Shown here one piece after another: positions 1 through 64,000 of a DNA stretch of 64,000 nt. Source of the DNA: Bacteroidales bacterium. GTDB lineage: Bacteria > Bacteroidota > Bacteroidia > Bacteroidales > Tenuifilaceae. Both the position numbers and the translations under genes were made by a program. The notes below the pieces were generated by a model. That model ran no database searches, was not told the origin of the DNA, and saw nothing but the letters and a program-made list of their open reading frames with translations. How positions within the stretch are numbered: position 1 is the stretch's first letter; each line of letters begins with the position of its first letter. The stretch lies in the NCBI GenBank assembly GCA_013141385.1, contig JABFRB010000022.1:92106-156105 (forward strand). Reading direction: 5' to 3'.

Positions 1-13
1 ATTAACTTTCCGC

Positions 14-1420
14 CTATTTCAACTCCAACTCTAACATCTGATTTAACGACTCCTCACTTATCCTTTTGGCTATTATTCTCTTATTTTTATCGAGTACATA
101 AATAACTGGAGTCTGATAAATATCAAACAATTTTCTAAAATTTGAATTCTGAGCAGGATCCCAAACATTAATCCAATTAAGCTGATTATTGGTCATATAT
201 TCAACAACTTCAGGTTGATTTCCTTGGGTGTAAACAGCATAAACCTCCAACCCTTTTCCTTTAAATTTATCGTATATTCTTTTTAGTTCCGGGGTAACTT
301 TCTTACAATGGCTACAACTAGAATCCCAAAAATAAACAACGGTTATCTTAGCTTTAATATCACTAATTTTTCTGGTAATTCCTGCCATATCAGGTAGCGA
401 TAGGTTTGGGCATTGGCTACCAATTAGGTTGGGTTTTAATGCCGTTACTCGTTCTTGAATCTTTTCAATCAACTTTTTATCTGTCCACCAAACCTGACCT
501 GATAAATAGTACTTTTCTGATAAGCTAACAAATACTGCATCAAAACCCATAATATTTGATGTAGAAAATTTGTTTACTAGATAAGGAAGTAAGTACTGAA
601 ATACCTCTTTATTAGCCTTAGATGTTTCGATTAATTTAATGGCTTCTGGGATAATGCTATCGGGCGTTGGAATTAAAACTCTATCGAAAAATGTATTTAT
701 TCGAGTTTCAAGAATAGGAGTACGTAAAAGTCTTGAATCTGTTACTGGAATATTATCAAAGAAATGTTCCTTATTAAACCGATAGCTCAATACCCATTTT
801 AACGAATCAACATTTTTAGTACCAGTTGGTATTATAAATTCAGGTATTTCAACATTCTTCATCGATTTTGCAATAAGAGAAAACAGTGTATTTGGATAAT
901 CTCTAATTATACCATCCCAATAGTCATTAACCTTCTTATCCAACGCTTTAACCTTCTCCTGTATGATTTTAACCGAATCGGGTTTTGCTGAAACCGTTTT
1001 AAACTTATCCTGATATTCTTTTGCCAAACTTTGCTGTTCAATCATAAAACGCTGATAATCGGCAAAAGCGCTATTCTCCTTTGAGTTAGTAAAAGTTAAC
1101 TTATCTACTAAATTCTTTAAAGATGTTTTAACCTCAAATAGCTGATTGTCACCAACAAGTATTTCAAAATAAGTTTTTGTAGGTAGAATTACTAAATAAA
1201 TTCCCTTTTTTAGAGCTGAGTCGCCCTGAAAAACTGCAATACCTTCGGAATTCATTTTAACTGTATCCTGAACAAATTTCTTCTCCCCATAATGGTAACC
1301 CAAAAGAATAGTTGAATCCTTAATCCCATCAATCTGGATTACAATTTTATGACCTTGAGCAAATAGATTACTGCAGATAGCTGTAATGCAGAGGGTTAAA
1401 ACGAAAGTAATTTTTCTCAT
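14..1420 (-). CDS. Thioredoxin-fold thiol-disulfide oxidoreductase lipoprotein (TlpA/AhpC-TSA-like C-terminal domain, N-terminal domain of unknown function)
   Basis: 468-aa ORF; lipoprotein-type signal peptide MRKITFVLTLCITAICSNLFAQ; C-terminal thioredoxin active-site motif VVYFWDSSCSHC (CxxC). Confidence 0.7.
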   Translation of the reverse strand: MRKITFVLTLCITAICSNLFAQGHKIVIQIDGIKDSTILLGYHYGEKKFVQDTVKMNSEGIAVFQGDSALKKGIYLVILPTKTYFEILVGDNQLFEVKTSLKNLVDKLTFTNSKENSAFADYQRFMIEQQSLAKEYQDKFKTVSAKPDSVKIIQEKVKALDKKVNDYWDGIIRDYPNTLFSLIAKSMKNVEIPEFIIPTGTKNVDSLKWVLSYRFNKEHFFDNIPVTDSRLLRTPILETRINTFFDRVLIPTPDSIIPEAIKLIETSKANKEVFQYLLPYLVNKFSTSNIMGFDAVFVSLSEKYYLSGQVWWTDKKLIEKIQERVTALKPNLIGSQCPNLSLPDMAGITRKISDIKAKITVVYFWDSSCSHCKKVTPELKRIYDKFKGKGLEVYAVYTQGNQPEVVEYMTNNQLNWINVWDPAQNSNFRKLFDIYQTPVIYVLDKNKRIIAKRISEESLNQMLELELK

Positions 1421-1598
1421 TGATTTGATATTTACTTAATTCCAATAAATATTATAGAATCAAAATGTATTCCAGAAAAAACAATCAAAAGTAGCAATAA
1501 AATTATTTGAATCTTTTAATCCTACGATGTCATTTCTTTCATTTTAATTAACAAATCTGGTTAAAAACTGTTAAATCACTATATCAAATAAAAATCAA

Positions 1599-3602
1599 AT
1601 GAGCATTTTTTCAAATAGGCTAGCATCCGAAACAAGTTCATATTTACTTCAACATGCAACTAATCCCGTTGATTGGTATCCTTGGGGTGATGAGGCTTTC
1701 AACAAAGCAAAACTTGAAAATAAACTTGTGCTTGTAAGTATTGGATATAGTAGCTGCCATTGGTGCCATGTTATGGAGCGTGAAGCCTTCTCAAATACTG
1801 AGGTTACAGAATTCATGAATAATAATTTTGTGAATATAAAGGTTGATAGGGAAGAAAGACCCGATATTGATCAAATATATATGAATGCGGTGCAAATTAT
1901 TAATCGAAATGGTGGATGGCCTTTGAACTGCTTTACTCTCCCAAATGGAAAGCCTGTTTTTGGTGGTACATATTTTTCAATTAAGGATTGGTTAGATGTA
2001 CTTAAAAATCTAAATAATACGTGGATTAATGATTCAAATCGAATTATTGATGTTGCTGAAGAATTATCACAAAGTGTTGGAGGTACAGAGGTGATTAGGT
2101 TTAAACGAGATATTGACACTTTTTCTACCGATGTGCTTAAAAATTACTCTAGCTCTCTAAAAAAACTTTTTGATACAAGAAATGGAGGCATTAAAGGGGC
2201 TCCTAAATTTCCTATGCCGGGTTTATTGGATTATCTTCTTGAGTATGCTTACCATTTGCCTGATAAAGAAATGCTTGATTATGTTTTTTTAACACTCAAT
2301 AAAATTGCATCAGGTGGTATTTATGATCATTTAGGAGGTGGTTTTTCTCGCTATACAGTTGACGAAAACTGGCATATTCCACATTTTGAGAAAATGTTAT
2401 ACGATAATGCCCAGCTGATTTCAATATACTCAAAGGCATACCGTATAAATCCAGACAAACATTACTTGGACGCTGTAAAGTATTCAATAGATTTTGTAAT
2501 CAACGAATTAAGAGCTCCCGAAGGGGGGTTCTATTCATCCTATGATGCCGATAGCGAAGGTCATGAAGGCACCTATTACATATGGACAAAGCAAGAACTC
2601 GAAGCAATTTTAAAAGAGGATGCAGAACTTTTCTCAGTCGCTTATGGAGTAACAGCTACTGGCAATTTTAATAAAAGTAATGTTCTCATTCAATCGGCAT
2701 CAAACGAGCAACTTGCAAGCATTTTTTCATTAGATATTCAAACCGTTGAACTGAAAATCTTGCAATCAAAACATAAACTTATTGAACATAGAAAACTCAG
2801 AGTTAAGCCTGCATTGGATGATAAAATTATTCTATCGTGGAATAGTTTAATGATTTCAGCACTTACCGAAGCGTATATTTCTTTTGGTGAAGCGAATTAT
2901 CTTGAAGCTGCTACTGGATGCGCTAATTACATTCAGGAATATCATTATTCTGATAATCAATTGAAACGAGTTTACTGTAAAGGTAAACTAGCAATTAATT
3001 GTCTGTTGGAAGATTATGCTCATCTTATAAAAGCATACGTATCAATTTACAAAATCACTCTGGATAAAAAATGGGTAAATAATGCTGAATCACTTTTGAC
3101 CACTGTAATTGAAAATTTTTACGATGAATCATCAGGTATGTTTTTTTATGCTTCAACAATTGAAAATAAACTAATTGCAAGAAAAATGGATTTAACCGAT
3201 GGTGTGACTCCATCATCAGGATCGATTATGGCTCAAGCGTTGTTTGAAATTGGTACAATACTTAAAAAGGATGAATACATCCTAATGTCGAATCAAATGC
3301 TTGCAAATATTAGTGACTCCCTAAATCATGGTGGACCTTACGTATTTGGTTGGGCTAAGCTTGTGCTTATGCAACAATTGTCTGCCATTCATCTAACTAT
3401 CAACCCTGACATACATAAATTTCAATTAAATCAAATACTTAGCAAAGTACTATGTTCAACAATATTTACTTCTGTTAGTTTATCATCCACACAATGCACT
3501 GAGACTGCTAACAATATTAAAATTTGTATTGGTAAATCGTGCTACCCAACATCATCGGACACTAATTACTATGTGGATTTAATAAACTCTACTAAAATTT
3601 AA
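1599..3602 (+). CDS. Thioredoxin-domain protein of the YyaL/DUF255 family (N-acylglucosamine-epimerase-like C-terminal region)
   Basis: 667-aa ORF; N-terminal [11 protein letters not shown] motif typical of DUF255/spermatogenesis-associated-protein-20-like proteins; long alpha-helical C-terminal region; last ~60 aa Cys/Ser-rich and atypical. Confidence 0.7.
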
Positions 3603-3672
3603 ATGGCAGATATTGAATGTTCTTTTTGGCTATTATAGCTATTTTTGAACTTCAATCATATGCTAATTCACC

Positions 3673-4509
3673 ATGGCAAACCACCTCAATTTAACCGAAA
3701 AATTTATTGCATTCAATGAATCAATTCTATCTGTGGTTGATTTTAACTATACATATTCTGACTCTGATAAAGTTATATATGAGGTGATTAGAGTTATTAA
3801 CTCTACCCCTATTTTCTTGGAACTTCATCTCGATAGGCTTTTCAATTCAATAAAGTTGATGGGTTTATATGCTCCTGAGAGAGGTGTTATTACAAGAAAA
3901 ATTACTGAACTACTTAAAGCAAACCCCGTTGCTGAGAACAATATTCGAATTTCATTAGTTTACAACTCGAATTCAAAACCAGATCTACTCATTTACTTTA
4001 TTCCCAGCACTTACCCAACCGAAAGTCAGAAAACAAATGGCATTAAAATTAAATTTCTAAATGCTAATAGAGATAATCCAAATGCCAAAATTGAAAATAT
4101 TAATCTTAGGGCCAACGCTAATGCCATTATTAAAGAAACTGGGTGCTATGATGTTCTCCTTATAAATAAAGATGGTTATATCACTGAGGGAAGTCGATCC
4201 AATGTTATCTTTATTAAAAATAATTACCTAATCAGCGCTCCTTTGAAAATGATCTTGAATGGAGTTACTCGTCAGGTAGTTGTAAATGCAGCGAAAGAGA
4301 TTGGAATACAAGTTAAAGAAGAATTAATTACTGCTGATGAAATTTCATCATTTGATGGTGCTATACTAACAGGTACCTCTCCCGGAATACTTCCAATTGC
4401 TTCAATTGATAACCATATATATAGAGTTGAATTACCTTTAATAATTTCTTTGACCAAGCAATATTATAATGCTGTTGCAAGGGACATTTCAAATTTTAAA
4501 GTTTCATAA
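3673..4509 (+). CDS. Class IV aminotransferase family protein (branched-chain/D-amino-acid aminotransferase or aminodeoxychorismate-lyase-like)
   Basis: 278-aa ORF with the fold-type IV PLP enzyme size and layout (…LTGTSPGILPIASID…); family-level call only. Confidence 0.5.
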   Translation: MANHLNLTEKFIAFNESILSVVDFNYTYSDSDKVIYEVIRVINSTPIFLELHLDRLFNSIKLMGLYAPERGVITRKITELLKANPVAENNIRISLVYNSNSKPDLLIYFIPSTYPTESQKTNGIKIKFLNANRDNPNAKIENINLRANANAIIKETGCYDVLLINKDGYITEGSRSNVIFIKNNYLISAPLKMILNGVTRQVVVNAAKEIGIQVKEELITADEISSFDGAILTGTSPGILPIASIDNHIYRVELPLIISLTKQYYNAVARDISNFKVS

Positions 4510-4510
4510 A

Positions 4511-5278
4511 ATGAACGTATCAATAATTCAATCCGATTTGTATTGGGAATCACCCTCGAAAAACAGGGAGATGTTCGATGAAAAAATTAGTACCATCGAA
4601 AGTAATATTGATTTGATTGTTCTACCTGAAATGTTTAGCACTGGTTTCTCGATGTCACCAGAAAACCTAGCAGAGAAATGGCCTGGCCCTTCGGTAAAAT
4701 GGATGCAAAGGGTTGCAATATCAAAGAAAGTTGCATTAACGGGTAGTTTGATTGTTGAGGATGACAATAAGTATTATAATCGTTTGGTATTTGTTCATCC
4801 CGATGGAAAACTGGAGCACTACGATAAACGCCACCTATTCCGAATGTCGGGCGAGCATAAATATTATGATATTGGAACAAGTCGCAAAATTGTAACCTAT
4901 AAAGATTTTAGAATTCTATTGCTTGTGTGCTACGACCTTCGTTTCCCAGTATGGAGCAGAAATCGTAACGATTACGATATGATTCTAATTGTAGCTAACT
5001 TCCCCGAAGCCCGTCGCAACGCGTGGAATACGTTGTTATCAGCACGAGCTATAGAAAACCAATGTTTTGTTGTGGCATGTAATAGAGTTGGAAAGGATGG
5101 AAACGAGGTTAACTATTCTGGTGATTCTCAAATTATCGACCCAAAAGGCAAAATATTGGTAAGTGCAAAACCTAACGAGAATCAGATAATAACATCAAAT
5201 ATCTCTATTCAAGAGGTTCTTGATTTTCGTACCTCATTTCCAGCGCATCTGGATGCTGATGATTTTATGATCAATTAA
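4511..5278 (+). CDS. Carbon-nitrogen hydrolase (nitrilase superfamily, omega-amidase-like)
   Basis: ATG at 4511 directly after upstream stop; E-K-C catalytic triad contexts LPEMF, HYDKRHLF, LLVCYDLRFP. Confidence 0.7.
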   Translation: MNVSIIQSDLYWESPSKNREMFDEKISTIESNIDLIVLPEMFSTGFSMSPENLAEKWPGPSVKWMQRVAISKKVALTGSLIVEDDNKYYNRLVFVHPDGKLEHYDKRHLFRMSGEHKYYDIGTSRKIVTYKDFRILLLVCYDLRFPVWSRNRNDYDMILIVANFPEARRNAWNTLLSARAIENQCFVVACNRVGKDGNEVNYSGDSQIIDPKGKILVSAKPNENQIITSNISIQEVLDFRTSFPAHLDADDFMIN

Positions 5279-5368
5279 GATCAAAAAATAAAATTCTACC
5301 TCTTCAATTTTAGATTTTAATATCTTCACAGCAAATTTTTCAAAAACTCATTTACTAATCAATAATAT

Positions 5369-6817
5369 ATGGGTTCAATATTTTCTAACCCCTACATTTG
5401 GGTTGTTCTCTCCTATTTTGCGTTAGTTATTGGTATCTCTTTTCTGACAAAAAAAATTGCTTCAAAATCATCATCTGAATATTTAATAGCAGGTCGAAAT
5501 CTGGGTGTTCTAGTTTGCGCAATTGTTGTAGCTGCTGAATGGCTTGGTGGATTAAGCACTATTGGCGTTAGCGAAAAAGCGTTTAACACAAAATCGTTAC
5601 AACCAATACTCTACAATATTTCTACAGCAATTGGAATGCTTATCCTTGGTTTTACACTTGCAAAGCATTATCGTCAGAATAAAGTACATACTGTTAGCGA
5701 AATGATAGAGAATATCTTTGGAAAGAAAGTCAGAACAATATCCGCTATCGCTTTTCTAATTGCCTTTATCACTCTTGCTTATGTAGAATTAACTACATTT
5801 TCGCATGTACTTGCACCAATCCTACATATCAACTGGGTTTGGGCAGTACTCCTAGGTTCGTTAATTACAACTATCTACATGTATATTGGTGGAATGCATG
5901 CCCTTACAATAGTTGCAATTATAAATCTGGTGGTTCGTTATATTGGCATCGGCATTGCACTTATTATTGGTATAATCGCAATTGGCGATATGTCTATTCT
6001 ATCAGAAAAGTTAGTGGCTGCTGGAGCTCCTCATAACTACTATAACCCATTCAGTGTAGGTTGGACAGCAGCATTCAGCTTAATCCTTGGAGGAATCTTA
6101 GGCGGAATGGCTGCTCAGGCAAGCATTCAACCCATATTTGCCGCAAAAAATCCAGTGACTGCAAAACGTGCCGCAATATTATCGGCATTATTCATCGCTC
6201 CCTTTGGTATAATGACCGCTTATCTAGGTCTTATGGCACGTAGCGGTATATTCATCGATCCATCCACAATTGCTGATGCTAAAGAGGTTCTCCCTACTCT
6301 TCTGATGACGCCTTCATTTATTCATCCTATACTAGGTGGTATTGCTCTGGCAGCAATACTTGCAGCAATACTATCAACTATAGGCCCTGTTAACTTTGCC
6401 ATAGTAACAATTGCTACAAAAGACATCTACCAAGGATTAATAAACAAAAATGCTTCAGATGAGAAAATATTCAAATTTGCACGTCGCCTTGTAATACTTG
6501 TTAACCTCATTACAGTTCCAATGGCTATTTTTATTCATGGAGCAGTTCTCGATGCAGGGTATATCTCGTATGCAATAAGAGCTATTGGCGCAATAGTTAT
6601 TCTATTAGGTATTTACAAGTTAAATTGGATATCTCAGCACGCTGTTCGATTTGCTTTCATCGGAGGAACATTAGCTATCCTATTTAGCCTTATTGCACGG
6701 AAAATGGGGTGGTTTGATATAGACAAAACCTATGCAAGTATTATTGCTACTATTTTTTTCATCGTAATTGGCAATATTTATTCGAATTATATAGCAAGAA
6801 AACAGAAGCAAATTTAA
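5369..6817 (+). CDS. Sodium:solute symporter family transporter
   Basis: 482-aa polytopic membrane protein (12-13 predicted TM helices) with the SSF-type layout. Confidence 0.6.
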   Translation: MGSIFSNPYIWVVLSYFALVIGISFLTKKIASKSSSEYLIAGRNLGVLVCAIVVAAEWLGGLSTIGVSEKAFNTKSLQPILYNISTAIGMLILGFTLAKHYRQNKVHTVSEMIENIFGKKVRTISAIAFLIAFITLAYVELTTFSHVLAPILHINWVWAVLLGSLITTIYMYIGGMHALTIVAIINLVVRYIGIGIALIIGIIAIGDMSILSEKLVAAGAPHNYYNPFSVGWTAAFSLILGGILGGMAAQASIQPIFAAKNPVTAKRAAILSALFIAPFGIMTAYLGLMARSGIFIDPSTIADAKEVLPTLLMTPSFIHPILGGIALAAILAAILSTIGPVNFAIVTIATKDIYQGLINKNASDEKIFKFARRLVILVNLITVPMAIFIHGAVLDAGYISYAIRAIGAIVILLGIYKLNWISQHAVRFAFIGGTLAILFSLIARKMGWFDIDKTYASIIATIFFIVIGNIYSNYIARKQKQI

Positions 6818-7012
6818 GTTTATTGTAATTATTAATATGTTAAAAAACAAGTCAAATTTTTCATTTTTACTTCAATCTTTCAATTTGTTCGTATTTAAAA
6901 AATATATAGTTTTACCGTGAAATTTAGAAATAATAGTTACTAAAGAAGCAATTGGTTTTTAACAAACAAATGAAAAGAAATTAAAAAACAATAAACTCTA
7001 AAATCAAAATTT

Positions 7013-8212
7013 ATGGCAAAAAGAACAATCGTAGCCATGCCCGGTGATGGCATTGGAAAAGTTGTATTAGATGAAACAATTCGTGTACTTGATGCAGCCG
7101 GTTTCGATGCTGAATATGTTAATGGTGATATCGGATGGGAATTTTGGTGTAAAGAAGGCAATCCCCTTCCTGATCGTACTATTAAATTACTTGAGCAACA
7201 CAAAATTGGTCTTTTTGGTGCAATTACTTCAAAACCAAAGGATAAAACCTTAGCTGAATTAGATCCTAAATTAAAAGATAAAGGATTCATATACTATAGT
7301 CCAATCGTGACCATGCGTCAAAAATTCGGTTTGGATATTTGTATGAGACCATGTATTACCCTACCCGGTAATCCATTGAATTTCGTTCGTCGCAACGCTA
7401 AAGGTGGAGTAGATGAGCCTGTTGTTGATTGTATGGTTTTTCGTCAAAATACCGAAGGTTTATACGGTGGTGTTGAATGGACAAATCCTAACGATCAGGT
7501 TTATGATACATTCATGACACATCCAAGATTCAAAGAGAATTTTGCTTGGTGTCCAAGACCAGAATTAGCTATCTCAACAAGAATTGTAACAAAGAAATAT
7601 TCCACAAGAATAATTAAAGCCGCTTTTGAATACGCTAAAAAACGTGGTTTTGATAAGATTACAGTTTGCGAGAAACCAAATGTTATTCGCGAAACATCTG
7701 GAATGATCCTAAAAATTGCTCAGGATATGAGTAAAAATGAGTATCCTAACATTTGGGTTGAAGATGTTAATATTGATGCAATGATGATGTGGTTGACCAA
7801 AAACCCAGAAAACTATCATGTAATTGTTTCTGAAAACATGTTCGGTGATATCGTTTCCGATGCATTTGCTGGTTTAATTGGCGGACTAGGTTTTGCAACT
7901 TCTGCCCAGTTTAACCCAGAAACTGGAGTTTGTGTTTTTGAACCAACTCACGGATCAGCTCCAAAATACGCTGAATTAAATCCAAGTATTGTAAATCCAA
8001 TTGCAATGGTTCTTTCAGCAGTTATGATGCTTGAGCATATTGGTGAAGATAAAATTGCTAACCGCATTAAAGATGCCGTTTTACAAGTAGTAGCAGAGGG
8101 TAAAGTAAAATGCTACGATATGATGAAAATGAGCGGTAAGCAAGAAGTTATAAATAACGGAGCTGCTTCAACAACACAAATGGCTGACGCAATTATAGCA
8201 AAACTTAAATAA
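7013..8212 (+). CDS. Isocitrate/3-isopropylmalate dehydrogenase family beta-decarboxylating dehydrogenase
   Basis: 399 aa; N-terminus MAKRTIVAMPGDGIGKVVL and C-terminal GSAPKYAELNPSIVNPIAMVLSAVMMLEH are hallmark IDH/IPMDH motifs. Confidence 0.75.
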   Translation: MAKRTIVAMPGDGIGKVVLDETIRVLDAAGFDAEYVNGDIGWEFWCKEGNPLPDRTIKLLEQHKIGLFGAITSKPKDKTLAELDPKLKDKGFIYYSPIVTMRQKFGLDICMRPCITLPGNPLNFVRRNAKGGVDEPVVDCMVFRQNTEGLYGGVEWTNPNDQVYDTFMTHPRFKENFAWCPRPELAISTRIVTKKYSTRIIKAAFEYAKKRGFDKITVCEKPNVIRETSGMILKIAQDMSKNEYPNIWVEDVNIDAMMMWLTKNPENYHVIVSENMFGDIVSDAFAGLIGGLGFATSAQFNPETGVCVFEPTHGSAPKYAELNPSIVNPIAMVLSAVMMLEHIGEDKIANRIKDAVLQVVAEGKVKCYDMMKMSGKQEVINNGAASTTQMADAIIAKLK

Positions 8213-8224
8213 ATTAATTTCTTA

Positions 8225-8267
8225 ATGGCCTTATCTTTCTTCCCTTGAAATTTAAGGCCATTTTTAT
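8225..8267 (+). terminator. Putative hairpin terminator after the dehydrogenase gene
   Basis: ATGGCCTTA…(19-nt loop)…TAAGGCCAT followed by TTTTAT. Confidence 0.3.
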
Positions 8268-8288
8268 AACCATTAATTAAGAAAAACT

Positions 8289-8864
8289 ATGATGAAGATA
8301 GAAATTGAATCAAAGTTCATTGAACAAGCCAAGCAATTATGGCCTGAACTTGAATGGATTAAAAATAGTGAGTTGAAAGAACAAACAACTCGTACATGGG
8401 CATTAGCTCTTCAAAAAAGTGTTTTAACTCCTGACGATTTAAACACTATTCCATTTACCCTTCTTTGTGGTCCAGATTTGAAGGTTACCTTCATGGGGCA
8501 TAAACGTGCAGTGGTTCATATTGCAAAAGATTGCGGTGATCAGATGAATAAATTCTTCAAAACTGATCTTCCTGTTAATATGGACGTACTCATTGCAGGT
8601 GCTATTCTTGCTGATGTTGGAAAACTTCTTGAGTACGAGATGAAAGATGGTAAATCAATTCAAGGTAGTTACGGTAAATATCTAAGACACCCATTTTCAG
8701 GCGTTTCTTTAGCCGAAATGTGCGATGTTCCACCAGCAGTTTGCCATATTATTGCTACTCACGCTGGTGAAGGCGATATGGTAAAGCGCACTACTGAGGC
8801 TTTTGTTGTTCATCATGCCGATTTTATGACCTTTGAGCCATTTAAGGATAGGTTGAAACTATAA
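8289..8864 (+). CDS. HD-domain-like protein (degenerate HD motif)
   Basis: 191 aa; LIAGAILADVGK resembles the HD-superfamily core xxxLLHDIGK but with AD in place of HD; H residues upstream (GHKRAVVHIAKD) and downstream (HIIATHAGEGD…VVHHADF). Confidence 0.4.
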   Translation: MMKIEIESKFIEQAKQLWPELEWIKNSELKEQTTRTWALALQKSVLTPDDLNTIPFTLLCGPDLKVTFMGHKRAVVHIAKDCGDQMNKFFKTDLPVNMDVLIAGAILADVGKLLEYEMKDGKSIQGSYGKYLRHPFSGVSLAEMCDVPPAVCHIIATHAGEGDMVKRTTEAFVVHHADFMTFEPFKDRLKL

Positions 8865-9062
8865 TCTTTGAATTGAATAACGAATGATGATTAACGATTT
8901 AAAATTTTTGAAGTTCTCAAGAAACAAACCTATTTACAAAGATCTTAAATCAAAATTCGTTAATCCTTGTTCTTAAATCAAAAAGTAGAGAAGACTCTTT
9001 GATAGATTTGAAAACAAATCTTGATTAGTCAAACTGAAAACGATAGATAAAATTCATCATCC

Positions 9063-10868
9063 ATGAACCTAATAGAGAAAATTATTGCCAATCATAGCAA
9101 CAAGAAAATTGTTTGCGCCGACGAAATCGTCGATATTCTAATTGATACCCGTGCAGCTCGTGACTTTGGCGGAGCAAACGTGGTTAAAAATCTTGTAAGC
9201 AACGGTTTAACTGTTAATGATCCTGCACGTACCTTTTTTACTTTCGATTGTAATCCCACAGGATCAGATCAGAAGTATGCTGCAAACCAGCAGTACTGCC
9301 GAATGTATGCAAGGGAGAATAATATCAAAGTATTTGATATTGATGCAGGAATTGGAACCCACCTTGCCATTGATGGCGGTCTTGCTTGGCCCGGTAGTAC
9401 TTTTGTTAGTACCGATTCTCACGCCAATATTATGGGTGCAATTGGTTCCTTCGGACAGGGAATGGGTGATCAGGATATTGCTGCTGCTTGGGCAAAAGGT
9501 TCGCTTTGGTTTAAGGTACCGCAATCAGTGAAACTGGTTTTTAAAGGAAAACGTCCAGCAAATATCTCAGCAAAGGACATCACACTAAATCTTCTGAAGA
9601 TTTTTGGCGCAAATAAACTCCTCGGTTTATCTGTTGAGTTTTATGGCGAAGCCATTGATGCGCTAACTCTTGATGAACGTATCACCATTGCCTCAATGGC
9701 AACTGAAATGGGTGCTATTATCTTCCTATTTCCAGCCAGCAAAGCAATTCACGAATACTGCGAAAAGAAAGTTGGAAAAAAACTAGAGATTCTTAAAGCA
9801 GATGATGACGCTAAATACGAGGATATCAAAGAGATCGACATAAGTAGTTTTGTGCCTATGCTTGCTCGTCCCGGGAAACCTCACGATAATTCTAGCGTTG
9901 CAAATGAAAAGGGTAAAAAAATTGATTCTGCCTTTATTGGTAGCTGTACCAATGGTCGTATGGAAGATTTGAGGGAAGCTGCCAAGATCTTAAAGGGCAG
10001 AAAAGTTGCACCTGGTGTAGTTCTTAAAATCGTTCCTTCCACCGATCCTATTTGGAAACAGGCTATGGACGAAGGTTTAATCCAAATCTTCAAAGATGCT
10101 GGTGCAATGGTTTCTAATGCAGGTTGTGCAGGTTGCGCAGCAGGCCAAGTTGGTCAGAATGGACCTAAAGAGGTAACTATCAGCACAGGTAACCGTAACT
10201 TCGAAGGAAAACAAGGAAGCGGTTTTGTTTACCTAGCATCTCCAAGTATTGTGGCTGCATCTGCCGTTGCAGGTTTTATTACCACACCTGATGAGATCCC
10301 TGCAAAACCTACCGAATTTGTAAAACCAGAGGTTACAGGATTTAAACTTGGAGTTAAGAAAGAAGCACAAAAAGATAAACCACTCGTTGTTGAAGGTCGT
10401 GTTTGGGTAATTCTTAAGGATGATATCGATACCGATATGATTTTCCACAACCGCTACCTTACCATCACCGATATTAAAGAGATGGGACAATACGCTTTCG
10501 ATAACCTAAAGGGTTATGAGGATTTTGCTAAAAAGGCACAGCCAAACGATATCGTAATTACTTCCAAGAATTTTGGTGCTGGTAGTTCACGTCAGCAAGC
10601 GGTTGATTGCTTTGCTTCATTGGGTATATCTTGCATAATTGCTGAATCTTATGGTGCGATTTACGAAAGAAATGCAATTAATGCAGCTTTTCCAATTCTC
10701 ACCTACAAACCCGGCTTAATTGAGTCTATTGATATTAAGGATGGTGATAAGATTCGGGTTGATATGGCAAACGGTAAGGTAACTAATTTAAAGAATAGCA
10801 AGACTTCTGATATCAATAAGTTTACCGATGTTCAGATTGAGATATATCGTAATGGGGGATTGTTGTAG
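9063..10868 (+). CDS. Aconitase-family dehydratase, fused LeuC-like large and LeuD-like small domains (3-isopropylmalate dehydratase/homoaconitase family), paralog 1
   Basis: 601 aa; N-terminal aconitase catalytic-domain motifs (…VSTDSHANIMGAIGSFGQGMG…, CTNGRMEDL, NAGCAGCAAGQVGQ) and C-terminal swivel/LeuD-like region (GRVWVILKDDIDTDMIFHNRYL…KNFGAGSSRQ). Confidence 0.75.
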   Translation: MNLIEKIIANHSNKKIVCADEIVDILIDTRAARDFGGANVVKNLVSNGLTVNDPARTFFTFDCNPTGSDQKYAANQQYCRMYARENNIKVFDIDAGIGTHLAIDGGLAWPGSTFVSTDSHANIMGAIGSFGQGMGDQDIAAAWAKGSLWFKVPQSVKLVFKGKRPANISAKDITLNLLKIFGANKLLGLSVEFYGEAIDALTLDERITIASMATEMGAIIFLFPASKAIHEYCEKKVGKKLEILKADDDAKYEDIKEIDISSFVPMLARPGKPHDNSSVANEKGKKIDSAFIGSCTNGRMEDLREAAKILKGRKVAPGVVLKIVPSTDPIWKQAMDEGLIQIFKDAGAMVSNAGCAGCAAGQVGQNGPKEVTISTGNRNFEGKQGSGFVYLASPSIVAASAVAGFITTPDEIPAKPTEFVKPEVTGFKLGVKKEAQKDKPLVVEGRVWVILKDDIDTDMIFHNRYLTITDIKEMGQYAFDNLKGYEDFAKKAQPNDIVITSKNFGAGSSRQQAVDCFASLGISCIIAESYGAIYERNAINAAFPILTYKPGLIESIDIKDGDKIRVDMANGKVTNLKNSKTSDINKFTDVQIEIYRNGGLL

Positions 10869-10986
10869 AGAAGACGCTAAGGTGCAAAGACGCAAAGTTA
10901 TTAATCTGTGATTATCTGTTAAGTCAGTGTCATCTACGTTCTATAGTTTTAAAATAGTATTTCAAAATCTTTAATAGATAAGATAT

Positions 10987-31043: not shown

Positions 31044-32957
31044 TTACTTTTTAATTTTTTGTTCTTCCTTATTTTTAGGATCTAGCATTTCCAATAATTT
31101 CAAACCTAAAATTCCTTCTACTGCCGTTCCATTAGCATTTGTACCGCCAATTAAAACATCAGGTATCAACTTAACATTACCCTTTGCAAGTTCTTCTGTT
31201 ATTTTGTAGCGTGTAAAATTATCGCCTCCAATTGCCTTAACTGCAAGTTCATAAGACTCTGCTGTTGATTTACCAATAGCCAATATCTTTGTTGCTTCTG
31301 CATTACCTGTTAAGGAAATCTGTTCTGCTTGCGCTGATGCTTTTAATTTAATTGCTTCAGATTCTGCCTGAGCCCTAGCCCTTGTTGATTCTGCCTCAGC
31401 ATGAGCACGCATTTTAGTTGATTCGGCCTCTGCGCTTACTGCTAACTTAACACTACTAGCATCACCTTCCGCTTTTTTAACTGTTGCATTTGCTGTTCTT
31501 TCTGCAATTTCAACGCTTTGCTGCGCCTTAACTATATCCTTTTGCATATCGGCAATGGCTGTTTCCTTTTCCATGCCTTGTCTGGTTTCTTGCGCTCTCT
31601 TTTGTGTATCGTAGGTGACTTTTTGTTCTTCCGCAATTTTTCTATCCGTTAATGTTTTCATAAGCGTTTCGGGAGGAACAATATCACCAATTAGAGTATC
31701 TACGGCATTTACGTTATACTCATCTAATACTTTTTTGATGTGCGCTTTTGCTGAATCCTGACGTTCTTTACGGGTACTTAAAAATGCAATAACATCGCTA
31801 TCCTGTGCTGAGTTTCTGAAGTAGTTACCAATTGTCGGTTCTAAAACTTGTGAAACGAGGTTAACCATATTTCCAAATCGAGCTATCACTTTTGGAGCCT
31901 CAATTGATGGAACGTGAATAATTTGGGCTACATCGAGGTTAAATGGGAAACCATCTTTTGAACGAACTGTAATTGTTGAAAGGTTTTTATCGAGATTATG
32001 CGCTTCGCTCCTTGCAGTTGCCCAGTTTAAAACAAGGTTTGTTGTAGGAACCAATTCAACCTTCATTGTGTATTTGTTAATTGGGTATTTACCTGGCCCA
32101 AGCGGTTCGAGCCAAACTCCTTTATACCCTTTTTCAACAATATTTCCATGAGTAAAATCAGAACCTGTTAAATCCTTGCCATCTTGCCCAATGTAAGAGA
32201 TTACAACACCTACGTAACCAATTGGTATTTCGGACATTGGGGTTTCTTCAATTTGAATTGCCCATGGATTAAGGTTATATGAACCTGCAAGGATCACTTG
32301 CGGTTGCAAACCTCTATTACCTCCATTTTTAATGAAAGCATCAAAGTCCTGAAAATTATTATGCCCTTCGATTAATTTACCAGCTATTTGTCCTCTTTCA
32401 ATTGGAAGCCCATCAAGGGTTGTTACAATACCTACCATGCTTTCCTGAATTCTTATCATATCTGTGATTGAAATCTGAAAGAGCATTGTGTTGATACGAT
32501 AAGAACCAGCAGTAATATATGAAGCTTGCCTTCCTCGCTGACCGCCAGTAGTAAGAAATTTTTCAGCATCTTGAAAATTATCACAATCTACTCGTTGAGC
32601 AAGTATATTACCTGTTGGAATCTCATTACCATCTTTTGATAATGCTAGACCAATCTTACCTTCTGGAATAACTGTGAAAGATTCCATGGTAATTTCATAC
32701 TGCCATACCCATTTCCCAAAATATAATCCTGGAGCAAGAGTTCGTGCCTGAAATCCAGCTTCTCCATTTGTTGCAATTATCCGCCCTCCGGGCAATTCCT
32801 TAAATTTACCAAATAACACAAATTTTTTGGTAACCAGACCGATCCTATCCTCAGGTACTATTACCATCCCAAATAATAATCGCGCAATTATTTTTGAAAA
32901 AACAATACAAAGGACTATAAAAAAAATCCACCAATACGCTAAAAAGAAATTCTCCAT
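31044..32957 (-). CDS. Flotillin/SPFH (band-7) family membrane protein
   Basis: 637 aa; N-terminal TM helix, SPFH-type region, long C-terminal coiled coil with Ala/Glu repeats (AEAESTKMRAHAEAESTRARAQAESEAIKLKASAQAEQ). Confidence 0.65.
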   Translation of the reverse strand: MENFFLAYWWIFFIVLCIVFSKIIARLLFGMVIVPEDRIGLVTKKFVLFGKFKELPGGRIIATNGEAGFQARTLAPGLYFGKWVWQYEITMESFTVIPEGKIGLALSKDGNEIPTGNILAQRVDCDNFQDAEKFLTTGGQRGRQASYITAGSYRINTMLFQISITDMIRIQESMVGIVTTLDGLPIERGQIAGKLIEGHNNFQDFDAFIKNGGNRGLQPQVILAGSYNLNPWAIQIEETPMSEIPIGYVGVVISYIGQDGKDLTGSDFTHGNIVEKGYKGVWLEPLGPGKYPINKYTMKVELVPTTNLVLNWATARSEAHNLDKNLSTITVRSKDGFPFNLDVAQIIHVPSIEAPKVIARFGNMVNLVSQVLEPTIGNYFRNSAQDSDVIAFLSTRKERQDSAKAHIKKVLDEYNVNAVDTLIGDIVPPETLMKTLTDRKIAEEQKVTYDTQKRAQETRQGMEKETAIADMQKDIVKAQQSVEIAERTANATVKKAEGDASSVKLAVSAEAESTKMRAHAEAESTRARAQAESEAIKLKASAQAEQISLTGNAEATKILAIGKSTAESYELAVKAIGGDNFTRYKITEELAKGNVKLIPDVLIGGTNANGTAVEGILGLKLLEMLDPKNKEEQKIKK

Positions 32958-33162
32958 AATTTGTTGATTTTAAATTTGTTTATCTATTCCGTATTTGATT
33001 ATTCAATGTTTTCAGAGTTACCTATTGTAGCCAACGCCTGTTAATCAGTGCCGTTTCGTCACCTAATAGTAAAGCTAGCAAAAAGCAATGAACTTGCCAA
33101 ATGCATTATTAATCCTATTAGAATAATTACATTATCTGATACTGCTTTCATTATTTATTGAA

Positions 33163-34248
33163 TCACTCAATGCTATGTTTTACGTCTGTTTTTTTACCCA
33201 AAAAGTTTCCAAATGCTATAGCCTTTTCTTCAACTAAATTTTTAATCGATTTGTTTTGTGGTTGAAAAAAGTCTGTTTCTACAATTACTTTATCATTCTT
33301 TATTGTTCGTTTCCATAGGCCTAAAACTTGTCCATTAATCACAATAATGGGTCTGAAAATTCCATTATCGGAAACAGCTTTTTTAAAATTTGCCAGAGGG
33401 AGCGAAGCACTTCTGTCCTTATAACTGATTAAAAATTCATCAAAAGCAGGTAATAGATATGTAGAATTATTATCACTTTGAGGTACAGAAAACGAATTGG
33501 TAAACCAGTATGTTTCCGAGCCTTTTTTCTCCGAAATAAAACCTGCCTTTACCATTTCTAAAGCATTTCTTGCATCGCTAACGGATAAGCCCGACCACCA
33601 AACGAAATCTTGTAATGTAGCAGGGCAGCGACTGGTGAAATATCTACTTGCTATTTTTTCTAGCGATTCTTCTCTTGTCTGGCTTTTAGTTTTCGGAACT
33701 CTTTCACTGAGCAGGGCGTATGTTTGCTTCTTATCCTTTATTGCTCCGCTACAAACTATACCGTCCAATTCAGCTCTCATCAAAATATGAGACGTTCTAT
33801 TTTCGTCAGTAGCGATTTTAGCATTTTGAAGTATAGCAACTATCTCTTCCCTTGTTAAATGGTTTCCACCCAACAGTGCTTTTTGAATCAACTCATTGCT
33901 TTTATTAATAAGGGATTCGGTAAGTTCCAATCCTTGATGCCTCAATCTCAACGATGCTTTTATTTTAGGTGCTGTTAGCTCAAGCAACCAGTAAATATCC
34001 TCTGCCGAAACAAAATGCCAAGTTGGTCTTAGTAAATGTGTTCGGATAATTTCTCCCTGATCAATAGCTTTTTCTATTACTTCATTCGTAGAATTGGAAA
34101 GCCGAGCTCCAATAGCCCATTTTACCATAGCGTAATCCTGAGCCTGCATTGCACCCATCCACCCAACAATGTCTTTAACAGTTGTAAATTTTGTTGTTAT
34201 GATTTGTTGGTTGATAAGTCGAATATTTGAAATGTCGATTAAAGTCAT
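33163..34248 (-). CDS. Winged-helix DNA-binding protein of the YcaQ/AlkZ-like (putative DNA glycosylase) family
   Basis: 361 aa; N-terminal …IVGWMGAMQAQDYAMVKWAIGARL… resembles the AlkZ/YcaQ HTH_42 family; family-level only. Confidence 0.4.
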   Translation of the reverse strand: MTLIDISNIRLINQQIITTKFTTVKDIVGWMGAMQAQDYAMVKWAIGARLSNSTNEVIEKAIDQGEIIRTHLLRPTWHFVSAEDIYWLLELTAPKIKASLRLRHQGLELTESLINKSNELIQKALLGGNHLTREEIVAILQNAKIATDENRTSHILMRAELDGIVCSGAIKDKKQTYALLSERVPKTKSQTREESLEKIASRYFTSRCPATLQDFVWWSGLSVSDARNALEMVKAGFISEKKGSETYWFTNSFSVPQSDNNSTYLLPAFDEFLISYKDRSASLPLANFKKAVSDNGIFRPIIVINGQVLGLWKRTIKNDKVIVETDFFQPQNKSIKNLVEEKAIAFGNFLGKKTDVKHSIE

Positions 34249-34336
34249 AGCGTATTGTTGACGGTTTAACTTACTTTTATATCTATAAGTTATTATTTTA
34301 TTGATCTAAGTGTTATTAAGTGAGGTACTTTAATTG

Positions 34337-34747
34337 TCAATCAAATCCTGGCAAAAAGAATTCAACCTTTCCACAATTCGGGCAACTGTACAAATCAAAG
34401 GATTCGCGATACGAAAGCAGATCAAGTAAGCCACCCGAGGCAAGAATACTCGTTCCTTCGTGAAATTTATAATTCCCTTTAAAGTTTAATGAAACGCTGC
34501 ATCTTAAGCAATTGATCTTTTTTAACCCTGAAGGTTTTTCATCAGCCTCCTGTTTAACTATTGCGAGATTATTACCACAATTGGGGCAAAACTCCGCAGA
34601 TGATTCAATTTCCTGATTGCACTCTGGACAGATTTGCCTAAAATCGCTACTTTCAAGAACTCTTTCATCATCAAAACTATACTGGCAATTCCAGCATAGG
34701 TCAAAATTGTCTTCAACTTCAGCATTGCACTTGGGGCATTTCTTCAT
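34337..34747 (-). CDS. Multi-zinc-ribbon protein
   Basis: 136 aa with four CxxC…CxxC pairs (CPKCN…CWNC, CPECN…CPNCG, CLRC…CPNCG). Confidence 0.4.
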   Translation of the reverse strand: MKKCPKCNAEVEDNFDLCWNCQYSFDDERVLESSDFRQICPECNQEIESSAEFCPNCGNNLAIVKQEADEKPSGLKKINCLRCSVSLNFKGNYKFHEGTSILASGGLLDLLSYRESFDLYSCPNCGKVEFFLPGFD

Positions 34748-34896
34748 ATTGAGCTAATTATCTGGTTAGATTTATTGAAAATAATTGTTTCGATTTACGT
34801 AATATTTGATCAATTGTAACTATTCGGGTTTATATTTCAGCAAACATTCTTTTGAAAGAATAGATTAAGTCACCTTTCGTTAAGCCCTGCTGAGTT

Positions 34897-35060
34897 CACG
34901 CAAAGTCGCAAAGCACGCCAAGGTAGAAAAAACTAAAGGTTTTTCTCTTTGCGCAGAATCCGTAGATTCAATTTGGTGTGATCCAATCTTAGTATTTCGG
35001 TTGAGTTTAACTTTGTTCTTCATCTATTTTACATTCTTTGCGGCTTAGCGACTTTGCGTG
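34897..35060. repeat. ~165-bp element bounded by perfect 14-bp inverted repeats (TCACGCAAAGTCGC … GCGACTTTGCGTGA)
   Basis: IRs read directly; interior is GC-richer than flanks and contains a 47-codon ORF on the minus strand. Confidence 0.4.
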
Positions 35061-35086
35061 AGATTTTTTTATTGCCAAATAGTTTT

Positions 35087-36739
35087 TTATTTCTTTTCTT
35101 TTAAAACATATTTATCAAGAAGCCAACTCTTGTTCCACTTGATATCTCCCATACTATTTGTTATGTAATAAAGCGTTAAGAAGTTTAATTTAATCGCCGT
35201 CAAAAATGCTTTATCGGAATAACTTTGGTTTAAATCATCAAAAGGGGAATGATAATATTTCATCAACCACCTGTTTGTTCGCTTTAGCCCATTAATTCTG
35301 GGGTCAACGGCAGAGTTTCCGGGTATAATAAATATACTAGGGATTCCTTTTTTGATGAATGAAAATTGGTCTCCCCTTTCAACATAATCCTCTTCAAGCG
35401 ATTTGCTTGCTGCAATTGTTAAATTCAGATTGCTTGCCGAGTAATCAATTGCATCGGATAAGTTTGAATGCAAATAACCAATGGGAATAATGCCCTTGGT
35501 TTCGAACAGATTTGCAATCATATCCAGGTTTAGGTTTGCTACTATTTTGCCGTTTCTAATTTCATTTCTATTGGCATAGTAATGAGAGCCAAGCAAGCCC
35601 TCCTCTTCGGCTGTATAACAAATAAAAATAGTAGATCGTTTTGGTTTTACGGGTAACTGACTAAAGGCTTTTCCAATTGTTATTGTGGCTGCAACGCCCG
35701 AGGCATTATCCAACATACCGTTGTATATTGAATCGCCTTTAATTTTCTTTCCTATTCCAAGATGATCAAGGTGAGCACCTATAACAACGTATTCATTTTT
35801 TAGGATTGAATCGGTGCCAGGTATAATCGAAACCACATTTTTACCATAAACACATTCGATATTTGCAGTGTATGAGCAGCTTATTGTCATGCCCAACTCC
35901 TTACTCATATTCTTACCGTTTTCAATACTTTTAAATTCTTTTGAAAAATGAAATCCTTTTAGATCAAAAACATCTTTAATGAAAGATATTTTGGCAAATA
36001 CGCATAAGTTCAGATCAACATCTGACATTGATCCATGGATTGAAGTATCGGCATAGTAAAGCGTGCTTTTTGATAGATACCCATGAACATACCTAAATAT
36101 AAGGTTTTGGAATAATCTTCCCTTTGGGTAAAAGAGAATTATACCGCTTGCTCCCTGTTTTTCTGCATTGTGAATTTTCAGCAAAATATCATCGAATGCT
36201 CTGTTTTTGATTGATTTCGGCCCCCCAACGGCTACAATAACCGTTTTACCTCTTACATCAACACCCTCATAATCATTAATTTTATCTTCGGGTAAGATAT
36301 TCCCATACCCAACAAATACAAGACTTTGCTTTTGGTTAAAATTGTTAGATTTTGCACCTACCAAGAAACTTACATTTTTTCCATAAATTCCATTCAACGA
36401 TTTTGAATTATTTTCAACCTGAAATTTAATAGAAGAGGCTACTATGGAAGGTTTTATAAACAGTATTTTCTGAAAATAAGTGCCAGAATCGCCAAATGGA
36501 AGCATTCCGTTTTTCTTAAATTCTTCGGCTACATAATTTGCTGCCATATTTAAACCCTCAGAGCCTACATCACGCCCTTTCAGCCCATCACTTGCAAGAT
36601 ATTTGAGATGTTTAAAGAAGTAACCGTATTCAATACCATTCATTGCTGAAATAGCAGTATCATCCGCTTTCTGGGAGAATGCAGCTAAATATGATAAAAA
36701 TAGAATTCCGCTGATATATATCTTTTTTAAACTTAGCAT
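35087..36739 (-). CDS. M28-family metallopeptidase with PA domain (secreted aminopeptidase-like)
   Basis: 550 aa; signal peptide; M28 zinc-ligand contexts (…VIGAHLDHLG…, …NGMLDNASG…, …TAEEEGLLGS…, …LNLDMIANL…). Confidence 0.7.
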   Translation of the reverse strand: MLSLKKIYISGILFLSYLAAFSQKADDTAISAMNGIEYGYFFKHLKYLASDGLKGRDVGSEGLNMAANYVAEEFKKNGMLPFGDSGTYFQKILFIKPSIVASSIKFQVENNSKSLNGIYGKNVSFLVGAKSNNFNQKQSLVFVGYGNILPEDKINDYEGVDVRGKTVIVAVGGPKSIKNRAFDDILLKIHNAEKQGASGIILFYPKGRLFQNLIFRYVHGYLSKSTLYYADTSIHGSMSDVDLNLCVFAKISFIKDVFDLKGFHFSKEFKSIENGKNMSKELGMTISCSYTANIECVYGKNVVSIIPGTDSILKNEYVVIGAHLDHLGIGKKIKGDSIYNGMLDNASGVAATITIGKAFSQLPVKPKRSTIFICYTAEEEGLLGSHYYANRNEIRNGKIVANLNLDMIANLFETKGIIPIGYLHSNLSDAIDYSASNLNLTIAASKSLEEDYVERGDQFSFIKKGIPSIFIIPGNSAVDPRINGLKRTNRWLMKYYHSPFDDLNQSYSDKAFLTAIKLNFLTLYYITNSMGDIKWNKSWLLDKYVLKEKK

Positions 36740-36811
36740 CTACGCTTGTGAATTATTGATAATTGGGAATCAATCGCCAAATCTATTATCCCATGTTATA
36801 ATTTACAATAG

Positions 36812-36905
36812 TTCGGTACTTTTTTTGGTGTATTTTGGTGATTTCGTGATTTCGTGGCTATTATATTGCCACCAATACACGAAAACACAAAATATCACAA
36901 AAACA
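36812..36905. repeat. Diverged relative of the 134-bp palindromic element
   Basis: Starts CAATAGTTCGGTAC like copies 1 and 2, contains a long imperfect palindrome (GGTGTATTTTGGTGATTTCGTGATTTCGTGGC / GCCACCAATACACGAAAACACAAAATATCAC); lies ~75-170 bp upstream of the minus-strand start at 36739. Confidence 0.4.
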
Positions 36906-37015
36906 ATATGTTACAAATCAATAATAATGCTTTATTGAACTATTGAATTTATATAAGTACAAAATAATTCGTATTGCTATCCTTTCCTCAATAACTTTGT
37001 TACGAGTTGAGATTT

Positions 37016-37615
37016 TTATTTTTGAATTCCTATTTCTTTTATTACTAATTTATAATTCTCAGCTATTTGCAAGCTTATCCATCCGTAAGTTGTGTCCTGT
37101 AATTGGATCATCCGAAAACCCATGTATAGATCTTCTGCATCCCAAAAATTACTGTTTATTCCAATATTATCTGGATCATAGCTACTTAGGTATGTTTGAA
37201 GTGATGTAGTAATCCAAATATGTTTATTATCAATTGTATCATTTAGATGTTTTGGCGACATAAATATTTCAATCTTTTTATCTCTAGAAATGCATTCAAT
37301 TTTGCATCCTTCGGTGGGGGTAACATAACCGATAGGATGACCCATTCCATAAAATGAATAGAAGTCTAAATCTTTACTCCCATTAAAATCAGCATCAATT
37401 AGTAGTGTTCCAGAATAACCTGTTGATGGTATTCCATTAACATCATTATTTGCCAACGTTATATGTAAATCAGGTTCATAATCTTTAACTAACATGGTAT
37501 TATCTTTCTGACCTGCAAGAATAAAACTATTCCTGTGATCCTCCTCGTTTTTTTCGCAACCTGCCAAAGTAATAGCGAAAAGTATTAATAATCCAAGATG
37601 TAATATATTTTTCAT
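37016..37615 (-). CDS. Hypothetical lipoprotein
   Basis: 199 aa; lipobox LAGC after signal peptide MKNILHLGLLILFAITLAGC. Confidence 0.4.
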   Translation of the reverse strand: MKNILHLGLLILFAITLAGCEKNEEDHRNSFILAGQKDNTMLVKDYEPDLHITLANNDVNGIPSTGYSGTLLIDADFNGSKDLDFYSFYGMGHPIGYVTPTEGCKIECISRDKKIEIFMSPKHLNDTIDNKHIWITTSLQTYLSSYDPDNIGINSNFWDAEDLYMGFRMIQLQDTTYGWISLQIAENYKLVIKEIGIQK

Positions 37616-37770
37616 TCTATTCAGTATAAAGTTTTGTTTTGCAGCAAATTAACATATTAAAAAATGATTGTATTTTGAGATATAAAACATCATTCTATCC
37701 TTCGTTATAAAGCTACTTAAAAGCGATGTACTTACCAAACACTCATCATCTCATACTTTTATGGACACTA

Positions 37771-37854
37771 GTGAAAAATGAAAAGATTTTGGAGTTTGGG
37801 TAAACGATAAGGCTATCGCAAAGTGCGATTATTGAGATGCAATGGTATTTTATT
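37771..37854. repeat. Solo copy (A) of the ~84-bp cassette-terminal element containing the ATCGCAAAGTGCGAT palindrome
   Basis: GTGAAAAATGAAAAGATTTTGGAGTTTGGGTAAACGATAAGGCTATCGCAAAGTGCGATTATTGAGATGCAATGGTATTTTATT; the same element recurs at 37968-38050 and 39231-39312. Confidence 0.55.
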
Positions 37855-37910
37855 TCAGTGCAATTTAGGATTGTTGTTTAGTAATGGGGCTTGATTCATC
37901 AAAGGGGAAA

Positions 37911-37973
37911 GGGAAAAGGGAAAAATGAAAAGGGAAAAGGGAAAAATGGAAAGGGAAAAGGGAAAAATGGAAA
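37911..37973. repeat. Purine-rich minisatellite, 3 x 21 bp (GGGAAAAGGGAAAAATGRAAA)
   Basis: Three exact or near-exact tandem units read directly. Confidence 0.7.
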
Positions 37974-38106
37974 GTGATAAGGTTTTGGAGTTAGGATGCA
38001 CAATAAGGCTATCGCAAAGTGCGATTATTGAGATGCAATGGTATTTTATTTGAGCATGTTTTTACCTTTTATCAAGTTTAATGATTCTGATTTTATCTTA
38101 GGATTT

Positions 38107-38457
38107 TTAGCTCCTTAAAATCTTATCCATTGCTTTACCCTTTGCCAATTCATCAACTAGTTTATCTAGGTAACGAATTTTTTGCATAAGCTCGTCTTCA
38201 ATTTCTTCAACTCGATAACCACAAATTACGCCCATGATTTTTGAAACATTTGGATTAATCTGCGGTGCTTGGGCGAAGAAGGTTTCAAAATCATTATTCT
38301 TATCGATTTGTTGTTGCAATGTTTGTTGATCATATCCTGTTAGCCAAAAAATAATGGCATCTACCTCAGCTTTTGTGCGTCCCTTTTTCTCCGTTTTTTG
38401 TATATACAACGGGTATACACTTGCAAAAGAGGTTTTAAATATTTTTGTATTATCCAT
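38107..38457 (-). CDS. Small conserved hypothetical protein (cassette gene 3, copy 1)
   Basis: 116 aa, [47 protein letters not shown]…; conserved-looking, function unknown (DUF-type). Confidence 0.4.
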
Positions 38458-38609
38458 TTTGCTTGTTATTAATTATCAAGGTTAATTTCCTTTAGTCAGC
38501 AACTAGTTAACTTTGTTGTTCTTGCGTTCCTAATGAGTCAACAGCCCAAATACAACCGAGCGTTTTGTGCGAGTTCGGCGGAGCCAATAAATACGCTGTC
38601 AGTGCTAGG

Positions 38610-38918
38610 CTATATTTTCTTGATTTTCTCTGGGTTCTGTCTACAATCAAAGACTGATGCAATTGTGATAAGATTTTCCTTCTTCCAATAAATGATTTTG
38701 TAATTGCTTTCAACCAGATATCTAAATTCTTCTGGGTAGTTGCTTAAAAGTTCTTCTTTCGGGCCTGCTGATGGATTGCTTTCTAGGATGGTAACTTTGT
38801 CAAGAATTCTATTTATTATCTTTCTTGCAATTCGTGAACTAACCTCTAATGAATAGTAATCAAATATGTCTTTGAGTTGCCTTTCAGACAGTTCAGACCA
38901 TTCAATCCTTATTTCCAT
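38610..38918 (-). CDS. Type II toxin, ParE/RelE family (copy 1)
   Basis: 102 aa; …YKIIYWKKENLITIASVFDCRQNP… typical RelE/ParE C-terminal region; 10-bp overlap with upstream antitoxin ORF. Confidence 0.7.
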   Translation of the reverse strand: MEIRIEWSELSERQLKDIFDYYSLEVSSRIARKIINRILDKVTILESNPSAGPKEELLSNYPEEFRYLVESNYKIIYWKKENLITIASVFDCRQNPEKIKKI

Positions 38919-39151
38919 GTCTTCACCTTCTTCTTAAGTTCTTGGTGAGTGATAACTCGACCAGTATCGCAATCACATTTCGCTTGGTCAATCATTTCAT
39001 GGAATTCGTTCAACGACATGGGTTTTAAGTTTTTTTCATGAGAAACTTTCTTTTCCTGCTTAATGAAAGATTCAATTTTAGTGATTAGACTTTCGTCACT
39101 AATACGTAGGAATTCTTCAATTAGAATCAGTTTTCTCGCTTGAATATTCAT
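38909..39151 (-). CDS. Putative antitoxin / addiction-module component (copy 1)
   Basis: 80-aa ORF directly upstream of and overlapping the toxin gene; small, charged, helical. Confidence 0.5.
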   Translation of the reverse strand: MNIQARKLILIEEFLRISDESLITKIESFIKQEKKVSHEKNLKPMSLNEFHEMIDQAKCDCDTGRVITHQELKKKVKTWK

Positions 39152-39167
39152 GTCCTTAGTCTTTCTG

Positions 39168-39175
39168 CAAATATA
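39168..39175 (-). promoter_or_regulatory. Bacteroidetes-type -7 promoter box TATATTTG (minus strand) for cassette copy 1
   Basis: RC of CAAATATA; matches the TAnnTTTG consensus, 17 bp upstream of the antitoxin ATG. Confidence 0.35.
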
Positions 39176-39230
39176 AATGTTTTCGAAGGGAAAAGCATCG
39201 TCTTGTCGTTTTTTTAGCTTGACGCTAACG

Positions 39231-39312
39231 GGAAAGTGAAAAGGTTTTGGAGTTGGGGTGCACGATAAGGCTATCGCAAAGTGCGATTATTGAGATGCAA
39301 TGGTGTTTTATT
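39231..39312. repeat. Cassette-terminal element copy C (ATCGCAAAGTGCGAT palindrome at 39273-39287)
   Basis: Same ~82-bp sequence as 37771-37854 and 37968-38050. Confidence 0.55.
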
Positions 39313-39360
39313 GGAGCGCATTTTCACTTTTTTATCAAGTTTAATGATTCTGATTTTATC

Positions 39361-39720
39361 TTAGGATTTTTGGCTCCTTAATATCTTATCCATTGCTTTT
39401 CCCTTAGCCAATTCATCAACTAGCTTATCTAAGTAACGAATTTTTTGCATAAGCTCGTCTTCAATTTCTTCAACTCGATAACCACAAATTACGCCCATGA
39501 TTTTTGAAACATTTGGATTAATCTGCGGTGCTTGGGCGAAGAAGGTTTCAAAATCATTATTCTTATCGATTTGTTGTTGCAATGTTTGTTGATCATATCC
39601 TGTTAGCCAAAAAATAATGGCATCTACCTCAGCTTTTGTGCGTCCCTTTTTCTCCGTTTTTTGTATATACAACGGGTATACACTTGCAAAAGAGGTTTTA
39701 AATATTTTTGTATTATCCAT
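39361..39720 (-). CDS. Small conserved hypothetical protein (cassette gene 3, copy 2)
   Basis: 119 aa, identical to copy 1 except a 3-aa longer C-terminus. Confidence 0.4.
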
Positions 39721-39872
39721 TTTGCTTGTTATTAATTATCAAGGTTAATTTCCTTTAGTCAGCAACTAGTTAACTTTGTTGTTCTTGCGTTCCTAATGAG
39801 TCAACAGCCCAAATACAACCGAGCGTTTTGTGCGAGTTCGGCGGAGCCAATAAATACGCTGTCAGTGCTAGG

Positions 39873-40181
39873 CTATATTTTCTTGATTTTCTCTGGGTTC
39901 TGTCTACAATCAAAGACTGATGCAATTGTGATAAGATTTTCCTTCTTCCAATAAATGATTTTGTAATTGCTTTCAACCAGATATCTAAATTCTTCTGGGT
40001 AGTTGCTTAAAAGTTCTTCTTTCGGGCCTGCTGATGGATTGCTTTCTAGGATGGTAACTTTGTCAAGAATTCTATTTATTATCTTTCTTGCAATTCGTGA
40101 ACTAACCTCTAATGAATAGTAATCAAATATGTCTTTGAGTTGCCTTTCAGACAGTTCAGACCATTCAATCCTTATTTCCAT
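39873..40181 (-). CDS. Type II toxin, ParE/RelE family (copy 2)
   Basis: Identical protein to 38610-38918. Confidence 0.7.
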   Translation of the reverse strand: MEIRIEWSELSERQLKDIFDYYSLEVSSRIARKIINRILDKVTILESNPSAGPKEELLSNYPEEFRYLVESNYKIIYWKKENLITIASVFDCRQNPEKIKKI

Positions 40182-40414
40182 GTCTTCACCTTCTTCTTAA
40201 GTTCTTGGTGAGTGATAACTCGACCAGTATCGCAATCACATTTCGCTTGGTCAATCATTTCATGGAATTCGTTCAACGACATGGGTTTTAAGTTTTTTTC
40301 ATGAGAAACTTTCTTTTCCTGCTTAATGAAAGATTCAATTTTAGTGATTAGACTTTCGTCACTAATACGTAGGAATTCTTCAATTAGAATCAGTTTTCTC
40401 GCTTGAATATTCAT
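40172..40414 (-). CDS. Putative antitoxin (copy 2)
   Basis: Identical protein to 38909-39151. Confidence 0.5.
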   Translation of the reverse strand: MNIQARKLILIEEFLRISDESLITKIESFIKQEKKVSHEKNLKPMSLNEFHEMIDQAKCDCDTGRVITHQELKKKVKTWK

Positions 40415-40430
40415 GTCCTTAGTCTTTCTG

Positions 40431-40438
40431 CAAATATA
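40431..40438 (-). promoter_or_regulatory. -7 promoter box TATATTTG for cassette copy 2
   Basis: Same sequence and spacing as in copy 1. Confidence 0.35.
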
Positions 40439-40589
40439 AATGTTTTCGAAGGGAAAAGCATCGTCTTGTCGTTTTTTTAGCTTGACGCTAACGGGGGTTC
40501 AAAATCCTAATATTAGCGTTGAGTCGGATTTTTAATCCAGCTCAACGTTTGGATTTTATATGTCCGAGTTGACGAGGATAGATGGGGCA

Positions 40590-43109
40590 TTATATCATTT
40601 TTAATATATCTGATGCAACCTCATTAATATGAATAAATGTGACTCTATCACCAATTTTCAAGGATAAATCAAAAGACTCAGAAAAATATTCATTTCTTGT
40701 TACTAAATCTGAAATAATTACTAAATCTTTGTCAACATCTGTAACAATTCCCTCAAGTCTTAATTCTTTGTTTAAAAAATCAAGTTGATTGCGTGAAATT
40801 GTTGTCACTTGAGATATCCACTCCCCAGTTTCCCTATCTCGACTAGTACAGATTTTCCTAGTATCCTTTAAATAATGAGTTTGAACATCCATTAATATAC
40901 AAAAAGGATATGTAAATTCATATGTTGAACCTCTACTTCCTGCACCAACTTCTGCTAATTTTACAATATTAAACTCTTCGTTCTTAGCATGAAGAGAAGA
41001 AACTAAACTAGTTAGATTTGGTAATCTAAATCGGTAAGTTATTTGTTTTTTACATGCTTTTGCTAATGAATTAGCTATTTCTCTTTCCGACAAATCATAA
41101 CTTGACAAAAGATTTTGTGAAAAATCTTTTATGATACAAATAATATCACTCTTATTATATAATCTATTTTTTGAATAACTTGTCGAAGTAATACACTTAT
41201 CCATTAGACTTGCAAATCTACGAGAGGAACCATCTGAAGCATAAATCAGCTGTTCCAAAGCGTCATGTTCTAAACCTCCATTTATTTCAATTATATCAGA
41301 AATTTTAGTTGGTTCAATCTTGTTAATTGATACTACTTTTAAGTAATTATTAACTAACTCAATACAATACTTTCGATAAGCTTCATAATCATCACTAGTT
41401 TTTACATTGTAATCAAGGTTAACAATAGAGCCAAACCTATCCTCATTTAGAATATCTGAAATATCATTAGGATAAACAGCTATTCTAGTAAAATAAGGAC
41501 CACTATTTCTTATAGAATTCATCCAACGCAAAAAACCACTTTCAGAATCATGAAAGAATTCTCTAGGAAAAACAGGAGCAACTTCATCAATTAATAATAA
41601 AACATGAGTAAAATAGTTAGACATATTTTCCTTCAGTGCTACACCAAGCTTCCAGATAATACTTCCTTCCTGATTTGATAAGACTTTCAACTTTTGTTTG
41701 ACACGAAATAAGGCATTTCTAAATTCTGCAGATTTTAATTCTTTATCTTTTATTTCTAAAGCAGATAAGGTCGATTCAAAAATTAATTTTTCAGCAGATT
41801 CAATTATTGTACTTATTGCACTTTTCCATTCAGAACTATGAATTAATGTGAAATTTACAAGTACGGGAAATGATTCACTAACTTTTTTGTCTTTTACATT
41901 GATATCAAATGTATAATTGCCAAATACATTTAAATATCTTAATAGCATTGTTTTGCCAGAACCTCTACTTCCTCTAATTATTGCATCACCTGTGGGTCTA
42001 ACCGCACCCTTATTTCTACCCTCACTAGAAACAAACAACTGAATTATTTGATTTGTTGAGATTTTTTCTGCATTATTAAAAGTAAAGGGATTTCGTTTAA
42101 TTTTGAATTTTTCAATTAAAGTCAAATCCTCCATACTATTAGAAGAAAATGTATCAAAATTAATGATGTAAGGCAAATCAAATACGCTTGGATTTAATTC
42201 AAGTGAATTATCCTCAGTCCAAGCTCCTAAACCCAGTTTGCCACGTTTATTAGGGCTATAAGCTCTCCAATATGATTCAAGTTTTTTATTATGCGAATCC
42301 AAAATGTGAATAGTATATTGATTTTGAATTCCATCAGTCCGTTGACTTCTATCAACTCCAGCAGACCCTGAACCGGAATATATAATAACTTTACCATCAT
42401 GTTTAACCTCTTGACACCTATTTTCATGGATATGACCAGTAAATAATATGTTATAACCATTTTCAATTAAAATAGTCTCAATCTCGTAAGAATTATTAAT
42501 AATTGAATTTGATTCCTTTCCATTTTGCTCTATCCTATGATGACATATACATATTTTTGTATAATCATCATTTCCATTGCCAAGTTTCCTAACAATACTA
42601 TTAACAAGCTTCTCTGAATCTACATATCCACAATGATTTAAATGGTCTTCCTTTTCACAACTGTTTATGAACAAAAACTCAATTCCTAATCTATGATCAA
42701 AGAACCGATTATAAAACTCGGGACTTATCCTAGAGTATTTATTACATGTATTATATGCAAACTTATTATAATTACTATACTTCAGATTAACATCGCCAAC
42801 ATCTGATGATATCTCTGCTAATTTCCAATTAATATCATGATTCCCTGGTACACTTAAAACAGAGTCTTTGTCAATAGATATTTTTCGTGCTAAATTATTG
42901 ATAACATTCTCAGCGTCTAAAAATTCATCTGCATGCGCAGTTTCAGTTATATCACCTGTTAACAAAATATAAATTGGCAAAAACTGAAATTTATCCGCCA
43001 TAAAATTGATATCATTTGCAATCGATTCATAAATTTTAGAAGGATTTCCAAAACGATGTTTTGCTCCAAATTGCAAATCTGACAATTGAATAATTCCGTA
43101 TCGTATCAT
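40590..43109 (-). CDS. Calcineurin-like metallophosphoesterase (Mre11/SbcD-like) fused to P-loop NTPase with C-terminal unknown domain; candidate defense protein
   Basis: 839 aa; N-terminal motifs SDLQFG, LTGDITE, VPGNHD, ICICHH, FTGHIHEN (phosphoesterase motifs I-V); Walker A IIRGSRGSGKTMLL and Walker B HVLLLIDEV in the middle third; ~300-aa C-terminal region without recognisable motif; AT-rich codon usage. Confidence 0.6.
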   Translation of the reverse strand: MIRYGIIQLSDLQFGAKHRFGNPSKIYESIANDINFMADKFQFLPIYILLTGDITETAHADEFLDAENVINNLARKISIDKDSVLSVPGNHDINWKLAEISSDVGDVNLKYSNYNKFAYNTCNKYSRISPEFYNRFFDHRLGIEFLFINSCEKEDHLNHCGYVDSEKLVNSIVRKLGNGNDDYTKICICHHRIEQNGKESNSIINNSYEIETILIENGYNILFTGHIHENRCQEVKHDGKVIIYSGSGSAGVDRSQRTDGIQNQYTIHILDSHNKKLESYWRAYSPNKRGKLGLGAWTEDNSLELNPSVFDLPYIINFDTFSSNSMEDLTLIEKFKIKRNPFTFNNAEKISTNQIIQLFVSSEGRNKGAVRPTGDAIIRGSRGSGKTMLLRYLNVFGNYTFDINVKDKKVSESFPVLVNFTLIHSSEWKSAISTIIESAEKLIFESTLSALEIKDKELKSAEFRNALFRVKQKLKVLSNQEGSIIWKLGVALKENMSNYFTHVLLLIDEVAPVFPREFFHDSESGFLRWMNSIRNSGPYFTRIAVYPNDISDILNEDRFGSIVNLDYNVKTSDDYEAYRKYCIELVNNYLKVVSINKIEPTKISDIIEINGGLEHDALEQLIYASDGSSRRFASLMDKCITSTSYSKNRLYNKSDIICIIKDFSQNLLSSYDLSEREIANSLAKACKKQITYRFRLPNLTSLVSSLHAKNEEFNIVKLAEVGAGSRGSTYEFTYPFCILMDVQTHYLKDTRKICTSRDRETGEWISQVTTISRNQLDFLNKELRLEGIVTDVDKDLVIISDLVTRNEYFSESFDLSLKIGDRVTFIHINEVASDILKMI

Positions 43110-43650
43110 ATTTTACTTTTTATCAAGGTAGTGTTTTATTGCCTTGCGCATAACTTAATAGGGTTTTATCCCCTGTTTTCCATAACAAAATTAGCAAAAA
43201 ACATGAATGCCCAAAATTGGAAAGATCCAATAATTGAAATCCTTATAATCAAATATAACTCTTTTTATAAATTATCATTGGGCTATACTTTAGAATTATA
43301 GAACAACCCATTGTCCTATTCTATAATTCACTTTTATATTATTTCTCCAGTTTGGATTGGGAATTATTGTAGCATCCAATTTTCTTGCTTCTCTGTGTCG
43401 TTATTTTAAATATTTACATATATTTACGAAACTAATCTTCAAGTATGAATCGTTGGCAGCTTAAATTTAAGATTAAAATTAACCGCACCTGCCTCTGCGT
43501 TCGCTAATTGGATATTATCCCAATATCCCTATTTTCAATATTTTAAATTTCATTTTTCATTATTGATGCCCGCTGTTAAGCATTTTAACAGTTTGGTTTT
43601 ATACGATAATTCAATTATTACATTCTATAATCATCTAAAATAAACATAAT

Positions 43651-45189
43651 ATGACATTAGTTATCAATGGAGCAAACCTCAAGATTGAGGATGTTGTAAG
43701 AGTTGCTCGTTTCAACGAGAAGGTGGAGTTACACCCCGAGGCAGTTGCGAAAATTAATAAGTGCCGTGCAATGCTCGATAAAAAGATTGCTGCACACGAG
43801 ATTATGTACGGTATTAATACTGGTATTGGTGAATTCTCCGAGATTGTTTTAAATGATGATCAGGTTCAGGATTTTCAAAAATATCTGGTTTATAACCATG
43901 CTGCAGGTATTGGAAATGCAATGCCATTGGATCATGTAAGGGGAGCAATGTTAGGTAGAATCAATGTTCATGCTCATGGGAACTCAGGTTGCCGCATTGA
44001 AATCACCCAAACATTGGTTGAAATGCTTAATAAAGGGGTTACCCCTTATGTTTGCGAAAAGGGTTCAGTGGGTGCTTGTGGCGATTTAGCTCCAATGTCG
44101 CAAATTGCGTTACTTTTAATGGGCGAAGGTCATGCTTTCTATAAAGGGGAAAAATTGGAGGGTAAAGAGGCTATGAAGCGCGCTGGCATAACTGTTCCAG
44201 GGCTTCATGCAAGGGATGGTCTTGCTGCTATTAATGGCTCAAATGTACTTACAGCCATGAGCGCATTGATGGTTTACGATACAAATCGATTACTTAAACA
44301 TGCCGAGATTGCTTGCGCTATGTCGTTAGAGGCATTAAAGGCTAACCTAAAACCCTATCATCCAAAAATTCTTGAGGTAAGAGGATTCCCAGGTGGTATG
44401 CGTAGCGCAGCTGCAATCCGTAAGGTTACAAAGGGTGGCGATTTATCGGAAGGTAAGCTAAAAACCAAGGTACAGGATGCGTATTCAATGCGTTCGACCC
44501 CACAGGTTATTGGTGCTGCTCATGATGCGCTGAAATATGCCCGTGAACAGGTGGAAACCGAATTGAATGGTGTTGGCGATAACCCTATTTTCTTTGCTGA
44601 TGAGAATCTTGCTCTATCAGGAGCAAATTTCCAAGGTTCACCAATCTCATTACCAATGGACTTAGTTGGTGCTGCTGTTACAATGGTTTGCGTTCTATCT
44701 GAGCGTAGGATGAACCGCCTGAATAATCCAGCATTAAGCGTTGGCTTACCTCCATTCCTAACCAAAGATCCTGGAATGTTCTCGGGTTTAATGCTAAGCC
44801 AATATACTGCTGATATGCAGATTGTAGAGCAAAGAATTCTTTGTATGCCAGCTTCAATCCAATCAATCCCTGCCGCTGCGGATCAGGAAGATTTTGTATC
44901 CATGGGTATGAATACTGCGCTTAAGAATTTCCAAATTCTTGATAACGCTTATGGTATTCTTGGTATTGAGTTTATGGCTGCTGCACAGGCACTCGATCTT
45001 CGTGGATTAATTGAAACACCTTACAAATACGGTATCGGAACTCAAAAGGCAAAGGATACTATTCGTAAACATGTGAAATTCCTCGATATAGACCGCCCTC
45101 TATACCCAGATCATAATGCGATGAAAGAGCTTGTAAAAACAGGTGAAATCCTAGAGGAAGTTGAAAAGGAGATTGGAAGTTTGGAATAA
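43651..45189 (+). CDS. Aromatic amino acid ammonia-lyase family (HAL/PAL/TAL-like) with Ala-Cys-Gly at the MIO-forming position
   Basis: 512 aa; GSVGACGDLAPMSQ aligns to the HAL GSVGASGDLAPL MIO loop; additional family motifs NTGIGEFS, YSMRSTPQVIGA, GNFQGSP. Confidence 0.8.
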   Translation: MTLVINGANLKIEDVVRVARFNEKVELHPEAVAKINKCRAMLDKKIAAHEIMYGINTGIGEFSEIVLNDDQVQDFQKYLVYNHAAGIGNAMPLDHVRGAMLGRINVHAHGNSGCRIEITQTLVEMLNKGVTPYVCEKGSVGACGDLAPMSQIALLLMGEGHAFYKGEKLEGKEAMKRAGITVPGLHARDGLAAINGSNVLTAMSALMVYDTNRLLKHAEIACAMSLEALKANLKPYHPKILEVRGFPGGMRSAAAIRKVTKGGDLSEGKLKTKVQDAYSMRSTPQVIGAAHDALKYAREQVETELNGVGDNPIFFADENLALSGANFQGSPISLPMDLVGAAVTMVCVLSERRMNRLNNPALSVGLPPFLTKDPGMFSGLMLSQYTADMQIVEQRILCMPASIQSIPAAADQEDFVSMGMNTALKNFQILDNAYGILGIEFMAAAQALDLRGLIETPYKYGIGTQKAKDTIRKHVKFLDIDRPLYPDHNAMKELVKTGEILEEVEKEIGSLE

Positions 45190-45451
45190 AACTTTTAATC
45201 AATAATTAACGTGTTTTCGATATAATTTTTAACACAGAGATTTTAAGTTTTGGATCTAACAAAATGGTTGTTTTAATAAGATACAGACTTGCCATAATAA
45301 TGTTTATTGATATTGAGAAGCACTGCTTGTCCCGATGAAATCGGGAGAGAACGCTGAGGTTTGTTGATTCTGCATAAATGCAAAATCGACAATGCACTTT
45401 AAACCCTCATTTTTCAATGTAACTCCTTGTTTCGAACTAACGTTAATTAAT

Positions 45452-45490
45452 AAAAAAACCCCTCTCTAATTAAATCAGAGAGGGGTTTTA
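45452..45490. terminator. Bidirectional rho-independent terminator between convergent genes
   Basis: AAAAAAA-CCCCTCTCT-AATTAAATC-AGAGAGGGG-TTTTA. Confidence 0.55.
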
Positions 45491-45505
45491 TGTAAATTAT
45501 TGAAA

Positions 45506-48310
45506 TTACTCTTTAACTACTTCAATCTCTCCAATTTTTAGCTTCTTAAGAACTGGTACTTGAGTTTTTGCATCACCAGCAATCACATAGTACATCTTAT
45601 CGGGGTTAAGATATTTCTGGGCTAGCGCTTTTAGCTTATCATTTGTCATGCCAGTTATTATCTCCTCCTCCTGCTTTACATAATCCTTTGGTTTATTATA
45701 GGAGCTTATATCCTGTAACATGCCAATTAATGACCATAAGGTTTCAAAGCGAAGGGCATTCGATTTTAGAAGAGCATTCTTTGTAAATTGAAGCTCTTCA
45801 TCGGTAATACCATCACGATATTTAGTCATAATATCTTTAAAAATATCTACAGACTCAGCAGTTGCAGAAGATCTAACGCTTGCGTTTGCAGTAAATGATC
45901 CCGTAAATTCATTCCCATTGAAATAAGTTCTTGCACCATAAGTAAAACCTTTCTCTTCGCGCAATACCATGTTCACTTTTCCGTTGAATGAACCACCCAA
46001 CTTATAGTTCATAACCTGTAAGGGGTAGTAATCTGGGTTTGTTGCTGATAATGAAAGATTACCAATGTTAATTACGGATTGGAATGCACCTGGAATATCA
46101 ACAATATAAATCTTTGATTTTTCAAGTTGTGCGGGATACTGGTATTCAGGGAACTTAACATCTTTAGAAAGCCATTTATTCCCAAGATCAGCCAATGCAT
46201 TCATAACCTGATCCTGTTTAATACTACCAACAATATGGAAATTAGAAATAGAAGGGGTAAAATAGCTATTGTAGTACTCTTTTAAATCGTCTAATGTAAT
46301 ACTGGAAACTGATGATTCAGTTCCAGTTATTGGAATTGAAAGAATATTACCAGATCCATAAATCAACTTATCAAACTCAAATGCTGCAAGGAAATTTGGA
46401 TTCGCTTTATTCCTTTTTATCCTATTTAAAATATTGATTTTTGCTAAATTGAATTCCACAGAATCCCAACGTGGTTCAAGAAGCATTTCTTGAACAATAG
46501 CCAATGTCTTCTCAAAGTTTCTTGAAAGAGTATTAACATTAATGGATATATTAGTATAATCAACACTAACCCAAATGCTAGCTCCAAGCATTTTAATCTC
46601 TTCCTCCAGCTGCTCTGGTGTTTTATTTTTTGTGCCCTGATTAATAACTTTTGTCAATACGTAGGCTAAGCCTGATTTTTCGAGTTTATCGAGATAGTGG
46701 CCTCCATTAACAACGATATTAAATTGTACCAAAGGAAGTTCGTTCTGTTCAATCCCATAAACCTTCATCCCATTTGCAAGTTTACCATCCCAAATAGTTG
46801 GAATATTGAGTTTTGGATCCTCACCAAAAGCGGGACTTACAGAACGATCGAAGCTAGTTTTGGTTTTTTCTATTTTCTCTTCGGTAGTATCAGCAACTTT
46901 TACTTCAGTTGCATTTGTGATATCCTCTTCAACAACGCTGGCTTTTATCGAACCTTCAACGGCTAACTCAGGTTGTCCTTTAGGAACAAAACTTGTTTCA
47001 ACAAAAGGTTTTCCTTTTATATAAGTGTTGTAAACCCTAATTATATCATCCTTTGAAACAGATTTAAGGTTTTTTAAATCGGCTTTATAGAATGAAGGAT
47101 CACTCGTATATTCATTATAAATTGCTAATTTGAATGATTTCTCAAGTACACTCGAAATTTCGTTGTAGAAATCGGTCTCAAGGCTTGCTTTTACCCTTTC
47201 AATATCATTATCCGTAATTCCATCCTTTTCAAACATTTCGAATGATTCAAAAACAGCTTTTTCAACATCTCCTAGCTTGATGTTTGGGAATGCGGTAATT
47301 GCAACCTGAAATTCACCCGCGAGTTCCTGACTAGTGTTATAAGTTGGGGTTGATGAAGCGAACTGTTTTTCCTTAACTATAATCTTATACATTGGTGATT
47401 TTTTTCCCTCAGAGAGAAGCTGTGCAAGGTATTGTAGGGCATAAGAATCCTTATTATACTGAGGAACTGTTGGCCAAACCATTGTTAGCTGAGATGCTTT
47501 AGCAAAATTATCCTCATGGAACAATTTCTTAGTTTCAGCTAACGTTACTGGCATAGGTTTAGGGCTCTCTAAATCATTCCCCTTAGGTATTTCACCAAAA
47601 TACTTATCTATTAATTTTTTGGCCTCTACAACATCAAAATCACCCGCTAATACTATTGTAGCATTATTCGGTATGTAAAATTTATTATGAAATTCTTTAA
47701 CATCCTCAACAGTAGCATTAAATAGATCCTGCATTTCGCCTATCACCTGCCAATTATAGGGATGTCCTTCGGGGTAAAGGGTTTTACCAATCACCCAACC
47801 TGTATGTCCGTATGGTTGATTATCAACCCTCTCTCGCTTTTCGTTTTGAACAACATTTTGCTGATTAACAAATGCCTTTTTGGTAACTGTATTAGTCAAA
47901 TAGCCCATCCGATCGGATTCGAGCCAAAGAATTGTTTCAAGGGCATTTTTGGGTACTACCTCAAAGTAGGTTGTTCCATCATTTCCAGTACCACCGTTCA
48001 ATTCACCACCTGCGTTTTGTATTATTTTGAAAAACTGGTCTTCGGGCACATTTTCCGATTGCTGAAACATCATGTGCTCAAAAAGATGTGCAAATCCGGT
48101 ATGACCCATTTTTTCACGATTCGATCCAACATGGTATTGCACAGCAAATGCTACAATTGGATCCGATTTATCGGTATGAAGGATTACATCAAGACCATTC
48201 GGTAAAGTGTATTTTTCATACTCTATTTTTAGATCCTGTTTTTTATCGTTGGAACAGGACATAACCAGAACAAATACTGCTGGCAGTAATAAGCTAAAAT
48301 ATTTTCTCAC
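45506..48310 (-). CDS. M16-family zinc peptidase (two-unit insulinase/pitrilysin-like), lipoprotein
   Basis: 934 aa; signal/lipobox …VLVMSC; inverted zinc motif HxxEH in GFAHLFEHMMFQ; length fits the tandem M16 active+inactive unit arrangement. Confidence 0.8.
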   Translation of the reverse strand: MRKYFSLLLPAVFVLVMSCSNDKKQDLKIEYEKYTLPNGLDVILHTDKSDPIVAFAVQYHVGSNREKMGHTGFAHLFEHMMFQQSENVPEDQFFKIIQNAGGELNGGTGNDGTTYFEVVPKNALETILWLESDRMGYLTNTVTKKAFVNQQNVVQNEKRERVDNQPYGHTGWVIGKTLYPEGHPYNWQVIGEMQDLFNATVEDVKEFHNKFYIPNNATIVLAGDFDVVEAKKLIDKYFGEIPKGNDLESPKPMPVTLAETKKLFHEDNFAKASQLTMVWPTVPQYNKDSYALQYLAQLLSEGKKSPMYKIIVKEKQFASSTPTYNTSQELAGEFQVAITAFPNIKLGDVEKAVFESFEMFEKDGITDNDIERVKASLETDFYNEISSVLEKSFKLAIYNEYTSDPSFYKADLKNLKSVSKDDIIRVYNTYIKGKPFVETSFVPKGQPELAVEGSIKASVVEEDITNATEVKVADTTEEKIEKTKTSFDRSVSPAFGEDPKLNIPTIWDGKLANGMKVYGIEQNELPLVQFNIVVNGGHYLDKLEKSGLAYVLTKVINQGTKNKTPEQLEEEIKMLGASIWVSVDYTNISINVNTLSRNFEKTLAIVQEMLLEPRWDSVEFNLAKINILNRIKRNKANPNFLAAFEFDKLIYGSGNILSIPITGTESSVSSITLDDLKEYYNSYFTPSISNFHIVGSIKQDQVMNALADLGNKWLSKDVKFPEYQYPAQLEKSKIYIVDIPGAFQSVINIGNLSLSATNPDYYPLQVMNYKLGGSFNGKVNMVLREEKGFTYGARTYFNGNEFTGSFTANASVRSSATAESVDIFKDIMTKYRDGITDEELQFTKNALLKSNALRFETLWSLIGMLQDISSYNKPKDYVKQEEEIITGMTNDKLKALAQKYLNPDKMYYVIAGDAKTQVPVLKKLKIGEIEVVKE

Positions 48311-48653
48311 TTGAGTAAAATTAAATTAAACAATTAACAAATTGCAAGTTACAAATCAAAGAGTATAGTTACTAATATTAATATTATGGATCACCTAAAA
48401 AAAATAGAATTTTTGAGTTCATAAACTCATTTCAATACTTTTTCAGTTAGTCTACAAAAATGGATGTTTCATCCAATTTAATTCAAAATATTTAATAAAG
48501 TTATTACAAAGAAATTTATTTTCATAGAAAACTGATATTTTTGAGAATTAAAAATAATAATTGTTTCATTATCAAATAAAAAATTGGAATTGAAGTTAAT
48601 TCGCTTTTTAACTCAAAACCAATAATTGAAATGCGCCTTTAAATATAATAAAA

Positions 48654-49301
48654 ATGTCTGTTCCATATAATAAAACATTTGAACAAGTTGTAAAATCGAA
48701 AAGATCATTACCAAATTTTTCAAATGAAATTCCACCTATCGATTTATTAAATGAAATAGTTAAATCCTGTATTCATGCACCATATGCTGGAGCCTTAGGA
48801 ATGCCACTTAATGAGGTAAGAAAGATTTATATCTTCAAGCAAGGAACTGAATCAATGACAATTGCAAGAGATATTCTGCTTTCAGAAATAAAGAAAAATT
48901 CTAGAAAAATTTATGCTATTTTAAAATTTTTACCATTTCTTAGAAAGAAGGCAAAACCTTTTGCATATAGACTTAGAGTGTTTTCACCAAAAGGAATCCC
49001 TTTACTTTTTGAAGCACCATTTTTTATTGTTATTGCAGAAAAAAAGGGATTTCCTATGGTTAACGAAGAATCATTAACTCATGCTTTGCAAAACATGTGG
49101 TTAACTGCTACTAATCTTGGGTTAGAATTTCAGCTTATTACAGCAATTCCGCACATGGCAAACAATAAACAATTTCTTAAACTTCTGAAGTTAAAGAAAG
49201 GCGATTATGCTTTAGACGGTTGCGTAGTTGGTTACCCGTATAACCATGCGAAAGAAAGTAAGGATTATGAATTTGAAAAATTCGTAACTTGGGTCGAATA
49301 A
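48654..49301 (+). CDS. Nitroreductase-family-like protein
   Basis: 215 aa; N-terminal …VVKSKRSLPNFSNE… resembles the nitroreductase RS(I/V)R.F motif; weak. Confidence 0.35.
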   Translation: MSVPYNKTFEQVVKSKRSLPNFSNEIPPIDLLNEIVKSCIHAPYAGALGMPLNEVRKIYIFKQGTESMTIARDILLSEIKKNSRKIYAILKFLPFLRKKAKPFAYRLRVFSPKGIPLLFEAPFFIVIAEKKGFPMVNEESLTHALQNMWLTATNLGLEFQLITAIPHMANNKQFLKLLKLKKGDYALDGCVVGYPYNHAKESKDYEFEKFVTWVE

Positions 49302-49562
49302 ATATCTTCATCAAAATGTTGTTACATAAGAGATATAACAGACGGGTTAACCCGTCTGTTAATATATCAGTTGCTGATTTCCTATCTTTCATTTGATATT
49401 ATAATCGATATAAAATTTCACTTGAAATTAAACGCAAGGCAAAAAAATTACTCTAATTTACCAAACTAGCAACTTGTAACCAGTAACTAGCAACTTAGTT
49501 TGATTATTACAATTACACTAGTTATGAATTAGCATCCGATTCAGTATAAACTTGTAAAAATT

Positions 49563-50909
49563 ATGAAGAAAATCTCATTGTATTTTATTCTATTAGGTAC
49601 TTTCCTATGTTTTGGTCAGCAAAAACTTTTTGCACAAATTGAATACAATCAGCAGTGGCCAAGTTTCCGAGGCCCTTGGGCATGTGGGTATATTGAAAAT
49701 GCTAAAACACCAACTACATGGAGTGTTGATAGTTCAAAGAATATCAAGTGGAAGACCCCAATCCCTGGATTAGGTCACTCCTGCCCTACCATTTGGGATA
49801 ATTACATCTTTATAACTACGGCAAGTAGCGAAAAGCAGAATGAGTCGCTTAAAGTTGGACTCTATGGCGATATTGATATGGCAGATGATAACGGTGTTCT
49901 GGAGTTTAAGGTTTACTGCCTCGATAAAAATACTGGATCGATTATCTGGGAAAGGATTACCCATAAAGGCATTCCAAAATCGAAGCGACATACAAAATCA
50001 TCTCAGGCTAACTGTACACCTTCAACAGATGGAAAGCATCTGGTTGTGCTATTCGGCTCCGAGGGGTTATACTGCTACGATTTGAAAGGTAATTTGCTAT
50101 GGCAAAAAGACCTTGGGATAATGAATCCAGGTCCAGGTGAACCGGGTGTTGAGTGGGGACAAGCAAGCTCACCGATTATCTTTAAAAACTACGTTATTAT
50201 TCAATGTGATAAAAATGTTGATTCGTACCTCACTGCATTCAATGTTGAGAATGGAAAAGAGATTTGGCGTACCACACGCGATGAGGTCTCAACATGGGGA
50301 ACACCTACCATATATACAAAGGATGGTAAATCGCAGGTAATCGTTAACGGCTACAAGTACATGGGTGGGTATGAGCTGGAAACAGGAAAAGAGATTTGGA
50401 AGATGAGTGGCGGTGGCGATGTCCCTTCTACAACCCCCGTTGTTGCTCACGATCTTATTTTCATTTGCAATGCCCATGGGAAATTCTCCCCTATTTATGC
50501 CGTTAAACCTGATGCTACTGGCGATATTACACTTGCACCAGATAGCACCAAAAACAGCTACATTGTATGGAGCATAAAACGAGGCGGTGCATATATGGTT
50601 AGCCCTTTGATTTATGGCGATTACCTATACAATCTCCGCAACAATGGCGAACTTACCTGCTTTAATGCAAAAACTGGCGAGCTAAAATATAAAGAGAATC
50701 TAAAAGATGCCTTTACCGCATCGGGCATTGCGGCTGATGGCAAAATATACTACTCATCGGAGAATGGATCTATCTATGTTATTAAAGCAGGAGTAGAATT
50801 TAAGCTGCTAGCAAAAAATGAGATGAAAGATGTATGCATGGCAAGTCCCGCAATATCTGGAAACGCTTTATTTTTTAGAACGCAACACTATTTGATAGCA
50901 ATAGAGTGA
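49563..50909 (+). CDS. PQQ-like beta-propeller repeat protein (secreted)
   Basis: 448 aa; signal peptide; repeated W-containing blades (…IWE…, …LWQKDLG…, …IWRTT…, …IWKMSGGG…). Confidence 0.5.
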   Translation: MKKISLYFILLGTFLCFGQQKLFAQIEYNQQWPSFRGPWACGYIENAKTPTTWSVDSSKNIKWKTPIPGLGHSCPTIWDNYIFITTASSEKQNESLKVGLYGDIDMADDNGVLEFKVYCLDKNTGSIIWERITHKGIPKSKRHTKSSQANCTPSTDGKHLVVLFGSEGLYCYDLKGNLLWQKDLGIMNPGPGEPGVEWGQASSPIIFKNYVIIQCDKNVDSYLTAFNVENGKEIWRTTRDEVSTWGTPTIYTKDGKSQVIVNGYKYMGGYELETGKEIWKMSGGGDVPSTTPVVAHDLIFICNAHGKFSPIYAVKPDATGDITLAPDSTKNSYIVWSIKRGGAYMVSPLIYGDYLYNLRNNGELTCFNAKTGELKYKENLKDAFTASGIAADGKIYYSSENGSIYVIKAGVEFKLLAKNEMKDVCMASPAISGNALFFRTQHYLIAIE

Positions 50910-51005
50910 TGAATATCATAATAATAGGACATTTATTTATGGCGATAAACTTTATTTTTACAACGTGTCAAAAATCTAATTCATTAACTTGTATACTTTA
51001 AATCT

Positions 51006-51701
51006 ATGAAACACTTTAAAAGCATCATTCTTGTAAGTATTGCCTATGCAATTGGAACTATTTCATGTTCTGTTGATCAATCTAAAAAGCAACATCCGAT
51101 TTATGACAGAACTCAAATTGTAACCCAAGCCGATTCGGCACTAAATCTTCTAATTGCGGGTAATAATCGCTTTGTATCAGATTCAGCATTTGATGATAAT
51201 ATTGGTAAAACTAAGCGAGAATTATTAAAGAGTAAAGGTCAAAAACCTTTTGCAGTAATTGTTACTTGCTCCGACTCGCGGGTCGCTCCCGAGCTTCTAT
51301 TCGATCAAGGTTTAGGCGATTTATTTGTAATTCGTGTTGCTGGTAATGTTTTAGATTCTGTGGGAATAGGTAGCATTCAGTATGCAGTTGAGCATCTTCA
51401 TGTTCCTTTAGTTGTAATTCTTGGACATGAAAGTTGCGGAGCTGTTGCCGCAGCAGTTAAAGGGGGTGAACTACCCGGTTCATTGCCAGCAATAGGGAAA
51501 AGAATTGAACCAAGTATTGAGATAGTTAAAGGTACAGGCGCAAAAGATGATATAACCGATAAGGTTATCGATCAAAATGTTCTTGAAAACGTTTCAATTC
51601 TTGAGAAGGACAAATTAATTGAGGAGCTTATAAAAACATCCAAGGTTAAAGTTATAGGTGCCAAATATCACCTTGAAACTGGGCTTGTGACCTATTTCTA
51701 A
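51006..51701 (+). CDS. Beta-class carbonic anhydrase (secreted/periplasmic)
   Basis: 231 aa; signal peptide; zinc-ligand motifs VVTCSDSRVAPE and LGHESCGAV. Confidence 0.8.
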   Translation: MKHFKSIILVSIAYAIGTISCSVDQSKKQHPIYDRTQIVTQADSALNLLIAGNNRFVSDSAFDDNIGKTKRELLKSKGQKPFAVIVTCSDSRVAPELLFDQGLGDLFVIRVAGNVLDSVGIGSIQYAVEHLHVPLVVILGHESCGAVAAAVKGGELPGSLPAIGKRIEPSIEIVKGTGAKDDITDKVIDQNVLENVSILEKDKLIEELIKTSKVKVIGAKYHLETGLVTYF

Positions 51702-51726
51702 GAACATCCTTAAATCAAACAAAAGA

Positions 51727-51756
51727 GGCTGCTAATTAGCAGTCTTTTTTGTTTAG
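51727..51756 (+). terminator. Rho-independent terminator after the carbonic anhydrase gene
   Basis: GGCTGCTAATTAGCAGTC hairpin followed by TTTTTTGTTT. Confidence 0.5.
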
Positions 51757-52199
51757 AAGTGGTTTAACCGTAAAATTATAATATTCCCTAGGACTCAGTA
51801 TTATTTTATATAGATGGAATAAATTGTTTTGATTGCATGTATAAACTCAGTACACATACATATACCCCCTATCGCAAATTGCGATAGTATACTTGGTTGT
51901 GGTTTAGGGTTTGATACTTCCTTCTTTGAAGGGTATTAGCCTTATCAAGCGGGGTGTTATGAATTCAAACTTTTTAATTCTATTTATCGTCAATAAATAG
52001 TTCCGTAGGAACGAAATATTTGTAGAAAATAGATAATGTATAATTCTAAGCTTCGTAGGAGCGACATATGCGTTGATTTATATGTCGCTCCTACGGAGCT
52101 TAAATACATAATGTGGTTCTTTTCTACCAATATTACGCAACTACGTTGCTATAAAAGGACGAACATTTTTTTTGAATAGGCTATCATTTTTTAACACTC

Positions 52200-52425
52200 C
52201 ACCCGGCAGAGTTTCCCAATGCGCATGACCTTTCAGAGTCTAAAAGACCTGAAAGAGCCTGGTAAGGATAAAAGTGTATGGAAGTACCAGCCAAACGCCA
52301 GCAGGTTCTTCGAACTCTACTGGGTTTTCCAAGGTGCAAGACCTTCCAGAGTCGATAGACCTGAAAGCGTCTCAACTAAAACACAAAGGCCGCAAAGTAA
52401 AAATACTTTGCGGCCTTTGCGTTTC
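52200..52425. ncRNA. Candidate structured small RNA (class unresolved; 6S-like or other), ending in a strong terminator hairpin
   Basis: ~225-bp non-coding stretch with about 48% GC (flanks about 35%); two similar internal hairpins (CTTTCAG-N12-CTGAAAG and CTTCCAG-N10-CTGAAAG); perfect 15-bp stem CAAAGGCCGCAAAGTA…TACTTTGCGGCCTTTG at 52384-52419. Confidence 0.25.
52384..52419 (-). terminator. Perfect 15-bp stem hairpin; terminator for folD (minus strand) and/or 3' end of the candidate sRNA
   Basis: CAAAGGCCGCAAAGTA-AAAATA-CTTTGCGGCCTTTG; followed by T-rich sequence on the minus strand. Confidence 0.5.
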
Positions 52426-52455
52426 CTCCTTAGCGTTCTTTGTGTGAAACCCTCT

Positions 52456-53337
52456 CTACCCGTAAATCTCCCTCTTTGCAGCTTTTAGGGTATTCTTCAG
52501 TAACGATATTATTGTTAAAAGCCCTACACCACCAGGAACGGGTGTGATGTAGCTGCACTTGGGTGCAACCTCATCGAACTTAACATCGCCTAGTAGCTTC
52601 CAGCCGCTCTTGGTTTTATCGGATTTAAAGCGGTTGATACCAACATCAATAACAACGGCTCCTTCCTTAACCATATCGGCTGTAACGTATTCGGCTTGCC
52701 CAAGGGCAACTATAAGGATATCGGCTGTTCGGGTAATTTCGGGGATATTCTTTGTGCGGCTATGGCAAACGGTTACTGTGCAATCGCCCGGATAACCTTT
52801 TAATGATAGTAGGTTTGATATAGGACGACCAACAATATTGCTCCTGCCCAGCACTACGCAATGTTTTCCGGATGTTTCAATTTTATATCTACGCAGTAAT
52901 TCAACTATACCATCGGGTGTAGCGGAGATGTATGCTGGCATTCCAATGGTCATTCTTCCAACATTCAAGGGATGAAAGCCATCAACATCTTTTTTAGGAT
53001 CAATGGCTTCGGTTACCTTTTGCTCGGAGATATGCTTTGGTAATGGCATTTGAACAATAAAGCCATCGATTTCAGGGTTATTATTGAGCTTGTTTATCTC
53101 TTCCAGTAATTGAGCTTCGGTAATAGTATCCTCGAAACGAAGTACTGTTGAACGGAAACCAACCTGATTGCAGGATTTCTCCTTATTTCCAACATAAGTT
53201 TCGCTACCACCATCGTGTCCAACTAGGATTGCCGCTAAATGGGGAACTTTTCCTCCTTGTTTTTTGATGTTCTCAACCTCTTGGGAAATCTCAGCCTTCA
53301 TTTGCTCGGAGATTACCTTTCCATCAAGTAGTATCAT
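52456..53337 (-). CDS. folD: Bifunctional methylenetetrahydrofolate dehydrogenase / methenyltetrahydrofolate cyclohydrolase
   Basis: 293 aa; canonical FolD sequence throughout ([17 protein letters not shown]…, …[17 protein letters not shown]…, …[21 protein letters not shown]…). Confidence 0.9.
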
Positions 53338-53397
53338 AATTAAAGTGAAAATTTAAAAGTGAAAAATGAAAAGTGGATGGATTCTCTTATAATACAA

Positions 53398-53535
53398 AAA
53401 GTGTTCTTGAATTTAATCGCAAATTGCAATAATTTGTAAAACAATTCCTTTAATTTTTAACTTTTCACTTTCCTCTTATCACTTATTATTGCTAATAGTG
53501 TTCCTAAATTTAATCGCAAACTGCGATAATTTGAC
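53398..53535. repeat. Two 38-bp direct repeats (AGTGTTCYTRAATTTAATCGCAAAYTGCRATAATTTG) ~100 bp apart in the folD upstream region, each containing the ATCGCA-N3-TGCRAT palindrome; flanked by GTGAAAA simple repeats
   Basis: Copies at 53398-53436 and 53497-53535 read directly. Confidence 0.5.
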
Positions 53536-53583
53536 TTTGAACTCCAGTCTTCTGTCATCGGACTTCCGTCTTCCAACTTCCCC

Positions 53584-54921
53584 CTATCTCCTAGGCATAT
53601 TCGCCATCATTCTAGAAAGATTCTTACCGCCACCACTACCCGATACCATCTTCATCATCTTGCGCATATCGTCAAATTGCTTTATAAGCTTGTTGACTTC
53701 CTGAATTGATGTACCGCTACCATCGGCTATTCGCTTACGACGACCACCATTCATAACCGAAGGATCTTCCCTTTCTAAAGGTGTCATGGAGTGGATTATG
53801 GCTTCAATATTTTTAAATGCGTTATCATCAATATCAACATCCTTAATGGCTTTGCCCATACCGGGAATCATCCCTGCAAGATCCTTAAGGTTACCCATTT
53901 TTTTAATTTGTCCAATCTGATCGAGGAAGTCGTTATAGTTGAATTTATCCTTTGCAATCTTTTTATGAAGTTCACGGGCTTGCTCAGTATCATACTGTTC
54001 CTGTGCACGTTCAACCAACGAAACGATATCGCCCATGCCAAGGATACGGTCGGCCATACGTTCGGGGTGGAAAACGTCCAAGGCTTCCATTTTCTCGCCA
54101 GTGCTAACAAACTTAATGGGTTTGTCGACAACTGAACGGATTGAAAGGGCTGCTCCACCGCGGGTATCACCATCGAGCTTAGTAAGTACAACACCGTTGA
54201 AGTTGAGCCTATCGTTAAATTCCTTGGCTGTATTAACGGCATCCTGACCTGTCATTGAGTCAACAACGAAGAGTATTTCCTGAGGATCAACTGCCTTTTT
54301 GATTGCAGCAACCTCTTTCATCATCTCCTCATCAACGGCTAAACGACCAGCGGTATCGATAATTACAACGTCTCTGCCCGATGCTTTGGCCTGTTTAACT
54401 GCATCTTTTGCAATTGCAACAGGATCAGTACTTCCTGCTACTGTGAATACAGGAACTCCAATTTGATTTCCTAAAACTATAAGCTGTTCGATAGCCGCAG
54501 GACGATAAACGTCGCCCGCAACCAGCAAAGGTGCTCTACCCTTTTTGGTTTTAAGGTATGTTGCAAGCTTACCCGAGAATGTTGTTTTACCCGAACCTTG
54601 TAAACCTGCAATTAGGATGATTGTTGGGCTACCGCCTAAATTGATATCGGTAGCTTTTCCACCCATGAGCTCGGTAAGCTCATCGTGTACAATCTTAATC
54701 ATCATTTGACCCGGCTTAACGGAGTTAAGCACGTTTTGACCTAATGCTTTGCGCTTTACCTCATCGGTAAAGGTTTTGGCAATTTTGTAGTTAACGTCGG
54801 CATCGAGCAGGGCTTTACGTACCTCCTTAAGGGTTTCGGCTACGTTAATCTCAGAAATTTTTCCTTCACCCTTTAATAGCTTAAAGGATCTTTCAAGTTT
54901 TTCGGATAAATTCTCAAACAT
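53584..54921 (-). CDS. ffh: Signal recognition particle protein Ffh
   Basis: 445 aa; N domain, SRP GTPase G domain (GLQGSGKTT, DTAGR, TKLDG) and Met-rich M domain (…MMKMVSGSGGGKNLSRMMANMPRR). Confidence 0.9.
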   Translation of the reverse strand: MFENLSEKLERSFKLLKGEGKISEINVAETLKEVRKALLDADVNYKIAKTFTDEVKRKALGQNVLNSVKPGQMMIKIVHDELTELMGGKATDINLGGSPTIILIAGLQGSGKTTFSGKLATYLKTKKGRAPLLVAGDVYRPAAIEQLIVLGNQIGVPVFTVAGSTDPVAIAKDAVKQAKASGRDVVIIDTAGRLAVDEEMMKEVAAIKKAVDPQEILFVVDSMTGQDAVNTAKEFNDRLNFNGVVLTKLDGDTRGGAALSIRSVVDKPIKFVSTGEKMEALDVFHPERMADRILGMGDIVSLVERAQEQYDTEQARELHKKIAKDKFNYNDFLDQIGQIKKMGNLKDLAGMIPGMGKAIKDVDIDDNAFKNIEAIIHSMTPLEREDPSVMNGGRRKRIADGSGTSIQEVNKLIKQFDDMRKMMKMVSGSGGGKNLSRMMANMPRR

Positions 54922-55241
54922 ATCTTGTAGAAATAGTTGACAGTTAACAGTTTTCAGCTATTTATTTCGATAGCTTTTAACTTTTCATTTATAGATTTTC
55001 ATTTTCAGTCTGCAAACTTAATCAAAATGGCTGCCTTTTCAAATGGGATTTTGTCAAATTTAATGAGGGGGGTATTTAACTTAAGTTGCTAGTTGCTAGA
55101 GACAAGTTGCTAGTTTATTGTTTTACAGCATCTTATTCATTATGGATTTCACCCTGTTTCAAAGAGATTAAGATTTATTTCAATATAATTATTAAATAAA
55201 TAACTAGAAATCAGCAACAAGTATCTAGGAACTTTAATTAT

Positions 55242-55862
55242 CTACTTCCTGCAAATTACCTGTATAAGCTTAATTGGTTCTTGGGCATCCATAAATTTTA
55301 CGGGTTCTTCGATATCTTTAAATTCATCTATTCCAAAATCTGCAAATTCTTTTGAAACCGATTCGGAATCATAAAAGTATACTTTAACTCCCTTTGAAAT
55401 CTCATATCGATCTTTACTTAAGTACTTTCCACCTCCATACATGCTCATTTGCTTTGATGCAACTAAAAAGAACATAATCCCTCCCTCTTTCAATTGATTC
55501 CAGCATGATTCTAGAAATTTTCGCCTTTCATTTTTATTGAGTAGATGGATTAGCGCATAGCAGAAAATTCCTTCGTATAACTCATTATCAAATGGCATGG
55601 ATGTTACAGAGCCATGGTGTGTTGTACAGTTTATCCCATTGGTTTTAGCTAAAACTATAGCAGAATGCGATAGTTCAATGCCTGTTACGCTAAATGCGTT
55701 ATCGCAGAATAGCTTGGCATTACGACCATAGCCAAAACCGGGTATTAATATCTTATTTATTTTGTTTGATTTGAATAGATCCACTGCAACCATTGCGGAG
55801 TCTGATGGTTCAAATTTCCACATTGCGCCTTCGTTCTTAAATCGCGATTCCCAGTATTCCAT
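55242..55862 (-). CDS. Class I SAM-dependent methyltransferase (TehB/thiopurine-methyltransferase-like)
   Basis: 206 aa; motif I-like ILIPGFGYGRNA; overall Rossmann-MTase layout. Confidence 0.5.
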   Translation of the reverse strand: MEYWESRFKNEGAMWKFEPSDSAMVAVDLFKSNKINKILIPGFGYGRNAKLFCDNAFSVTGIELSHSAIVLAKTNGINCTTHHGSVTSMPFDNELYEGIFCYALIHLLNKNERRKFLESCWNQLKEGGIMFFLVASKQMSMYGGGKYLSKDRYEISKGVKVYFYDSESVSKEFADFGIDEFKDIEEPVKFMDAQEPIKLIQVICRK

Positions 55863-55887
55863 GGTTTTAGTTTATAAAGAGAATCGA

Positions 55888-56205
55888 CTATCCTATAAAT
55901 ATTGAACCAGCAACAGCCACTCCAATGCCTAAAATTGCAGAAAAAATGGACATTGGAATAAGTGCTTTTTTATCTTTAGCCAAGACTATAATCATAATTG
56001 GTATTACCGATAGTTCGCCAATTATTAAGCCCTTTAGCCATGGTTGAATTTCCCAGTGAACGAATGGAATTATCAATCCCAGTACAACCCAATGAACAAA
56101 GGCCGACCAACAAGCGGTTTTATCTAATTTCTGAATAATCATGGGTGTAACATCAATTAACCCGGCTATAATGCCTATGAGCAAGGCAATTAGTATTTTT
56201 TCCAT
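55888..56205 (-). CDS. Small integral membrane protein (hypothetical)
   Basis: 105 aa, three predicted TM helices. Confidence 0.35.
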   Translation of the reverse strand: MEKILIALLIGIIAGLIDVTPMIIQKLDKTACWSAFVHWVVLGLIIPFVHWEIQPWLKGLIIGELSVIPIMIIVLAKDKKALIPMSIFSAILGIGVAVAGSIFIG

Positions 56206-56257
56206 AAATGGTTTATTATATTTTTATAGGGTAAAGTTAGGGATTATTGGTTAGAAA

Positions 56258-56360
56258 TCTTACTCACCCCTGACCCCTCTCTCTGGGCAAGAGAGAGGGG
56301 AACGAAGTAACCAGCAGCATTCCAATTCTCCATTTTTCTCCATTTCTATATTCTATTACT
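56258..56360. repeat. MITE/REP-like repeat copy with CCCCTCTCTCT-GGGCAA-GAGAGAGGGG perfect hairpin
   Basis: TTACTCACCCCTGACCCCTCTCTCTGGGCAAGAGAGAGGGGAACGAAGTAACCAGCAGCATTCC…CATTTCTATATTC; related copies at 56612-56830, 57255-57321 and 58483-58740. Confidence 0.55.
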
Positions 56361-56611
56361 TTTAGAATATTTAATGAATTGTTTCCCAAACTTACTCTCC
56401 CCCAGCCCCATCCGGCTGAAGCAAAACTATCTTCCGGCTCATCATTACCCGAAAATTATGTTTTGTCAACTCAGCTTAGGGTTAGAAAATTCTGTCAACT
56501 TTTTTTAGGACGATACACTCTCTTGATCACCATCTTCCTCCCCCTCTCTATCCTACAAGTAGTAAATAGTAACTAACAAACCTCAAATAAATATATAATG
56601 TTATTTTCGAG

Positions 56612-56830
56612 GATAGAGAGGGGGCCGGGGGGTGAGTCTCTTTTATCCAAACTTACTCTCCCCCAGCCCCTCTCTCTGAGCAAGAGAGAGGGGAGTGAAG
56701 TAACCAGCAGCATTCTAACTCACCATTTTCCTTCATTTCTATATTCGATAGTTTGTAAATGAAAAAAACATTCGCTCAAGAAATGCGTAATCATAACTTC
56801 AAGAATAGAGAGGGGTCGAGGGGTGAGTTT
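56612..56830. repeat. Composite MITE-like repeat copy (inverted terminal segments AGAGAGGGGGYCGGGGGGTGAGT / ACTCACCCC…CCCCTCTCT)
   Basis: Contains both the GAGAGGGGGCCGGGGGGTGAGTC arm (56613-56640) and the forward hairpin arm (56660-56700) plus the shared tail …CAGCAGCATTCTAACTCACCATTTTCCTTCATTTCTATATTCGATAG and a second AATAGAGAGGGGTCGAGGGGTGAGT arm at 56806-56830. Confidence 0.5.
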
Positions 56831-56875
56831 TTTTTATTTATATTTTCATTATCTTGCATTTTAAATGTCTTAATT

Positions 56876-57241
56876 ATGTTTATACCTTCTACCATTGTTC
56901 AAATAGCAAGAGAATTAAGAAGAAATCAAACTCCCGAAGAGGAAATACTATGGCAAGCCTTACGAAATCGTAAGTTGGGTGGTTTTAAATTCCTTCGACA
57001 ACACCCTATAGTTTATGACAAAAATAACCCGCTCCCTGGTTTTATTGTTGCCGATTTCTATTGTGCCGAAAAACAGCTAATCCTTGAACTGGATGGTAAA
57101 ATTCACGATTACCAAAAAGATCATGATCAAAAAAGGGATTTCATAATGGAAACTAAAGGCTATTGGGTAATTCGTATCAAGAATGAGGAGGTGGACAATT
57201 TAGATCAATTATTAGAAAAGATTCGTAATGTGTTAGAATAG
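56876..57241 (+). CDS. DUF559 (Vsr/restriction-endonuclease-like fold) domain protein
   Basis: Start moved to internal Met (MFIPSTIVQIARELRRNQTPEEEILWQ…) because the long-ORF 5' extension runs through a repeat arm; …FIVADFYCAEKQLILELDG…WVIRIKNEEV typical of DUF559. Confidence 0.55.
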   Translation: MFIPSTIVQIARELRRNQTPEEEILWQALRNRKLGGFKFLRQHPIVYDKNNPLPGFIVADFYCAEKQLILELDGKIHDYQKDHDQKRDFIMETKGYWVIRIKNEEVDNLDQLLEKIRNVLE

Positions 57242-57254
57242 TGGTTTTCGGTTA

Positions 57255-57321
57255 ACTTACTCACCCCCAACCTCTCTCTCTGGGCAAGAGAGAGGGGAGT
57301 GAAGTAACCAGCAGCATTCTA
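57255..57321. repeat. MITE/REP-like repeat copy interrupted by the IS630 insertion
   Basis: TTACTCACCCCCAACCTCTCTCTCTGGGCAAGAGAGAGGGGAGTGAAGTAACCAGCAGCATTCTA| ; the tail of the element (ACTCACCATTTTTCTTCATTTCTATATTCGATA) resumes at 58483 after the IS. Confidence 0.6.
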
Positions 57322-58480
57322 ATACCATCTTGAAATATAAAATAGTCCAATATATTTAATGTCGTTTTTTTTTGTATATTTGGACTATAATATAATTCAA
57401 ATATGTCAGCACCCAAAGTCGTTCATATTGGCGAAAGCCTTCAATACCTGAGGGGTCTTTTAAAAAAGACCACCCCCTTTATGGCTCCGCGGGTTAGGAT
57501 GCTTATCGAGATGAAAAAGGCGCAGGATGTGGGTGTGTCTAAGCGGGCACTGGCTGAGCTGGTGGGCGTAAATCACAACAGCATCCAAGCATGGCGGAAT
57601 CTATACCTGTCAGGAGGGGTAGCGCTTCTGATGACTCACAAGAAAACGGGCTATAAGCCGACCAAGATTTCAAAGCAGGAGCATGCAGCCCTTGATCGCA
57701 AGCTCAGAGACCCACAGAGCGGCATTCGGGGGTACACGGAGCTGATGCGCTGGCTTGAGCAGGAGTTTCATCGGAGCGTTAGCTACAATACCCTCTACAA
57801 ATACTGCGTACGCGAGTTCGGCTCATCCGTCAAGGTTGCTCGCAAGAGCCATATCAGAAAGGATGCTGCGGCTGTTGAGGTTTTTAAAAAAACTTCGCTA
57901 AAACCTGCCGCCATGCGATTGCCAGCAAAGGGGGGCGGTTCGAGAGGGTGAACCTTTTCTTCCAGGATGAAAGTCGCTTTGGCCTATTCACCAGGAATGG
58001 TAAGGCGTTGACGGCCAAAGGCGTCAAGCCCATCTGCCCCTTTCATCAGGTTTTTAAGTCCCTCTACCTATACGGCGCATTCTCGCCCGTAAATGGGGAC
58101 TACTTTATGCTGGAGCTACCATCGTGCAACGCCGATCTTTTTCAGGTATTCCTTGATGAGTTCTCACAGCAGGACCCCGATGAACTCAAGCTGATGGTCT
58201 TGGATAATGGCGCCTTTCACAAAGCCATGAAGCTTAAATCCCGGATAACATCATTCCTATTTTCCTCCCTCCATACTCCCCGGAGCTGAATCCAGCCGAA
58301 AAGGTATGGGCTAAGCTTAAGCGTGACTTTACCAACCGGCTGTTCAAAACCCTTGATGAGCTGGATGCTTACCTCTGCAACCTTTCATGCTCGATAACAA
58401 AAAAAGAGGTCATGAGCATAGGAGCGTACAGTTACATTATTTCAAACCCATTTTGGACTATTATATATTTCAATTTGGTA
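57322..58480 (+). mobile_element. IS630/Tc1-mariner-family insertion sequence (~1.16 kb) with ~28-bp TIRs and TA target-site duplication
   Basis: Left end TACCATCTTGAAATATAAAATAGTCCAA vs RC of right end TACCAAATTGAAATATATAATAGTCCAA; TA at 57320-57321 and 58481-58482; internal second copy of the TIR core (TATATTTGGACTA, 57378-57390); GC clearly higher than surroundings. Confidence 0.7.
57403..58470 (+). pseudogene. IS630-family DDE transposase, disrupted by two -1 frameshifts
   Basis: Frame 1 (57403-57951) HTH region; frame shift at or after a G6 run (57930-57935); frame 2 (57948-58289) contains …FFQDESRFGL…; second shift at CTTAAATCCC (~58235) where adding one A restores …KLKIPDNIIPIFLPPYSPELNPAEKVW…. 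Confidence 0.65.
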
Positions 58481-58482
58481 TA

Positions 58483-58740
58483 ACTCACCATTTTTCTTCA
58501 TTTCTATATTCGATATCTTTTAGAATACCTAATGAATTTTACCCAAAACTTAATCTCCTCCAACTCCTGTCTCTGAGCTAGAGTGAGGAGAGTGAAATTA
58601 CCAGAAATCTTACTAGATCACCATCTCCCCCTCTCTATTCGATAGATAGTGAATAAAAAAAACATTCGCATAAGAAAAGCTTAATGTTAATACCTAGAAT
58701 AGAGAGGGGGTCGGGGGGTGAGTCTCTTATATAAAATCTT
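58483..58740. repeat. Remainder of interrupted repeat plus a diverged MITE-like copy
   Basis: ACTCACCATTTTTCTTCATTTCTATATTCGATA…CTCCTCCAACTCCTGTCTCTGAGCTAGAGTGAGGAGAGTG…AATAGAGAGGGGGTCGGGGGGTGAGTCTC. Confidence 0.45.
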
Positions 58741-58881
58741 ATTTCGAGACTTTATGACTTATCATGAGCATTTTTAAGGTTCTGAATAGTTATCATCTTT
58801 CCATTAACATTCCAAAATTTCGCCCATTACTTTTAAACCATTTTCCTTTCTTTGTCTCTTAGATATCAAATAGAAAACCAA

Positions 58882-59691
58882 ATGATTTTTAACAATTCAC
58901 AAGGCATTCCTTTTGCTCAATTCGAGGTTTTAAAAGCGTTTAACAGTTCAATTCAGCATTTTGTTACAACAAGGAATCAATCCCTACCACCATCAACCCA
59001 AAACTATTTCACTATTGGCTTAAATGGGCCTATTGATAATGAGATTGTGCTCAGCAACAGGAAACAGCTTGCGGAGCAATTTGGGTTCTCGCCCAATTCG
59101 TACGTTTTTGCATCGCAGGTGCATGGTAAAATAGTTGCTGTTGTTAAGGAAGAAGATAAAGGCAAGGGTGCTTTTGAACGCTCATCGTACCTGTGTGATG
59201 TTGATGCTATGGTAACCAATCGGAAAGGGATTTGTCTTGTTACCCAAGCGGCAGATTGTGTTCCAATTCTCTTCTTCGATCCTGTAAAAAAGGCAATTGG
59301 TGCTGCTCATGCAGGCTGGAAGGGCACGGTTGCCAAAATACCTGCGGAGGTGATTAAGGCATTTACTTTAGAATTTGGCTCAAATCCTTCGGATATCGTT
59401 GTTGGAATTGGTCCATCCATTGGCTCATGCTGCTACGAGGTTGGCGATGAAGTTGTATCGATGGTAAATGATGCTTTTGGCTCAACGGAAGGACTTATTT
59501 TACCTAATGATAAATTTGTCAAGCCAGTTTTTGATCTTTGGGAAGCTAATCGTAGAACTCTTATTGAGGCTGGCGTTAAACCCAAAAATATTGAAATTGC
59601 AGGCCTTTGTACAAAATGTCATAACAAATTCTTCTTCTCAGCACGTGCAGGTGATTTGGGGCGATTTGGAGCAGCAATAATGATTAAGTGA
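58882..59691 (+). CDS. YfiH/PgeF (DUF152, polyphenol-oxidase/laccase-like, purine nucleoside phosphorylase) family protein
   Basis: Start at internal Met MIFNNSQG; …QVHGKIVAVV…, …CLVTQAADCVPILFFDPVKKAIGAAHAGWKGT…, …CCYEVGDEV… are family hallmarks. Confidence 0.7.
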   Translation: MIFNNSQGIPFAQFEVLKAFNSSIQHFVTTRNQSLPPSTQNYFTIGLNGPIDNEIVLSNRKQLAEQFGFSPNSYVFASQVHGKIVAVVKEEDKGKGAFERSSYLCDVDAMVTNRKGICLVTQAADCVPILFFDPVKKAIGAAHAGWKGTVAKIPAEVIKAFTLEFGSNPSDIVVGIGPSIGSCCYEVGDEVVSMVNDAFGSTEGLILPNDKFVKPVFDLWEANRRTLIEAGVKPKNIEIAGLCTKCHNKFFFSARAGDLGRFGAAIMIK

Positions 59692-59699
59692 ACAGGGGA

Positions 59700-59860
59700 A
59701 AATGAGAAGTGAAAAGAGAATAGTGAAAATTGGCAAGTGGTCAGCAAAAAGTGAACAGATTTAATAACTCAATAACAAATAACCTAATAACAAATAACTC
59801 AATAACGAATAACCAAACACTAAATACTAAACACTATAAACTAAATTTCCTACATTTGAG
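59700..59860. repeat. Simple-repeat tract (GTGAAAAG-type units followed by AATAACNAATAAC x ~6)
   Basis: GGGGAAAATGAGAAGTGAAAAGAGAATAGTGAAAATTGG… then AATAACTCAATAACAAATAACCTAATAACAAATAACTCAATAACGAATAACC. Confidence 0.55.
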
Positions 59861-59898
59861 ACCAATCAAACCCTAAAAATAAACCAAATAACCAATAT

Positions 59899-61884
59899 AT
59901 GTCTCAAGAACCAGTTGAAAAAATTAAAGGGCTACCCGATAATGCCTATACTGAATTAAAGGAGGGTGAAGAGTACCAGCCTATAATGTCGCCTCACAAA
60001 AATGTACCAGAAATAAATGTATGGTCTGTAACATTAGGTCTTTTTATGGCTATACTATTCTCTGCTGCGGCAGCATACCTTGGATTAAAAATTGGTCAGG
60101 TATTCGAAGCGGCAATCCCAATTGCGATTATTGCAGTTGGTCTATCTACCGTATTTAAACGTAAAGGAGCACTTGGTGAGAATGTGATTATTCAGAGCAT
60201 TGGTGCGAGCTCTGGGGTTATTGTAGCAGGGGCTATTTTTACTCTTCCCGCATTATATATCCTTAAACTTGATGCTGAGTTCTACAAAGTATTCCTTGCC
60301 TCGCTATTAGGTGGTGTTTTGGGTATTCTATTCCTTATCCCTTTCAGAAAATATTTTGTATCCGATATGCACGGTAAACTTCCATTTCCCGAGGCAACTG
60401 CTACAACAGAGGTTCTTGTTTCTGGCGAAAAGGGTGGAAATCAAGCAAAACTTCTTGTAGTAAGTATGTTAATTGGAGGTATCTACGATTTTATCATTGC
60501 AACCTTTGGATGGTGGAGTGAAGTAGTTACTACAAGGGTTGTAGCAGTTGGAGCGCAAATTGCCGATAAAACTAAGATTGTATTTAAACTAAACGTGGGT
60601 GCCGCTGTAATGGGTCTTGGGTATATCATCGGATTACAGTATACCGCTATTATTGCCGCTGGTTCATTTGTAGCGTGGTTGGTTCTGATACCAATTATCA
60701 ACTACTTAGCACCTGGAATGACAATCCCAGTTGGTTTCAATACTACTAGCATCCTTTCAGCCATGTCAGCCGAAGAAATCTTTGCAAACTACGTTCGCCC
60801 TATAGGTATAGGCGGTATTGCTATGGCAGGTATTATTGGAATTATTCGCTCTTCGGGGATTATCAAGAAAGCATTTGGCTTGGCTGTTACCGAAATTTTC
60901 AGTAAAAACAAATCGATTACTAAGGAAGAACTTCGTACCCGTAGGGACTTGCCGATGTCTATTATTGCAGGTGGTATACTTCTTGCAATGGTTGTTATCT
61001 TTATCTTTTTCCAATTTGGCGTTCTTCATAACTTAACTCAAGCTCTAGTTGGTCTTGCAATTGTTATGGTTATTTCTTTTCTATTTACAACTGTTGCCGC
61101 CAATGCAATTGCAATAGTTGGAACTAACCCAGTTTCGGGAATGACGCTTATGACTCTCATAATCGCATCTATCATACTTACTTCTGTTGGTCTTTCGGGT
61201 ACTTCGGGGATGGTTGCTGCGCTTATAATAGGCGGTGTGGTATGTACGGCTCTTTCAATGGCTGGTGGATTCATCACCGACCTTAAAATTGGATACTGGC
61301 TTGGTACATCACCTTATAAACAGCAAACCTGGAAATTTGTAGGAACATTTGTTTCGGCAGCCACCGTTGGTGGAGTTATAATTCTACTCAACAAAACTTA
61401 TGGTTTTACCGGAAATAACGCTCTTGTTGCACCTCAAGCCAATGCAATGGCTGCTGTAATTGAACCAATGATGTCGGGCAAACCTGCTCCTTGGTTACTC
61501 TATACAGCTGGAGCATTCCTTTCGCTTACATTAACCATGATAGGTATTCCTGCTTTAGCTTTTGCATTAGGTATGTTTTTACCAATCCAGCTAACCGCTC
61601 CATTATTGGTAGGTGGTATTATTGCTCATATTGTTTCAACAAGAAGTAAAGAAGCTAAAGTAAATAAAGCACGCAGAGAGCGTGGAACTTTAATTGCATC
61701 GGGATTTATTGCTGGAGGTTCATTGATGGGCGTTTTCAGCGCACTACTCAAATTTGGAGGAATAAACTTCATTAATCAGGAGTGGTTTGAATCCAATGCT
61801 GCTGGTATTATTGGTTTTGGTATGTTCTTAATTATCTGCGGATATATTATTTGGGAATCGATGAGAGCGAAGGTGGAAGATTAA
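59899..61884 (+). CDS. OPT-family oligopeptide transporter
   Basis: 661 aa, ~16 TM helices; architecture and motifs (…[13 protein letters not shown]…, …[14 protein letters not shown]…) of the bacterial OPT clade. Confidence 0.75.
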
Positions 61885-61967
61885 AGTTAGAAGTCAGAAG
61901 ACGGAAGATCGAAGTTGGAAGATCTAAGTGTGAACAAATACTAGTAAACAGAATTAAAGGAACAACT

Positions 61968-63203
61968 ATGATAAATAAACAAAACTTAATAGATCGCTTT
62001 ATTAGATACGTTAAAATCGATACTACTAGCGATGATAGTTCTACTACCTTTCCAAGCTCTAAGAAACAGTTCGATTTAGCGAATCTACTTGTTAAGGAGT
62101 TGCAGGAGCTCGGATTAAAAGATATCTCCCTTGATGAGTGGGGTTATGTAATGGCAACATTACCCGCTAATACAGACAAACCTATACCAACAATTGGTTT
62201 TTTAGCCCATATGGATACTGCTCCTGATATGAGTGGAACCAATGTAAATCCTCGATTCATAGAAAATTATGATGGAAAAGATATCATCTTACACAAAGAG
62301 AATAATGTAATCCTTGGCGTTAAGGATTTTCCTGAACTTAAGGATTATATTGGGCAAACTCTTATTGTAACCGATGGTACAACCCTACTTGGTGCTGATG
62401 ATAAAGCAGGTATTGCCGAAATTATGACCTCATTGGAATATATGGTTAACCATCCTGAGTTTAAACATGGTAAATTACGAATTAGTTTTACTGTTGATGA
62501 GGAAATTGGTCATGGTGTTGACCATTTTGATGTTAAGAAGTTCAATGCTGATTTCGGTTATACCCTTGATGGAGGAATGATCGGCGAGTTAGAATATGAG
62601 AATTTTAATGCCGCAGGGGCAAAGGTTCTTATTCAGGGTAGAAATGTACATCCTGGTTATGCCAAAAACAAGATGAAGAATGCAATGCACATTGCAATGG
62701 AATTCAACTCTCTTCTTCCTGCAACCGAACGCCCAGAATATACACAGGATTACGAAGGATTCTACCATCTAATTAAAATGGAAGGTAGCGTTGAGAATGC
62801 ATCGTTGCAGTATATTATCCGCGATCATTCCCGTGAAAAATTCCAGAACAGAAAAGATTATATTGAGAAAGTAGCTGGATTTATCAATTCTAAGTATGGA
62901 GAAGGTACAATTAAACTTGAACTAACAGATCAATACTTCAATATGCGTGAGATGGTTGAACCCGTTTACCATATTGTTGATACCGCCGTTAAAGCAATGG
63001 AACAGGTTGGTGTAAAACCTTTAGTAAAACCAATCCGTGGAGGTACCGATGGTGCACGCTTATCCTATATGGGTTTACCATGTCCAAATCTGTTTGAGGG
63101 TGGATTAAACTTCCACGGTAAATACGAATTTGTCCCTGTTGATAGTATGGCAAAAGCATCGGAGGTGATGCTTAAGATAATTGAACTTTACGCTTCGAAG
63201 TAA
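61968..63203 (+). CDS. pepT: Peptidase T (tripeptide aminopeptidase, M20B)
   Basis: Start at internal Met [23 protein letters not shown] (canonical PepT N-terminus); M20 metal-ligand contexts (…LAHMDTAPD…, …[10 protein letters not shown]…, …DEEIGHG…); the long-ORF 5' extension overlaps the OPT gene. Confidence 0.8.
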
Positions 63204-63219
63204 AGCCTTTACATGTTAT

Positions 63220-63252
63220 AAAGAGCGGCCTAAAAGCCGCTCTTTATTTTTT
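63220..63252 (+). terminator. Rho-independent terminator after pepT
   Basis: AAGAGCGGC-CTAAAA-GCCGCTCTT followed by TATTTTTTAT. Confidence 0.55.
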
Positions 63253-63326
63253 ATATCATTTTTGAACATAAAGTAGCTTTTTGGGGTTTATTGTAGTACC
63301 TTTGATTCTAATTTAAATAACAGAAA

Positions 63327-64000
63327 ATGATAGATTTCCACACACATCTTCCACCTCGTGAAATGGGTCCCGCAATTCGTAGCCTACTAATCTCAGAAGT
63401 CGATAAACTAGCCGAACAAGGTGTTTTTAGTGTTGGAATTCATCCTTGGTATAGTGCAGATATTGATATAAAAAAACAACTCTTAGACCTTGAGAGAATC
63501 GCAAAATTAACAAATGTTGTTGCTATTGGGGAAATCGGTTTAGATAAATCAAGAGGAGCTTCTCTCGAAAAGCAAATTGAGCTTTTTGAAAAGCAGGTTC
63601 AGATTGCAGAGAAATACCAAAAACCCGTTGTTATTCATTGTGTAAGAGCGTGGGTGGAACTACTTGAATCGAAAAAACGATTAAACCCAACAACGCCTTG
63701 GGCTATACATGGTTTTCGTGGACAATTTGAACAAGCCAAGCAATTGATTGATAATGATATGTACATTTCGTTTGGATCAGCAATTCTAAATGCATCGGAT
63801 ATATTACAGGAAACAATCAGAACAGTACCCTTAAACCGCTTTTTTATTGAGACAGATGAAGCTGATGTTTCATTGAAATATTTATACACTACAGTATCAA
63901 AAATAAAAAAGATAAAATTTCGCAACCTCGAAGAGCAGATAAATTTTAATTTTGCAGAGTTTTTTAGAAAGGTGGAGAGTGGAAAGTGGAAAGTTTCAAG
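63327..64000 (+). CDS. TatD-family metal-dependent hydrolase (partial, continues beyond window or ends at its edge)
   Basis: MIDFHTHLPP…, …GEIGLDK…, …VIHCVRAW…, …FIETDEAD… are TatD motifs; no stop codon before position 64000. Confidence 0.65.
   Translation, partial: MIDFHTHLPPREMGPAIRSLLISEVDKLAEQGVFSVGIHPWYSADIDIKKQLLDLERIAKLTNVVAIGEIGLDKSRGASLEKQIELFEKQVQIAEKYQKPVVIHCVRAWVELLESKKRLNPTTPWAIHGFRGQFEQAKQLIDNDMYISFGSAILNASDILQETIRTVPLNRFFIETDEADVSLKYLYTTVSKIKKIKFRNLEEQINFNFAEFFRKVESGKWKVS

Follow-up and report, generated by a model that had tools for sequence, protein, structure and literature searches.

What kind of DNA separates the M28 peptidase gene from the ammonia-lyase gene in this Bacteroidales genome, and does it deserve the description as a variable defense/addiction island given to it in an earlier note? 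In the window, i.e. the whole 64,000-nucleotide stretch that was analyzed, positions 37600-43650 have a GC content of 0.319 compared with 0.3595 overall. This is the lowest value among 1159 sliding 6-kb windows, so that the earlier wording “most AT-rich of the window” holds at this scale but not at the 1-kb scale, where its AT-richness is equalled at 24-25, 28-29 and 48-49 kb. With a z-score of only −1.75 the compositional deviation is modest. It is due to the 839-aa gene, the 199-aa lipoprotein gene and the spacers; both toxin-antitoxin units have an ordinary GC content of 0.35. All supported ORFs of at least 50 aa in 37016-43109 are on the minus strand, as had been claimed for every ORF there. 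The minus-strand run spans 12846 to 43109 with one exception (28790-29152), and the shared strand is therefore not specific to 37016-43109. The lipoprotein, the intergenic element, the minisatellite, the twofold toxin-antitoxin cassette and the phosphoesterase-NTPase gene listed before were all found at the locus, and the non-coding brackets at 37616-37968 and 43110-43650 are real. A 71-aa ORF (43086-43301), already suspected to be spurious, has no family match and straddles a synteny breakpoint at 43237, and is therefore most likely spurious indeed.

The status of the region becomes clear from comparison with related genomes. The only close relative spanning the entire site is L007, a different Bacteroidales MAG that shares the M28 peptidase gene, a Zn-ribbon gene, AlkZ and the ammonia-lyase gene with the window at about 84-93% nucleotide identity over these flanking genes. 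Between M28 and lyase, L007 encodes a 399-aa membrane protein, a 230-aa lipoprotein and one DUF2200 protein and carries one ~100-nt element. Two L007 genes unrelated to the cargo of the window replace the 839-aa gene, and the locus comparison showed neither the ParE pair, nor the duplication, nor the 199-aa lipoprotein at the L007 site. On the right, 43237-43700 matches L007 6700-6252 at 83% with no match to the left of it, and 43237-43650 represents conserved DNA upstream of the lyase gene. The variable DNA comprises about 36.8-37.7 kb plus 38.6-43.24 kb, and the boundaries proposed before, 37,600 and 43,650, have to be moved to about 36.8 kb and 43,237. Two further statements need correction. 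The region does not contain only accessory-type functions, because both DUF2200 and the ~100-nt element are shared with L007, and conservation of DUF2200 extends to L021. The placement between core protease genes is inexact, since on the right it is the lyase gene that forms the conserved flank, and the M16 protease gene of L007 is not adjacent to it.

Thus, against the single relative spanning the site, the flanks are kept while the cargo is absent or replaced, and the region is not conserved in synteny. M28 orthologues in other loci, from more distant relatives, are preceded by different genes: DUF6364/PIN_3 in L010, HigB/HigA in L008, a transglutaminase-like lipoprotein in L009, and SoFic (1e-112) and PDC-S01 (3e-165) with DUF2200 DNA in L021. 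These data support the view that the site between the M28 peptidase and ammonia-lyase genes is a genuine swap-in/swap-out accessory region. Its status as a “hot spot” is suggestive rather than proven, because there is one spanning relative and because synteny loss is expected anyway at 71-79% protein identity. The marks of a classical genomic island or integrative element (integrase/transposase, tRNA/att site, direct repeats) were not found: the ORFs of the region encode no recombinase, integrase or transposase domain, the window contains no tRNA, and the region has neither flanking direct repeats nor terminal repeats. Nor does PADLOC find a complete known system in the region, as would be expected of a defence island; the content is one candidate defence gene plus toxin-antitoxin pairs. 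Of the “variable defense/addiction island”, variability is borne out against L007, while the defence part stays at the level of homology and neighbourhood.

At the left edge, a diverged copy of a ~120-nt dispersed hairpin repeat, identified by BLAST and from the sequence (36806-36920; −31.9 kcal/mol, z −2.6), sits between the 3′ end of the lipoprotein gene and the start of M28. Further copies are located at 15812-15930 and 30809-30927, and L020 also has this repeat upstream of M28. The lipoprotein ORF (37016-37615, minus strand) encodes 199 aa with a signal peptide and a LAGC lipobox, without a match in Pfam, PADLOC, NCBIfam or PHROG. L007 has about 70 bp from the element region to M28 and no such gene; the lipoprotein is window-specific cargo. 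The ~100-nt intergenic element is present in three copies in the window, with a 37-nt core found exactly three times versus 0 expected, in one copy in L007 and in none of the other 20 loci. It has no Rfam match, and its only consistently predicted structure is a 6-bp hairpin, ATCGCA-N3-TGCGAT. The solo copy (37773-37874, minus strand) is in the ancestral position, because the same AGTGTCCATAAAAGTATGA sequence follows in L007. A G/A-rich minisatellite with a period of 7 or 21 (37901-37982) corresponds by homology to a C/T-rich tract that L007 has upstream of M28, and contains the left junction of the tandem duplication.

The duplicated unit of 1263 bp occurs at 37969-39231 and 39232-40495, in both cases with the element, DUF2200, a ParE-family toxin and a putative antitoxin on the minus strand. 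In unit 1 these are the element copy (37969-38070), a DUF2200 protein of 116 aa (38107-38457, E 6e-55), a toxin of 102 aa (38610-38918, ParE_toxin E 1.6e-10) and an 80-aa ORF (38909-39151) overlapping the toxin gene by 10 nt. The corresponding features of unit 2 are located at 39231-39332, 39361-39720 (119 aa), 39873-40181 and 40172-40414. The toxin matches PF05016 at 41.9 bits (cut-off 23) and has the adjacent small ORF typical of ParE/RelE type II systems; toxicity is predicted from these features. The 80-aa putative antitoxin belongs to no recognizable family in Pfam or NCBIfam profile searches. L007 is 87% identical over 38098-38597, covering DUF2200 and 140 bp upstream, and has no match to 38598-39230. 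At an offset of 1263, 38170-39232 is 100% identical over 1063 bp, whereas 38067-38170 has 6 mismatches and identity in the element part is 89%. A simple old duplication does not predict such a split between 100% identity and 89-94% at one end.

The duplication is followed by a spacer (40496-40589, minus strand) with a strong hairpin (−21.3 kcal/mol, z −3.3), which is a probable terminator of the adjacent 839-aa gene (40590-43109, minus strand). This solo gene, with Pfam matches to Metallophos and an ORC-CDC6-like P-loop family, is preceded by a non-conserved 5′ leader (43110-43236) and by a TAnnTTTG box (43250-43257) just inside the conserved block and directed into the cargo. Its GC content is 0.294, its GC3 of 0.18 is the lowest among 46 genes, and its tetranucleotide distance of 0.309 is an outlier against 0.211 ± 0.037. 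The protein consists of a Calcineurin-CE-type metallophosphoesterase (MPE; aa 1 to about 300), an ORC/Cdc6-like AAA+ ATPase with a winged helix (aa about 337-745) and a predicted cold-shock-like CSD/OB barrel (aa 784-839). The first part reaches the PF00149 gathering score and has the fold and metal-binding motifs I-V, motif I being D-x-Q and not D-x-H; the second reaches the gathering score of PF24389 and shows both Walker motifs in an AAA+/winged-helix fold. Invariant residues are the metal ligands, the GxxGxGKT of Walker A, the DE of Walker B and an RR pair. The part from residue 337 to 839 can be aligned over its full length (E 5e-82) with a family of standalone ATPases ending in Pfam CSD. 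The C-terminus itself has no direct Pfam CSD match; the predicted model shows five strands in 784-837, and profile-to-profile alignment pairs this segment with the C-terminal end of relatives matching CSD. Both halves occur in other combinations, since the ATPase-wHTH-CSD module is found without the MPE and this type of MPE is found on NACHT and TPR-STAND proteins.

Homologues of the 839-aa protein form about 70 clusters among 5.8 billion proteins, in a patchy distribution that crosses phyla; the B. thetaiotaomicron homologue is 74% identical and that of the planctomycete Ca. Scalindua 67%. In every context examined the homologue is a solo gene. In two unrelated genomes it directly follows type I hsdR with GmrSD, HEPN/MNT and AAA_15 nearby, and in another context it is found with PIN toxin-antitoxins, SLATT, QueC+TIR and AbiJ/Abi_C. 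Homologues also adjoin integrase, resolvase or serine recombinase genes, and one lineage has the gene flanked by housekeeping genes, without defence neighbours. The 839-aa gene is rare, horizontally spread and the main cargo of the region; as a single-gene defence system it is a candidate, judged by its sequence relationships.

We propose, with a probability of about 0.7, a variable region in which DUF2200 and the ~100-nt element are resident and the 839-aa gene, encoding an NTPase-gated effector, the ParE toxin-antitoxin pair and the 199-aa lipoprotein are three acquired cargoes. Since integrase, tRNA and terminal repeats are missing, the route by which related genomes would exchange cargo is probably homologous recombination in their conserved flanks. 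The C-terminal winged helix and cold-shock-like barrel may detect a signal of infection, most likely nucleic acid, upon which the ORC/Cdc6-like AAA+ module would switch or oligomerize using ATP. This could free the MPE to hydrolyze nucleotides (dNDP/dNTP or a cyclic nucleotide) and halt phage replication as in abortive infection. The ParE/RelE-superfamily toxin and its overlapping antitoxin, with their own TAnnTTTG promoter box, would act as an addiction module stabilizing the locus. This pair may have been inserted just upstream of DUF2200, before a tandem duplication of the block of element, DUF2200, ParE and antitoxin, one junction of which fell in the G/A minisatellite.

Alternatively, the region could consist of ordinary lineage-specific chromosomal genes without a role in conflict, AT-rich due to low expression, in which case the 839-aa protein would be a phosphodiesterase of nucleotides or cyclic nucleotides with a housekeeping function, or an SbcCD/Mre11-Rad50-like repair enzyme with a fused ATPase. 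We regard this as improbable. L007, the 90%-identical relative, lacks the gene, and a family of about 70 clusters worldwide that keeps 67-74% identity across phyla does not have the pattern of a housekeeping gene. Furthermore, its ATPase is ORC/Cdc6/TnsC-like and not a coiled-coil ABC ATPase of the SMC/Rad50 type, the effector family of validated defence systems is the one nearest to its MPE, and the gene recurs beside restriction-modification, Abi and toxin-antitoxin genes.

An ORC/Cdc6/TnsC-like ATPase might instead serve element replication or target selection, with the ParE pair as maintenance module, if the region were a decayed mobile-element fragment that has lost its recombinase. This is less probable still: the region shows no recombinase, transposase, tRNA or terminal repeats, the 839-aa gene has no match among IMG/VR viral contigs and no full-length match in plasmids or phages, and it is not obvious what a fused nucleotide-phosphoesterase effector would do in transposition. 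As the neighbours differ in every context, the gene travels solo and not within one element. Since the source genome is a MAG, the duplication or the whole island could also be an assembly artefact joining strain variants, and units identical over 1063 bp whose element ends differ by 6-11% could be two alleles of one locus. We consider this very unlikely, because the junction from antitoxin upstream region to element (39225-39240) has no long overlap with the alternative junction, so that a de Bruijn assembler would have needed spanning reads to produce it. Positions 40466-43202 recur without any difference in an independent Logan assembly (k=31) of SRR11487826, and contig L001 ends at 40466, the base at which a true repeat boundary at 40495 would make a k=31 unitig stop. 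Both duplication junctions are thus supported by an independent assembly breakpoint, and the island flanks are collinear with L007.

The proposed exchange region with an NTPase-gated effector resembles several known systems. Defence islands and hot spots likewise have conserved flanks, differing cargo and recurring toxin-antitoxin or defence genes at an orthologous position; the region described here is very small (~6 kb), has one candidate defence gene and no recombinase, and harbors a resident conserved DUF2200 gene. Such islets are common, and the 839-aa gene is the only unusual part. With ParDE and RelE-ParE modules the toxin-antitoxin pair shares the PF05016 toxin, the upstream ORF overlapping by 10 nt and its own promoter-like box, but its antitoxin is of no known family and the whole pair is tandemly duplicated along with DUF2200.

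The 839-aa protein resembles the validated DS-8 of DefensePredictor without being a member, as far as its domains indicate. E. coli is protected by DS-8, a metallophosphatase fused to NACHT, and this defence depends on both domains (PMC13092281). [quoted passage not shown] The MPE is 26% identical (E 1e-27) to that of an MPE-NACHT protein matching the DS8 and DS9_1 models. However, in the 839-aa protein, known here from Bacteroidales sequence and not from E. coli, no NACHT follows the metallophosphatase; the NTPase is ORC-CDC6-like (PF24389) and the C-terminus is a winged helix with a CSD-like barrel. It has no match at E<=0.01 to the DS8 model (NF053861; equivalog cut-off 790 bits), which was present in the searched library and is matched by P0071-P0073, and PADLOC gives only partial matches (an N-terminal “Effector”, 6e-8, and the Walker A region). 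To the NCBIfam DS9_1 anti-phage phosphoesterase model, aa 5-260 match positions 195-483 (E 1.3e-18) with 67 bits compared with a cut-off of 420 bits. In PUA-Cal-HAD, Calcineurin-CE hydrolyzes dADP to dAMP and depletes dNTPs (bioRxiv 10.64898/2026.01.15.699771). By analogy, the Calcineurin-CE part shared with DS-9/PUA-Cal-HAD would likely hydrolyze nucleotide phosphoesters and deplete nucleotides. Unlike DS-9/PUA-Cal-HAD, the MPE begins at residue 3-6 with no PUA-like sensor N-terminal to it, and no HAD phosphatase gene lies beside the 839-aa gene, which is flanked by the antitoxin/ParE pair and the ammonia-lyase gene, or next to the examined homologues. Control would be exerted by the AAA+ ATPase instead of the m6-dAMP-driven filament formation of DS-9. 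With Avs, bNACHT and other STAND-NTPase systems the protein shares the tripartite logic of effector, NTPase switch and sensor as well as swappable effectors. Its ATPase is on the ORC/Cdc6-like side and not in the NACHT/AP-ATPase clades, and its putative sensor is a small nucleic-acid-binding-type barrel in place of TPR/LRR-like repeats.

A locus from a close-relative Bacteroidales MAG (L007) was found by scanning GTDB genomes with the M28 peptidase that forms the left flank of the region. Its flanking genes share 84-93% nucleotide identity with those of the window, which points to a different species. The two loci are collinear from position 27.3 kb of the window through the M28 gene and again over the right-flank ammonia-lyase gene and the 414 bp upstream of it (43237-45205). 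The M28-lyase interval of L007 holds genes for a 399-aa membrane protein, a 230-aa lipoprotein and one DUF2200 protein, and one copy of a ~100-nt intergenic element with a C/T minisatellite after it. Three features of the window lack counterparts there: the 839-aa gene, the ParE pair (38598-39230 is unmatched) and the 199-aa lipoprotein gene. The distance from the element region to M28 is ~70 bp in L007 as against ~950 bp in the window. The content of the region is therefore replaced between these relatives and not conserved, and at this site cargo is exchanged around DUF2200 and the element, which form a small resident core. The earlier note had described an accessory island with only accessory-type functions between core protease genes. 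Variability is borne out, but the boundaries had to be corrected, with the right synteny breakpoint at 43237; accessory status holds for the 839-aa gene, the ParE pair and the lipoprotein, but not for DUF2200 and the element, which are resident in L007. The protease bracket does not hold, because synteny breaks on the far side of the L007 lyase, where type III PKS, methyltransferase and FAD monooxygenase genes are found and an M16 protease is absent.

In minus-strand order, starting at the lyase, the region opens with a non-conserved leader of 127 bp (43236-43110), after which comes the 839-aa gene (43109-40590). Between this gene and two copies of a 1263-bp repeat unit (40495-39232 and 39231-37969) is a spacer of 94 bp in which a strong hairpin is predicted (folding z -3.3). 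The repeat units are followed by a G/A minisatellite (37982-37901), the element again as a solo third copy (37874-37773) and the lipoprotein gene (37615-37016), whose 199-aa product has no family match in Pfam, PADLOC, NCBIfam or PHROGs. The lipoprotein gene is separated from the M28 gene (36739-35087, minus strand) by a hairpin repeat of a dispersed kind, here in a diverged copy (36920-36806). As previously claimed, all ORFs from 37016 to 43109 are called on the minus strand; the minus-strand run spans 12846-43109, so that strand bias is not distinctive. The claim that 37600-43650 is the most AT-rich part of the window also stands (GC 0.319 vs 0.3595 for the window, the lowest of 1159 sliding 6-kb windows, z = -1.75), and several 1-kb stretches elsewhere in the window are equally AT-rich. 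The main source of the low GC is the 839-aa gene, with a GC of 0.294, the lowest GC3 of 46 genes (0.18) and a tetranucleotide distance of 0.309 vs 0.211 +/- 0.037. The GC of both toxin-antitoxin (TA) units is ordinary. Scans for sigma-70 promoters and terminators, with models ill-suited to Bacteroidota, stayed at background level. A second patch of foreign appearance, at 56759-57951, deviates more strongly in tetranucleotide composition than any other part of the window; it carries a gene with a DUF559/Vsr-like endonuclease domain (56759-57241) and the HTH portion of an IS630-type transposase (57403-57951, GC 0.525, GC3 0.59).

Other M28 orthologues share 71-79% protein identity, a distance at which loss of synteny is expected. 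Directly upstream of M28 they carry a DUF6364/PIN_3 TA pair with an AraC regulator (locus L010), a HigB/HigA pair (L008), a transglutaminase-like lipoprotein (L009), DUF2200 DNA with SoFic (PADLOC 1e-112) and PDC-S01 (3e-165) another few kb upstream (L021), or PHO4/PhoU without an island (L022). The finding of three different TA families and two systems recognised by PADLOC at this orthologous site is consistent with a cargo hot spot. M28 scans of genomes and metagenomes yielded 2 + 2 loci only, and the lineage is thus poorly sampled. Recombination in the conserved flanks would be the simplest route of exchange. TAnnTTTG is the Bacteroidetes -7 consensus, and such a box (43250-43257, minus strand; ~6680-6690 in L007) lies at the edge of the L007-conserved block, directed into the variable cargo in both loci, as if different cargo genes were placed behind one resident promoter. 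The lyase gene, 'HutH' (43651-45189; its L007 neighbourhood is at 174-6301), passes the NCBIfam cut-off for the histidine ammonia-lyase subfamily (535 vs 524 bits) and misses that of the hutH equivalog (501 vs 539 bits); it may serve secondary metabolism.

The ~120-nt hairpin repeat is dispersed in intergenic spacers at 15812-15930, 30809-30927 and 36806-36920, in L007 at 4534-4613 and in locus L020 at 75-164; identity between the first two window copies is 96%. Precisely where the 30.8-kb copy lies, L007 has an additional ~1.5 kb of DNA, and in the closest M28 relative the Logan contig is broken off at a repeat copy located upstream of M28. Such repeats may be markers of sites of recombination or insertion.

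Each repeat unit encodes an 80-aa putative antitoxin, a 102-aa protein of the ParE_toxin family (PF05016, E 1.6e-10) whose ORF overlaps that of the former by 10 nt, and a DUF2200 protein (E 6e-55), and ends in the element. A TAnnTTTG box lies ~20 nt upstream of the putative antitoxin ATG. PDB sequence searches found nothing for ParE or the antitoxin, and for DUF2200 only the uncharacterised 3c9p; an exact-sequence look-up of the ParE protein found no record. The units are 100% identical over 1063 bp (38170-39232 vs 39433-40495); the next 100 bp contain six differing positions, and the element parts are only 89% identical. All differences between the units are concentrated in the DUF2200 3' ends and the adjoining element: the DUF2200 copies (38107-38457 and 39361-39720) have unlike 3' ends and encode 116 vs 119 aa, the second with an extra SQKS. 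Compared with L007, element copy 2 shows 93% identity and copy 1 shows 82%. Later gene conversion, or recombination with a second allele, may lie behind this unequal divergence of the unit ends.

The duplication could instead be an assembly artefact. An independent Logan assembly of SRR11487826 matches 40466-43202 exactly, and its end at 40466 is where a k=31 unitig is required to stop if 40495 is a true repeat boundary. Both junctions hence exist in the reads, which makes an artefact unlikely, and the tandem duplication is probably real. The other end of this contig is at 43202, which leaves 35 nt to the synteny breakpoint; a co-existing strain with other cargo in the sample, or a mere SNP, could account for this. 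At the duplication junction the G/A minisatellite reads 'cggg|aaag'. We propose that the ParE pair, a putative addiction module, inserted upstream of the resident DUF2200 gene and that the block was then duplicated through the minisatellite. DUF2200 itself is found in L007 and L021 with no ParE present, and was for this reason ruled out as a third component of the TA system.

The element (37773-37874, 37969-38070 and 39231-39332; single copy in L007 at ~9690-9830) has a 37-nt core present exactly three times vs 0 expected, includes the conserved palindrome ATCGCA-N3-TGCGAT and is missing from the other 20 fetched loci. Rfam gave nothing relevant for the whole window at the gathering threshold or for 37600-40620 at E<=1; the sole matches, two to mir-310 inside ParE, were dismissed as chance. 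Folding yielded only a 6-bp hairpin with weak, inconsistent z-scores (-0.6 to -2.9), and we do not claim a structured RNA. Upstream of M28, the element may act as a promoter region or as a site for protein binding.

The window derives from the MAG of an uncultured member of the Bacteroidales, and the database entry 'MAG: metallophosphoesterase [Bacteroidales bacterium]' matches the 839-aa product at 100% identity. Pfam recognises Metallophos at aa 6-229 and ORC-CDC6-like at aa 340-399, the latter over the first 58 model positions only. The metal ligands of the metallophosphoesterase (MPE) are invariant (D11, G52-D53, G89-N90-H91-D92, H190-H191, G225-H226-x-H228), with motif I being D-x-Q and not D-x-H, as are Walker A (G380..G385-K386-T387), Walker B (D508-E509) and R630-R631 of the ATPase. 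An exhaustive phmmer search of 1.84 billion representatives with residues 330-839 retrieved only 80 proteins, which comprise its own family and a standalone family of ~560-600 aa with PF24389. Members of the latter (P0081-P0116; locus L019, 2096-3886) combine an ORC-CDC6-like ATPase, a winged helix and a cold-shock domain (CSD), the C-terminal CSD being recognised by Pfam in several of them. Profile-profile alignment joins both families end to end over residues 337-839, CSD segment included (E 5e-82), and the structure model places five strands at 784-837. From this alignment and model, the C-terminus is predicted to be a diverged CSD/OB barrel. In one relative (P0120) the C-terminus matches the PADLOC candidate PDC-M36A instead; the neighbourhood in L019 was uninformative. 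The free-standing ATPase-CSD protein could be a reusable sensing module that pairs with other effectors.

The family is small, with ~70 matching clusters of 5.8 billion, for the most part singletons, and is found in distant hosts: Bacteroides thetaiotaomicron (74% identity) and the planctomycete Ca. Scalindua japonica (67%). No relatives were found in IMG/VR, and phage and plasmid records matched by the MPE domain only. PADLOC v2 has no model for the family, PHROGs gave no informative match, and our literature search found no description of this domain architecture. Homologues are always solo genes with changing neighbours. In Ca. Scalindua (L003, 4859-10520) and in an unrelated 9.1-Mb genome (L014, 3579-9526, 43% identity) the gene lies directly downstream of a type I hsdR on the same strand, in the former also near GmrSD, HEPN/MNT and AAA_15/DUF4276, in the latter alongside HipA_C and then a serine recombinase. 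Another homologue lies amid PIN TAs, SLATT, QueC+TIR and AbiJ/Abi_C, another adjoins a PDDEXK_9 ATPase and a tyrosine integrase, that of B. thetaiotaomicron adjoins DUF3871 and a resolvase, and in one lineage it sits between housekeeping genes. The position behind hsdR could reflect functional coupling, perhaps to restriction products, or mere clustering in defence islands.

In view of the TnsC-like fold matches and the recombinases near three homologues, the region could be the decayed remnant of a mobile element. The region itself bears no element signature, with no recombinase domains among its ORFs, no flanking direct repeats and no tRNA in the window, and the neighbours of the 839-aa gene never repeat. 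Neither the distribution nor the ATPase type agrees with a housekeeping or repair phosphodiesterase, and on the same grounds an SbcCD-like repair role was ruled out. We retain the interpretation as a variable addiction/defence islet, its cargo replaced in L007, in which the 839-aa protein is a candidate immune protein of effector-NTPase-sensor type, with Calcineurin-CE as its effector. On the model of DS-8, Avs and bNACHT, the winged-helix/CSD end would detect a cue of infection (probably a nucleic acid), the AAA+ module would switch or oligomerise on ATP, and the released MPE would hydrolyse nucleotides and halt replication. We give a probability of about 0.4 to the proposal that the protein founds an uncharacterised single-gene immune-sensor family, in which an ORC/Cdc6-like AAA+ ATPase reads a winged-helix/cold-shock-type nucleic-acid sensor and unleashes a Calcineurin-CE nucleotide phosphoesterase. 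The island is an ordinary case of TA/defence cargo swapped between conserved flanks, and its value, a modest one, is to document such a hot spot for an uncultured lineage of Bacteroidales. The 839-aa gene is compact, solo and intact in its motifs, so that its function is directly testable by cloning and point mutation. If active, the protein would be a new sensor-effector combination in nucleotide-depletion immunity and would give a function to the standalone PF24389+CSD proteins.

Calcineurin-like phosphoesterases are listed as effectors of NTPase-regulated conflict systems (PMC8195603; bioRxiv 10.1101/2022.07.19.500537), and Calcineurin-CE is described as invariably taking the effector position in predicted anti-selfish-element systems (bioRxiv 10.64898/2026.01.15.699771). 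In PUA-Cal-HAD, Calcineurin-CE turns dADP into dAMP and, together with HAD, collapses dNTP pools (bioRxiv 10.64898/2026.01.15.699771). DS-8, a metallophosphatase and NACHT in one gene, both domains being needed, and DS-9, a metallophosphatase protein with HAD, guard E. coli from phage (PMC13092281). Residues 5-260 of the 839-aa protein match positions 195-483 of the DS9_1 anti-phage phosphoesterase (NCBIfam, E 1.3e-18), but at 67 bits the protein is far under the 420-bit cut-off and not a member. The MPE-NACHT protein P0072, found among weak matches, fits both the DS8 and DS9_1 models, and its MPE is 26% identical to that of the 839-aa protein (E 1e-27); in plasmid tblastn searches, the same MPE occurs on NACHT and SAV_2336-N proteins of Nostoc. 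In contrast to DS-8, NACHT and other STAND clades, the ATPase of the 839-aa protein is ORC/Cdc6-like. The gene thus takes the theme of a metallophosphatase effector with an NTPase, known from the recently validated DS-8 and DS-9/PUA-Cal-HAD, to another ATPase clade and to a probable nucleic-acid sensor.

Follow-up and report, generated by a model that had tools for sequence, protein, structure and literature searches.

Head-to-tail duplication of a ParE-family toxin–antitoxin pair, a DUF2200 gene and an intergenic repeat in a Bacteroidales metagenome genome

We analysed a 64-kb stretch of DNA (the window) from a Bacteroidales metagenome genome, in which two units of 1263/1264 bp lie head-to-tail with an identity of 98.6%, as had been described in a first-pass annotation of the sequence. 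The minus strand is the strand of all genes in both units. Unit 1 (39232-40494/5), which is proximal to a gene for an 839-aa protein, comprises a copy of a repeated element (E3), a DUF2200 gene, a ParE toxin gene, an antitoxin gene, a -7 box and a 5' core; unit 2 (37969-39231), distal from the 839-aa gene, has the order E2, DUF2200, decayed attC, ParE, antitoxin and promoter. The 839-aa gene (40590-43109, minus strand), coding for a Metallophos and ORC-CDC6-like ATPase protein, is the upstream neighbour outside the repeat, with a hairpin (40516-40547) between it and unit 1, so that the array indeed follows directly downstream of a phosphoesterase-NTPase gene on the same strand. Element E, of ~100 bp, occurs three times: as a solo copy, E1 (37773-37874; core 37807-37846, 6-bp hairpin 37815-37829), as E2 (37969-38070) and, between the units, as E3 (39231-39332), where the junction reads CACTTTCC↓CGTTAGCG. 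The solo copy and the 21-bp minisatellite had both been noted before. The latter (37906-37982, 3.7 copies, purine on the plus strand) is an expanded form of the pyrimidine tract, of the CTTTTCAYTTT type, that comes after E in coding-strand direction; related genomes carry CTTTTCAYTTT repeats at this position in unexpanded form.

The differences between the units are not spread evenly. All 17 mismatches and the single indel fall within 37978-38169, i.e. in ~200 bp made up of E and the 3' end of DUF2200 (Fisher p = 1.5e-14 for the clustering), where a divergence of ~9% survives, and the adjoining homogenised tract of 1,063 bp (38170-39232) is 100% identical to 39433-40495. The units had been called almost base-identical and their duplication very recent; both statements hold for the 1,063-bp tract only and fail for the diverged tract next to it, the whole forming a sharp mosaic. 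Within the DUF2200 reading frame five differences are synonymous, and the sixth turns a stop codon into Gln, by which the protein of unit 1 (39361-39720, minus strand, 119 aa) gains 3 aa at its C-terminus over that of copy 2 (38107-38457, minus strand), which has the ancestral length of 116 aa; this is, as annotated, the sole protein difference. Measured against outgroup DUF2200 genes, derived states are split three per copy.

The first two genes of each unit make up a predicted type II TA pair, with a ParE/RelE-fold toxin and, next to it in one operon, the gene of a small partner. The 102-aa toxin (38610-38918 in copy 2 and 39873-40181 in unit 1, minus strand) matches Pfam family PF05016 (1.6e-10; 41.9 bits with a cut-off of 23), and its gene overlaps by 10 bp that of the 80-aa antitoxin (38909-39151 in copy 2 and 40172-40414 in unit 1, minus strand), whose homologues accompany those of the toxin in 84 of 89 loci. 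The promoter region (39168-39229 in copy 2, minus strand) is conserved across dozens of loci and includes the -7 box TATATTTG, of which each unit has one, as noted earlier (39168-39175 and 40431-40438, minus strand), an inverted repeat TTTTCCCTTCGAAAA (39180-39194, minus strand) that is likely the operator, and the cassette 5' core GTTAGCGTCAAGC (39217-39229 and 40480-40492, minus strand), preceded by CCC at both places. The pair thus resembles known ParE/RelE systems in its PF05016 toxin, its overlapping upstream partner and a conserved promoter with inverted repeat, but the antitoxin, predicted from sequence, has no match in any Pfam, NCBIfam or PADLOC family. The likely role of the predicted pair is that of an ordinary addiction/stabilisation module that regulates itself.

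Type II TA modules are known from integron cassettes, both in sedentary chromosomal integrons and in CALINs (PMC4889954; PMC13108822; PMC11023631), the latter being sets of at least two attC sites without intI (PMC4889954). The TA module of the window recurs over ~640 bp, at 77-92% nucleotide identity, in dozens of unrelated contexts. In ~12 loci the conserved block upstream of the TA genes starts at GTTAG or GTTGG with unrelated sequence to its left, and for closer relatives the BLAST alignments to the window stop within ~15 nt of this start; the point at which unrelated contexts become homologous is precisely G↓TTAGTGCC or G↓TTGGGGGC. Past the toxin stop, homologous loci have the complementary inverse core, GGCACTAAC or GCCCCCAAC. 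Start and inverse core are complementary at nine of nine positions in five loci (L098, L101, L121, L126 and L127), with a compensatory switch between AGTGCC/GGCACT and GGGGGC/GCCCCC. The attC sites of these homologous cassettes span 130-160 nt and form hairpins of -19 to -24 kcal/mol with paired R boxes. In one contig (L179) the TA pair is one of the cassettes of a 12.6-kb array; there are at least 10 attC sites in this array, and the R'/R'' chain rule holds for 8/8 consecutive cassettes. The unit boundary of the window, CCC↓GTTAGCGTCAAGC, agrees with the cassette boundary within 1-3 nt, and its TA module shows the start of an integron cassette (G↓TTRRRY, with homology beginning there).

What the window's TA module does not show is an attC of its own with an R'' complementary to the 5' start. 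At the corresponding place we found an attC remnant (38524-38609, with a second copy at 39787-39872, minus strand) that forms no hairpin (-5 to -6 kcal/mol, z > 0, versus -19 to -24 kcal/mol in the homologous attCs). Its inverse-core remnant TAGCACTGAC (38598-38607, minus strand) reads CACTGAC, AAC having changed to GAC, and the window's GTTAGCGTC and AGCACTGAC are complementary at 5/9 positions. An attC scan that recovered 6/6 control sites returned no attC-like site in 37600-40700, and no tyrosine recombinase or intI was present among the window ORFs of at least 120 aa (64 kb, scanned against Pfam), which also leaves the recombinase sought in the first-pass annotation as acting on the element without a candidate there. 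With no intI found and no attC-like site in 37600-40700 the locus is not an integron, and as there is no second attC in that interval it is not a CALIN either. Like integron TA cassettes, the pair has its own promoter and a 5' boundary at G↓TTAGCG, and its close homologues are true cassettes with covarying R'/R'' in multi-cassette arrays; unlike them, its attC is destroyed, the element repeated beside it is not an attC, no intI accompanies it in the 64 kb, and it is fused to a non-cassette gene. From these comparisons we infer that the TA pair descends from an integron gene cassette, of which the window holds a fossil with the 5' core GTTAGCG kept and the attC lost. The integron-type cassette array proposed earlier is therefore half right: the TA pair is a cassette elsewhere (L179), but in the window its attC has decayed and E is not an attC.

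The third gene of the unit has a different history. Its product matches Pfam PF09966 (DUF2200; 6e-55) and has a homologue in PDB 3c9p, an uncharacterised protein. DUF2200 is a stand-alone gene across phyla, and a -7-like box TAACCTTG (38477-38484, minus strand) precedes it in a 41-nt upstream region common to other Bacteroidota DUF2200 loci; between it and the toxin gene lies a spacer of 152 nt that contains the dead attC. In none of 169 homologous loci are TA and DUF2200 adjacent (0/89 TA loci, 0/80 DUF2200 loci), nor does any of the 169 carry a homologue of the 839-aa gene. Neither the three-gene TA cassette nor its coupling to the phosphoesterase-NTPase gene, both suggested before, agrees with these counts: a third gene conserved with the TA pair is not found and, judged by its distribution and its promoter-like region, DUF2200 is independent of the TA pair, under its own predicted promoter, and not a third TA component. 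The 839-aa protein is possibly defence-related, with a weak similarity to the anti-phage phosphoesterase NF053862 (E = 1.3e-18, far under the cut-off) and to a PADLOC effector (6e-8).

Element E, in turn, seems to belong to the place where it is found. Its core of 40 nt is identical in E1, E2 and E3 (0 matches expected by chance), and the stem common to the three copies has 6 bp only (ATCGCA-AAG-TGCGAT); a 10-bp outer stem, formed by the inverted repeat AAAGTGAAAA/TTTTCACTTT, flanks E3 alone, so that the description of the element as palindromic does not apply to all copies. Six related genomes (L173-L178) align to the window at 89-92% nucleotide identity. In four of them (L175-L178) the orthologue of E1 and a partial E2' lie upstream of the same lipoprotein gene, and synteny breaks directly after the E hairpin, in E2'; the DNA adjoining E2' is unrelated to the DUF2200 flank of the window, these contigs ending 57-168 nt further on. 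In the other two (L173 and L174) homology stops exactly at 37770. E2 and the partial E2' have a derived T in common, which marks E2 as an old resident of the locus. In the relatives E thus occupies the same intergenic position with a cassette-free flank; other cassettes flanked by the element, which one might have expected from the earlier proposal, are not seen there. In this lineage, as the related genomes indicate, the intergenic region ahead of the lipoprotein gene is the native site of the repeat E. E is short and non-coding and has a small hairpin, as dispersed intergenic repeats of the REP/MITE type do, but it differs from them in that its three copies are clustered in 1.6 kb of one locus, the remainder of the 64 kb having none, and in that it has no conserved terminal inverted repeats or target-site duplications. 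A truly dispersed repeat, a 146-nt hairpin, is also present in the window.

How did the two units arise? They are joined head-to-tail by a novel junction, and an assembly made independently supports the arrangement: Logan unitigs from run SRR11487826 agree with the window letter for letter, and two of them (L172 = 40466-43202 and L171 = 36898-37833) end 30 nt inside the repeat, at its outer edges. As 30 nt equals k-1 for Logan unitigs (k=31), the reads must contain two different contexts of the unit start, and the assembly graph gives a copy number of at least 2. We consider it probable, on the strength of this one assembly, that the locus is an old tandem segmental duplication of the TA fossil, DUF2200 and the native repeat, later partly homogenised. 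In such a course of events a ParE-family TA integron cassette would first have been chromosomally fixed, with loss of its attC (as the comparison with other loci shows) but with its Bacteroidota-type promoter and 5' core GTTAGCG kept. It would have come to lie beside DUF2200, an independent gene of very wide conservation that has a promoter of its own and is followed by the native E. The segment [TA-DUF2200-E] may then have doubled head-to-tail via a non-homologous junction, linking the pyrimidine tract that borders E distally with the run of C immediately before the cassette core over a microhomology (CC) of 0-2 nt. The two copies would have diverged, and of this the ~9% in the DUF2200 3' end and E is left today; later, gene conversion between the units, or unequal exchange, presumably made 1,063 bp of them uniform again. 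Once two units were in place the array could grow or shrink by ordinary homologous recombination, with DUF2200 and E as probable passengers of the duplication.

The locus shares with known cases of tandem duplication and concerted evolution the two head-to-tail units with a novel junction of 0-2 nt microhomology, a long, perfectly identical tract bordering on a diverged one, and the ability to expand and contract by inter-unit recombination. Unequal crossing-over mediated by E, offered earlier as the alternative to a cassette array, could not have created the first duplication, since the first unit has no E on its upstream side. Two observations count against the reading as an old duplication. 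First, unlike what is expected of a random endpoint, the outer (right) end of the duplicated unit falls within 1-3 nt of the former site-specific core of the cassette; we roughly estimate the chance of this coincidence at ~4% for a random endpoint in the ~95-nt gap, and it hints at a site-directed event. Second, E3 is no closer to E2 (93% identity) than to E1 (93%) or to the relatives' E (96%, 72 nt), so the history of E must be older or more complex than a single duplication.

The same identities suggest another course, which we consider rather unlikely: a recent duplication, after which a patch of ~200 bp (DUF2200 3' end and E) was imported by homologous recombination from a strain of ~10% divergence. 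The ~9% divergence of the patch equals the genome-wide divergence to L173-L178, E3 is closer to the relatives' E than to E1 and E2 of the window, and the boundary at 38169/38170 is sharp. However, none of the sampled relatives has DUF2200 ahead of E, which leaves the coding part of the patch without a known donor, and the derived changes are balanced 3:3 between the copies.

It is very unlikely that we are dealing with a site-specific array that is, or was until recently, active, with E serving as an attC of non-canonical type or as the target of some unknown recombinase, TA-DUF2200 inserted twice, and the ORF-less stretch between E2 and E1 as a third cassette. E does occur three times in a row, in the same orientation and at the 3' end of each unit; the 5' edge of the unit is the integron core G↓TTAGCG, with CCCG↓TTAGCG at the E3 junction as well as at the outer edge of the array; the synteny of the relatives breaks at the E1 edge (L173/L174) and after the E hairpin (E2', L175-L178); and the TA family travels on cassettes elsewhere. 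But an attC requires mutually complementary cores (RYYYAAC 5', GTTRRRY 3'), a long bottom-strand hairpin with R and L boxes and a position after many different cassettes, and E shows none of these. No copy is closed by an AAC...GTT pair, E1 and E2 do not end in GTT, and the GTTAGCG beside E3 is simply the beginning of the next TA unit. R/L-box pairing is not conserved, folding yields -9 to -16 kcal/mol (control attCs, -19 to -24) with closure in E3 alone, and a relaxed attC scan that found 6/6 controls had 0 hits at E. Within the 64 kb E flanks a single kind of unit, following only DUF2200 and an ORF-less spacer, no recombinase is encoded by the window ORFs mentioned above, the relatives keep E with no cassettes alongside, and the 20- and 22-mers of E are missing from the genome, metagenome and viral collections searched. 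We therefore rejected E as an attC or other integron-type site, and with it an active cassette array at this locus in favour of ordinary segmental duplication.

An assembly artefact, in which the tandem arrangement or the copy number would stem from metagenome repeat resolution or strain mixture, is likewise highly improbable. The source is a MAG, and the identical tract of 1,063 bp exceeds the short-read length, so that two copies are only the minimal path through the graph and the number could be higher or vary from cell to cell. Nevertheless E3, with its own variants, has unit sequence on both sides, so the E-to-TA-start junction must exist in the reads; the Logan graph, built independently, forks precisely at the start of the unit and within E1; and the 3' variants are distinct and internally coherent in each unit.

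There is a slightly slimmer chance that E is a new recombination or insertion hot-spot of a Bacteroidales lineage, capturing and multiplying TA-DUF2200-type modules by a non-attC mechanism, for which one could cite the perfect 6-3-6 palindrome ATCGCAAAGTGCGAT inside its conserved core of ~40 nt, the slippage-prone pyrimidine tracts at its edge and the synteny breakpoints at the edge and after the hairpin. Barely credible, finally, is a functional system of antitoxin, ParE and DUF2200, possibly with the phosphoesterase-ATPase, amplified for dosage: the genes are tightly ordered and co-directional, DUF2200 is intact in both copies with synonymous changes only, and the upstream neighbour is weakly similar to NF053862 and the PADLOC effector, but the empty counts across the 169 loci, the stand-alone DUF2200 with its conserved -7-like box and the dead attC in the spacer all speak against it.

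Taken together, the locus itself, as one more chromosomally duplicated TA module, is of little weight. It cautions that TA genes with repeated flanking elements can look like a cassette array, and it documents the domestication of a cassette, with the core GTTAGCG kept, the attC lost and fusion to a housekeeping-type gene. A stranded TA cassette would still be amplifiable by ordinary duplication. The cassettes with ParE and the 80-aa antitoxin form an abundant family that has a Bacteroidota-type promoter and lies within large attC arrays of environmental metagenomes, and this family bears on how TA cassettes help to stabilise chromosomal integrons (PMC13108822, PMC11023631).

The array at 37.7-40.5 kb of the window consists of two head-to-tail units of 1263/1264 bp (37969-39231 and 39232-40494/5), and every gene in both units lies on the minus strand. 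Its proteins come from the series NOU18692-NOU18699, encoded on a 246-kb contig of an NCBI metagenome-assembled Bacteroidales genome. In the direction of the genes, each unit comprises a promoter, an 80-aa ORF (the antitoxin of the toxin-antitoxin, or TA, pair), a 102-aa ParE/RelE toxin (PF05016, 1.6e-10) that overlaps this ORF by 10 bp, a 152-nt spacer, a DUF2200 gene (PF09966, 6e-55; 116 aa in the distal unit and 119 aa in the unit proximal to a neighbouring gene for an 839-aa protein) and an intergenic element of about 100 bp, here called E. The first-pass annotation had credited each cassette with its own -7 box, and we do find a Bacteroidota-type box, TATATTTG, in the TA promoter of each unit. 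The inverted repeat TTTTCCCTTCGAAAA (39180-39194 and 40443-40457, minus strand), just upstream of this box, is kept as TTTTCCCTTYGAAAA in many homologous cassettes and is likely an operator for antitoxin autoregulation. Copy E2 belongs to the distal unit and E3 lies between the units; a solo third copy, E1 (37773-37874), follows the distal unit, with a 21-bp minisatellite (37906-37982) and a short spacer between E1 and E2. The units had also been described as almost base-identical, which holds for a tract of 1,063 bp (38170-39232 and 39433-40495 are identical throughout) but not for the patch at 37978-38169, which spans E and the final 63 nt of DUF2200 and holds all 17 mismatches and the single indel (Fisher p = 1.5e-14); thus the units are a mosaic. 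Neither Rfam searches of the whole window (gathering threshold) and of 37600-40650 (E-value threshold) nor a tRNA scan gave anything meaningful, BLAST searches of plasmids and phages with the unit as query matched DUF2200 alone, and exact-protein look-ups with the toxin and with the DUF2200 protein of the window returned 0 contigs. Exact matches to the window among the Logan unitigs of run SRR11487826 (36898-37833 and 40466-43202) end 30 nt inside the repeat at both outer edges (k-1 for k=31). This is the signature of an assembly-graph branch, so in the reads the unit start has two distinct contexts on its left, and the E3-to-TA junction therefore exists. Two copies are the minimal graph path, and the actual number could exceed two or vary.

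A protein search gave more than 460 relatives of the toxin, and homologues of the 80-aa and 102-aa proteins occur together in 84 of 89 fetched TA loci. The TA module of about 640 bp is kept in dozens of unrelated contexts, mostly at 77-92% nucleotide identity, which falls to about 67% in the most distant of the full-length matches. In about 12 loci the block conserved upstream of the antitoxin opens at GTTAG or GTTGG, to the left of which the sequences are unrelated, alignments of the closer relatives to the window stop no more than about 15 nt from this start, and the start of the repeat unit in the window (CCC followed by GTTAGCGTCAAGC) is the point where homology of the TA module begins elsewhere. 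Directly past the toxin stop, many loci carry an inverse core, which is GGCACTAAC if the module starts with GTTAGTGCC and GCCCCCAAC when it starts with GTTGGGGGC; in five loci the two are complementary at 9/9 positions, compensatory switch included. The post-toxin sequences of homologous loci form imperfect bottom-strand hairpins of 130-160 nt with paired AAC/GTT ends and folding energies of -19 to -24 kcal/mol. Furthermore, a 12.6-kb contig (L179) has all its genes on one strand and at least ten sites of one family of attC, the integron recombination site (AAC-AGCTGCTAAAA...TTTTTAGCAGCAAAC-GTT), each placed after a gene; the last bases of an attC complement the first bases of the attC of the next cassette in 8/8 consecutive cassettes, and a TA homologue is one of these cassettes. 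Taken together, module boundaries, complementary cores, attC hairpins and the L179 array identify the TA pair as an integron-type gene cassette in origin, equipped with a promoter of its own. Chromosomal integrons are a familiar setting for TA-bearing cassettes (PMC4889954, PMC13108822, PMC11023631). The window's version of the cassette is a fossil: its 5' core is GTTAGCG, the AAC triplet of the inverse core (CACTGAC) is mutated, start and inverse core are complementary at 5/9 positions, and the post-toxin region forms no hairpin (-5 to -6 kcal/mol, z > 0).

The L179 array (JGI Ga0209287_10001315) looks complete and holds, besides the ParE TA homologue, a DUF6364/PIN TA, an IS3-type insertion, a methyltransferase, an AAA_14/DUF4143 protein and a 529-aa ORC-CDC6-like protein that has a Pfam domain in common with the 839-aa protein of the window. 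The gene table of its 12.6 kb, from which the array runs off, lists no integrase family, and none of the large ORFs inspected by eye in several TA-bearing loci resembled an integrase. The closest TA relatives (L087/L088; JGI 3300063055 and ENA ERZ27248961; 94% amino acid identity) lie in a run of other small ORFs on the same strand, a second ParE pair and antitoxin-like genes among them, with repeated GGGACACGGTC..CAGCCCGGAC motifs upstream, and probably represent a further cassette array whose attC sites belong to a different family.

The patch and the junction bear on how the cassette came to be duplicated. If the duplication is old, the perfect identity of 1,063 bp requires recent gene conversion or unequal exchange between the units. 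At the 3' end of DUF2200, the copies differ at six positions (five synonymous in the ORF, one changing the stop to Gln), with three derived states in each copy relative to outgroups; the synonymous changes and the even split of derived states suggest that the copies have long been apart under purifying selection. Alternatively, the patch may have been imported into one copy from a strain about 10% diverged. We lean towards the order in which the TA cassette would have become fixed beside DUF2200-E and then decayed, the TA-DUF2200-E segment would have been duplicated in tandem, and the two units would have diverged before partial homogenisation between them. The unit junction, CACTTTCC joined to CGTTAGCG, combines the pyrimidine tract after E (in E2, CACTTTCCATTTTT) with the run of C that precedes the cassette core (GAACCCCCGTTAGCG); their overlap of at most 2 nt fits an illegitimate, microhomology-type event. 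Unexplained under the favoured history is the outer endpoint of the duplication, which lies 1-3 nt from the old cassette core (by a rough estimate, a chance of about 4% if random within the gap of about 95 nt), and we give a small probability to a site-directed event. Unequal crossing-over between copies of E, earlier put forward as an alternative origin, cannot have made the first duplication, since no E is present upstream of the proximal unit.

E itself had been described as palindromic and as possibly an integron-type recombination site, and neither description survives. Its 40-nt core (ATAAGGCTATCGCAAAGTGCGATTATTGAGATGCAATGGT) is identical in E1-E3 and found nowhere else in the 64 kb; the three copies share no structure beyond a 6-bp stem (ATCGCA-AAG-TGCGAT), to which E3 alone adds an outer stem of 10 bp, and the folding energy is modest. 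E1-E3 have no AAC/GTT end cores and no conserved R/L pairing. A relaxed heuristic attC scan of 37600-40700, which recovered 6/6 control attCs, found nothing at E1-E3 and gave weak matches in the DUF2200 coding sequence alone. No window ORF of at least 120 aa matches a recombinase family in Pfam, and the genes surrounding the array are housekeeping genes. E thus lacks every attC feature examined here and is not an attC. Exact 22-mer and 20-mer scans with E gave 0 matches in genome, metagenome and viral contig collections, so E is rare. Four related contigs from four samples (L175-L178, about 90% nucleotide identity) have a full E preceding the orthologous gene for the 199-aa lipoprotein, with the same spacer and CTTTTCAYTTT pyrimidine repeats as the window. 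They also hold a partial second copy, E2', which has a derived base in common with E2 of the window; the sequence adjoining E2' is unrelated and not the DUF2200 flank, that upstream of E2' has no match in the window, and the contigs end 57-168 nt beyond. E is thus older than the split from these relatives. In two other relatives (L173, L174) E is wholly absent, with homology stopping exactly at the edge of E1 (37770). We consider the placement of E in related genomes decisive: it is native to a hypervariable intergenic region rather than a cassette-borne site. It seems highly improbable to us that E represents a recombination hot-spot element of a new kind.

Tandem repeats recur upstream of the lipoprotein gene from strain to strain, which makes this region a hot spot for them. 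In L173 (1-600) and L174 (1-100), orthologous to about 37771-37970 of the window, E and the minisatellite give way to about 12 tandem copies of a 42-nt repeat (CATTTTGCCCTTCCGAGAGGTTACGAAAGCATGAAATGGATT), called as a spurious 136-aa ORF. The E core is 39/40 identical between window and relatives, but exceptional constraint is not compelling, as the adjoining promoter region is likewise 95% identical. The E2-E1 spacer was also considered as a decayed third unit, having TTGATGAAT in common with the DUF2200 tail; 549 of 2,000 shuffles score as well, which is not significant.

A three-gene TA cassette, possibly coupled in function to the neighbouring phosphoesterase-NTPase gene, had been proposed as well. 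DUF2200 is a stand-alone gene, with protein identities of 76-89% across Bacteroidota, Acidobacteriota, Bacillota and Planctomycetota (L002-L081); a TA pair or E lies beside it in none of these 80 loci, and DUF2200 is present in 0/89 TA loci. Homology to other DUF2200 loci covers the ORF and 41 nt upstream, which include a -7-like box. The protein is unusually conserved, and its only solved relative, PDB 3c9p, is uncharacterised; among plasmid and phage matches (H1-H11), Listeria reaches a nucleotide identity of about 78% and a haloarchaeal replicon one of 68%. The 839-aa protein, encoded upstream of the array (40590-43109, minus strand), combines an N-terminal calcineurin-like phosphoesterase (Metallophos) domain with an ORC-CDC6-like ATPase; it matches the NCBIfam model DS9_1 'anti-phage phosphoesterase' at 1.3e-18, far below the cut-off, and weakly a PADLOC effector model, and no other protein of the collection clusters with it at 90% identity. 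No homologue is encoded in any of the 169 loci (80 DUF2200 and 89 TA). Judged by synteny, neither a three-gene system nor a coupling to the 839-aa neighbour is supported; the latter could serve in defence as an accessory gene that relatives lack next to E.

Elsewhere in the window, a dispersed 146-nt intergenic repeat (15812-15957, 30809-30954 and, inverted, 36806-36945; two copies 95% identical, the third 73%) folds into one long hairpin of about -40 kcal/mol (ViennaRNA, default RNA parameters) with terminal inverted repeats CAATGGTTCGGTAA...TTACCGAACTATTG. The related contigs L173 and L175-L178 carry this repeat as well; it has no match in Rfam and looks MITE/REP-like. The only mobile-element-like trace, about 17 kb from the array, is a DUF559 (endonuclease-like) ORF followed by a 182-aa HTH_32/HTH_33 protein (56759-57951, plus strand), which looks like the N-terminal fragment of a transposase.

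Among known systems, the nearest are TA-bearing integron gene cassettes, which explain where the TA module comes from, and ordinary tandem segmental duplications with concerted evolution, which explain how the locus is now built. With no attC pair and no intI, the locus is neither an integron nor a CALIN (an attC cluster without integrase). It is of value chiefly because it illustrates how a cassette is domesticated and directs attention to a ParE cassette family that is abundant in attC arrays from the environment.

What the first reader, a model, noticed from the sequence alone, without database searches (positions are those of the whole stretch)
40590..43109. 839-aa calcineurin-like phosphoesterase fused to a P-loop NTPase: candidate single-protein antiphage system
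Seen directly: the N-terminal ~280 aa carry the five metallophosphoesterase motifs (DLQFG / GDITE / GNHD / CHH / GHIH) of Mre11/SbcD-type nucleases. This is followed by a P-loop NTPase (Walker A GSRGSGKT, Walker B LLLIDE) and then ~300 aa with no motif I recognise. The layout of N-terminal effector, NTPase and C-terminal putative sensor is that of Avs/STAND-like single-protein defense systems and of other ATPase-nuclease fusions (OLD/Gabija-type, PHP-phosphoesterase-ATPase); the fusion of the two Mre11/Rad50 activities into one short polypeptide is unusual. Context supports a defense role. The gene has the most AT-rich codon usage in the window and sits co-oriented immediately upstream of a duplicated ParE/RelE toxin-antitoxin (TA) cassette array. 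It is bounded by long AT-rich intergenic regions (43110-43650, 40415-40589) between core genes (M28 peptidase side and HAL/M16 peptidase side). I do not recognise this exact architecture as a named system.
Basis: partly seen in the sequence, partly recalled or inferred. Interest (0 to 1): 0.88.

Follow-up and report, generated by a model that had tools for sequence, protein, structure and literature searches.

The report
Distant DS-8-like phosphoesterase–ATPase phage-defence gene
This 839-residue protein joins a metal-dependent phosphoesterase to an ORC/Cdc6-type ATPase; it is a distant, uncharacterised relative of the recently validated single-protein anti-phage system DS-8 and sits in a variable genomic slot, so it is a probable new variant of a known kind of defence gene rather than a new kind.

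Summary
The ORF is real: 40590-43109, minus strand, 839 aa.

- **The "motif-less" 300 aa:** an AAA+ lid, a winged-helix-like region and a C-terminal cold-shock-like barrel.
- **Relation to DS-8:** profile-profile comparison aligns the family with true DS-8 equivalogs over 669 columns (probability 99.9 %, about 15 % identity). The protein does not hit the DS-8 model at E ≤ 1 and has a different C-terminus.
- **Context:** homologues have no conserved partner gene. They lie inside or beside type I R-M operons, Shedu, TIR/SLATT/AbiJ, toxin-antitoxins and recombinases. They are 5.5-14 GC points below their flanks. A 90 %-related genome carries other genes in the same slot.

Verdict: probable single-gene defence, a new variant of the DS-8 kind. 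Substrate and trigger are unknown. No phenotype was tested.

The parts
40590..43109 (-). Whole gene: 839-aa MPP + ORC/Cdc6-like ATPase protein (stop codon 40590-40592)
   Evidence: ORF. An identical protein, P0001, is named 'MAG: metallophosphoesterase [Bacteroidales bacterium]', and about 70 full-length homologues exist. AF2 model mean pLDDT 84.
42177..43109 (-). Residues 1-311: metallophosphoesterase (Calcineurin-CE-type effector) with a beta-hairpin extension. Motifs: DLQFG 43065-43079, GDITE 42942-42956, GNHD 42834-42845, HH 42537-42542, GHIH 42426-42437.
42093..42176 (-). Residues 312-339: low-confidence linker between effector and NTPase
   Evidence: pLDDT falls to about 57 around residues 321-330, and 321-325 is below 50. 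This stretch is variable in the alignment.
41325..42092 (-). Residues 340-595: AAA+ NTPase core. It holds the NPFxxxNAEK lead-in (42063-42092), Walker A GSRGSGKT (41949-41972), a three-helix insertion (residues 432-496), Walker B VLLLIDE (41583-41603) and the invariant E556/R558/G560 (candidate arginine finger, inferred).
41040..41324 (-). Residues 596-690: helical lid with the invariant DxxEQ...ASDGSSRR motif (GSSRR at 41217-41231). This is sensor-2-like and resembles the GDAR motif of Cdc6/RFC (inferred).
   Evidence: Helices at 617-625, 629-641, 653-669 and 673-688 in the model. Invariant D616, E619, Q620, A624, S625, G627, S628, R630, R631. Coordinates checked.
40764..41039 (-). Residues 691-782: alpha/beta region with winged-helix-like topology. 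The assignment rests on predicted topology only.
   Evidence: Strand-helix-strand-strand order at 693-732 in the model. The region is still inside the hhalign match to the DS-8 family, which runs to residue 784. No domain-level fold search was possible.
40593..40763 (-). Residues 783-839: C-terminal five-stranded cold-shock-like (OB) barrel, a putative nucleic-acid-binding or sensor tip
43110..43236 (-). Proximal upstream spacer with a possible promoter. Bacteroidetes-type TAnnTTTG elements lie on the minus strand at 43186-43193 and, just beyond this part, at 43250-43257. Synteny with the relative L021 resumes at 43237.
   Evidence: Sequence and motif list. The motif is not enriched in the window, so the promoter is weak evidence only. 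Synteny breakpoints.
38561..40589 (-). Rest of the variable island, not part of the system: two copies of antitoxin (80 aa) + ParE (102 aa), a duplicated DUF2200, and the 175-bp spacer
   Evidence: Tandem repeat with a 1263-bp period. Pfam ParE_toxin and DUF2200. Absent from syntenic L021. No ParE next to homologues elsewhere.

Best explanation
The gene most likely encodes a self-contained, horizontally mobile anti-phage (abortive-infection-type) protein of the same kind as DS-8.

**Proposed mechanism.** In uninfected cells the protein is probably a latent, ADP- or ATP-bound monomer. An infection cue would be read by the C-terminal part: the ORC/Cdc6-type AAA+ module, a winged-helix-like region and a cold-shock-like barrel. 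Given those domains, the cue is plausibly a phage nucleic-acid species or replication intermediate, or else a phage protein. Sensing would drive ATP-dependent oligomerisation through the AAA+ interfaces. Oligomerisation would switch on the N-terminal Calcineurin-CE-type metallophosphoesterase. The effector most likely hydrolyses nucleotide-type small molecules (dNDP/dNTP, NAD+ or a cyclic or linear nucleotide) rather than cutting DNA. That would starve phage replication and arrest the cell.

**Shown here.**
- The domain anatomy and the conservation of all catalytic and ATPase residues.
- Remote full-length homology to DS-8.
- The effector clade.
- Single-gene status.
- Location in variable or defence-rich DNA.

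**Inferred, not shown.** The defence phenotype, oligomerisation, the trigger and the substrate.
For: 1. **Homology to validated systems.**
- The family profile aligns with a profile containing true DS-8 equivalogs (P0303 at 1037 bits and P0322 at 1016 bits, cutoff 790). Probability is 99.9 %, E 2.4e-33, over 669 columns, residues 2-784 against 4-741.
- The NTPase-to-winged-helix part alone still aligns (probability 92 %, E 5e-7).
- DS-8 protects E. coli. It loses protection with D52A, N84A or K375A (PMC13092281). The collinear residues here, D53, N90 and K386, are invariant.

2. **Effector clade.**
- NCBIfam DS9_1 'anti-phage phosphoesterase' matches residues 5-260 (E 1e-18).
- The same MPP clade, including the DxQ variant of motif I, is fused to NACHT, TPR-STAND, NB-ARC, PF24406, RelA/SpoT and reverse transcriptase. 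The PF24389 ATPase is also fused to Ser/Thr kinases. Stand-alone forms of about 570 aa that are closer to this protein's C-terminal module also exist. This is the effector-swapping pattern of conflict systems.

3. **Substrate lead.**
- The nearest structures are cyclic-nucleotide, glycerophospho- and ADP-ribose-type phosphodiesterases.
- The Calcineurin-CE domain of PUA-Cal-HAD converts dNDP to dNMP and cleaves NAD+ to NMN and AMP (bioRxiv 10.64898/2026.01.15.699771).
- A related 256-aa MPP sits in an operon with MazG and thymidylate synthase on an E. coli plasmid.

4. **Context.**
- Directly after hsdR of type I R-M, with GmrSD and toxin-antitoxins, in Ca. Scalindua.
- After hsdR, with Shedu, HipA and a recombinase.
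- Inside an hsdM...hsdS...hsdR operon.
- Among SLATT, TIR, AbiJ and PIN toxin-antitoxins.
- Next to integrases, a resolvase or IS elements.
- No conserved neighbouring gene.

5. **Mobility.**
- Gene GC is 5.5-14 points below the flanks in all 11 family loci, in hosts of 35-59 % GC.
- Identity is 67 % between a Bacteroidales and a Planctomycete copy.
- In a genome whose M28 peptidase is 90 % identical, the slot between DUF2200 and the lyase holds two unrelated genes.
Against: - No phenotype was tested, for this protein or any member of its family.
- It is not detected by the DS-8 equivalog model (no hit at E ≤ 1). No PADLOC-DB v2 full-length model matches it; there are only weak domain-level hits.
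- Identity to DS-8 is about 15 %. The last 55 residues (cold-shock-like barrel) have no counterpart in the alignment, so trigger and output may differ.
- Two of the 11 family loci, window included, are flanked only by housekeeping genes, apart from one DUF2442 gene.
- The His-to-Gln change in motif I could alter metal binding or chemistry.
- The aromatic RNP-type residues of classical cold-shock domains are not evident by eye in the barrel, so nucleic-acid binding is unproven.
Confidence: 0.6

Rival explanations
1. A DNA-targeting, restriction-like enzyme. The ORC/TnsC/MuB-like ATPase, with its winged-helix-like and cold-shock-like domains, loads on foreign DNA or DNA ends. The MPP then acts as an Mre11/SbcD-style nuclease on phage DNA, possibly discriminating self by methylation supplied by neighbouring methyltransferases.
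For: - Three family loci lie in or directly after type I R-M operons.
- The sister MPP+PF24389 family sits in a 4-bp-overlap operon with a C5 DNA methylase and an HFX_2341_N protein, next to EcoRII-C/Dcm.
- The best ATPase matches are DNA-binding loaders: Cdc6, ORC, TnsC, MuB.
- Lamassu systems are reported to use phosphoesterase effectors.
- The top Foldseek hit is B. subtilis YydB in a YydD-YydB complex model.
Against: - The only biochemically characterised member of this effector clade acts on dNDP and NAD+.
- Most family loci, this window included, have no methyltransferase nearby.
- From general knowledge, type I R-M operons are insertion hotspots for unrelated defence genes, so adjacency is weak evidence of cooperation.
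- The operon with a methylase belongs to a sister family that aligns only over residues 1-403.
Confidence: 0.22
2. A housekeeping or regulatory cyclic-nucleotide phosphodiesterase ('CpdA-like', as some JGI records call it), whose ATPase domain is a metabolic regulator. Not an immune protein.
For: - JGI names such as '3',5'-cyclic AMP phosphodiesterase CpdA' and 'predicted phosphodiesterase'.
- Structural similarity to Rv0805 and Lmo2642.
- Two loci with only housekeeping neighbours.
Against: - The family is rare and patchy. There are about 70 clusters at 90 % identity among 5.8 billion clusters (about 15 billion sequences), and 154 hits among 1.84 billion representatives.
- Copies in different phyla are highly similar (67 % identity between a Bacteroidales and a Planctomycete copy).
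- GC is always well below the flanks.
- The gene is absent from the syntenic slot of a 90 %-related genome.
- It is homologous to DS-8 over its full length.
- Neighbourhoods are rich in defence and mobile-element genes.
Confidence: 0.05
3. Part of a multi-gene module with the adjacent ParE toxin-antitoxin cassettes, for example an addiction or stabilisation unit for the island, or with another unseen partner. Not an autonomous system.
For: It is co-oriented with and 175 bp upstream of the duplicated antitoxin-ParE-DUF2200 cassettes. Small ORFs follow the gene in several homologue loci.
Against: - None of the ten other family loci has ParE or its antitoxin next to the gene.
- The small downstream ORFs are unrelated to one another.
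- Each antitoxin gene is preceded by its own TATATTTG element, at 40431-40438 and 39168-39175.
- DS-8 works as a single gene.
Confidence: 0.05

Closest known systems
DS-8 (DefensePredictor system 8; E. coli WP_032203427.1, 1014 aa; NCBIfam NF053861 'DS8_antiphage'; DeWeirdt et al., Science 2026, PMC13092281)
   Same: - A single polypeptide with an N-terminal metallophosphoesterase of the SMPDL3/Lmo2642-like type, a roughly 60-100-residue linker and a P-loop NTPase, followed by a helical and winged-helix-like region.
- The profiles align over 669 columns (probability 99.9 %).
- The residues whose mutation kills DS-8 (D52, N84, K375) correspond to the invariant D53, N90 and K386.
   Different: - About 15 % identity.
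- No hit to the DS-8 equivalog model at E ≤ 1.
- The ATPase is tagged PF24389 (ORC-CDC6-like) here. It is tagged PF24406 in the DS-8 family, and the DS-8 authors call it 'NACHT'.
- 839 aa against about 1010 aa.
- DS-8 has a further roughly 270-residue C-terminal region. This protein ends in a small cold-shock-like barrel.
- Motif I is DxQ here and DxH in DS-8 equivalogs.
- No experimental data exist for this family.
Sister family 'MPP + full PF24389 ORC-CDC6-like', about 940 aa (e.g. P0203, Undibacterium macrobrachii 'metallophosphoesterase family protein')
   Same: The same two-part design. hhalign probability is 99.9 % over residues 1-403: the MPP, the linker, the NPF...AE lead-in and Walker A. 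It is uncharacterised too.
   Different: - After Walker A the two families no longer align.
- The sister family matches PF24389 over its full 571 positions. This protein matches only the first 58.
- The one long-contig example is in an operon with a C5 methylase and HFX_2341_N. This family is a single gene.
DS-9 / PUA-Cal-HAD ('Metis'): PUA-Calcineurin-CE protein plus HAD phosphatase
   Same: The MPP effector domain is homologous (NCBIfam DS9_1, E 1e-18). It is the only member of the clade with known chemistry: dNDP to dNMP, and NAD+ to NMN plus AMP, activated by assembly into filaments.
   Different: - There is no PUA sensor and no HAD partner here.
- Control is by an AAA+ NTPase rather than a nucleotide-binding PUA domain.
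- The score of 67 bits is far below the family cutoff of 420.
Avs/bNACHT-type STAND NTPases (e.g. Avs5 SIR2-STAND)
   Different: - Cdc6, ORC and TnsC match better than any STAND protein.
- A sensor-2-like arginine pair sits in the lid.
- There is no large repeat sensor (TPR, WD40 or LRR).
- No significant NACHT or NB-ARC Pfam hit.
Mre11-Rad50 / SbcCD
   Same: Shares the generic metallophosphoesterase fold and its five motifs. A P-loop ATPase is present.
   Different: - The ATPase is AAA+, not ABC/SMC.
- No SbcC-like partner or coiled coil is evident.

Membership tests
DS-8 (NCBIfam NF053861 equivalog) | Scores at or above the curated whole-protein cutoff (790 bits) of the DS8_antiphage model | tested here: not met
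   The NCBIfam scan of the protein at E ≤ 1 lists only DS9_1. True equivalogs P0303 and P0322 score 1037 and 1016 bits.
DS-8 (NCBIfam NF053861 equivalog) | Collinear architecture: N-terminal MPP with catalytic Asp/Asn, linker, and a P-loop NTPase with an essential Walker A lysine near residue 375 | tested here: met
   hhalign A1 against A4: probability 99.9 %, residues 2-784 against 4-741. D53, N90 and K386 are invariant. The DS-8 mutants are D52A, N84A and K375A.
DS-8 (NCBIfam NF053861 equivalog) | The same C-terminal (sensor) region | tested here: not met
   The alignment stops at residue 784 of 839, and at about 741 of about 1010 in DS-8. This C-terminus is a cold-shock-like barrel.
DS-8 (NCBIfam NF053861 equivalog) | Confers phage resistance as a single gene | not testable with these tools
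   Needs cloning and phage challenge.
Calcineurin-CE effector clade (DS-9A / PUA-Cal) | MPP domain homologous to the DS-9A/PUA-Cal phosphoesterase, with an intact dinuclear metal site | tested here: met
   DS9_1 matches residues 5-260 to profile positions 195-483, E 1.3e-18. Metal-ligand motifs are invariant, except for the His-to-Gln change in motif I.
Calcineurin-CE effector clade (DS-9A / PUA-Cal) | N-terminal PUA-like sensor and a partner HAD phosphatase gene (the DS-9 / PUA-Cal-HAD system) | tested here: not met
   The MPP starts at residue 1. There is no HAD gene in the window neighbourhood or in 11 homologue loci.
ORC/Cdc6-like AAA+ (Pfam PF24389) | Passes the Pfam gathering score | tested here: met
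   42.9 bits against 27, but only profile positions 1-58 of 571 are matched. All homologues carry the precomputed PF24389 tag.
ORC/Cdc6-like AAA+ (Pfam PF24389) | AAA+ fold closest to Cdc6/ORC initiators, with a lid | tested here: met
   [not shown]
ORC/Cdc6-like AAA+ (Pfam PF24389) | Homology over the whole 571-position module | tested here: inconclusive
   hhalign against the full-PF24389 sister family aligns only to residue 403. Stand-alone proteins of about 570 aa align over the whole C-terminal module (E 1e-80), but they themselves match PF24389 only at its start.
STAND / Avs | NACHT/NB-ARC-type NTPase domain recognised by family models | tested here: not met
   No NACHT or NB-ARC hit at E ≤ 1 or E ≤ 10; only AAA_22 at 0.05-0.15. 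STAND structures rank below Cdc6 and TnsC.
STAND / Avs | Large C-terminal repeat or dedicated sensor domain | tested here: not met
   After the lid only about 150 residues remain: a winged-helix-like region and a cold-shock-like barrel.
Mre11/SbcD-Rad50/SbcC | MPP of the Mre11/SbcD clade, plus an ABC/SMC ATPase with a coiled coil | tested here: not met
   [not shown]
OLD / Gabija | ABC-type ATPase joined to a TOPRIM nuclease | tested here: not met
   No TOPRIM or AAA_15/AAA_21 hit in Pfam or PADLOC. The fold matches are AAA+ proteins.
Lamassu (phosphoesterase-type LmuA) | Adjacent LmuB SMC-like ATPase gene | tested here: not met
   No SMC-like gene flanks the gene in the window. The structural match to YydB is at domain level only.

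The most novel reading that the evidence does not exclude
The family would be a minimal, single-chain nucleic-acid-sensing immune receptor. The ancestral ORC/Cdc6-type AAA+ module, with its winged-helix-like and cold-shock-like domains, would recognise a phage DNA or RNA species directly rather than a phage protein. It would polymerise on that nucleic acid as ORC, TnsC and MuB do. That assembly would switch on a DxQ-variant metallophosphoesterase that collapses a nucleotide pool. This would be a mechanistic bridge between DNA-loading AAA+ initiators and NLR-type immune switches, operating in gut Bacteroides among other hosts.
Probability: 0.15. Interest if true: 0.7.

Novelty: new variant of a known kind. 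Interest (0 to 1): 0.42.

Why it matters
**What the result adds.**
- DS-8 showed in 2025-26 that a metallophosphoesterase fused to a P-loop NTPase can protect bacteria from phage. Its substrate and trigger are unknown.
- This family is a compact, very divergent relative. It keeps the effector and NTPase but swaps the sensing end for a small cold-shock-like barrel.
- It occurs in Bacteroidales, including B. thetaiotaomicron, where few defence systems have been tested, and in Planctomycetes.
- Stand-alone versions of the ATPase module also exist.

**How it could be used.**
- Comparing this family with DS-8 could show which parts set specificity, and whether these effectors deplete dNTPs or NAD+ as PUA-Cal-HAD does.
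- For annotation, current models call it only 'metallophosphoesterase' or 'CpdA'. A family model would flag it as a defence candidate.

The kind of system is not new. A specialist would find it plausible rather than surprising.

Tried and rejected
**Searches that added nothing.**
- PADLOC-DB v2, whole protein and C-terminal alignment: only weak domain hits. These were Effector PDLC00736 at 6e-8, CARF_STK_AAA at 1e-5 to 9e-7, and AbiLi at 3e-4 to 8e-3. None is a system-level match.
- PHROGs: nothing useful.
- PDB sequence searches for the ATPase and C-terminal half: no significant hit.
- tRNA and Rfam scans of the island: nothing.
- The sigma-70 promoter and terminator scan gave counts no higher than in shuffled sequence. 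The Bacteroidetes TAnnTTTG motif occurs at chance frequency in the window, so promoter statements are weak.
- tblastn against phage and plasmid records: only MPP-domain matches and no full-length relative. The family is therefore not evidently phage- or plasmid-borne.

**Hypotheses rejected.**
- A conserved partner gene. The small ORFs flanking homologues are unrelated to one another.
- A functional link to the ParE cassette. It is not conserved elsewhere.
- An Mre11/Rad50 fusion and an OLD/Gabija assignment. Fold evidence rules out both.
- The E. coli plasmid hit H5 as DS-8. It is a 256-aa MPP in a MazG-ThyA operon.

**Resources not available.**
- The paper defining Calcineurin-CE (Nicastro et al., NAR 2023, PMC10681802) is not held. 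I could not check whether it already lists an MPP + ORC/Cdc6-like architecture.
- The DS-8 source contig NZ_RRWS01000004.1 is not in the collections. I used database equivalogs that pass the NCBIfam cutoff instead.
- AFDB Foldseek is not installed.


Full report
**1. The observation**

The window holds one ORF at 40590-43109 on the minus strand: ATG start, 839 aa.
- the MPP motifs DLQFG, GDITE, GNHD, HH and GHIH;
- Walker A GSRGSGKT and Walker B VLLLIDE.

An identical protein is on record as 'MAG: metallophosphoesterase [Bacteroidales bacterium]'. About 70 full-length relatives of 831-855 aa exist at 37-81 % identity. They include Bacteroides thetaiotaomicron and Candidatus Scalindua japonica. 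In an alignment of 31 of them, all metal-ligand and ATPase motif residues are invariant. Pfam gives Metallophos at residues 6-229 and PF24389 'ORC-CDC6-like' at residues 340-399.

Two details need correcting:
- The 175-bp spacer downstream has 40 % GC and is not AT-rich.
- The last 300 residues are not featureless (section 2).

**2. Anatomy**

AlphaFold2 models of the whole protein (mean pLDDT 84) and of residues 330-839 (mean pLDDT 85, pTM 0.78) give six parts:
- *Residues 1-311:* a metallophosphoesterase with a conserved beta-hairpin extension.
- *Residues 312-339:* a low-confidence linker.
- *Residues 340-595:* an AAA+ core. It opens with the invariant NPFxxxNAEK lead-in and carries a three-helix insertion between strands 2 and 3.
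- *Residues 596-690:* a helical lid with the invariant ASDGSSRR motif. I read this as sensor-2-like (compare GDAR in Cdc6/RFC). This is inference.
- *Residues 691-782:* an alpha/beta region with winged-helix-like topology. This is also inference.
- *Residues 783-839:* a five-stranded barrel.

- A sequence profile of the family also finds Lmo2642 (E 5e-12).

- STAND proteins follow: EfAvs5 10.4, NLRP3 9.3, NOD2 9.1.
- The matching region of a stand-alone relative gives weak Pfam CSD and retron-Se72-effector hits.

So the 'Mre11/Rad50 in one chain' reading fails on both halves. The phosphoesterase is of the small-molecule phosphodiesterase type, and the ATPase is ORC/Cdc6-type AAA+.

**3. Relatives and what they say**

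*NCBIfam.* It matches only the MPP domain, to DS9_1 'anti-phage phosphoesterase' (E 1e-18, 67 bits, cutoff 420).

*DS-8 and DS-9.* Both come from the DefensePredictor study (PMC13092281).
- DS-8 is a single protein with an SMPDL3A-like metallophosphatase and a P-loop ('NACHT') NTPase. Mutating either domain abolishes defence.
- The supplement gives WP_032203427.1, 1014 aa, with mutants D52A, N84A and K375A.
- DS-9, also called PUA-Cal-HAD or Metis, has the related 'Calcineurin-CE' domain. There the domain converts dNDP to dNMP and cleaves NAD+ to NMN and AMP once the complex polymerises.

*Direct comparison with DS-8.*
- I could not fetch DS-8 itself.
- Two database proteins pass the DS-8 equivalog cutoff: P0303 at 1037 bits and P0322 at 1016 bits, cutoff 790.
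- A profile of that family aligns with the profile of the present family over 669 columns. Probability is 99.9 %, E 2.4e-33, residues 2-784 against 4-741, about 15 % identity.
- The NTPase-to-winged-helix part alone still aligns (probability 92 %, E 5e-7).
- The three residues mutated in DS-8 correspond to the invariant D53, N90 and K386.
- The window protein nevertheless does not hit the DS-8 model at E ≤ 1. It is about 170 residues shorter and ends differently.

*Sister family.* A family of about 940 aa (MPP plus full-length PF24389) aligns only through Walker A (residues 1-403).

*Exhaustive search.* A profile of residues 330-839 was run against 1.84 billion representative proteins.
- It finds only 154 proteins.
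- These include stand-alone ATPase proteins of about 570 aa that lack the MPP (E 1e-80 to 1e-47).

*Domain shuffling.*
- The same MPP clade is found fused to NACHT, NB-ARC/TPR, PF24406 (the DS-8 family), RelA/SpoT, reverse transcriptase and methyltransferases.
- In this family and its closest NACHT- and TPR-STAND-linked relatives, motif I is DxQ instead of DxH.
- PF24389 ATPases are also fused to Ser/Thr kinases.

This mix-and-match pattern is what conflict-system effector and regulator modules show. Calcineurin-STAND fusions were predicted as counter-invader systems in 2021 (PMC8195603).

**4. Genomic context**

*In the window.* The gene has the lowest GC3 (0.18) of all ORFs of at least 100 aa. 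It lies between core genes:
- *One side:* the aromatic amino-acid lyase and the M16 peptidase.
- *Other side:* the tandemly duplicated 1263-bp cassette (antitoxin-ParE-DUF2200), a 199-aa ORF and the M28 peptidase.

*Syntenic relative.* A related Bacteroidales MAG, whose M28 peptidase is 90 % identical, keeps lyase, DUF2200, M28, zinc-ribbon protein and AlkZ in the same order. Between DUF2200 and the lyase it has two unrelated ORFs (399 and 230 aa, no family hits). It has neither the ParE cassettes nor this gene. Nucleotide synteny breaks at about 38561 and resumes at 43237. The slot is therefore a variable hotspot.

*Ten further family loci:*
- Directly after hsdR of a type I R-M with GmrSD, followed by HEPN/MNT, HicAB and AAA_15/DUF4276 (Ca. 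Scalindua).
- Directly after hsdR with Shedu and HipA, followed by a serine recombinase.
- Inside a type I operon, between hsdM and hsdS, with an AAA_15 gene.
- Among SLATT, a ThsB-like TIR protein, AbiJ, PIN toxin-antitoxins and RelA/SpoT.
- Beside a resolvase, an integrase or IS21.
- After a Peptidase_S24 gene.
- Two loci with mostly housekeeping neighbours.

The genes immediately up- or downstream are unrelated to each other, so no partner is conserved. In all 11 loci the gene's GC is 5.5-14 points below its flanks, in hosts of 35-59 % GC. Together with 67 % identity between a Bacteroidales and a Planctomycete copy, this points to horizontal spread. No full-length copy was found on sequenced phages or plasmids.

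**5. Most likely function and mechanism**

The best-supported reading is an autonomous defence protein of the DS-8 kind.

*Shown:*
- the domain anatomy;
- conservation of both catalytic centres;
- remote but full-length homology to a validated system;
- the effector clade;
- single-gene status;
- location in a variable or defence-rich context.

*Inferred:*
- The C-terminal ORC/Cdc6-type module reads an infection cue. The winged-helix-like region and cold-shock-like barrel point to nucleic acid, but a phage protein is equally possible.
- ATP-dependent oligomerisation activates the phosphoesterase.
- The phosphoesterase hydrolyses nucleotide-type small molecules, causing replication arrest or abortive infection.

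I put about 0.75 on 'defence protein of this kind'. I put about 0.4-0.5 on the small-molecule substrate given that it is a defence protein.

*Main rival: a DNA-directed, restriction-like activity.* In favour:
- the repeated type I R-M association;
- the sister family's tight operon with a C5 methylase and an HFX_2341_N protein;
- the DNA-loader-like ATPase;
- the still-clear Mre11/SbcD similarity;
- phosphoesterase effectors reported in Lamassu;
- the top Foldseek hit, B. subtilis YydB in a YydD-YydB model.

Against:
- the MPP's nearest neighbours are small-molecule phosphodiesterases;
- the only known chemistry in the clade is nucleotide hydrolysis;
- most loci have no methyltransferase.

A housekeeping CpdA-like role and a functional tie to the ParE cassette are both poorly supported.

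**6. Comparison with what is known, and novelty**

The protein works like DS-8 and is its remote homologue. By the family's own curated model it is not a member, and it has a different NTPase Pfam assignment and a different C-terminus. It shares only the effector domain with DS-9/PUA-Cal-HAD. It is not Mre11/Rad50, OLD/Gabija, Lamassu or a canonical Avs/NACHT protein.

I rate it a new variant of a known kind. I could not read Nicastro et al. 2023, which defined Calcineurin-CE and may already list this architecture. That lowers the novelty claim further rather than raising it.

Interest is moderate. Its value is as a compact, divergent comparator for working out DS-8-type mechanisms, and as a defence candidate in gut Bacteroides.

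Noticed in passing
window 38067-40414: Tandem duplication (period 1263 bp, 98-100 % identity) of a three-gene cassette: 80-aa antitoxin, 102-aa ParE toxin and DUF2200 (116 and 119 aa). The syntenic relative L021 has a single DUF2200 and no ParE toxin-antitoxin. So the toxin-antitoxin inserted next to a core gene and was then duplicated with it, or the repeat is an assembly artefact.
   Followed up: partly
window 37773-38070 and 39231-39332; 37901-37982: Three copies of a 102-nt direct repeat (80-100 % identity), and an A/G-rich micro-repeat (AAAGGG/AAAATG units, periods 8 and 13) in the spacer upstream of DUF2200. Function unknown.
   Followed up: no
window 57403-58289: Two adjacent ORFs (182 and 113 aa, overlapping by 4 bp) have 52.5 % and 49.4 % GC, with GC3 of 0.59-0.62. 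The window average is 36 % GC. This is a compositional outlier in the opposite direction to the target gene and may be foreign DNA.
   Followed up: no
L021 6798-7997 and 8251-8943: In the related Bacteroidales MAG, the hotspot occupied here by the MPP-ATPase holds a 399-aa and a 230-aa ORF with no Pfam or PADLOC hit. They are candidates for a different, unknown cargo of the same slot.
   Followed up: partly
L024 8928-13836 (Undibacterium macrobrachii): The sister-family MPP + full PF24389 protein (948 aa) sits in a tight three-gene operon with 4-bp overlaps: C5 DNA methylase, MPP-ATPase, HFX_2341_N protein. It lies next to an EcoRII-C/Dcm pair and immediately after dnaA-dnaN-gyrB. This looks like a restriction-modification-style system using this protein type.
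   Followed up: no
L025 6010-8941 (E. coli IncHI1B plasmid NZ_CP016183.1): A 256-aa stand-alone MPP of the same clade heads an operon with a hypothetical protein, a MazG pyrophosphohydrolase and a thymidylate synthase. This is a nucleotide-metabolism module on a conjugative plasmid.
   Followed up: no
L011 7409-18928: A type I R-M operon interrupted by four extra genes between hsdM and hsdR: PRiA4_ORF3, the MPP-ATPase, and after hsdS an AAA_15 ATPase and a 203-aa protein. This is an embedded defence mini-island.
   Followed up: no
proteins P0266-P0272, P0290-P0291, P0316, P0325: The same MPP clade is fused to RelA/SpoT nucleotidyltransferases (about 940 aa) and to reverse transcriptases (1046 aa). 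PF24389 ATPases are fused to Ser/Thr kinases (about 1230 aa). I did not look for published characterisations of any of these architectures.
   Followed up: no
window 38507-38713 / 38533-38691 and 39770-39976 / 39796-39954: Pairs of overlapping 68-aa and 52-aa ORFs on opposite strands, partly overlapping the ParE genes. They are most likely spurious products of the mechanical ORF listing.
   Followed up: no

Follow-up and report, generated by a model that had tools for sequence, protein, structure and literature searches.

The locus studied here raises the question of whether an ammonia-lyase with cysteine in place of the serine of Ala-Ser-Gly would still form the MIO cofactor, and which reaction such an enzyme would serve. 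The MIO cofactor is defined in textbooks by Ala-Ser-Gly, and the PROSITE signature of the HAL/PAL family is presumably based on this tripeptide as well. Ala-Ser-Gly is found in all characterised MIO enzymes (2026 preprint, bioRxiv 10.64898/2026.04.22.720169). A full-text search of one literature collection for a natural Ala-Cys-Gly motif, or for the protein family treated here, returned no paper.

The gene, its fold and its active site

The open reading frame at 43651–45189 on the plus strand of the window (the whole 64-kb stretch of DNA that was analysed) starts with ATG and encodes a full-length PF00221 lyase of 512 residues; the protein and its orthologs are here called family A. Within the loop GSVGACGDLAPMS, the codons GCT TGT GGC at 44074–44082 specify the tripeptide Ala142-Cys143-Gly144 of the MIO-forming position, with TGT for Cys at 44077–44079. 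Gly141 and Asp145 are also present beside this tripeptide. An ungapped alignment pairs the loop with GSVGASGDLAPL of P. putida HAL, and the residue numbers of the two proteins agree up to approximately position 183. A first-pass annotation of this DNA had described the reading frame as a HAL/PAL-family lyase with an Ala-Cys-Gly loop, and its coordinates, loop and family agree with the present results.

In profile searches, PF00221 was matched with 536 bits over its entire length (positions 1–466 of 466), and the HAL subfamily model NF006871 was passed (535 against a cutoff of 524). On the HutH equivalog model TIGR01225, the window protein scored 501.4, below the cutoff of 539.15, and two other family A orthologs scored 493–502; the HutH paralogs encoded next to family A genes scored 571–695. 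Judged by its score of 501 against 539, the window protein is not a canonical HutH. The AF2 model (pLDDT 93.3), which served for fold assignment only, had P. putida HAL as its best fold match, with a TM score of 0.94 and an rmsd of 1.7–1.9 Å, as compared with approximately 3.1 Å for TAM/TAL. No signal peptide was evident on inspection by eye. The intergenic region upstream of the gene was conserved with the closest genome (L007; 98% amino acid and approximately 91% nucleotide identity) at the level of the coding region, and therefore nothing special was inferred from it. An Rfam scan of 42900–45500 gave sub-threshold chance matches only, and promoter and terminator scans at the gene were at background level.

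A scan for related sequences gave more than 597 matches, and the ortholog set comprised 81 species-level sequences, with 80 loci for neighbourhoods. The functional-class residues of HAL (Tyr53, His83, Tyr280, Arg283, Met382, and Glu414 in P. putida HAL numbering) are all present in the window protein, and Y53, H83, N195, Q277, Y280, R283, N313, F329, M382, and E414 were invariant in 81 of 81 orthologs. In the window protein, with all positions on the plus strand, Tyr53 (TAC, 43807–43809), situated on the inner lid loop, is the catalytic base, and Asn82-His83 (AAC CAT, 43894–43899) combines the imidazole-binding His83 with an asparagine that replaces the near-universal Ser82 and is a marker of family A. 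Asn195 (AAT, 44233–44235) is a conserved active-site residue beside the MIO. Tyr278 and Arg281, corresponding to Tyr280 and Arg283 of P. putida HAL, form the carboxylate-binding and catalytic pair and are followed by Ser282 at the position of the canonical Cys284 (44482–44493). Phe327-Gln328 (44629–44634) corresponds to Phe329-His330, the change from His to Gln being found only in family A. Met381 (44791–44793), equivalent to Met382, belongs to the HAL substrate pocket. The motif DQEDF (Asp411-Gln412-Glu413-Asp414-Phe415, 44881–44895; canonical NQEDH) carries Glu413, which corresponds to the imidazole-binding Glu414.

Although the tripeptide is not the literal Ala-Ser-Gly by which MIO enzymes are recognised, a residue capable of β-elimination is present. 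The explanation favoured here, with a probability of approximately 0.6, is that the gene encodes a HAL-branch ammonia-lyase with a natural Cys-type MIO precursor, the most likely substrate being L-histidine. The product would be a cytoplasmic enzyme of the homotetramer type, with the MIO arising autocatalytically from Ala142-Cys143-Gly144. During maturation, the amide nitrogen of Gly144 would attack the carbonyl of Ala142 and water would be lost, giving the imidazolone ring; β-elimination at residue 143 would then produce the exocyclic methylidene. With Cys143, the leaving group would be H2S and not H2O, and the mature cofactor would be chemically identical to the Ser-derived one. As judged from the conserved residues, the α-amino group of the substrate would add to the MIO, after which Tyr53 would take the β-proton and ammonia would leave. 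Since His83, Met381, and Glu413 would grip the imidazole ring and Arg281 the carboxylate, conversion of L-histidine to trans-urocanate and NH3 is the most likely reaction.

Family A as a paralog of histidase

Family A is widespread in anaerobic Bacteroidales and occurs in other phyla, and sequence comparison places it as a distinct paralog family, sister to ordinary histidase. This raises a second explanation, which is possible but clearly the less probable one, namely that the MIO chemistry is the same and the job is different. Family A would then be a neofunctionalised HutH paralog and a new enzyme, an ultraconserved HAL paralog of anaerobes with Cys as the ancestral MIO precursor and a role other than that of ordinary histidase. 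Its substrate could be a different imidazole amino acid (for example N-methylhistidines or thiohistidines, the product joining the hut pathway), or it could be a 2,3-aminomutase or serve as a HutH partner in mixed tetramers, even an obligate one. It could also be mainly an ammonia donor in anaerobes, or a dedicated supplier of ammonia or urocanate to an anaerobic process such as [FeFe]-hydrogenase maturation or urocanate respiration.

In favour of a different job, family A falls short of the HutH equivalog that its upstream HutH neighbours pass, and it differs from canonical HALs at approximately 35 otherwise highly conserved positions. Of these substitutions, F59I, S82N, C284S, H330Q, S410A, and H416F lie beside active-site residues, with S82N adjoining His83 and S410A being near Glu414. 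Conservation points in the same direction. Median pairwise identity was 82% in family A, 49% in the adjacent HutH and 60% in HisRS, and identity across phyla remained at 75–84%. Conservation so far above that of the adjacent HutH and HisRS suggests that more than ordinary histidase function constrains the protein. Recent horizontal transfer was considered as the source of the cross-phylum identity and rejected because synonymous sites were saturated (0.13–0.37 of the four-fold degenerate sites identical); the GC content of the gene also tracked that of the host locus. Family A is an uncharacterised paralog of HAL with a slower rate of evolution than histidyl-tRNA synthetase, and the question of its function is well posed for experiment.

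The substrate-binding residues argue the other way, since those with a known role in histidine binding by HAL are all invariant. The aminomutase models were also well under their cutoffs (363 against 501 for TIGR03832 and 355 against 800 for TIGR04475).

Gene neighbourhoods bear on both explanations. Searches by tblastn with hutU, hutI, ftcD, hisS, and canonical hutH detected none of these genes elsewhere in the 64-kb window, and the earlier remark that hut neighbours are missing therefore holds for this stretch. Among the orthologs, the recurrent neighbours were all histidine-related (hisS, hutH, hutU, and ftcD). In 31 of the 80 loci, hisS was located upstream on the same strand, separated from the family A gene by nothing or only by hutH, sometimes with one small ORF. 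Canonical hutH was directly upstream in 20 of the 80 loci, and this tandem was found in several phyla with intergenic gaps down to 13–17 nt, an arrangement that favours a different job. With a canonical HutH beside the family A gene in these genomes, plain redundancy would be an odd explanation. Two loci had hutU and ftcD adjoining the family A gene, and one of them also hutI, the gene orders being hutH-A-...-hutU-...-hutI-ftcD in L058 and hutH-hutU-A-ftcD in L079. The first-pass annotation had held that many Ala-Cys-Gly orthologs in canonical hut operons would speak against its view of the enzyme; L058 and L079, together with P0352 of another clade (see below), go part of the way towards this.

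Seven of the 80 loci, all from one lineage, had the family A gene preceded by an aspartase-like gene and hydF. This association is real but limited to that lineage, and it is a lead only. Ammonia-lyases linked to hyd operons have been described in a 2024 paper (PMC11736057), which speaks for a different job, but that paper makes no mention of HAL-family enzymes. Pathway genes for an alternative substrate were likewise not recurrent around the family A gene. SusC/SusD, small membrane proteins, a thioredoxin-like ORF, WbuC cupin, nitroreductase, M48 peptidase, sulfatase, RNase T-WYL, and PALP with an amino-acid permease were also considered as linked neighbours and set aside as lineage-specific synteny or as non-recurrent.

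A missed TIGR01225 cutoff, approximately 35 divergent positions and a lone gene in the 64-kb window are among the points that speak against a plain histidase.

Serine and cysteine at position 143

The favoured explanation, a Cys-type MIO precursor in a histidine-directed lyase, was further examined at position 143. Among the 81 orthologs, this position was Cys in 51 and Ser in 30, with no other residue, and the codon classes were TGY (51), AGY (15), and TCN (15). Parsimony on a neighbour-joining (NJ) tree required at least 12 switches between Ser and Cys and zero direct steps between TCN and AGY, and gave TGY as the root state. A check independent of the tree showed that 15 of the 81 sequences have a nearest neighbour bearing the opposite residue. 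The restriction to Ser and Cys is consistent with loss of the side chain when the MIO matures, H2S being released in place of H2O, and Cys is the natural and probably the ancestral state of family A. As the mature cofactor would be identical, the two residues would be interchangeable in evolution, with TGY as a single-step bridge; TGY Cys would in this way provide a clean example of a fully functional bridge between two serine codon families. The residue was not cleanly correlated with an adjacent HutH (8 Cys to 12 Ser with this neighbour and approximately 43 to 18 without it).

The first-pass annotation had called the enzyme probably active. This view gains support from the sequence comparisons, in which only Ser and Cys interchange, and do so repeatedly, and in which Ala-Cys-Gly is also carried by proteins scoring above the hutH equivalog cutoff, including one encoded in a hut cluster. 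Its statement that a natural Cys is uncommon here is correct for the representatives of the nearest clusters at 50% identity, where 5 of 121 full-length sequences have Cys, but not for the orthologous group of the window protein, in which Cys is the majority, nor for a second HutH clade with 57 of 120.

An unlikely explanation is that Cys143 is retained in a loop that is MIO-less, unprocessed or otherwise modified, its thiol being used directly or having a regulatory role. MIO-less members of PF00221 do exist, such as ergothionase (PDB 6S7J) and the histidine-betaine lyases (bioRxiv 10.64898/2026.04.22.720169), and a post-translational cofactor would not be visible in an AF2 model. However, the MIO-supporting residues Ala142, Gly144, Asp145, Asn195, and Phe329 are invariant among the orthologs, and the Ser and Cys orthologs are otherwise indistinguishable and interleaved on the tree; were the thiol needed for catalysis or regulation, it would not have given way to Ser more than a dozen times. 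The known MIO-less lyases, moreover, take trimethylammonium substrates and are without the motif (same preprint).

Even less probable is the suggestion of the first-pass annotation that the protein is a Tyr or Phe ammonia-lyase feeding a flexirubin or aryl-polyene pathway. The lone position of the gene, with no hut neighbours within the window, would suit it, and some database records call relatives "phenylalanine ammonia-lyase", which is an automatic label. The corresponding models gave scores far from their cutoffs (FlxA, 328 against 700; BagA/FevW, 194 against 1000; PAL, 225 against 519), and the selectivity residues follow the HAL pattern (Asn82-His83, with Glu413) and not the His-Leu of TAL or the Phe-Leu of PAL. 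In fold, too, HAL is the nearer match, with an rmsd of 1.8 Å as compared with 3.1 Å for TAL. The 30 annotated ORFs of the window included no polyketide, aryl-polyene, CoA-ligase or pigment-pathway genes, and polyketide, aryl-polyene, and CoA-ligase genes were not recurrent near the orthologs, whose recurrent neighbours are those of histidine metabolism as given above; the suggestion is not supported.

A misreading of TCT as TGT by sequencing or assembly error, for which a check had been advised and which would need only one base to differ, is refuted for practical purposes by the presence of TGY in 51 independent species-level genomes, including TGT at this codon in L007, and of Ala-Cys-Gly in 111 of the 120 database proteins (clusters) nearest to the window protein, the other 9 having Ser.

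Comparison with known systems

The window protein resembles P. putida HutH (PDB 1B8F and 1GKM; TIGR01225) in fold, in catalytic and substrate-binding residues, and, as far as the MIO loop, in length and residue numbering. It shares 34–41% identity with canonical HALs (blastp and Foldseek) and differs from them by having Cys in place of Ser143. Family A is in addition a paralog separate from P. putida HutH, often located beside a true hutH, with its substitutions at HutH-conserved positions.

The closest parallel to the cysteine is engineered P. putida HAL S143C, which has the same change at the same residue and which reportedly matures to a fully active enzyme, so that Cys can serve as the dehydroalanine/MIO precursor. 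That protein is a laboratory mutant, whereas the Cys of family A is natural; family A would thus be the natural counterpart of a Cys-precursor mutant made thirty years ago.

Natural Ala-Cys-Gly was also found among bona fide HutH proteins. A second clade, whose members passed TIGR01225 (650–698 against 539), contained 57 sequences with Ala-Cys-Gly and 62 with Ala-Ser-Gly (n = 120). It includes P0189, P0279, P0305, P0314, P0315, and P0352 from Silvanigrellales and neighbouring lineages, with the loop GSVGACGDLAP identical to that of the window protein. The clade resembles family A in that both tripeptides are mixed within a single clade. It differs in that its Ala-Cys-Gly proteins pass the hutH equivalog, which family A fails, and that one of them is encoded in a hutU/hutI/ftcD cluster: 616 nt separate the gene for P0352 from urocanase downstream of it, and FTCD and a hutI-type Amidohydro_1 gene are also within 7 kb. 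Since the identity of these HutH proteins to the window protein is only 33–41% over the alignment, the Cys arose independently. Ala-Cys-Gly is apparently used in nature on a large scale, in at least 51 species-level genomes of family A and in about half of the second HutH clade, and such proteins therefore escape any screen for MIO enzymes that relies on the motif.

The MIO-less trimethylammonia-lyases, ergothionase and the histidine-betaine lyases, have the same fold as the window protein (TM 0.93) and also act on imidazole amino-acid derivatives. They are without Ala-Ser-Gly and need a trimethylammonium leaving group, whereas the window protein keeps a MIO-type motif and its supporting residues. 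TAL (R. sphaeroides TAL and FlxA) and SgTAM have the superfamily and MIO chemistry in common with the window protein, but they are without the HAL-type pair His83/Glu414, which the window protein has.

The window lyase and its Ala-Cys-Gly tripeptide

The ORF at 43651-45189 on the forward strand, with an ATG start, was found exactly where the first-pass annotation had placed it and encodes a 512-aa protein covered end to end by the Pfam model PF00221 (536 bits). The loop GSVGACGDLAPMS aligned without gaps to GSVGASGDLAPL of P. putida histidine ammonia-lyase (HAL); Cys143 therefore sits at the site of Ser143, the precursor of the 4-methylidene-imidazol-5-one (MIO) cofactor. The codons for Ala142-Cys143-Gly144 read GCT TGT GGC (44074-44082, forward strand), confirming the earlier observation of Cys in place of Ser. 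The AlphaFold2 model was confident (pLDDT 93.3, pTM 0.93), and the nearest solved structures were P. putida HAL entries (TM 0.93-0.94, rmsd 1.7-1.9 Å); tyrosine aminomutase and tyrosine ammonia-lyase (TAL) structures fitted more poorly (rmsd about 3.1 Å).

Upstream of the gene are a Metallophos/ORC-CDC6-like ATPase gene and a duplicated DUF2200-ParE module, and downstream is an M16 peptidase gene on the opposite strand. The product of the ATPase gene (40590-43109, reverse strand) is 839 aa long, has a calcineurin-like phosphoesterase domain at its N terminus and also an ORC/CDC6-like ATPase segment, and weakly matches PADLOC effector, CARF-AAA and AbiLi models. The gene is missing from the corresponding place in L007, a Bacteroidales MAG, and so may be a defence-type insertion that separates the toxin-antitoxin module from the lyase gene. 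The module (38067-40414, reverse strand) is a tandem duplication of a 1263-bp unit, with copies about 98% identical, each combining genes for a DUF2200 protein and a ParE-family toxin with a small antitoxin-like ORF upstream; L007 has a single DUF2200 copy versus two in the window. A strong hairpin downstream of the M16 peptidase gene (45455-45489, reverse strand; 16 bp stem and T-tract) looks like an intrinsic terminator, and a sub-threshold Rfam "L10 leader" match there is most likely this same hairpin.

Exchange of Ser and Cys at position 143

The Cys is real and not a sequencing error of TGT for TCT, an error that the first-pass annotation had wished to see checked: of the 120 nearest matches in a collection of 5.8 billion sequences, which share 78-91% identity with the window lyase, 111 carried Ala-Cys-Gly (ACG) and 9 Ala-Ser-Gly (ASG), and the closest genome, L007 (DNA about 91% identical), also has TGT. 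Scanning one genome per GTDB species and taking the best 80 of more than 597 loci (75-98% identity) gave, together with the window, 81 orthologs, here called family A; the match lay at about 8001-9540 in most ortholog loci (L007-L086). Codon 143 was TGC in 34 of the 81, TGT in 17, AGY in 15 and TCN in 15, and no residue other than Cys or Ser was found among them.

Fitch parsimony on a neighbour-joining tree of the 81 orthologs gave at least 12 Ser/Cys switches, and codon-aware parsimony reconstructed TGY as the root state and about ten gains each of AGY and TCN, no direct TCN-AGY step being required, counts that are rough because the tree is weakly resolved at such similarity. A tree-free check agreed in kind, the nearest neighbour bearing the opposite residue for 15 of 81 sequences. 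Position 143 is limited to Ser and Cys, the two residues able to beta-eliminate to dehydroalanine, and these swap freely while the rest of the protein hardly varies. We read this exchange as the mark of a side chain whose heteroatom would be discarded in maturation. Residues 142-144 would cyclise, and departure of the heteroatom, as H2S from Cys or H2O from Ser, would then yield an identical MIO. Engineered P. putida HAL S143C reportedly matured to full activity in the hands of Langer, Lieber and Retey in 1994. The first-pass suggestion that the enzyme is probably active is supported by comparative evidence, namely Ser/Cys-only swapping in a conserved protein, from which we infer MIO formation and H2S release.

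ACG was found by motif search in 7 of the 150 nearest 50%-identity cluster representatives, 3 of them outside family A, and Cys at position 143 in 5 of 121 full-length aligned representatives. P0189, an ACG protein outside family A, passed the hutH equivalog model (651, cutoff 539); its 120 closest relatives, from Silvanigrellales, Bradymonadales, Chthoniobacterales and others, included 57 with ACG and 62 with ASG, and 5 ACG members tested in this clade scored 659-698. The gene for one of these five, P0352, lies 616 nt upstream of a urocanase gene, with FTCD and Amidohydro_1 (imidazolonepropionase-type) genes within 7 kb. Natural Ala-Cys-Gly histidases therefore occur in ordinary hut clusters. 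The clade (L087-L093, P0189, P0271-P0389) is an independent, bona fide HutH group with an about even ACG/ASG split. The first residue of the tripeptide also varies, with Ser-Ser-Gly in 8 and Thr-Ser-Gly in 1 of the 150 representatives; near relatives so altered include P0126, P0130, P0142, P0144, P0155 and P0164. According to a 2026 preprint (bioRxiv 10.64898/2026.04.22.720169), all characterised ammonia-lyases of the family have Ala-Ser-Gly, and a full-text literature search found no publication on a natural Cys variant.

Gene neighbourhoods, substrate class and conservation

The ten residues defining HAL catalysis and imidazole/carboxylate binding (PpHAL numbering: Tyr53, His83, Asn195, Gln277, Tyr280, Arg283, Asn313, Phe329, Met382 and Glu414) were invariant in 81/81 orthologs. 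The reported lack of hut neighbours holds within the 64-kb window, where tblastn found no hutU, hutI, ftcD, hisS or second lyase. Neighbours at the 80 orthologous loci were surveyed by clustering simple ORF calls (ATG starts only). The histidyl-tRNA synthetase gene hisS was upstream of family A on the same strand in 31/80 (TIGR00442, cutoff 287, gave 403 for one representative, and tblastn identified the rest), with a hutH paralog between hisS and the lyase in about half of the 31. At 20/80 loci, a second PF00221 gene was directly upstream; its product is 32-41% identical to the window lyase, always has ASG, and passed the hutH equivalog cutoff in the 4 cases tested (571-695 vs 539). The window lyase and two other orthologs failed this cutoff (493-502 vs 539). 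These tandem pairs occurred in loci labelled Bacteroidales, Clostridia, Aminicenantes, Delongbacteria and Cloacimonetes, with gaps down to 13-17 nt. The gene order was hutH, family A, M48 peptidase, hutU, one ORF, hutI and ftcD in L058, and hutH, hutU, family A and ftcD in L079, both family A genes being ACG. From these hisS, hutH and hut-gene neighbours, all recurrent functional links indicate histidine. Genes for SusC/SusD-like and small membrane proteins recurred downstream in Bacteroidales only. On contigs from peatland, the longest 406 kb (L001-L006), a protein 84% identical to the window lyase (P0012) recurs unchanged, its gene flanked by amino-acid permease and PALP (pyridoxal-phosphate enzyme) genes; one source labels this protein Candidatus Bathyarchaeia, an archaeal assignment that may stem from binning.

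MIO-dependent deamination is the likeliest function, with L-histidine or a very close analogue as substrate; the enzyme would then be a HutH paralog with Cys as its cofactor precursor. A role for family A other than that of an ordinary histidase is also possible, mainly because its constraint exceeds that on the aminoacyl-tRNA synthetase HisRS of the same loci: at the 31 hisS loci HisRS was 60% identical versus 83% for family A. Median identity at the 20 tandem loci was 82% (range 77-94%) for family A versus 49% for the adjacent HutH. At about 35 positions, family A has an invariant residue where 141 canonical relatives strongly conserve another (for example, F59I, S82N, P135C, H151Q, C284S, H330Q, S410A and H416F), and in 50%-identity clustering the next relatives are at 57% and 56%, and those after them no higher than 45%. 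Should this ultraconserved paralog have its own function, its interest would rise. Recent transfer as the source of the high identity was rejected because synonymous sites are saturated (four-fold degenerate sites of the window gene 13-37% identical to orthologs of other lineages) and gene GC tracks the host locus.

The first-pass proposal of a TAL or phenylalanine ammonia-lyase (PAL) feeding a flexirubin-type pathway is unsupported, because the selectivity position of family A is Asn-His (His-Leu in TALs, Phe-Leu in PALs), the window lyase scored 328 on the flexirubin TAL model (cutoff 700) and 225 on the PAL model (cutoff 519), and no pigment or polyketide genes were among the annotated window genes, which include citrate lyase, aconitases, acyl-CoA dehydrogenases, several peptidases, an oligopeptide transporter and FolD. 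Aminomutase models were likewise below cutoff (363 vs 501; 355 vs 800). The region 7013-15612 holds isocitrate/isopropylmalate dehydrogenase, two tandem aconitase-family paralogs (601 and 591 aa) and, on the opposite strand, citrate lyase alpha and beta/ACP-fusion genes; acyl-CoA dehydrogenase, thiolase-like and 3-hydroxyacyl-CoA dehydrogenase genes lie at 18102-23114. With the peptidases and the transporter, these genes fit a peptide-fermenting Bacteroidales.

Association with hydF

In 7 closely related Bacteroidales loci (L043, L048, L049, L053, L054, L066 and L081), family A lies 0.2-3 kb downstream of an aspartase-like gene and hydF, both on its strand and at about 2300-5040; in L066 the aspartase-like gene, hydF and family A follow one another directly, with a 236-nt gap. 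The best model for the aspartase-like gene was aspartate ammonia-lyase NF008909 (436-452, under the 510 cutoff), and hydF, encoding the [FeFe]-hydrogenase maturation GTPase, scored 481 on TIGR03918 (cutoff 326). We regard this association as a lead rather than a finding. HAL-family enzymes are not mentioned in a 2024 study (PMC11736057) in which hyd operons were associated with aspA, sdaA and ilvA, ammonia sources for the dithiomethylamine ligand of the hydrogenase. Although confined here to a single lineage, the hydF-lyase layout recalls that reported pairing of hyd operons with ammonia-lyase genes.

Follow-up and report, generated by a model that had tools for sequence, protein, structure and literature searches.

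The repeat nest at 56262-58723 of the window (the whole 64,000-nucleotide stretch of Bacteroidales DNA that was analysed) is interpreted here, with moderate confidence, as the resident example of a conserved module arranged as (palindromic unit)n - DUF559 gene - (palindromic unit)n, which was later entered by an unrelated IS630 insertion. The repeats belong to one palindrome family, of which nine units or fragments surround an intact DUF559 gene. The basic unit is a compound palindrome of about 50-70 nt with a four-box layout (boxes a, b, B and A: ACTCACCCC..CCCCTCTCT-loop-AGAGAGGGG..GGGGTGAGT), in which AACTCACCCC:GGGGTGAGTT forms the outer helix and CCCCTCTCT:AGAGAGGGG the inner one. Both spacers can hold optional extra hairpins, and a double-hairpin version of about 180 nt is also found. 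An earlier, sequence-only reading had taken a 'MITE' of about 100-200 bp as the basic element; this proves to be the double-hairpin version, represented in the window by U4 and U5, which together form one non-coding unit of about 175 nt (56655-56828) whose two ends carry ACTCTCCCCC..CCCCTCTCT and AGAGAGGGG..GGGGTGAGT, an architecture shared by loci L004 and L005. The features of the nest, preceded by a hairpin with the same inner stem elsewhere in the window, are listed below; (+) is the forward strand, and features without a sign are unstranded.

45459-45485: lone CCCCTCTCT-N9-AGAGAGGGG hairpin with A7 and T4 flanks, between convergent ORFs
56262-56309: U1, short-loop unit; a-box ACTCACCCC (56262-70), b-box (56274-84), loop GGGCA, B-box (56290-300), decayed A-box AACGAAGT
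56310-56393: linker AACCAGCAGCATTC, decayed left arm (long-loop hairpin) and junction TTTTAGAATA..CCCAAACTT
56394-56409: U2, truncated; a-box and start of b-box only (ACTCTCCCCCAGCCCC)
56410-56526: about 117 nt of non-repeat sequence in place of the remaining U2, not in L002 or L004
56527-56637: U3, long-loop unit; TCACC, b-box (56540-49), loop of about 65 nt, B-box (56615-24), A-box GGGGGGTGAGT (56627-37)
56655-56701: U4, short-loop unit; ACTCTCCCCC AG CCCCTCTCTCT GAGCA AGAGAGAGGGG AGTGAAGT
56718-56828: U5, long-loop unit with decayed left arm; B-box (56807-15), A-box (56820-28), then T8
56829-56875 (+): AT-rich leader from the last upstream unit to the DUF559 start, kept in L002-L004
56876-57241 (+): intact gene for a DUF559 (Vsr-like PD-(D/E)xK) nuclease of 121 aa (PF04480, 4.5e-31)
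57259-57305: U6, short-loop unit, beginning 17 nt past the DUF559 stop codon
57306-57321: linker AACCAGCAGCATTCTA, ending with the TA target (57320-57321; empty site in L002/L003)
58483-58550: continuation of the split unit; decayed left arm ACTCACCATTTTTCTTCATTTCTATATTCGATA, then junction TTTTAGAATACC..CCCAAAACTT
58551-58597: U8, decayed short-loop unit, 83% identical to U4
58618-58723: U9, long-loop unit; b-box (58627-36), B-box (58701-10), A-box (58713-23), arms 14/14 complementary

Counts bear out the sequence-only description of a nest, in which the repeat copies carry hairpins and inverted ends. The hairpin CCCCTCTCTCTGRGCAAGAGAGAGGGG lies at 56274, 56667 and 57271, with a degenerate copy near 58564, and is absent from shuffled sequence; the AGAGAGGGG box occurs 12 times against 0.2 expected, and the GGGGTGAGT box five times against 0.16. 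The arms of U3 are 15/15 complementary. The junction of 56310-56393 comes back at 58483-58550, in a direct-repeat family 81% identical to 58482-58567, and the segment 58483-58550 itself has direct-repeat matches at 97% and 81% and is joined directly to 57321 in L002/L003. Neither target-site duplications nor flanking direct repeats were found at U1-U9 or at the solitary units inspected, and the ends of the units are unrelated to those of the IS630 element. Rfam holds no match to the unit, and no description of the unit or of its arrangement with DUF559 was found in Rfam or in the literature searched.

Across the family, spacer hairpins keep their pairing and not their sequence (35 of 39 fold, median z -4.3) and compensatory change is seen in the inner helix (CT:AG 75, CC:GG 19, non-pairs 6), two patterns which indicate that the fold of the unit is under selection. 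The outer and inner helices switch in a correlated manner. Unit variants are genome-specific, and in L038, L064 and L066 the same variant is present both next to the gene and as solitary copies more than 1.5 kb away.

The gene enclosed by the units is predicted to be functional from its invariant residues, its Vsr-like modelled fold and its codon differences. All 23 family-invariant residues are kept in the family alignment, D60, E71, D73 and H77 being invariant, and PDB entry 3HRL matches the protein both by sequence (2.7e-19) and by fold (2.9e-6). The AF2 model (pLDDT 86) is matched by Foldseek to 3HRL and to I-Bth0305I (3R3P), and the PADLOC 'HEase' model is also related to the protein. Compared with L004, the gene carries 27 synonymous and 3 nonsynonymous codon differences, a ratio pointing to purifying selection. 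The sequence-only reading correctly placed this ORF between repeat copies and recognized the 5' extension of its long form (NREGSRGE) as a repeat arm in translation. Its neighbours encode a 105-aa membrane protein, a TPMT-like small-molecule methyltransferase and a Cu-oxidase_4 (PgeF-type) protein; a cytosine-5 DNA methyltransferase, the classical Vsr linkage, is not among them. The DUF559 family is very large and consists of small proteins annotated as 'endonuclease domain-containing', for which hardly any function has been assigned. Vsr-like PD-(D/E)xK enzymes are DNA nucleases, and we know of no route by which a PD-(D/E)xK nuclease alone could achieve strand transfer.

The association between units and DUF559 was observed directly, from the side of the gene as well as from the side of the palindrome. 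The 80 closest DUF559 loci of different species, 1.12 Mb in total, contain 122 strict palindromes, 101 of them at most 250 nt from the gene; just 4 are at distances above 1 kb. Where flanks were adequate (70 loci, all from different species), a strict hairpin lies within 400 nt of the gene in 62 and on both sides in 39, compared with 0.5% of 1745 control windows. DUF559 homologs elsewhere do have the same flanking repeats, a point the sequence-only reading had raised, and the gene is not the incidental cargo that it might have been: one gene is systematically linked to the repeat family in dozens of species. Units flank most related DUF559 loci in Bacteroidota, Balneolaceae, Ignavibacteria and relatives, and their sequence is kept across 32% to 67% GC. 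The stop codon of the gene often overlaps an a-box (e.g. TAACTCACCCC), and in 17 loci the gene lies within a single giant unit (abB|gene|bBA). By analogy, the giant-unit loci resemble an autonomous element of which the solitary unit would be the gene-less form.

When metagenome loci were picked by the palindrome alone, 12 of 120 had a DUF559 gene within 500 nt (115 kb searched), compared with one DUF559 gene in 328 kb of distant control sequence, an enrichment of more than 30-fold; no other gene family and no transposase recurs beside the units of these loci. About 90% of the copies sampled in this way are solitary or in gene-less arrays (e.g. L157, L153), in unrelated intergenic regions far from DUF559, and solitary units occur in more than 100 metagenome contigs. 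Unit density is very roughly one per 60-90 kb, as estimated from sampled loci of at most 20 kb in which 16 matches lie more than 1.5 kb from the gene and about 10 are convincing as units. A search of 185,579 species genomes found no exact copy of the window hairpin, and the 71 kb available for this organism hold no solitary full unit outside the nest, only the nest and the 45.4 kb hairpin.

The units also leave traces in assembly and annotation: they break assemblies, many DUF559 loci being on contigs of about 1 kb, and they create false read-through C-termini and spurious ORFs.

Comparison of loci reveals turnover of units together with long inheritance of the gene. The number of units at the orthologous locus varies between strains (window, L002, L003, L004), and at other orthologous intergenic sites units are found with or without the gene depending on lineage (L031 vs L108, L197 vs L149, both distant pairs). 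In the species pair L058/L065 the gene is inverted between flanking inverted hairpins. DUF559 has been scored as a 'programmed inversion' target (PMC9881135), a score for which the units probably account. Sunxiuqinia dokdonensis carries two modules that are 90% identical over unit-gene-unit (about 560 nt), with unrelated upstream flanks. Nevertheless, movement of the module is rare, since the gene shows long-range synteny (L002-L005, and pairs such as L007/L020 and L011/L012) and most DUF559 paralogs are only about 55% identical. Solitary units, too, persist at orthologous sites in distant relatives.

The right-hand part of the nest is interrupted by the IS630-family element, whose features are as follows.

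57322-58480 (+): IS630-family insertion sequence, 1159 bp, 47% GC, with inverted ends at 57322-57353 and 58450-58481
57403-57951 (+): orfA (HTH domains), frame 0
57886-57892 (+): A7 run with a -1 frame switch (EVFKK|NFAKT), located by homology to full-length transposases
57891-58238 (+): first part of orfB (DDE_3), -1 frame
58236-58238 (+): A4->A3 lesion, CTTAAA(A)TCCCGG, which breaks the DDE domain; intact homologs read HKAKRLIIPKNI uninterrupted
58238-58483 (+): C-terminal transposase segment in the third frame; its stop TAA (58481-58483) would be made by the duplicated target
58481-58482: probable second copy of the TA target, from the empty-site comparison

The inverted arms are 32 nt long with 88% complementarity, and the frame-repaired transposase scores 193.8 bits with the NCBIfam model transpos_IS630 (cut-off 100) and has the Pfam domains HTH_32/33 and DDE_3. 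As the sequence-only reading had stated, the element is richer in GC than its host (47% vs 36% for the window) and has split one repeat copy precisely, the related strains L002/L003 having the uninterrupted site. The boundaries are real, since the window without 57322-58482 aligns gap-free to the orthologous sites of these two other metagenomes (L003 113/120, L002 111/120); the empty site ...CATTCTAACTCACC... is equally compatible with duplication of TA, TAA or A. That reading also gave the transposase two 1-nt deletions, of which the second, A4->A3, is a real 1-nt loss. The first is most likely not a deletion and does not lie at the G6 tract (57930-57935), frame homology switching at the A7 run. 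The TTTTAAAAAAACTTC site is found in the same frame in three diverged relatives (L211, L209/L210), and this conservation makes it probably a recoding site, with programmed frameshifting or transcriptional slippage as the probable cause of the frame switch. Frameshifting is known in the IS630 family (Roseiflexus IS630, PMC5009743). The transposase most likely carries one lesion, not two, and the copy is probably dead.

At about even confidence and by analogy, we favour a system of the REP/RAYT type in which the cognate gene encodes a PD-(D/E)xK nuclease. The DUF559 protein would be the cognate enzyme of the palindromic repeats, as RAYT is for REP/REPIN; it would recognise the folded or dyad-symmetric unit and nick or cut there, after which host repair and recombination would duplicate, delete, convert and invert units and the whole module and occasionally relocate them. 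Purifying selection would preserve the gene, and its inheritance would be mainly vertical. The IS630 copy would have entered TA in the linker of one unit, used its A7 recoding site and been disabled by a single 1-nt deletion. The association with the gene is an observation, from which we infer this enzymology, and the model leaves the correlated switch of outer and inner helices unexplained. A Vsr-like (DUF559) nuclease of 120 aa may be the dedicated enzyme of phylum-wide folded palindromic repeats, either as the smallest autonomous element or as a domesticated partner, a claim that we put forward tentatively.

The same association would also be expected if the gene were a parasite of pre-existing repeats. 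DUF559 would then be a free-standing selfish gene of homing type, cutting gene-less unit clusters so that repair copies the gene in with the units as homology arms, while something other than DUF559 makes and spreads the units. The kinship of the protein in fold and sequence to the homing endonuclease I-Bth0305I (3R3P) and the PADLOC 'HEase' model agrees with this, as do the constant position of the gene between hairpins (of two units or of one double unit), the distant pairs of orthologous sites with and without the gene, the two 90%-identical modules with units as boundaries in one genome, and the absence of the gene near about 90% of units. We nevertheless consider homing unlikely, because a gene under strong purifying selection that has long been passed on vertically at one locus is atypical of cycles of gain, decay and loss, solitary units have no excess of pseudogene remnants beside them, most paralogs are only about 55% identical, and no alternative unit-spreading enzyme was found beside the units. 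It is improbable that the units serve the host as DNA or RNA structures, whether by terminating transcription, insulating, stabilising mRNA or binding nucleoid or topology proteins, with DUF559 as a gene that they habitually bracket or regulate. Stable GC-rich hairpins in intergenic DNA, the T8 after U5 just upstream of DUF559, and the retention of orthologous solitary units in distant relatives would suit such a role. So would the 45.4 kb hairpin, which the sequence-only reading had called a terminator with a similar stem: it exists, with A7/T4 flanks between convergent genes, but has in common with the units only the inner (b:B) stem, lacks the a/A boxes, and may be a minimal relative of the unit or a plain terminator. 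The suggestion that the repeats themselves act as terminators or insulators fares poorly: solitary units are not under-represented in divergent intergenic regions (24 tandem, 8 convergent and 8 divergent in a crude ORF-based test), most nest hairpins have no T tract, and a terminator scan called no nest hairpin, only U5 and the 45.4 kb hairpin approaching terminator form. A terminator, moreover, requires neither conserved outer boxes nor spacer hairpins nor sequence constancy over 32%-67% GC, and host function leaves the >30-fold link to a single gene family unexplained.

Very improbable, in our judgement, is that the units encode small structured RNAs acting with the nuclease, as in a type III toxin-antitoxin-like pair or as guide or decoy RNAs. 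The conserved multi-stem fold with its compensatory changes and variable-sequence hairpins, and the tandem arrays immediately upstream of a small nuclease gene, are reminiscent of this (cf. ToxIN), but a ToxIN-like system has tandem repeats upstream only, which is not what is seen: units flank the gene on either side, and most are solitary and far from it. They are near-perfect palindromes without a sense-strand G-U signal (30 G-T vs 51 A-C mismatches) and without an Rfam match, and enzymes of the Vsr-like PD-(D/E)xK type act on DNA. Least credible of all are two versions in which DUF559 is a chance neighbour: that the units form an ordinary MITE family mobilised by a DDE transposase acting in trans, or that they arose by a purely local segmental duplication. 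Double units of about 180 nt with inverted ends and no coding capacity, their restriction to the nest within the 71 kb of this organism, and a species genome collection without the exact hairpin would all be expected of it; both versions are already contradicted by the units flanking DUF559 across dozens of species (62 of 70 loci) and by the solitary metagenome copies. Target duplications are absent, the IS630 element has ends unrelated to those of the units, transposases do not recur next to units, and the sole gene-bearing form, the candidate MITE parent, encodes DUF559 and not a transposase.

The tight, conserved link to a specific folded palindrome provides a concrete candidate substrate for DUF559. 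To our knowledge, REP-RAYT stands alone among well-described bacterial repeat families in being tied to a single-copy cognate gene. If the dedicated-enzyme reading is true, the present system would be a second, mechanistically independent counterpart of REPIN-RAYT, and the large orphan family DUF559 would gain a function. Another such case, built on an unrelated catalytic fold, would mean that the arrangement evolved more than once, and would raise the question of how a nuclease without a known rejoining route propagates or maintains repeats. As an autonomous element it would consist of two palindromic ends and a PD-(D/E)xK nuclease in about 0.5 kb; as a domesticated partner, the nuclease would maintain its own repeats.

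Among known systems, the IS630 copy resembles recoded members of its family in its HTH and DDE_3 transposase, inverted ends, probable TA target, length of about 1.16 kb and frames joined at an A run, and differs in that its best protein relatives are only about 54-64% identical and that it bears an extra 1-nt deletion. The unit-DUF559 module recalls autonomous insertion sequences with their MITEs (IS630/Tc1-type, IS200/IS605-derived) in having, at class I loci, the gene in a giant unit whose ends equal those of the gene-less unit, units nested within units, and a strain-variable copy number; in contrast to these it has no recognisable transposase and no target-site duplication, and the evidence of its movement is one intragenomic pair. 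With I-Bth0305I and other Vsr-like homing endonucleases, E. coli Vsr and Caulobacter VsrA, itself a DUF559 protein (PMC12907096), the gene product shares a small size, DNA endonuclease character and the catalytic fold (3HRL, 3R3P; predicted here), whereas the gene lies outside any intron or intein, without an adjacent cytosine-5 DNA methyltransferase, and is flanked by conserved palindromes not reported for those enzymes. Compared with REP/BIME-RAYT, the nuclease is a Vsr-like PD-(D/E)xK enzyme (DUF559) and not an HUH/Y1 (IS200-like) transposase, several diverged copies of its gene are possible per genome, and the palindrome is a compound of two helices, often a 3- or 4-way junction, with the ends AACTCACCCC and GGGGTGAGTT in place of the GTAG (or CGTC) tag found at the foot of the REP palindrome (PMC3733652). 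Its density is low (very roughly one per 60-90 kb in sampled loci), and its core sequence is kept over phylum-level distances, whereas REPs vary between species. In common with REP/BIME-RAYT it has short intergenic imperfect palindromes, single and in arrays, with genome-specific variants; one small gene characteristically flanked by the repeats (62 of 70 loci, 39 on both sides); and vertical inheritance of that gene under purifying selection together with long-lived solitary copies.

The repeat nest at 56262-58723 is one copy of a conserved module, in which palindromic units flank a DUF559 gene, that has been expanded and was later struck by an IS630 element; the same units are also found dispersed, without the gene. 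The 27-nt hairpin CCCCTCTCTCTGRGCAAGAGAGAGGGG is present three times (56274, 56667, 57271), plus a decayed version near 58564, and is absent from shuffled sequence, while AGAGAGGGG is found 12 times (0.2 expected) and GGGGTGAGT five times (0.16 expected). The repeats noticed in the sequence-only reading are thus genuine, their counts being far above chance. All copies share a four-box unit, in two forms:

Four-box unit, common to all copies: a = ACTCACCCC, b = CCCCTCTCT, loop, B = AGAGAGGGG, A = GGGGTGAGT
Short-loop units: U1, U4, U6 and the decayed U8; loop GRGCA, decayed A-box AGTGAAGT
Long-loop units: U3, U5 and U9; loop of about 60 nt

A double-hairpin element of about 175 nt consists of one short and one long unit, and also lies downstream of DUF559 at the same locus in L005, where the DUF559 is 73% identical to that of the window. 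The number and arrangement of units vary between the window, L002/L003 and L004, which carry the orthologous locus. In the window, about 117 nt of unique sequence (56410-56526) takes the place of the inner part of the truncated unit U2; this sequence is missing from L002 and L004.

The association was evident from the gene side in the 80 closest DUF559 loci, taken from different species (48-62% identity, 1.12 Mb in total) of Bacteroidota, Balneolaceae, Ignavibacteriales, Ca. Kryptonia and Cloacimonadota. Of the 122 strict palindromes in these loci, 52 stand upstream and 49 downstream of the gene at a distance of at most 250 nt, and only four are more than 1 kb from DUF559. A stricter detector found a hairpin within 400 nt in 62 of 70 loci, on both sides in 39, compared to 0.5% of control windows (n = 1745). 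The recurrent layout is (abBA)n - gene - (abBA)n, and the a-box is often overlapped by the DUF559 stop codon. In the two dominant architectures the gene stands between complete units (abBA-gene-abBA), at 21 loci with the window among them, or inside a single giant unit (abB-gene-bBA), at 17.

Starting from the repeats, a search of metagenomes for b-loop-B-A returned at least 120 contigs (32-67% GC). Among the matches listed, DUF559 was found within 500 nt of the unit in 12 of 120, against one in 328 kb of distant control sequence, and the palindromes of the remaining contigs adjoin unrelated genes. Gene-less, intergenic, BIME-like arrays of five units occur at L157:1163-1510 and L153:298-565. 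Since few units lie near DUF559, their neighbours are unrelated and arrays exist without the gene, the family is dispersed, mostly solitary and intergenic, with DUF559 as the single gene linked to it. The exact 24-nt hairpin gave no match in 185,579 species genomes, a collection that does not hold this organism, and this is therefore not evidence against dispersal; a repeat-derived peptide yielded no candidates in the protein collection. Solitary units do not appear to be relics of deleted DUF559 genes, as weak fragments of DUF559 show no enrichment next to them and an apparent 'ENEEI' remnant in L108 was not significant. The terminator or insulator function proposed earlier found no support, because the genes on either side of the units appear to be oriented at random (24 tandem, 8 convergent, 8 divergent). 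A lone CCCCTCTCT/AGAGAGGGG hairpin at 45459-45485, between the convergent ORFs 43651-45189 (+) and 45506-48310 (-), has the inner stem of the unit without the outer boxes, and may be a minimal member of the family or a terminator that has no relation to it.

The ORF between the repeat copies (56876-57241) is indeed a DUF559 gene (Pfam, 4.5e-31). Matches to 3HRL (2.7e-19) and I-Bth0305I (7.5e-7), together with an AlphaFold2 model (mean pLDDT 86) whose top Foldseek match is 3HRL, identify the predicted protein as a Vsr-like PD-(D/E)xK nuclease. No DNA cytosine methyltransferase was found among the genes neighbouring it in the window. The gene is conserved, the codon differences between the window and L004 being 27 synonymous and 3 nonsynonymous. 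The odd C-terminal tails that are common among database homologs (such as NSPPFPLSTL and LTHPPAPSLRSREG) are translated units; such false extensions (NSPP.., LTHPPAPSL..REG) were seen in P0007, P0010, P0012, P0019, P0043, P0057, P0075, P0105 and others, several of which are called 'leucyl-tRNA synthetase' by one source. Many of these proteins are on contigs of about 1 kb, an indication that assemblies break at the repeats. Carriage by phages was rejected, as the module is rare in viral contigs, which gave just three weak DUF559 matches.

Modules and units show signs of turnover. In L058:8660-9235 and L065:9834-10420, from two species, the flanks are syntenic (76-83% identical) and the DUF559 segment lies in opposite orientations; the breakpoints of the inversion fall within a pair of inverted b:B hairpins with mutually reverse-complementary loops (GCTTCGC, GCGAAGC). 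'DUF559 domain-containing protein' is enriched among predicted targets of programmed inversion (odds ratio 14; PMC9881135), and hairpin-bounded inversion of DUF559 is probably the explanation. Sunxiuqinia dokdonensis has two unit-gene-unit modules, 90% identical, with unrelated upstream flanks. L031:9880-10430, with the gene, and L108:1040-1300, gene-less (a-bB-100 nt-bB-A), occupy an orthologous spacer bounded by an HTH regulator and a dinB-like gene, and in a second orthologous pair (L197:1-190 and L149:4296-4357) both members have units and one has DUF559.

The element at 57322-58480 belongs to the IS630 family, as had been read from the sequence: its ORFs match HTH_32/HTH_33 and DDE_3 in Pfam, and the transposase, once its frame is repaired, reaches 193.8 bits against NCBIfam IS630 (cut-off 100). 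Its nearest relatives are only 54-64% identical. Its ends are 32 nt long and 88% complementary, and at 47% GC it is richer than the window (36%), again as described. An IS-free version of the locus exists in related strains from other metagenomes, L002 (GCA_017973795.1), L003 (groundwater) and L004. The window without 57322-58482 aligns gap-free with L003 (113/120) and L002 (111/120), which confirms the boundaries and the precise splitting of one repeat copy. The net gain was 1161 bp; duplication of TA (IS 57322-58480), TAA or A fits equally.

Inactivation of the transposase by two 1-nt deletions, the first at or after a G6 tract, had been proposed, and only the second deletion stands. Comparison with homologs rejects the G6 tract and places the first frame change at an A7 run (57886-57892). 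Full-length homologs read ..KKNFGK.. uninterrupted across this point, while the orfA-type relatives P0152 and P0140 have exactly the ..FKKTSL.. continuation of the window, and TTTTAAAAAAACTTC is kept at identical position and frame in their source DNA (L211, L209/L210). As frameshifting and transcriptional realignment are documented for IS630 (PMC5009743), the conserved A7 run is probably a recoding site rather than damage, judging from these alignments. The second change, CTTAAA(A)TCCCGG minus one A (58236-58238) within the DDE domain, is a real lesion, for which L001, 100% identical to the window (same strain, the sole match of the OPT protein, while two further window proteins gave none), offers no independent check. 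At 57937-57954, 45 nt downstream of the A7 site, there is a hairpin, GGTTCGAGAGGGTGAACC, that is followed by TTTTCTT and overlaps the stop codon of orfA. At the left end, a 21-nt inverted repeat (57330-57350 / 57380-57400, 86% complementary, 29 nt apart) directly precedes the transposase ATG (57403) and may serve as an additional binding site or form a structure that limits read-through expression. The final transposase frame extends across the right end to a TAA stop (58481-58483) made of the duplicated target TA and a flanking A.

The units themselves appear to be maintained as folds. Compensatory change is evident in the inner helix (CT:AG 75, CC:GG 19, non-pairs 6). Outer and inner helix types switch jointly (41 + 11 concordant loci, 1-2 discordant). 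Around DUF559 in L006-L085, type 1 combines CTCT and GAGT, and type 2 combines CCCT and GGGT. In L038, L064 and L066, gene-flanking units and units more than 1.5 kb away have a genome-specific variant in common. In many lineages one or both of the spacers (a-b, B-A) hold inserts of about 20 nt; their sequences differ and 35 of 39 form hairpins (median z -4.3), so that the unit becomes a 3- or 4-way junction. No fixed polarity of the unit relative to the gene emerged, as the extra hairpin occupies either spacer depending on lineage. The a-box is the mirror image of the b-box, and type 2 has a purine arm, AGGGAGGGG-N-GGGGTGGGT, that matches a textbook G-quadruplex motif; a hairpin model leaves the joint switch, the mirror-image boxes and this arm unexplained.

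We give about an even chance to a REP/RAYT-like relationship, in which the unit, folded or dyad-symmetric, would be the target of the DUF559 nuclease and the observed turnover would arise from host repair. The main rival, in which the repeats came first and DUF559 exploits them as a homing-type parasite, we consider unlikely. A function of the units at the RNA level is less likely still: mismatches (30 G-T vs. 51 A-C) carry no strand signal, and Rfam, at gathering and permissive thresholds, gave chance microRNA-like matches only in the window and six related loci. The same applies to a host function of the units and to plain MITEs; the inverted-end appearance behind the earlier MITE label holds, but the basic element is the four-box unit and the form of about 175 nt a composite.

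The palindrome family has no Rfam entry, and our literature search, in a library that is incomplete so that a description may exist elsewhere, found no link between DUF559 and palindromic repeats. The one functional study of a DUF559 protein found there, on Caulobacter VsrA, does not mention repeats (PMC12907096). The known REP superfamilies, with GTAG or CGTC tags, are associated with RAYT or with no gene (PMC3733652), whereas the gene of the palindromic units is DUF559.
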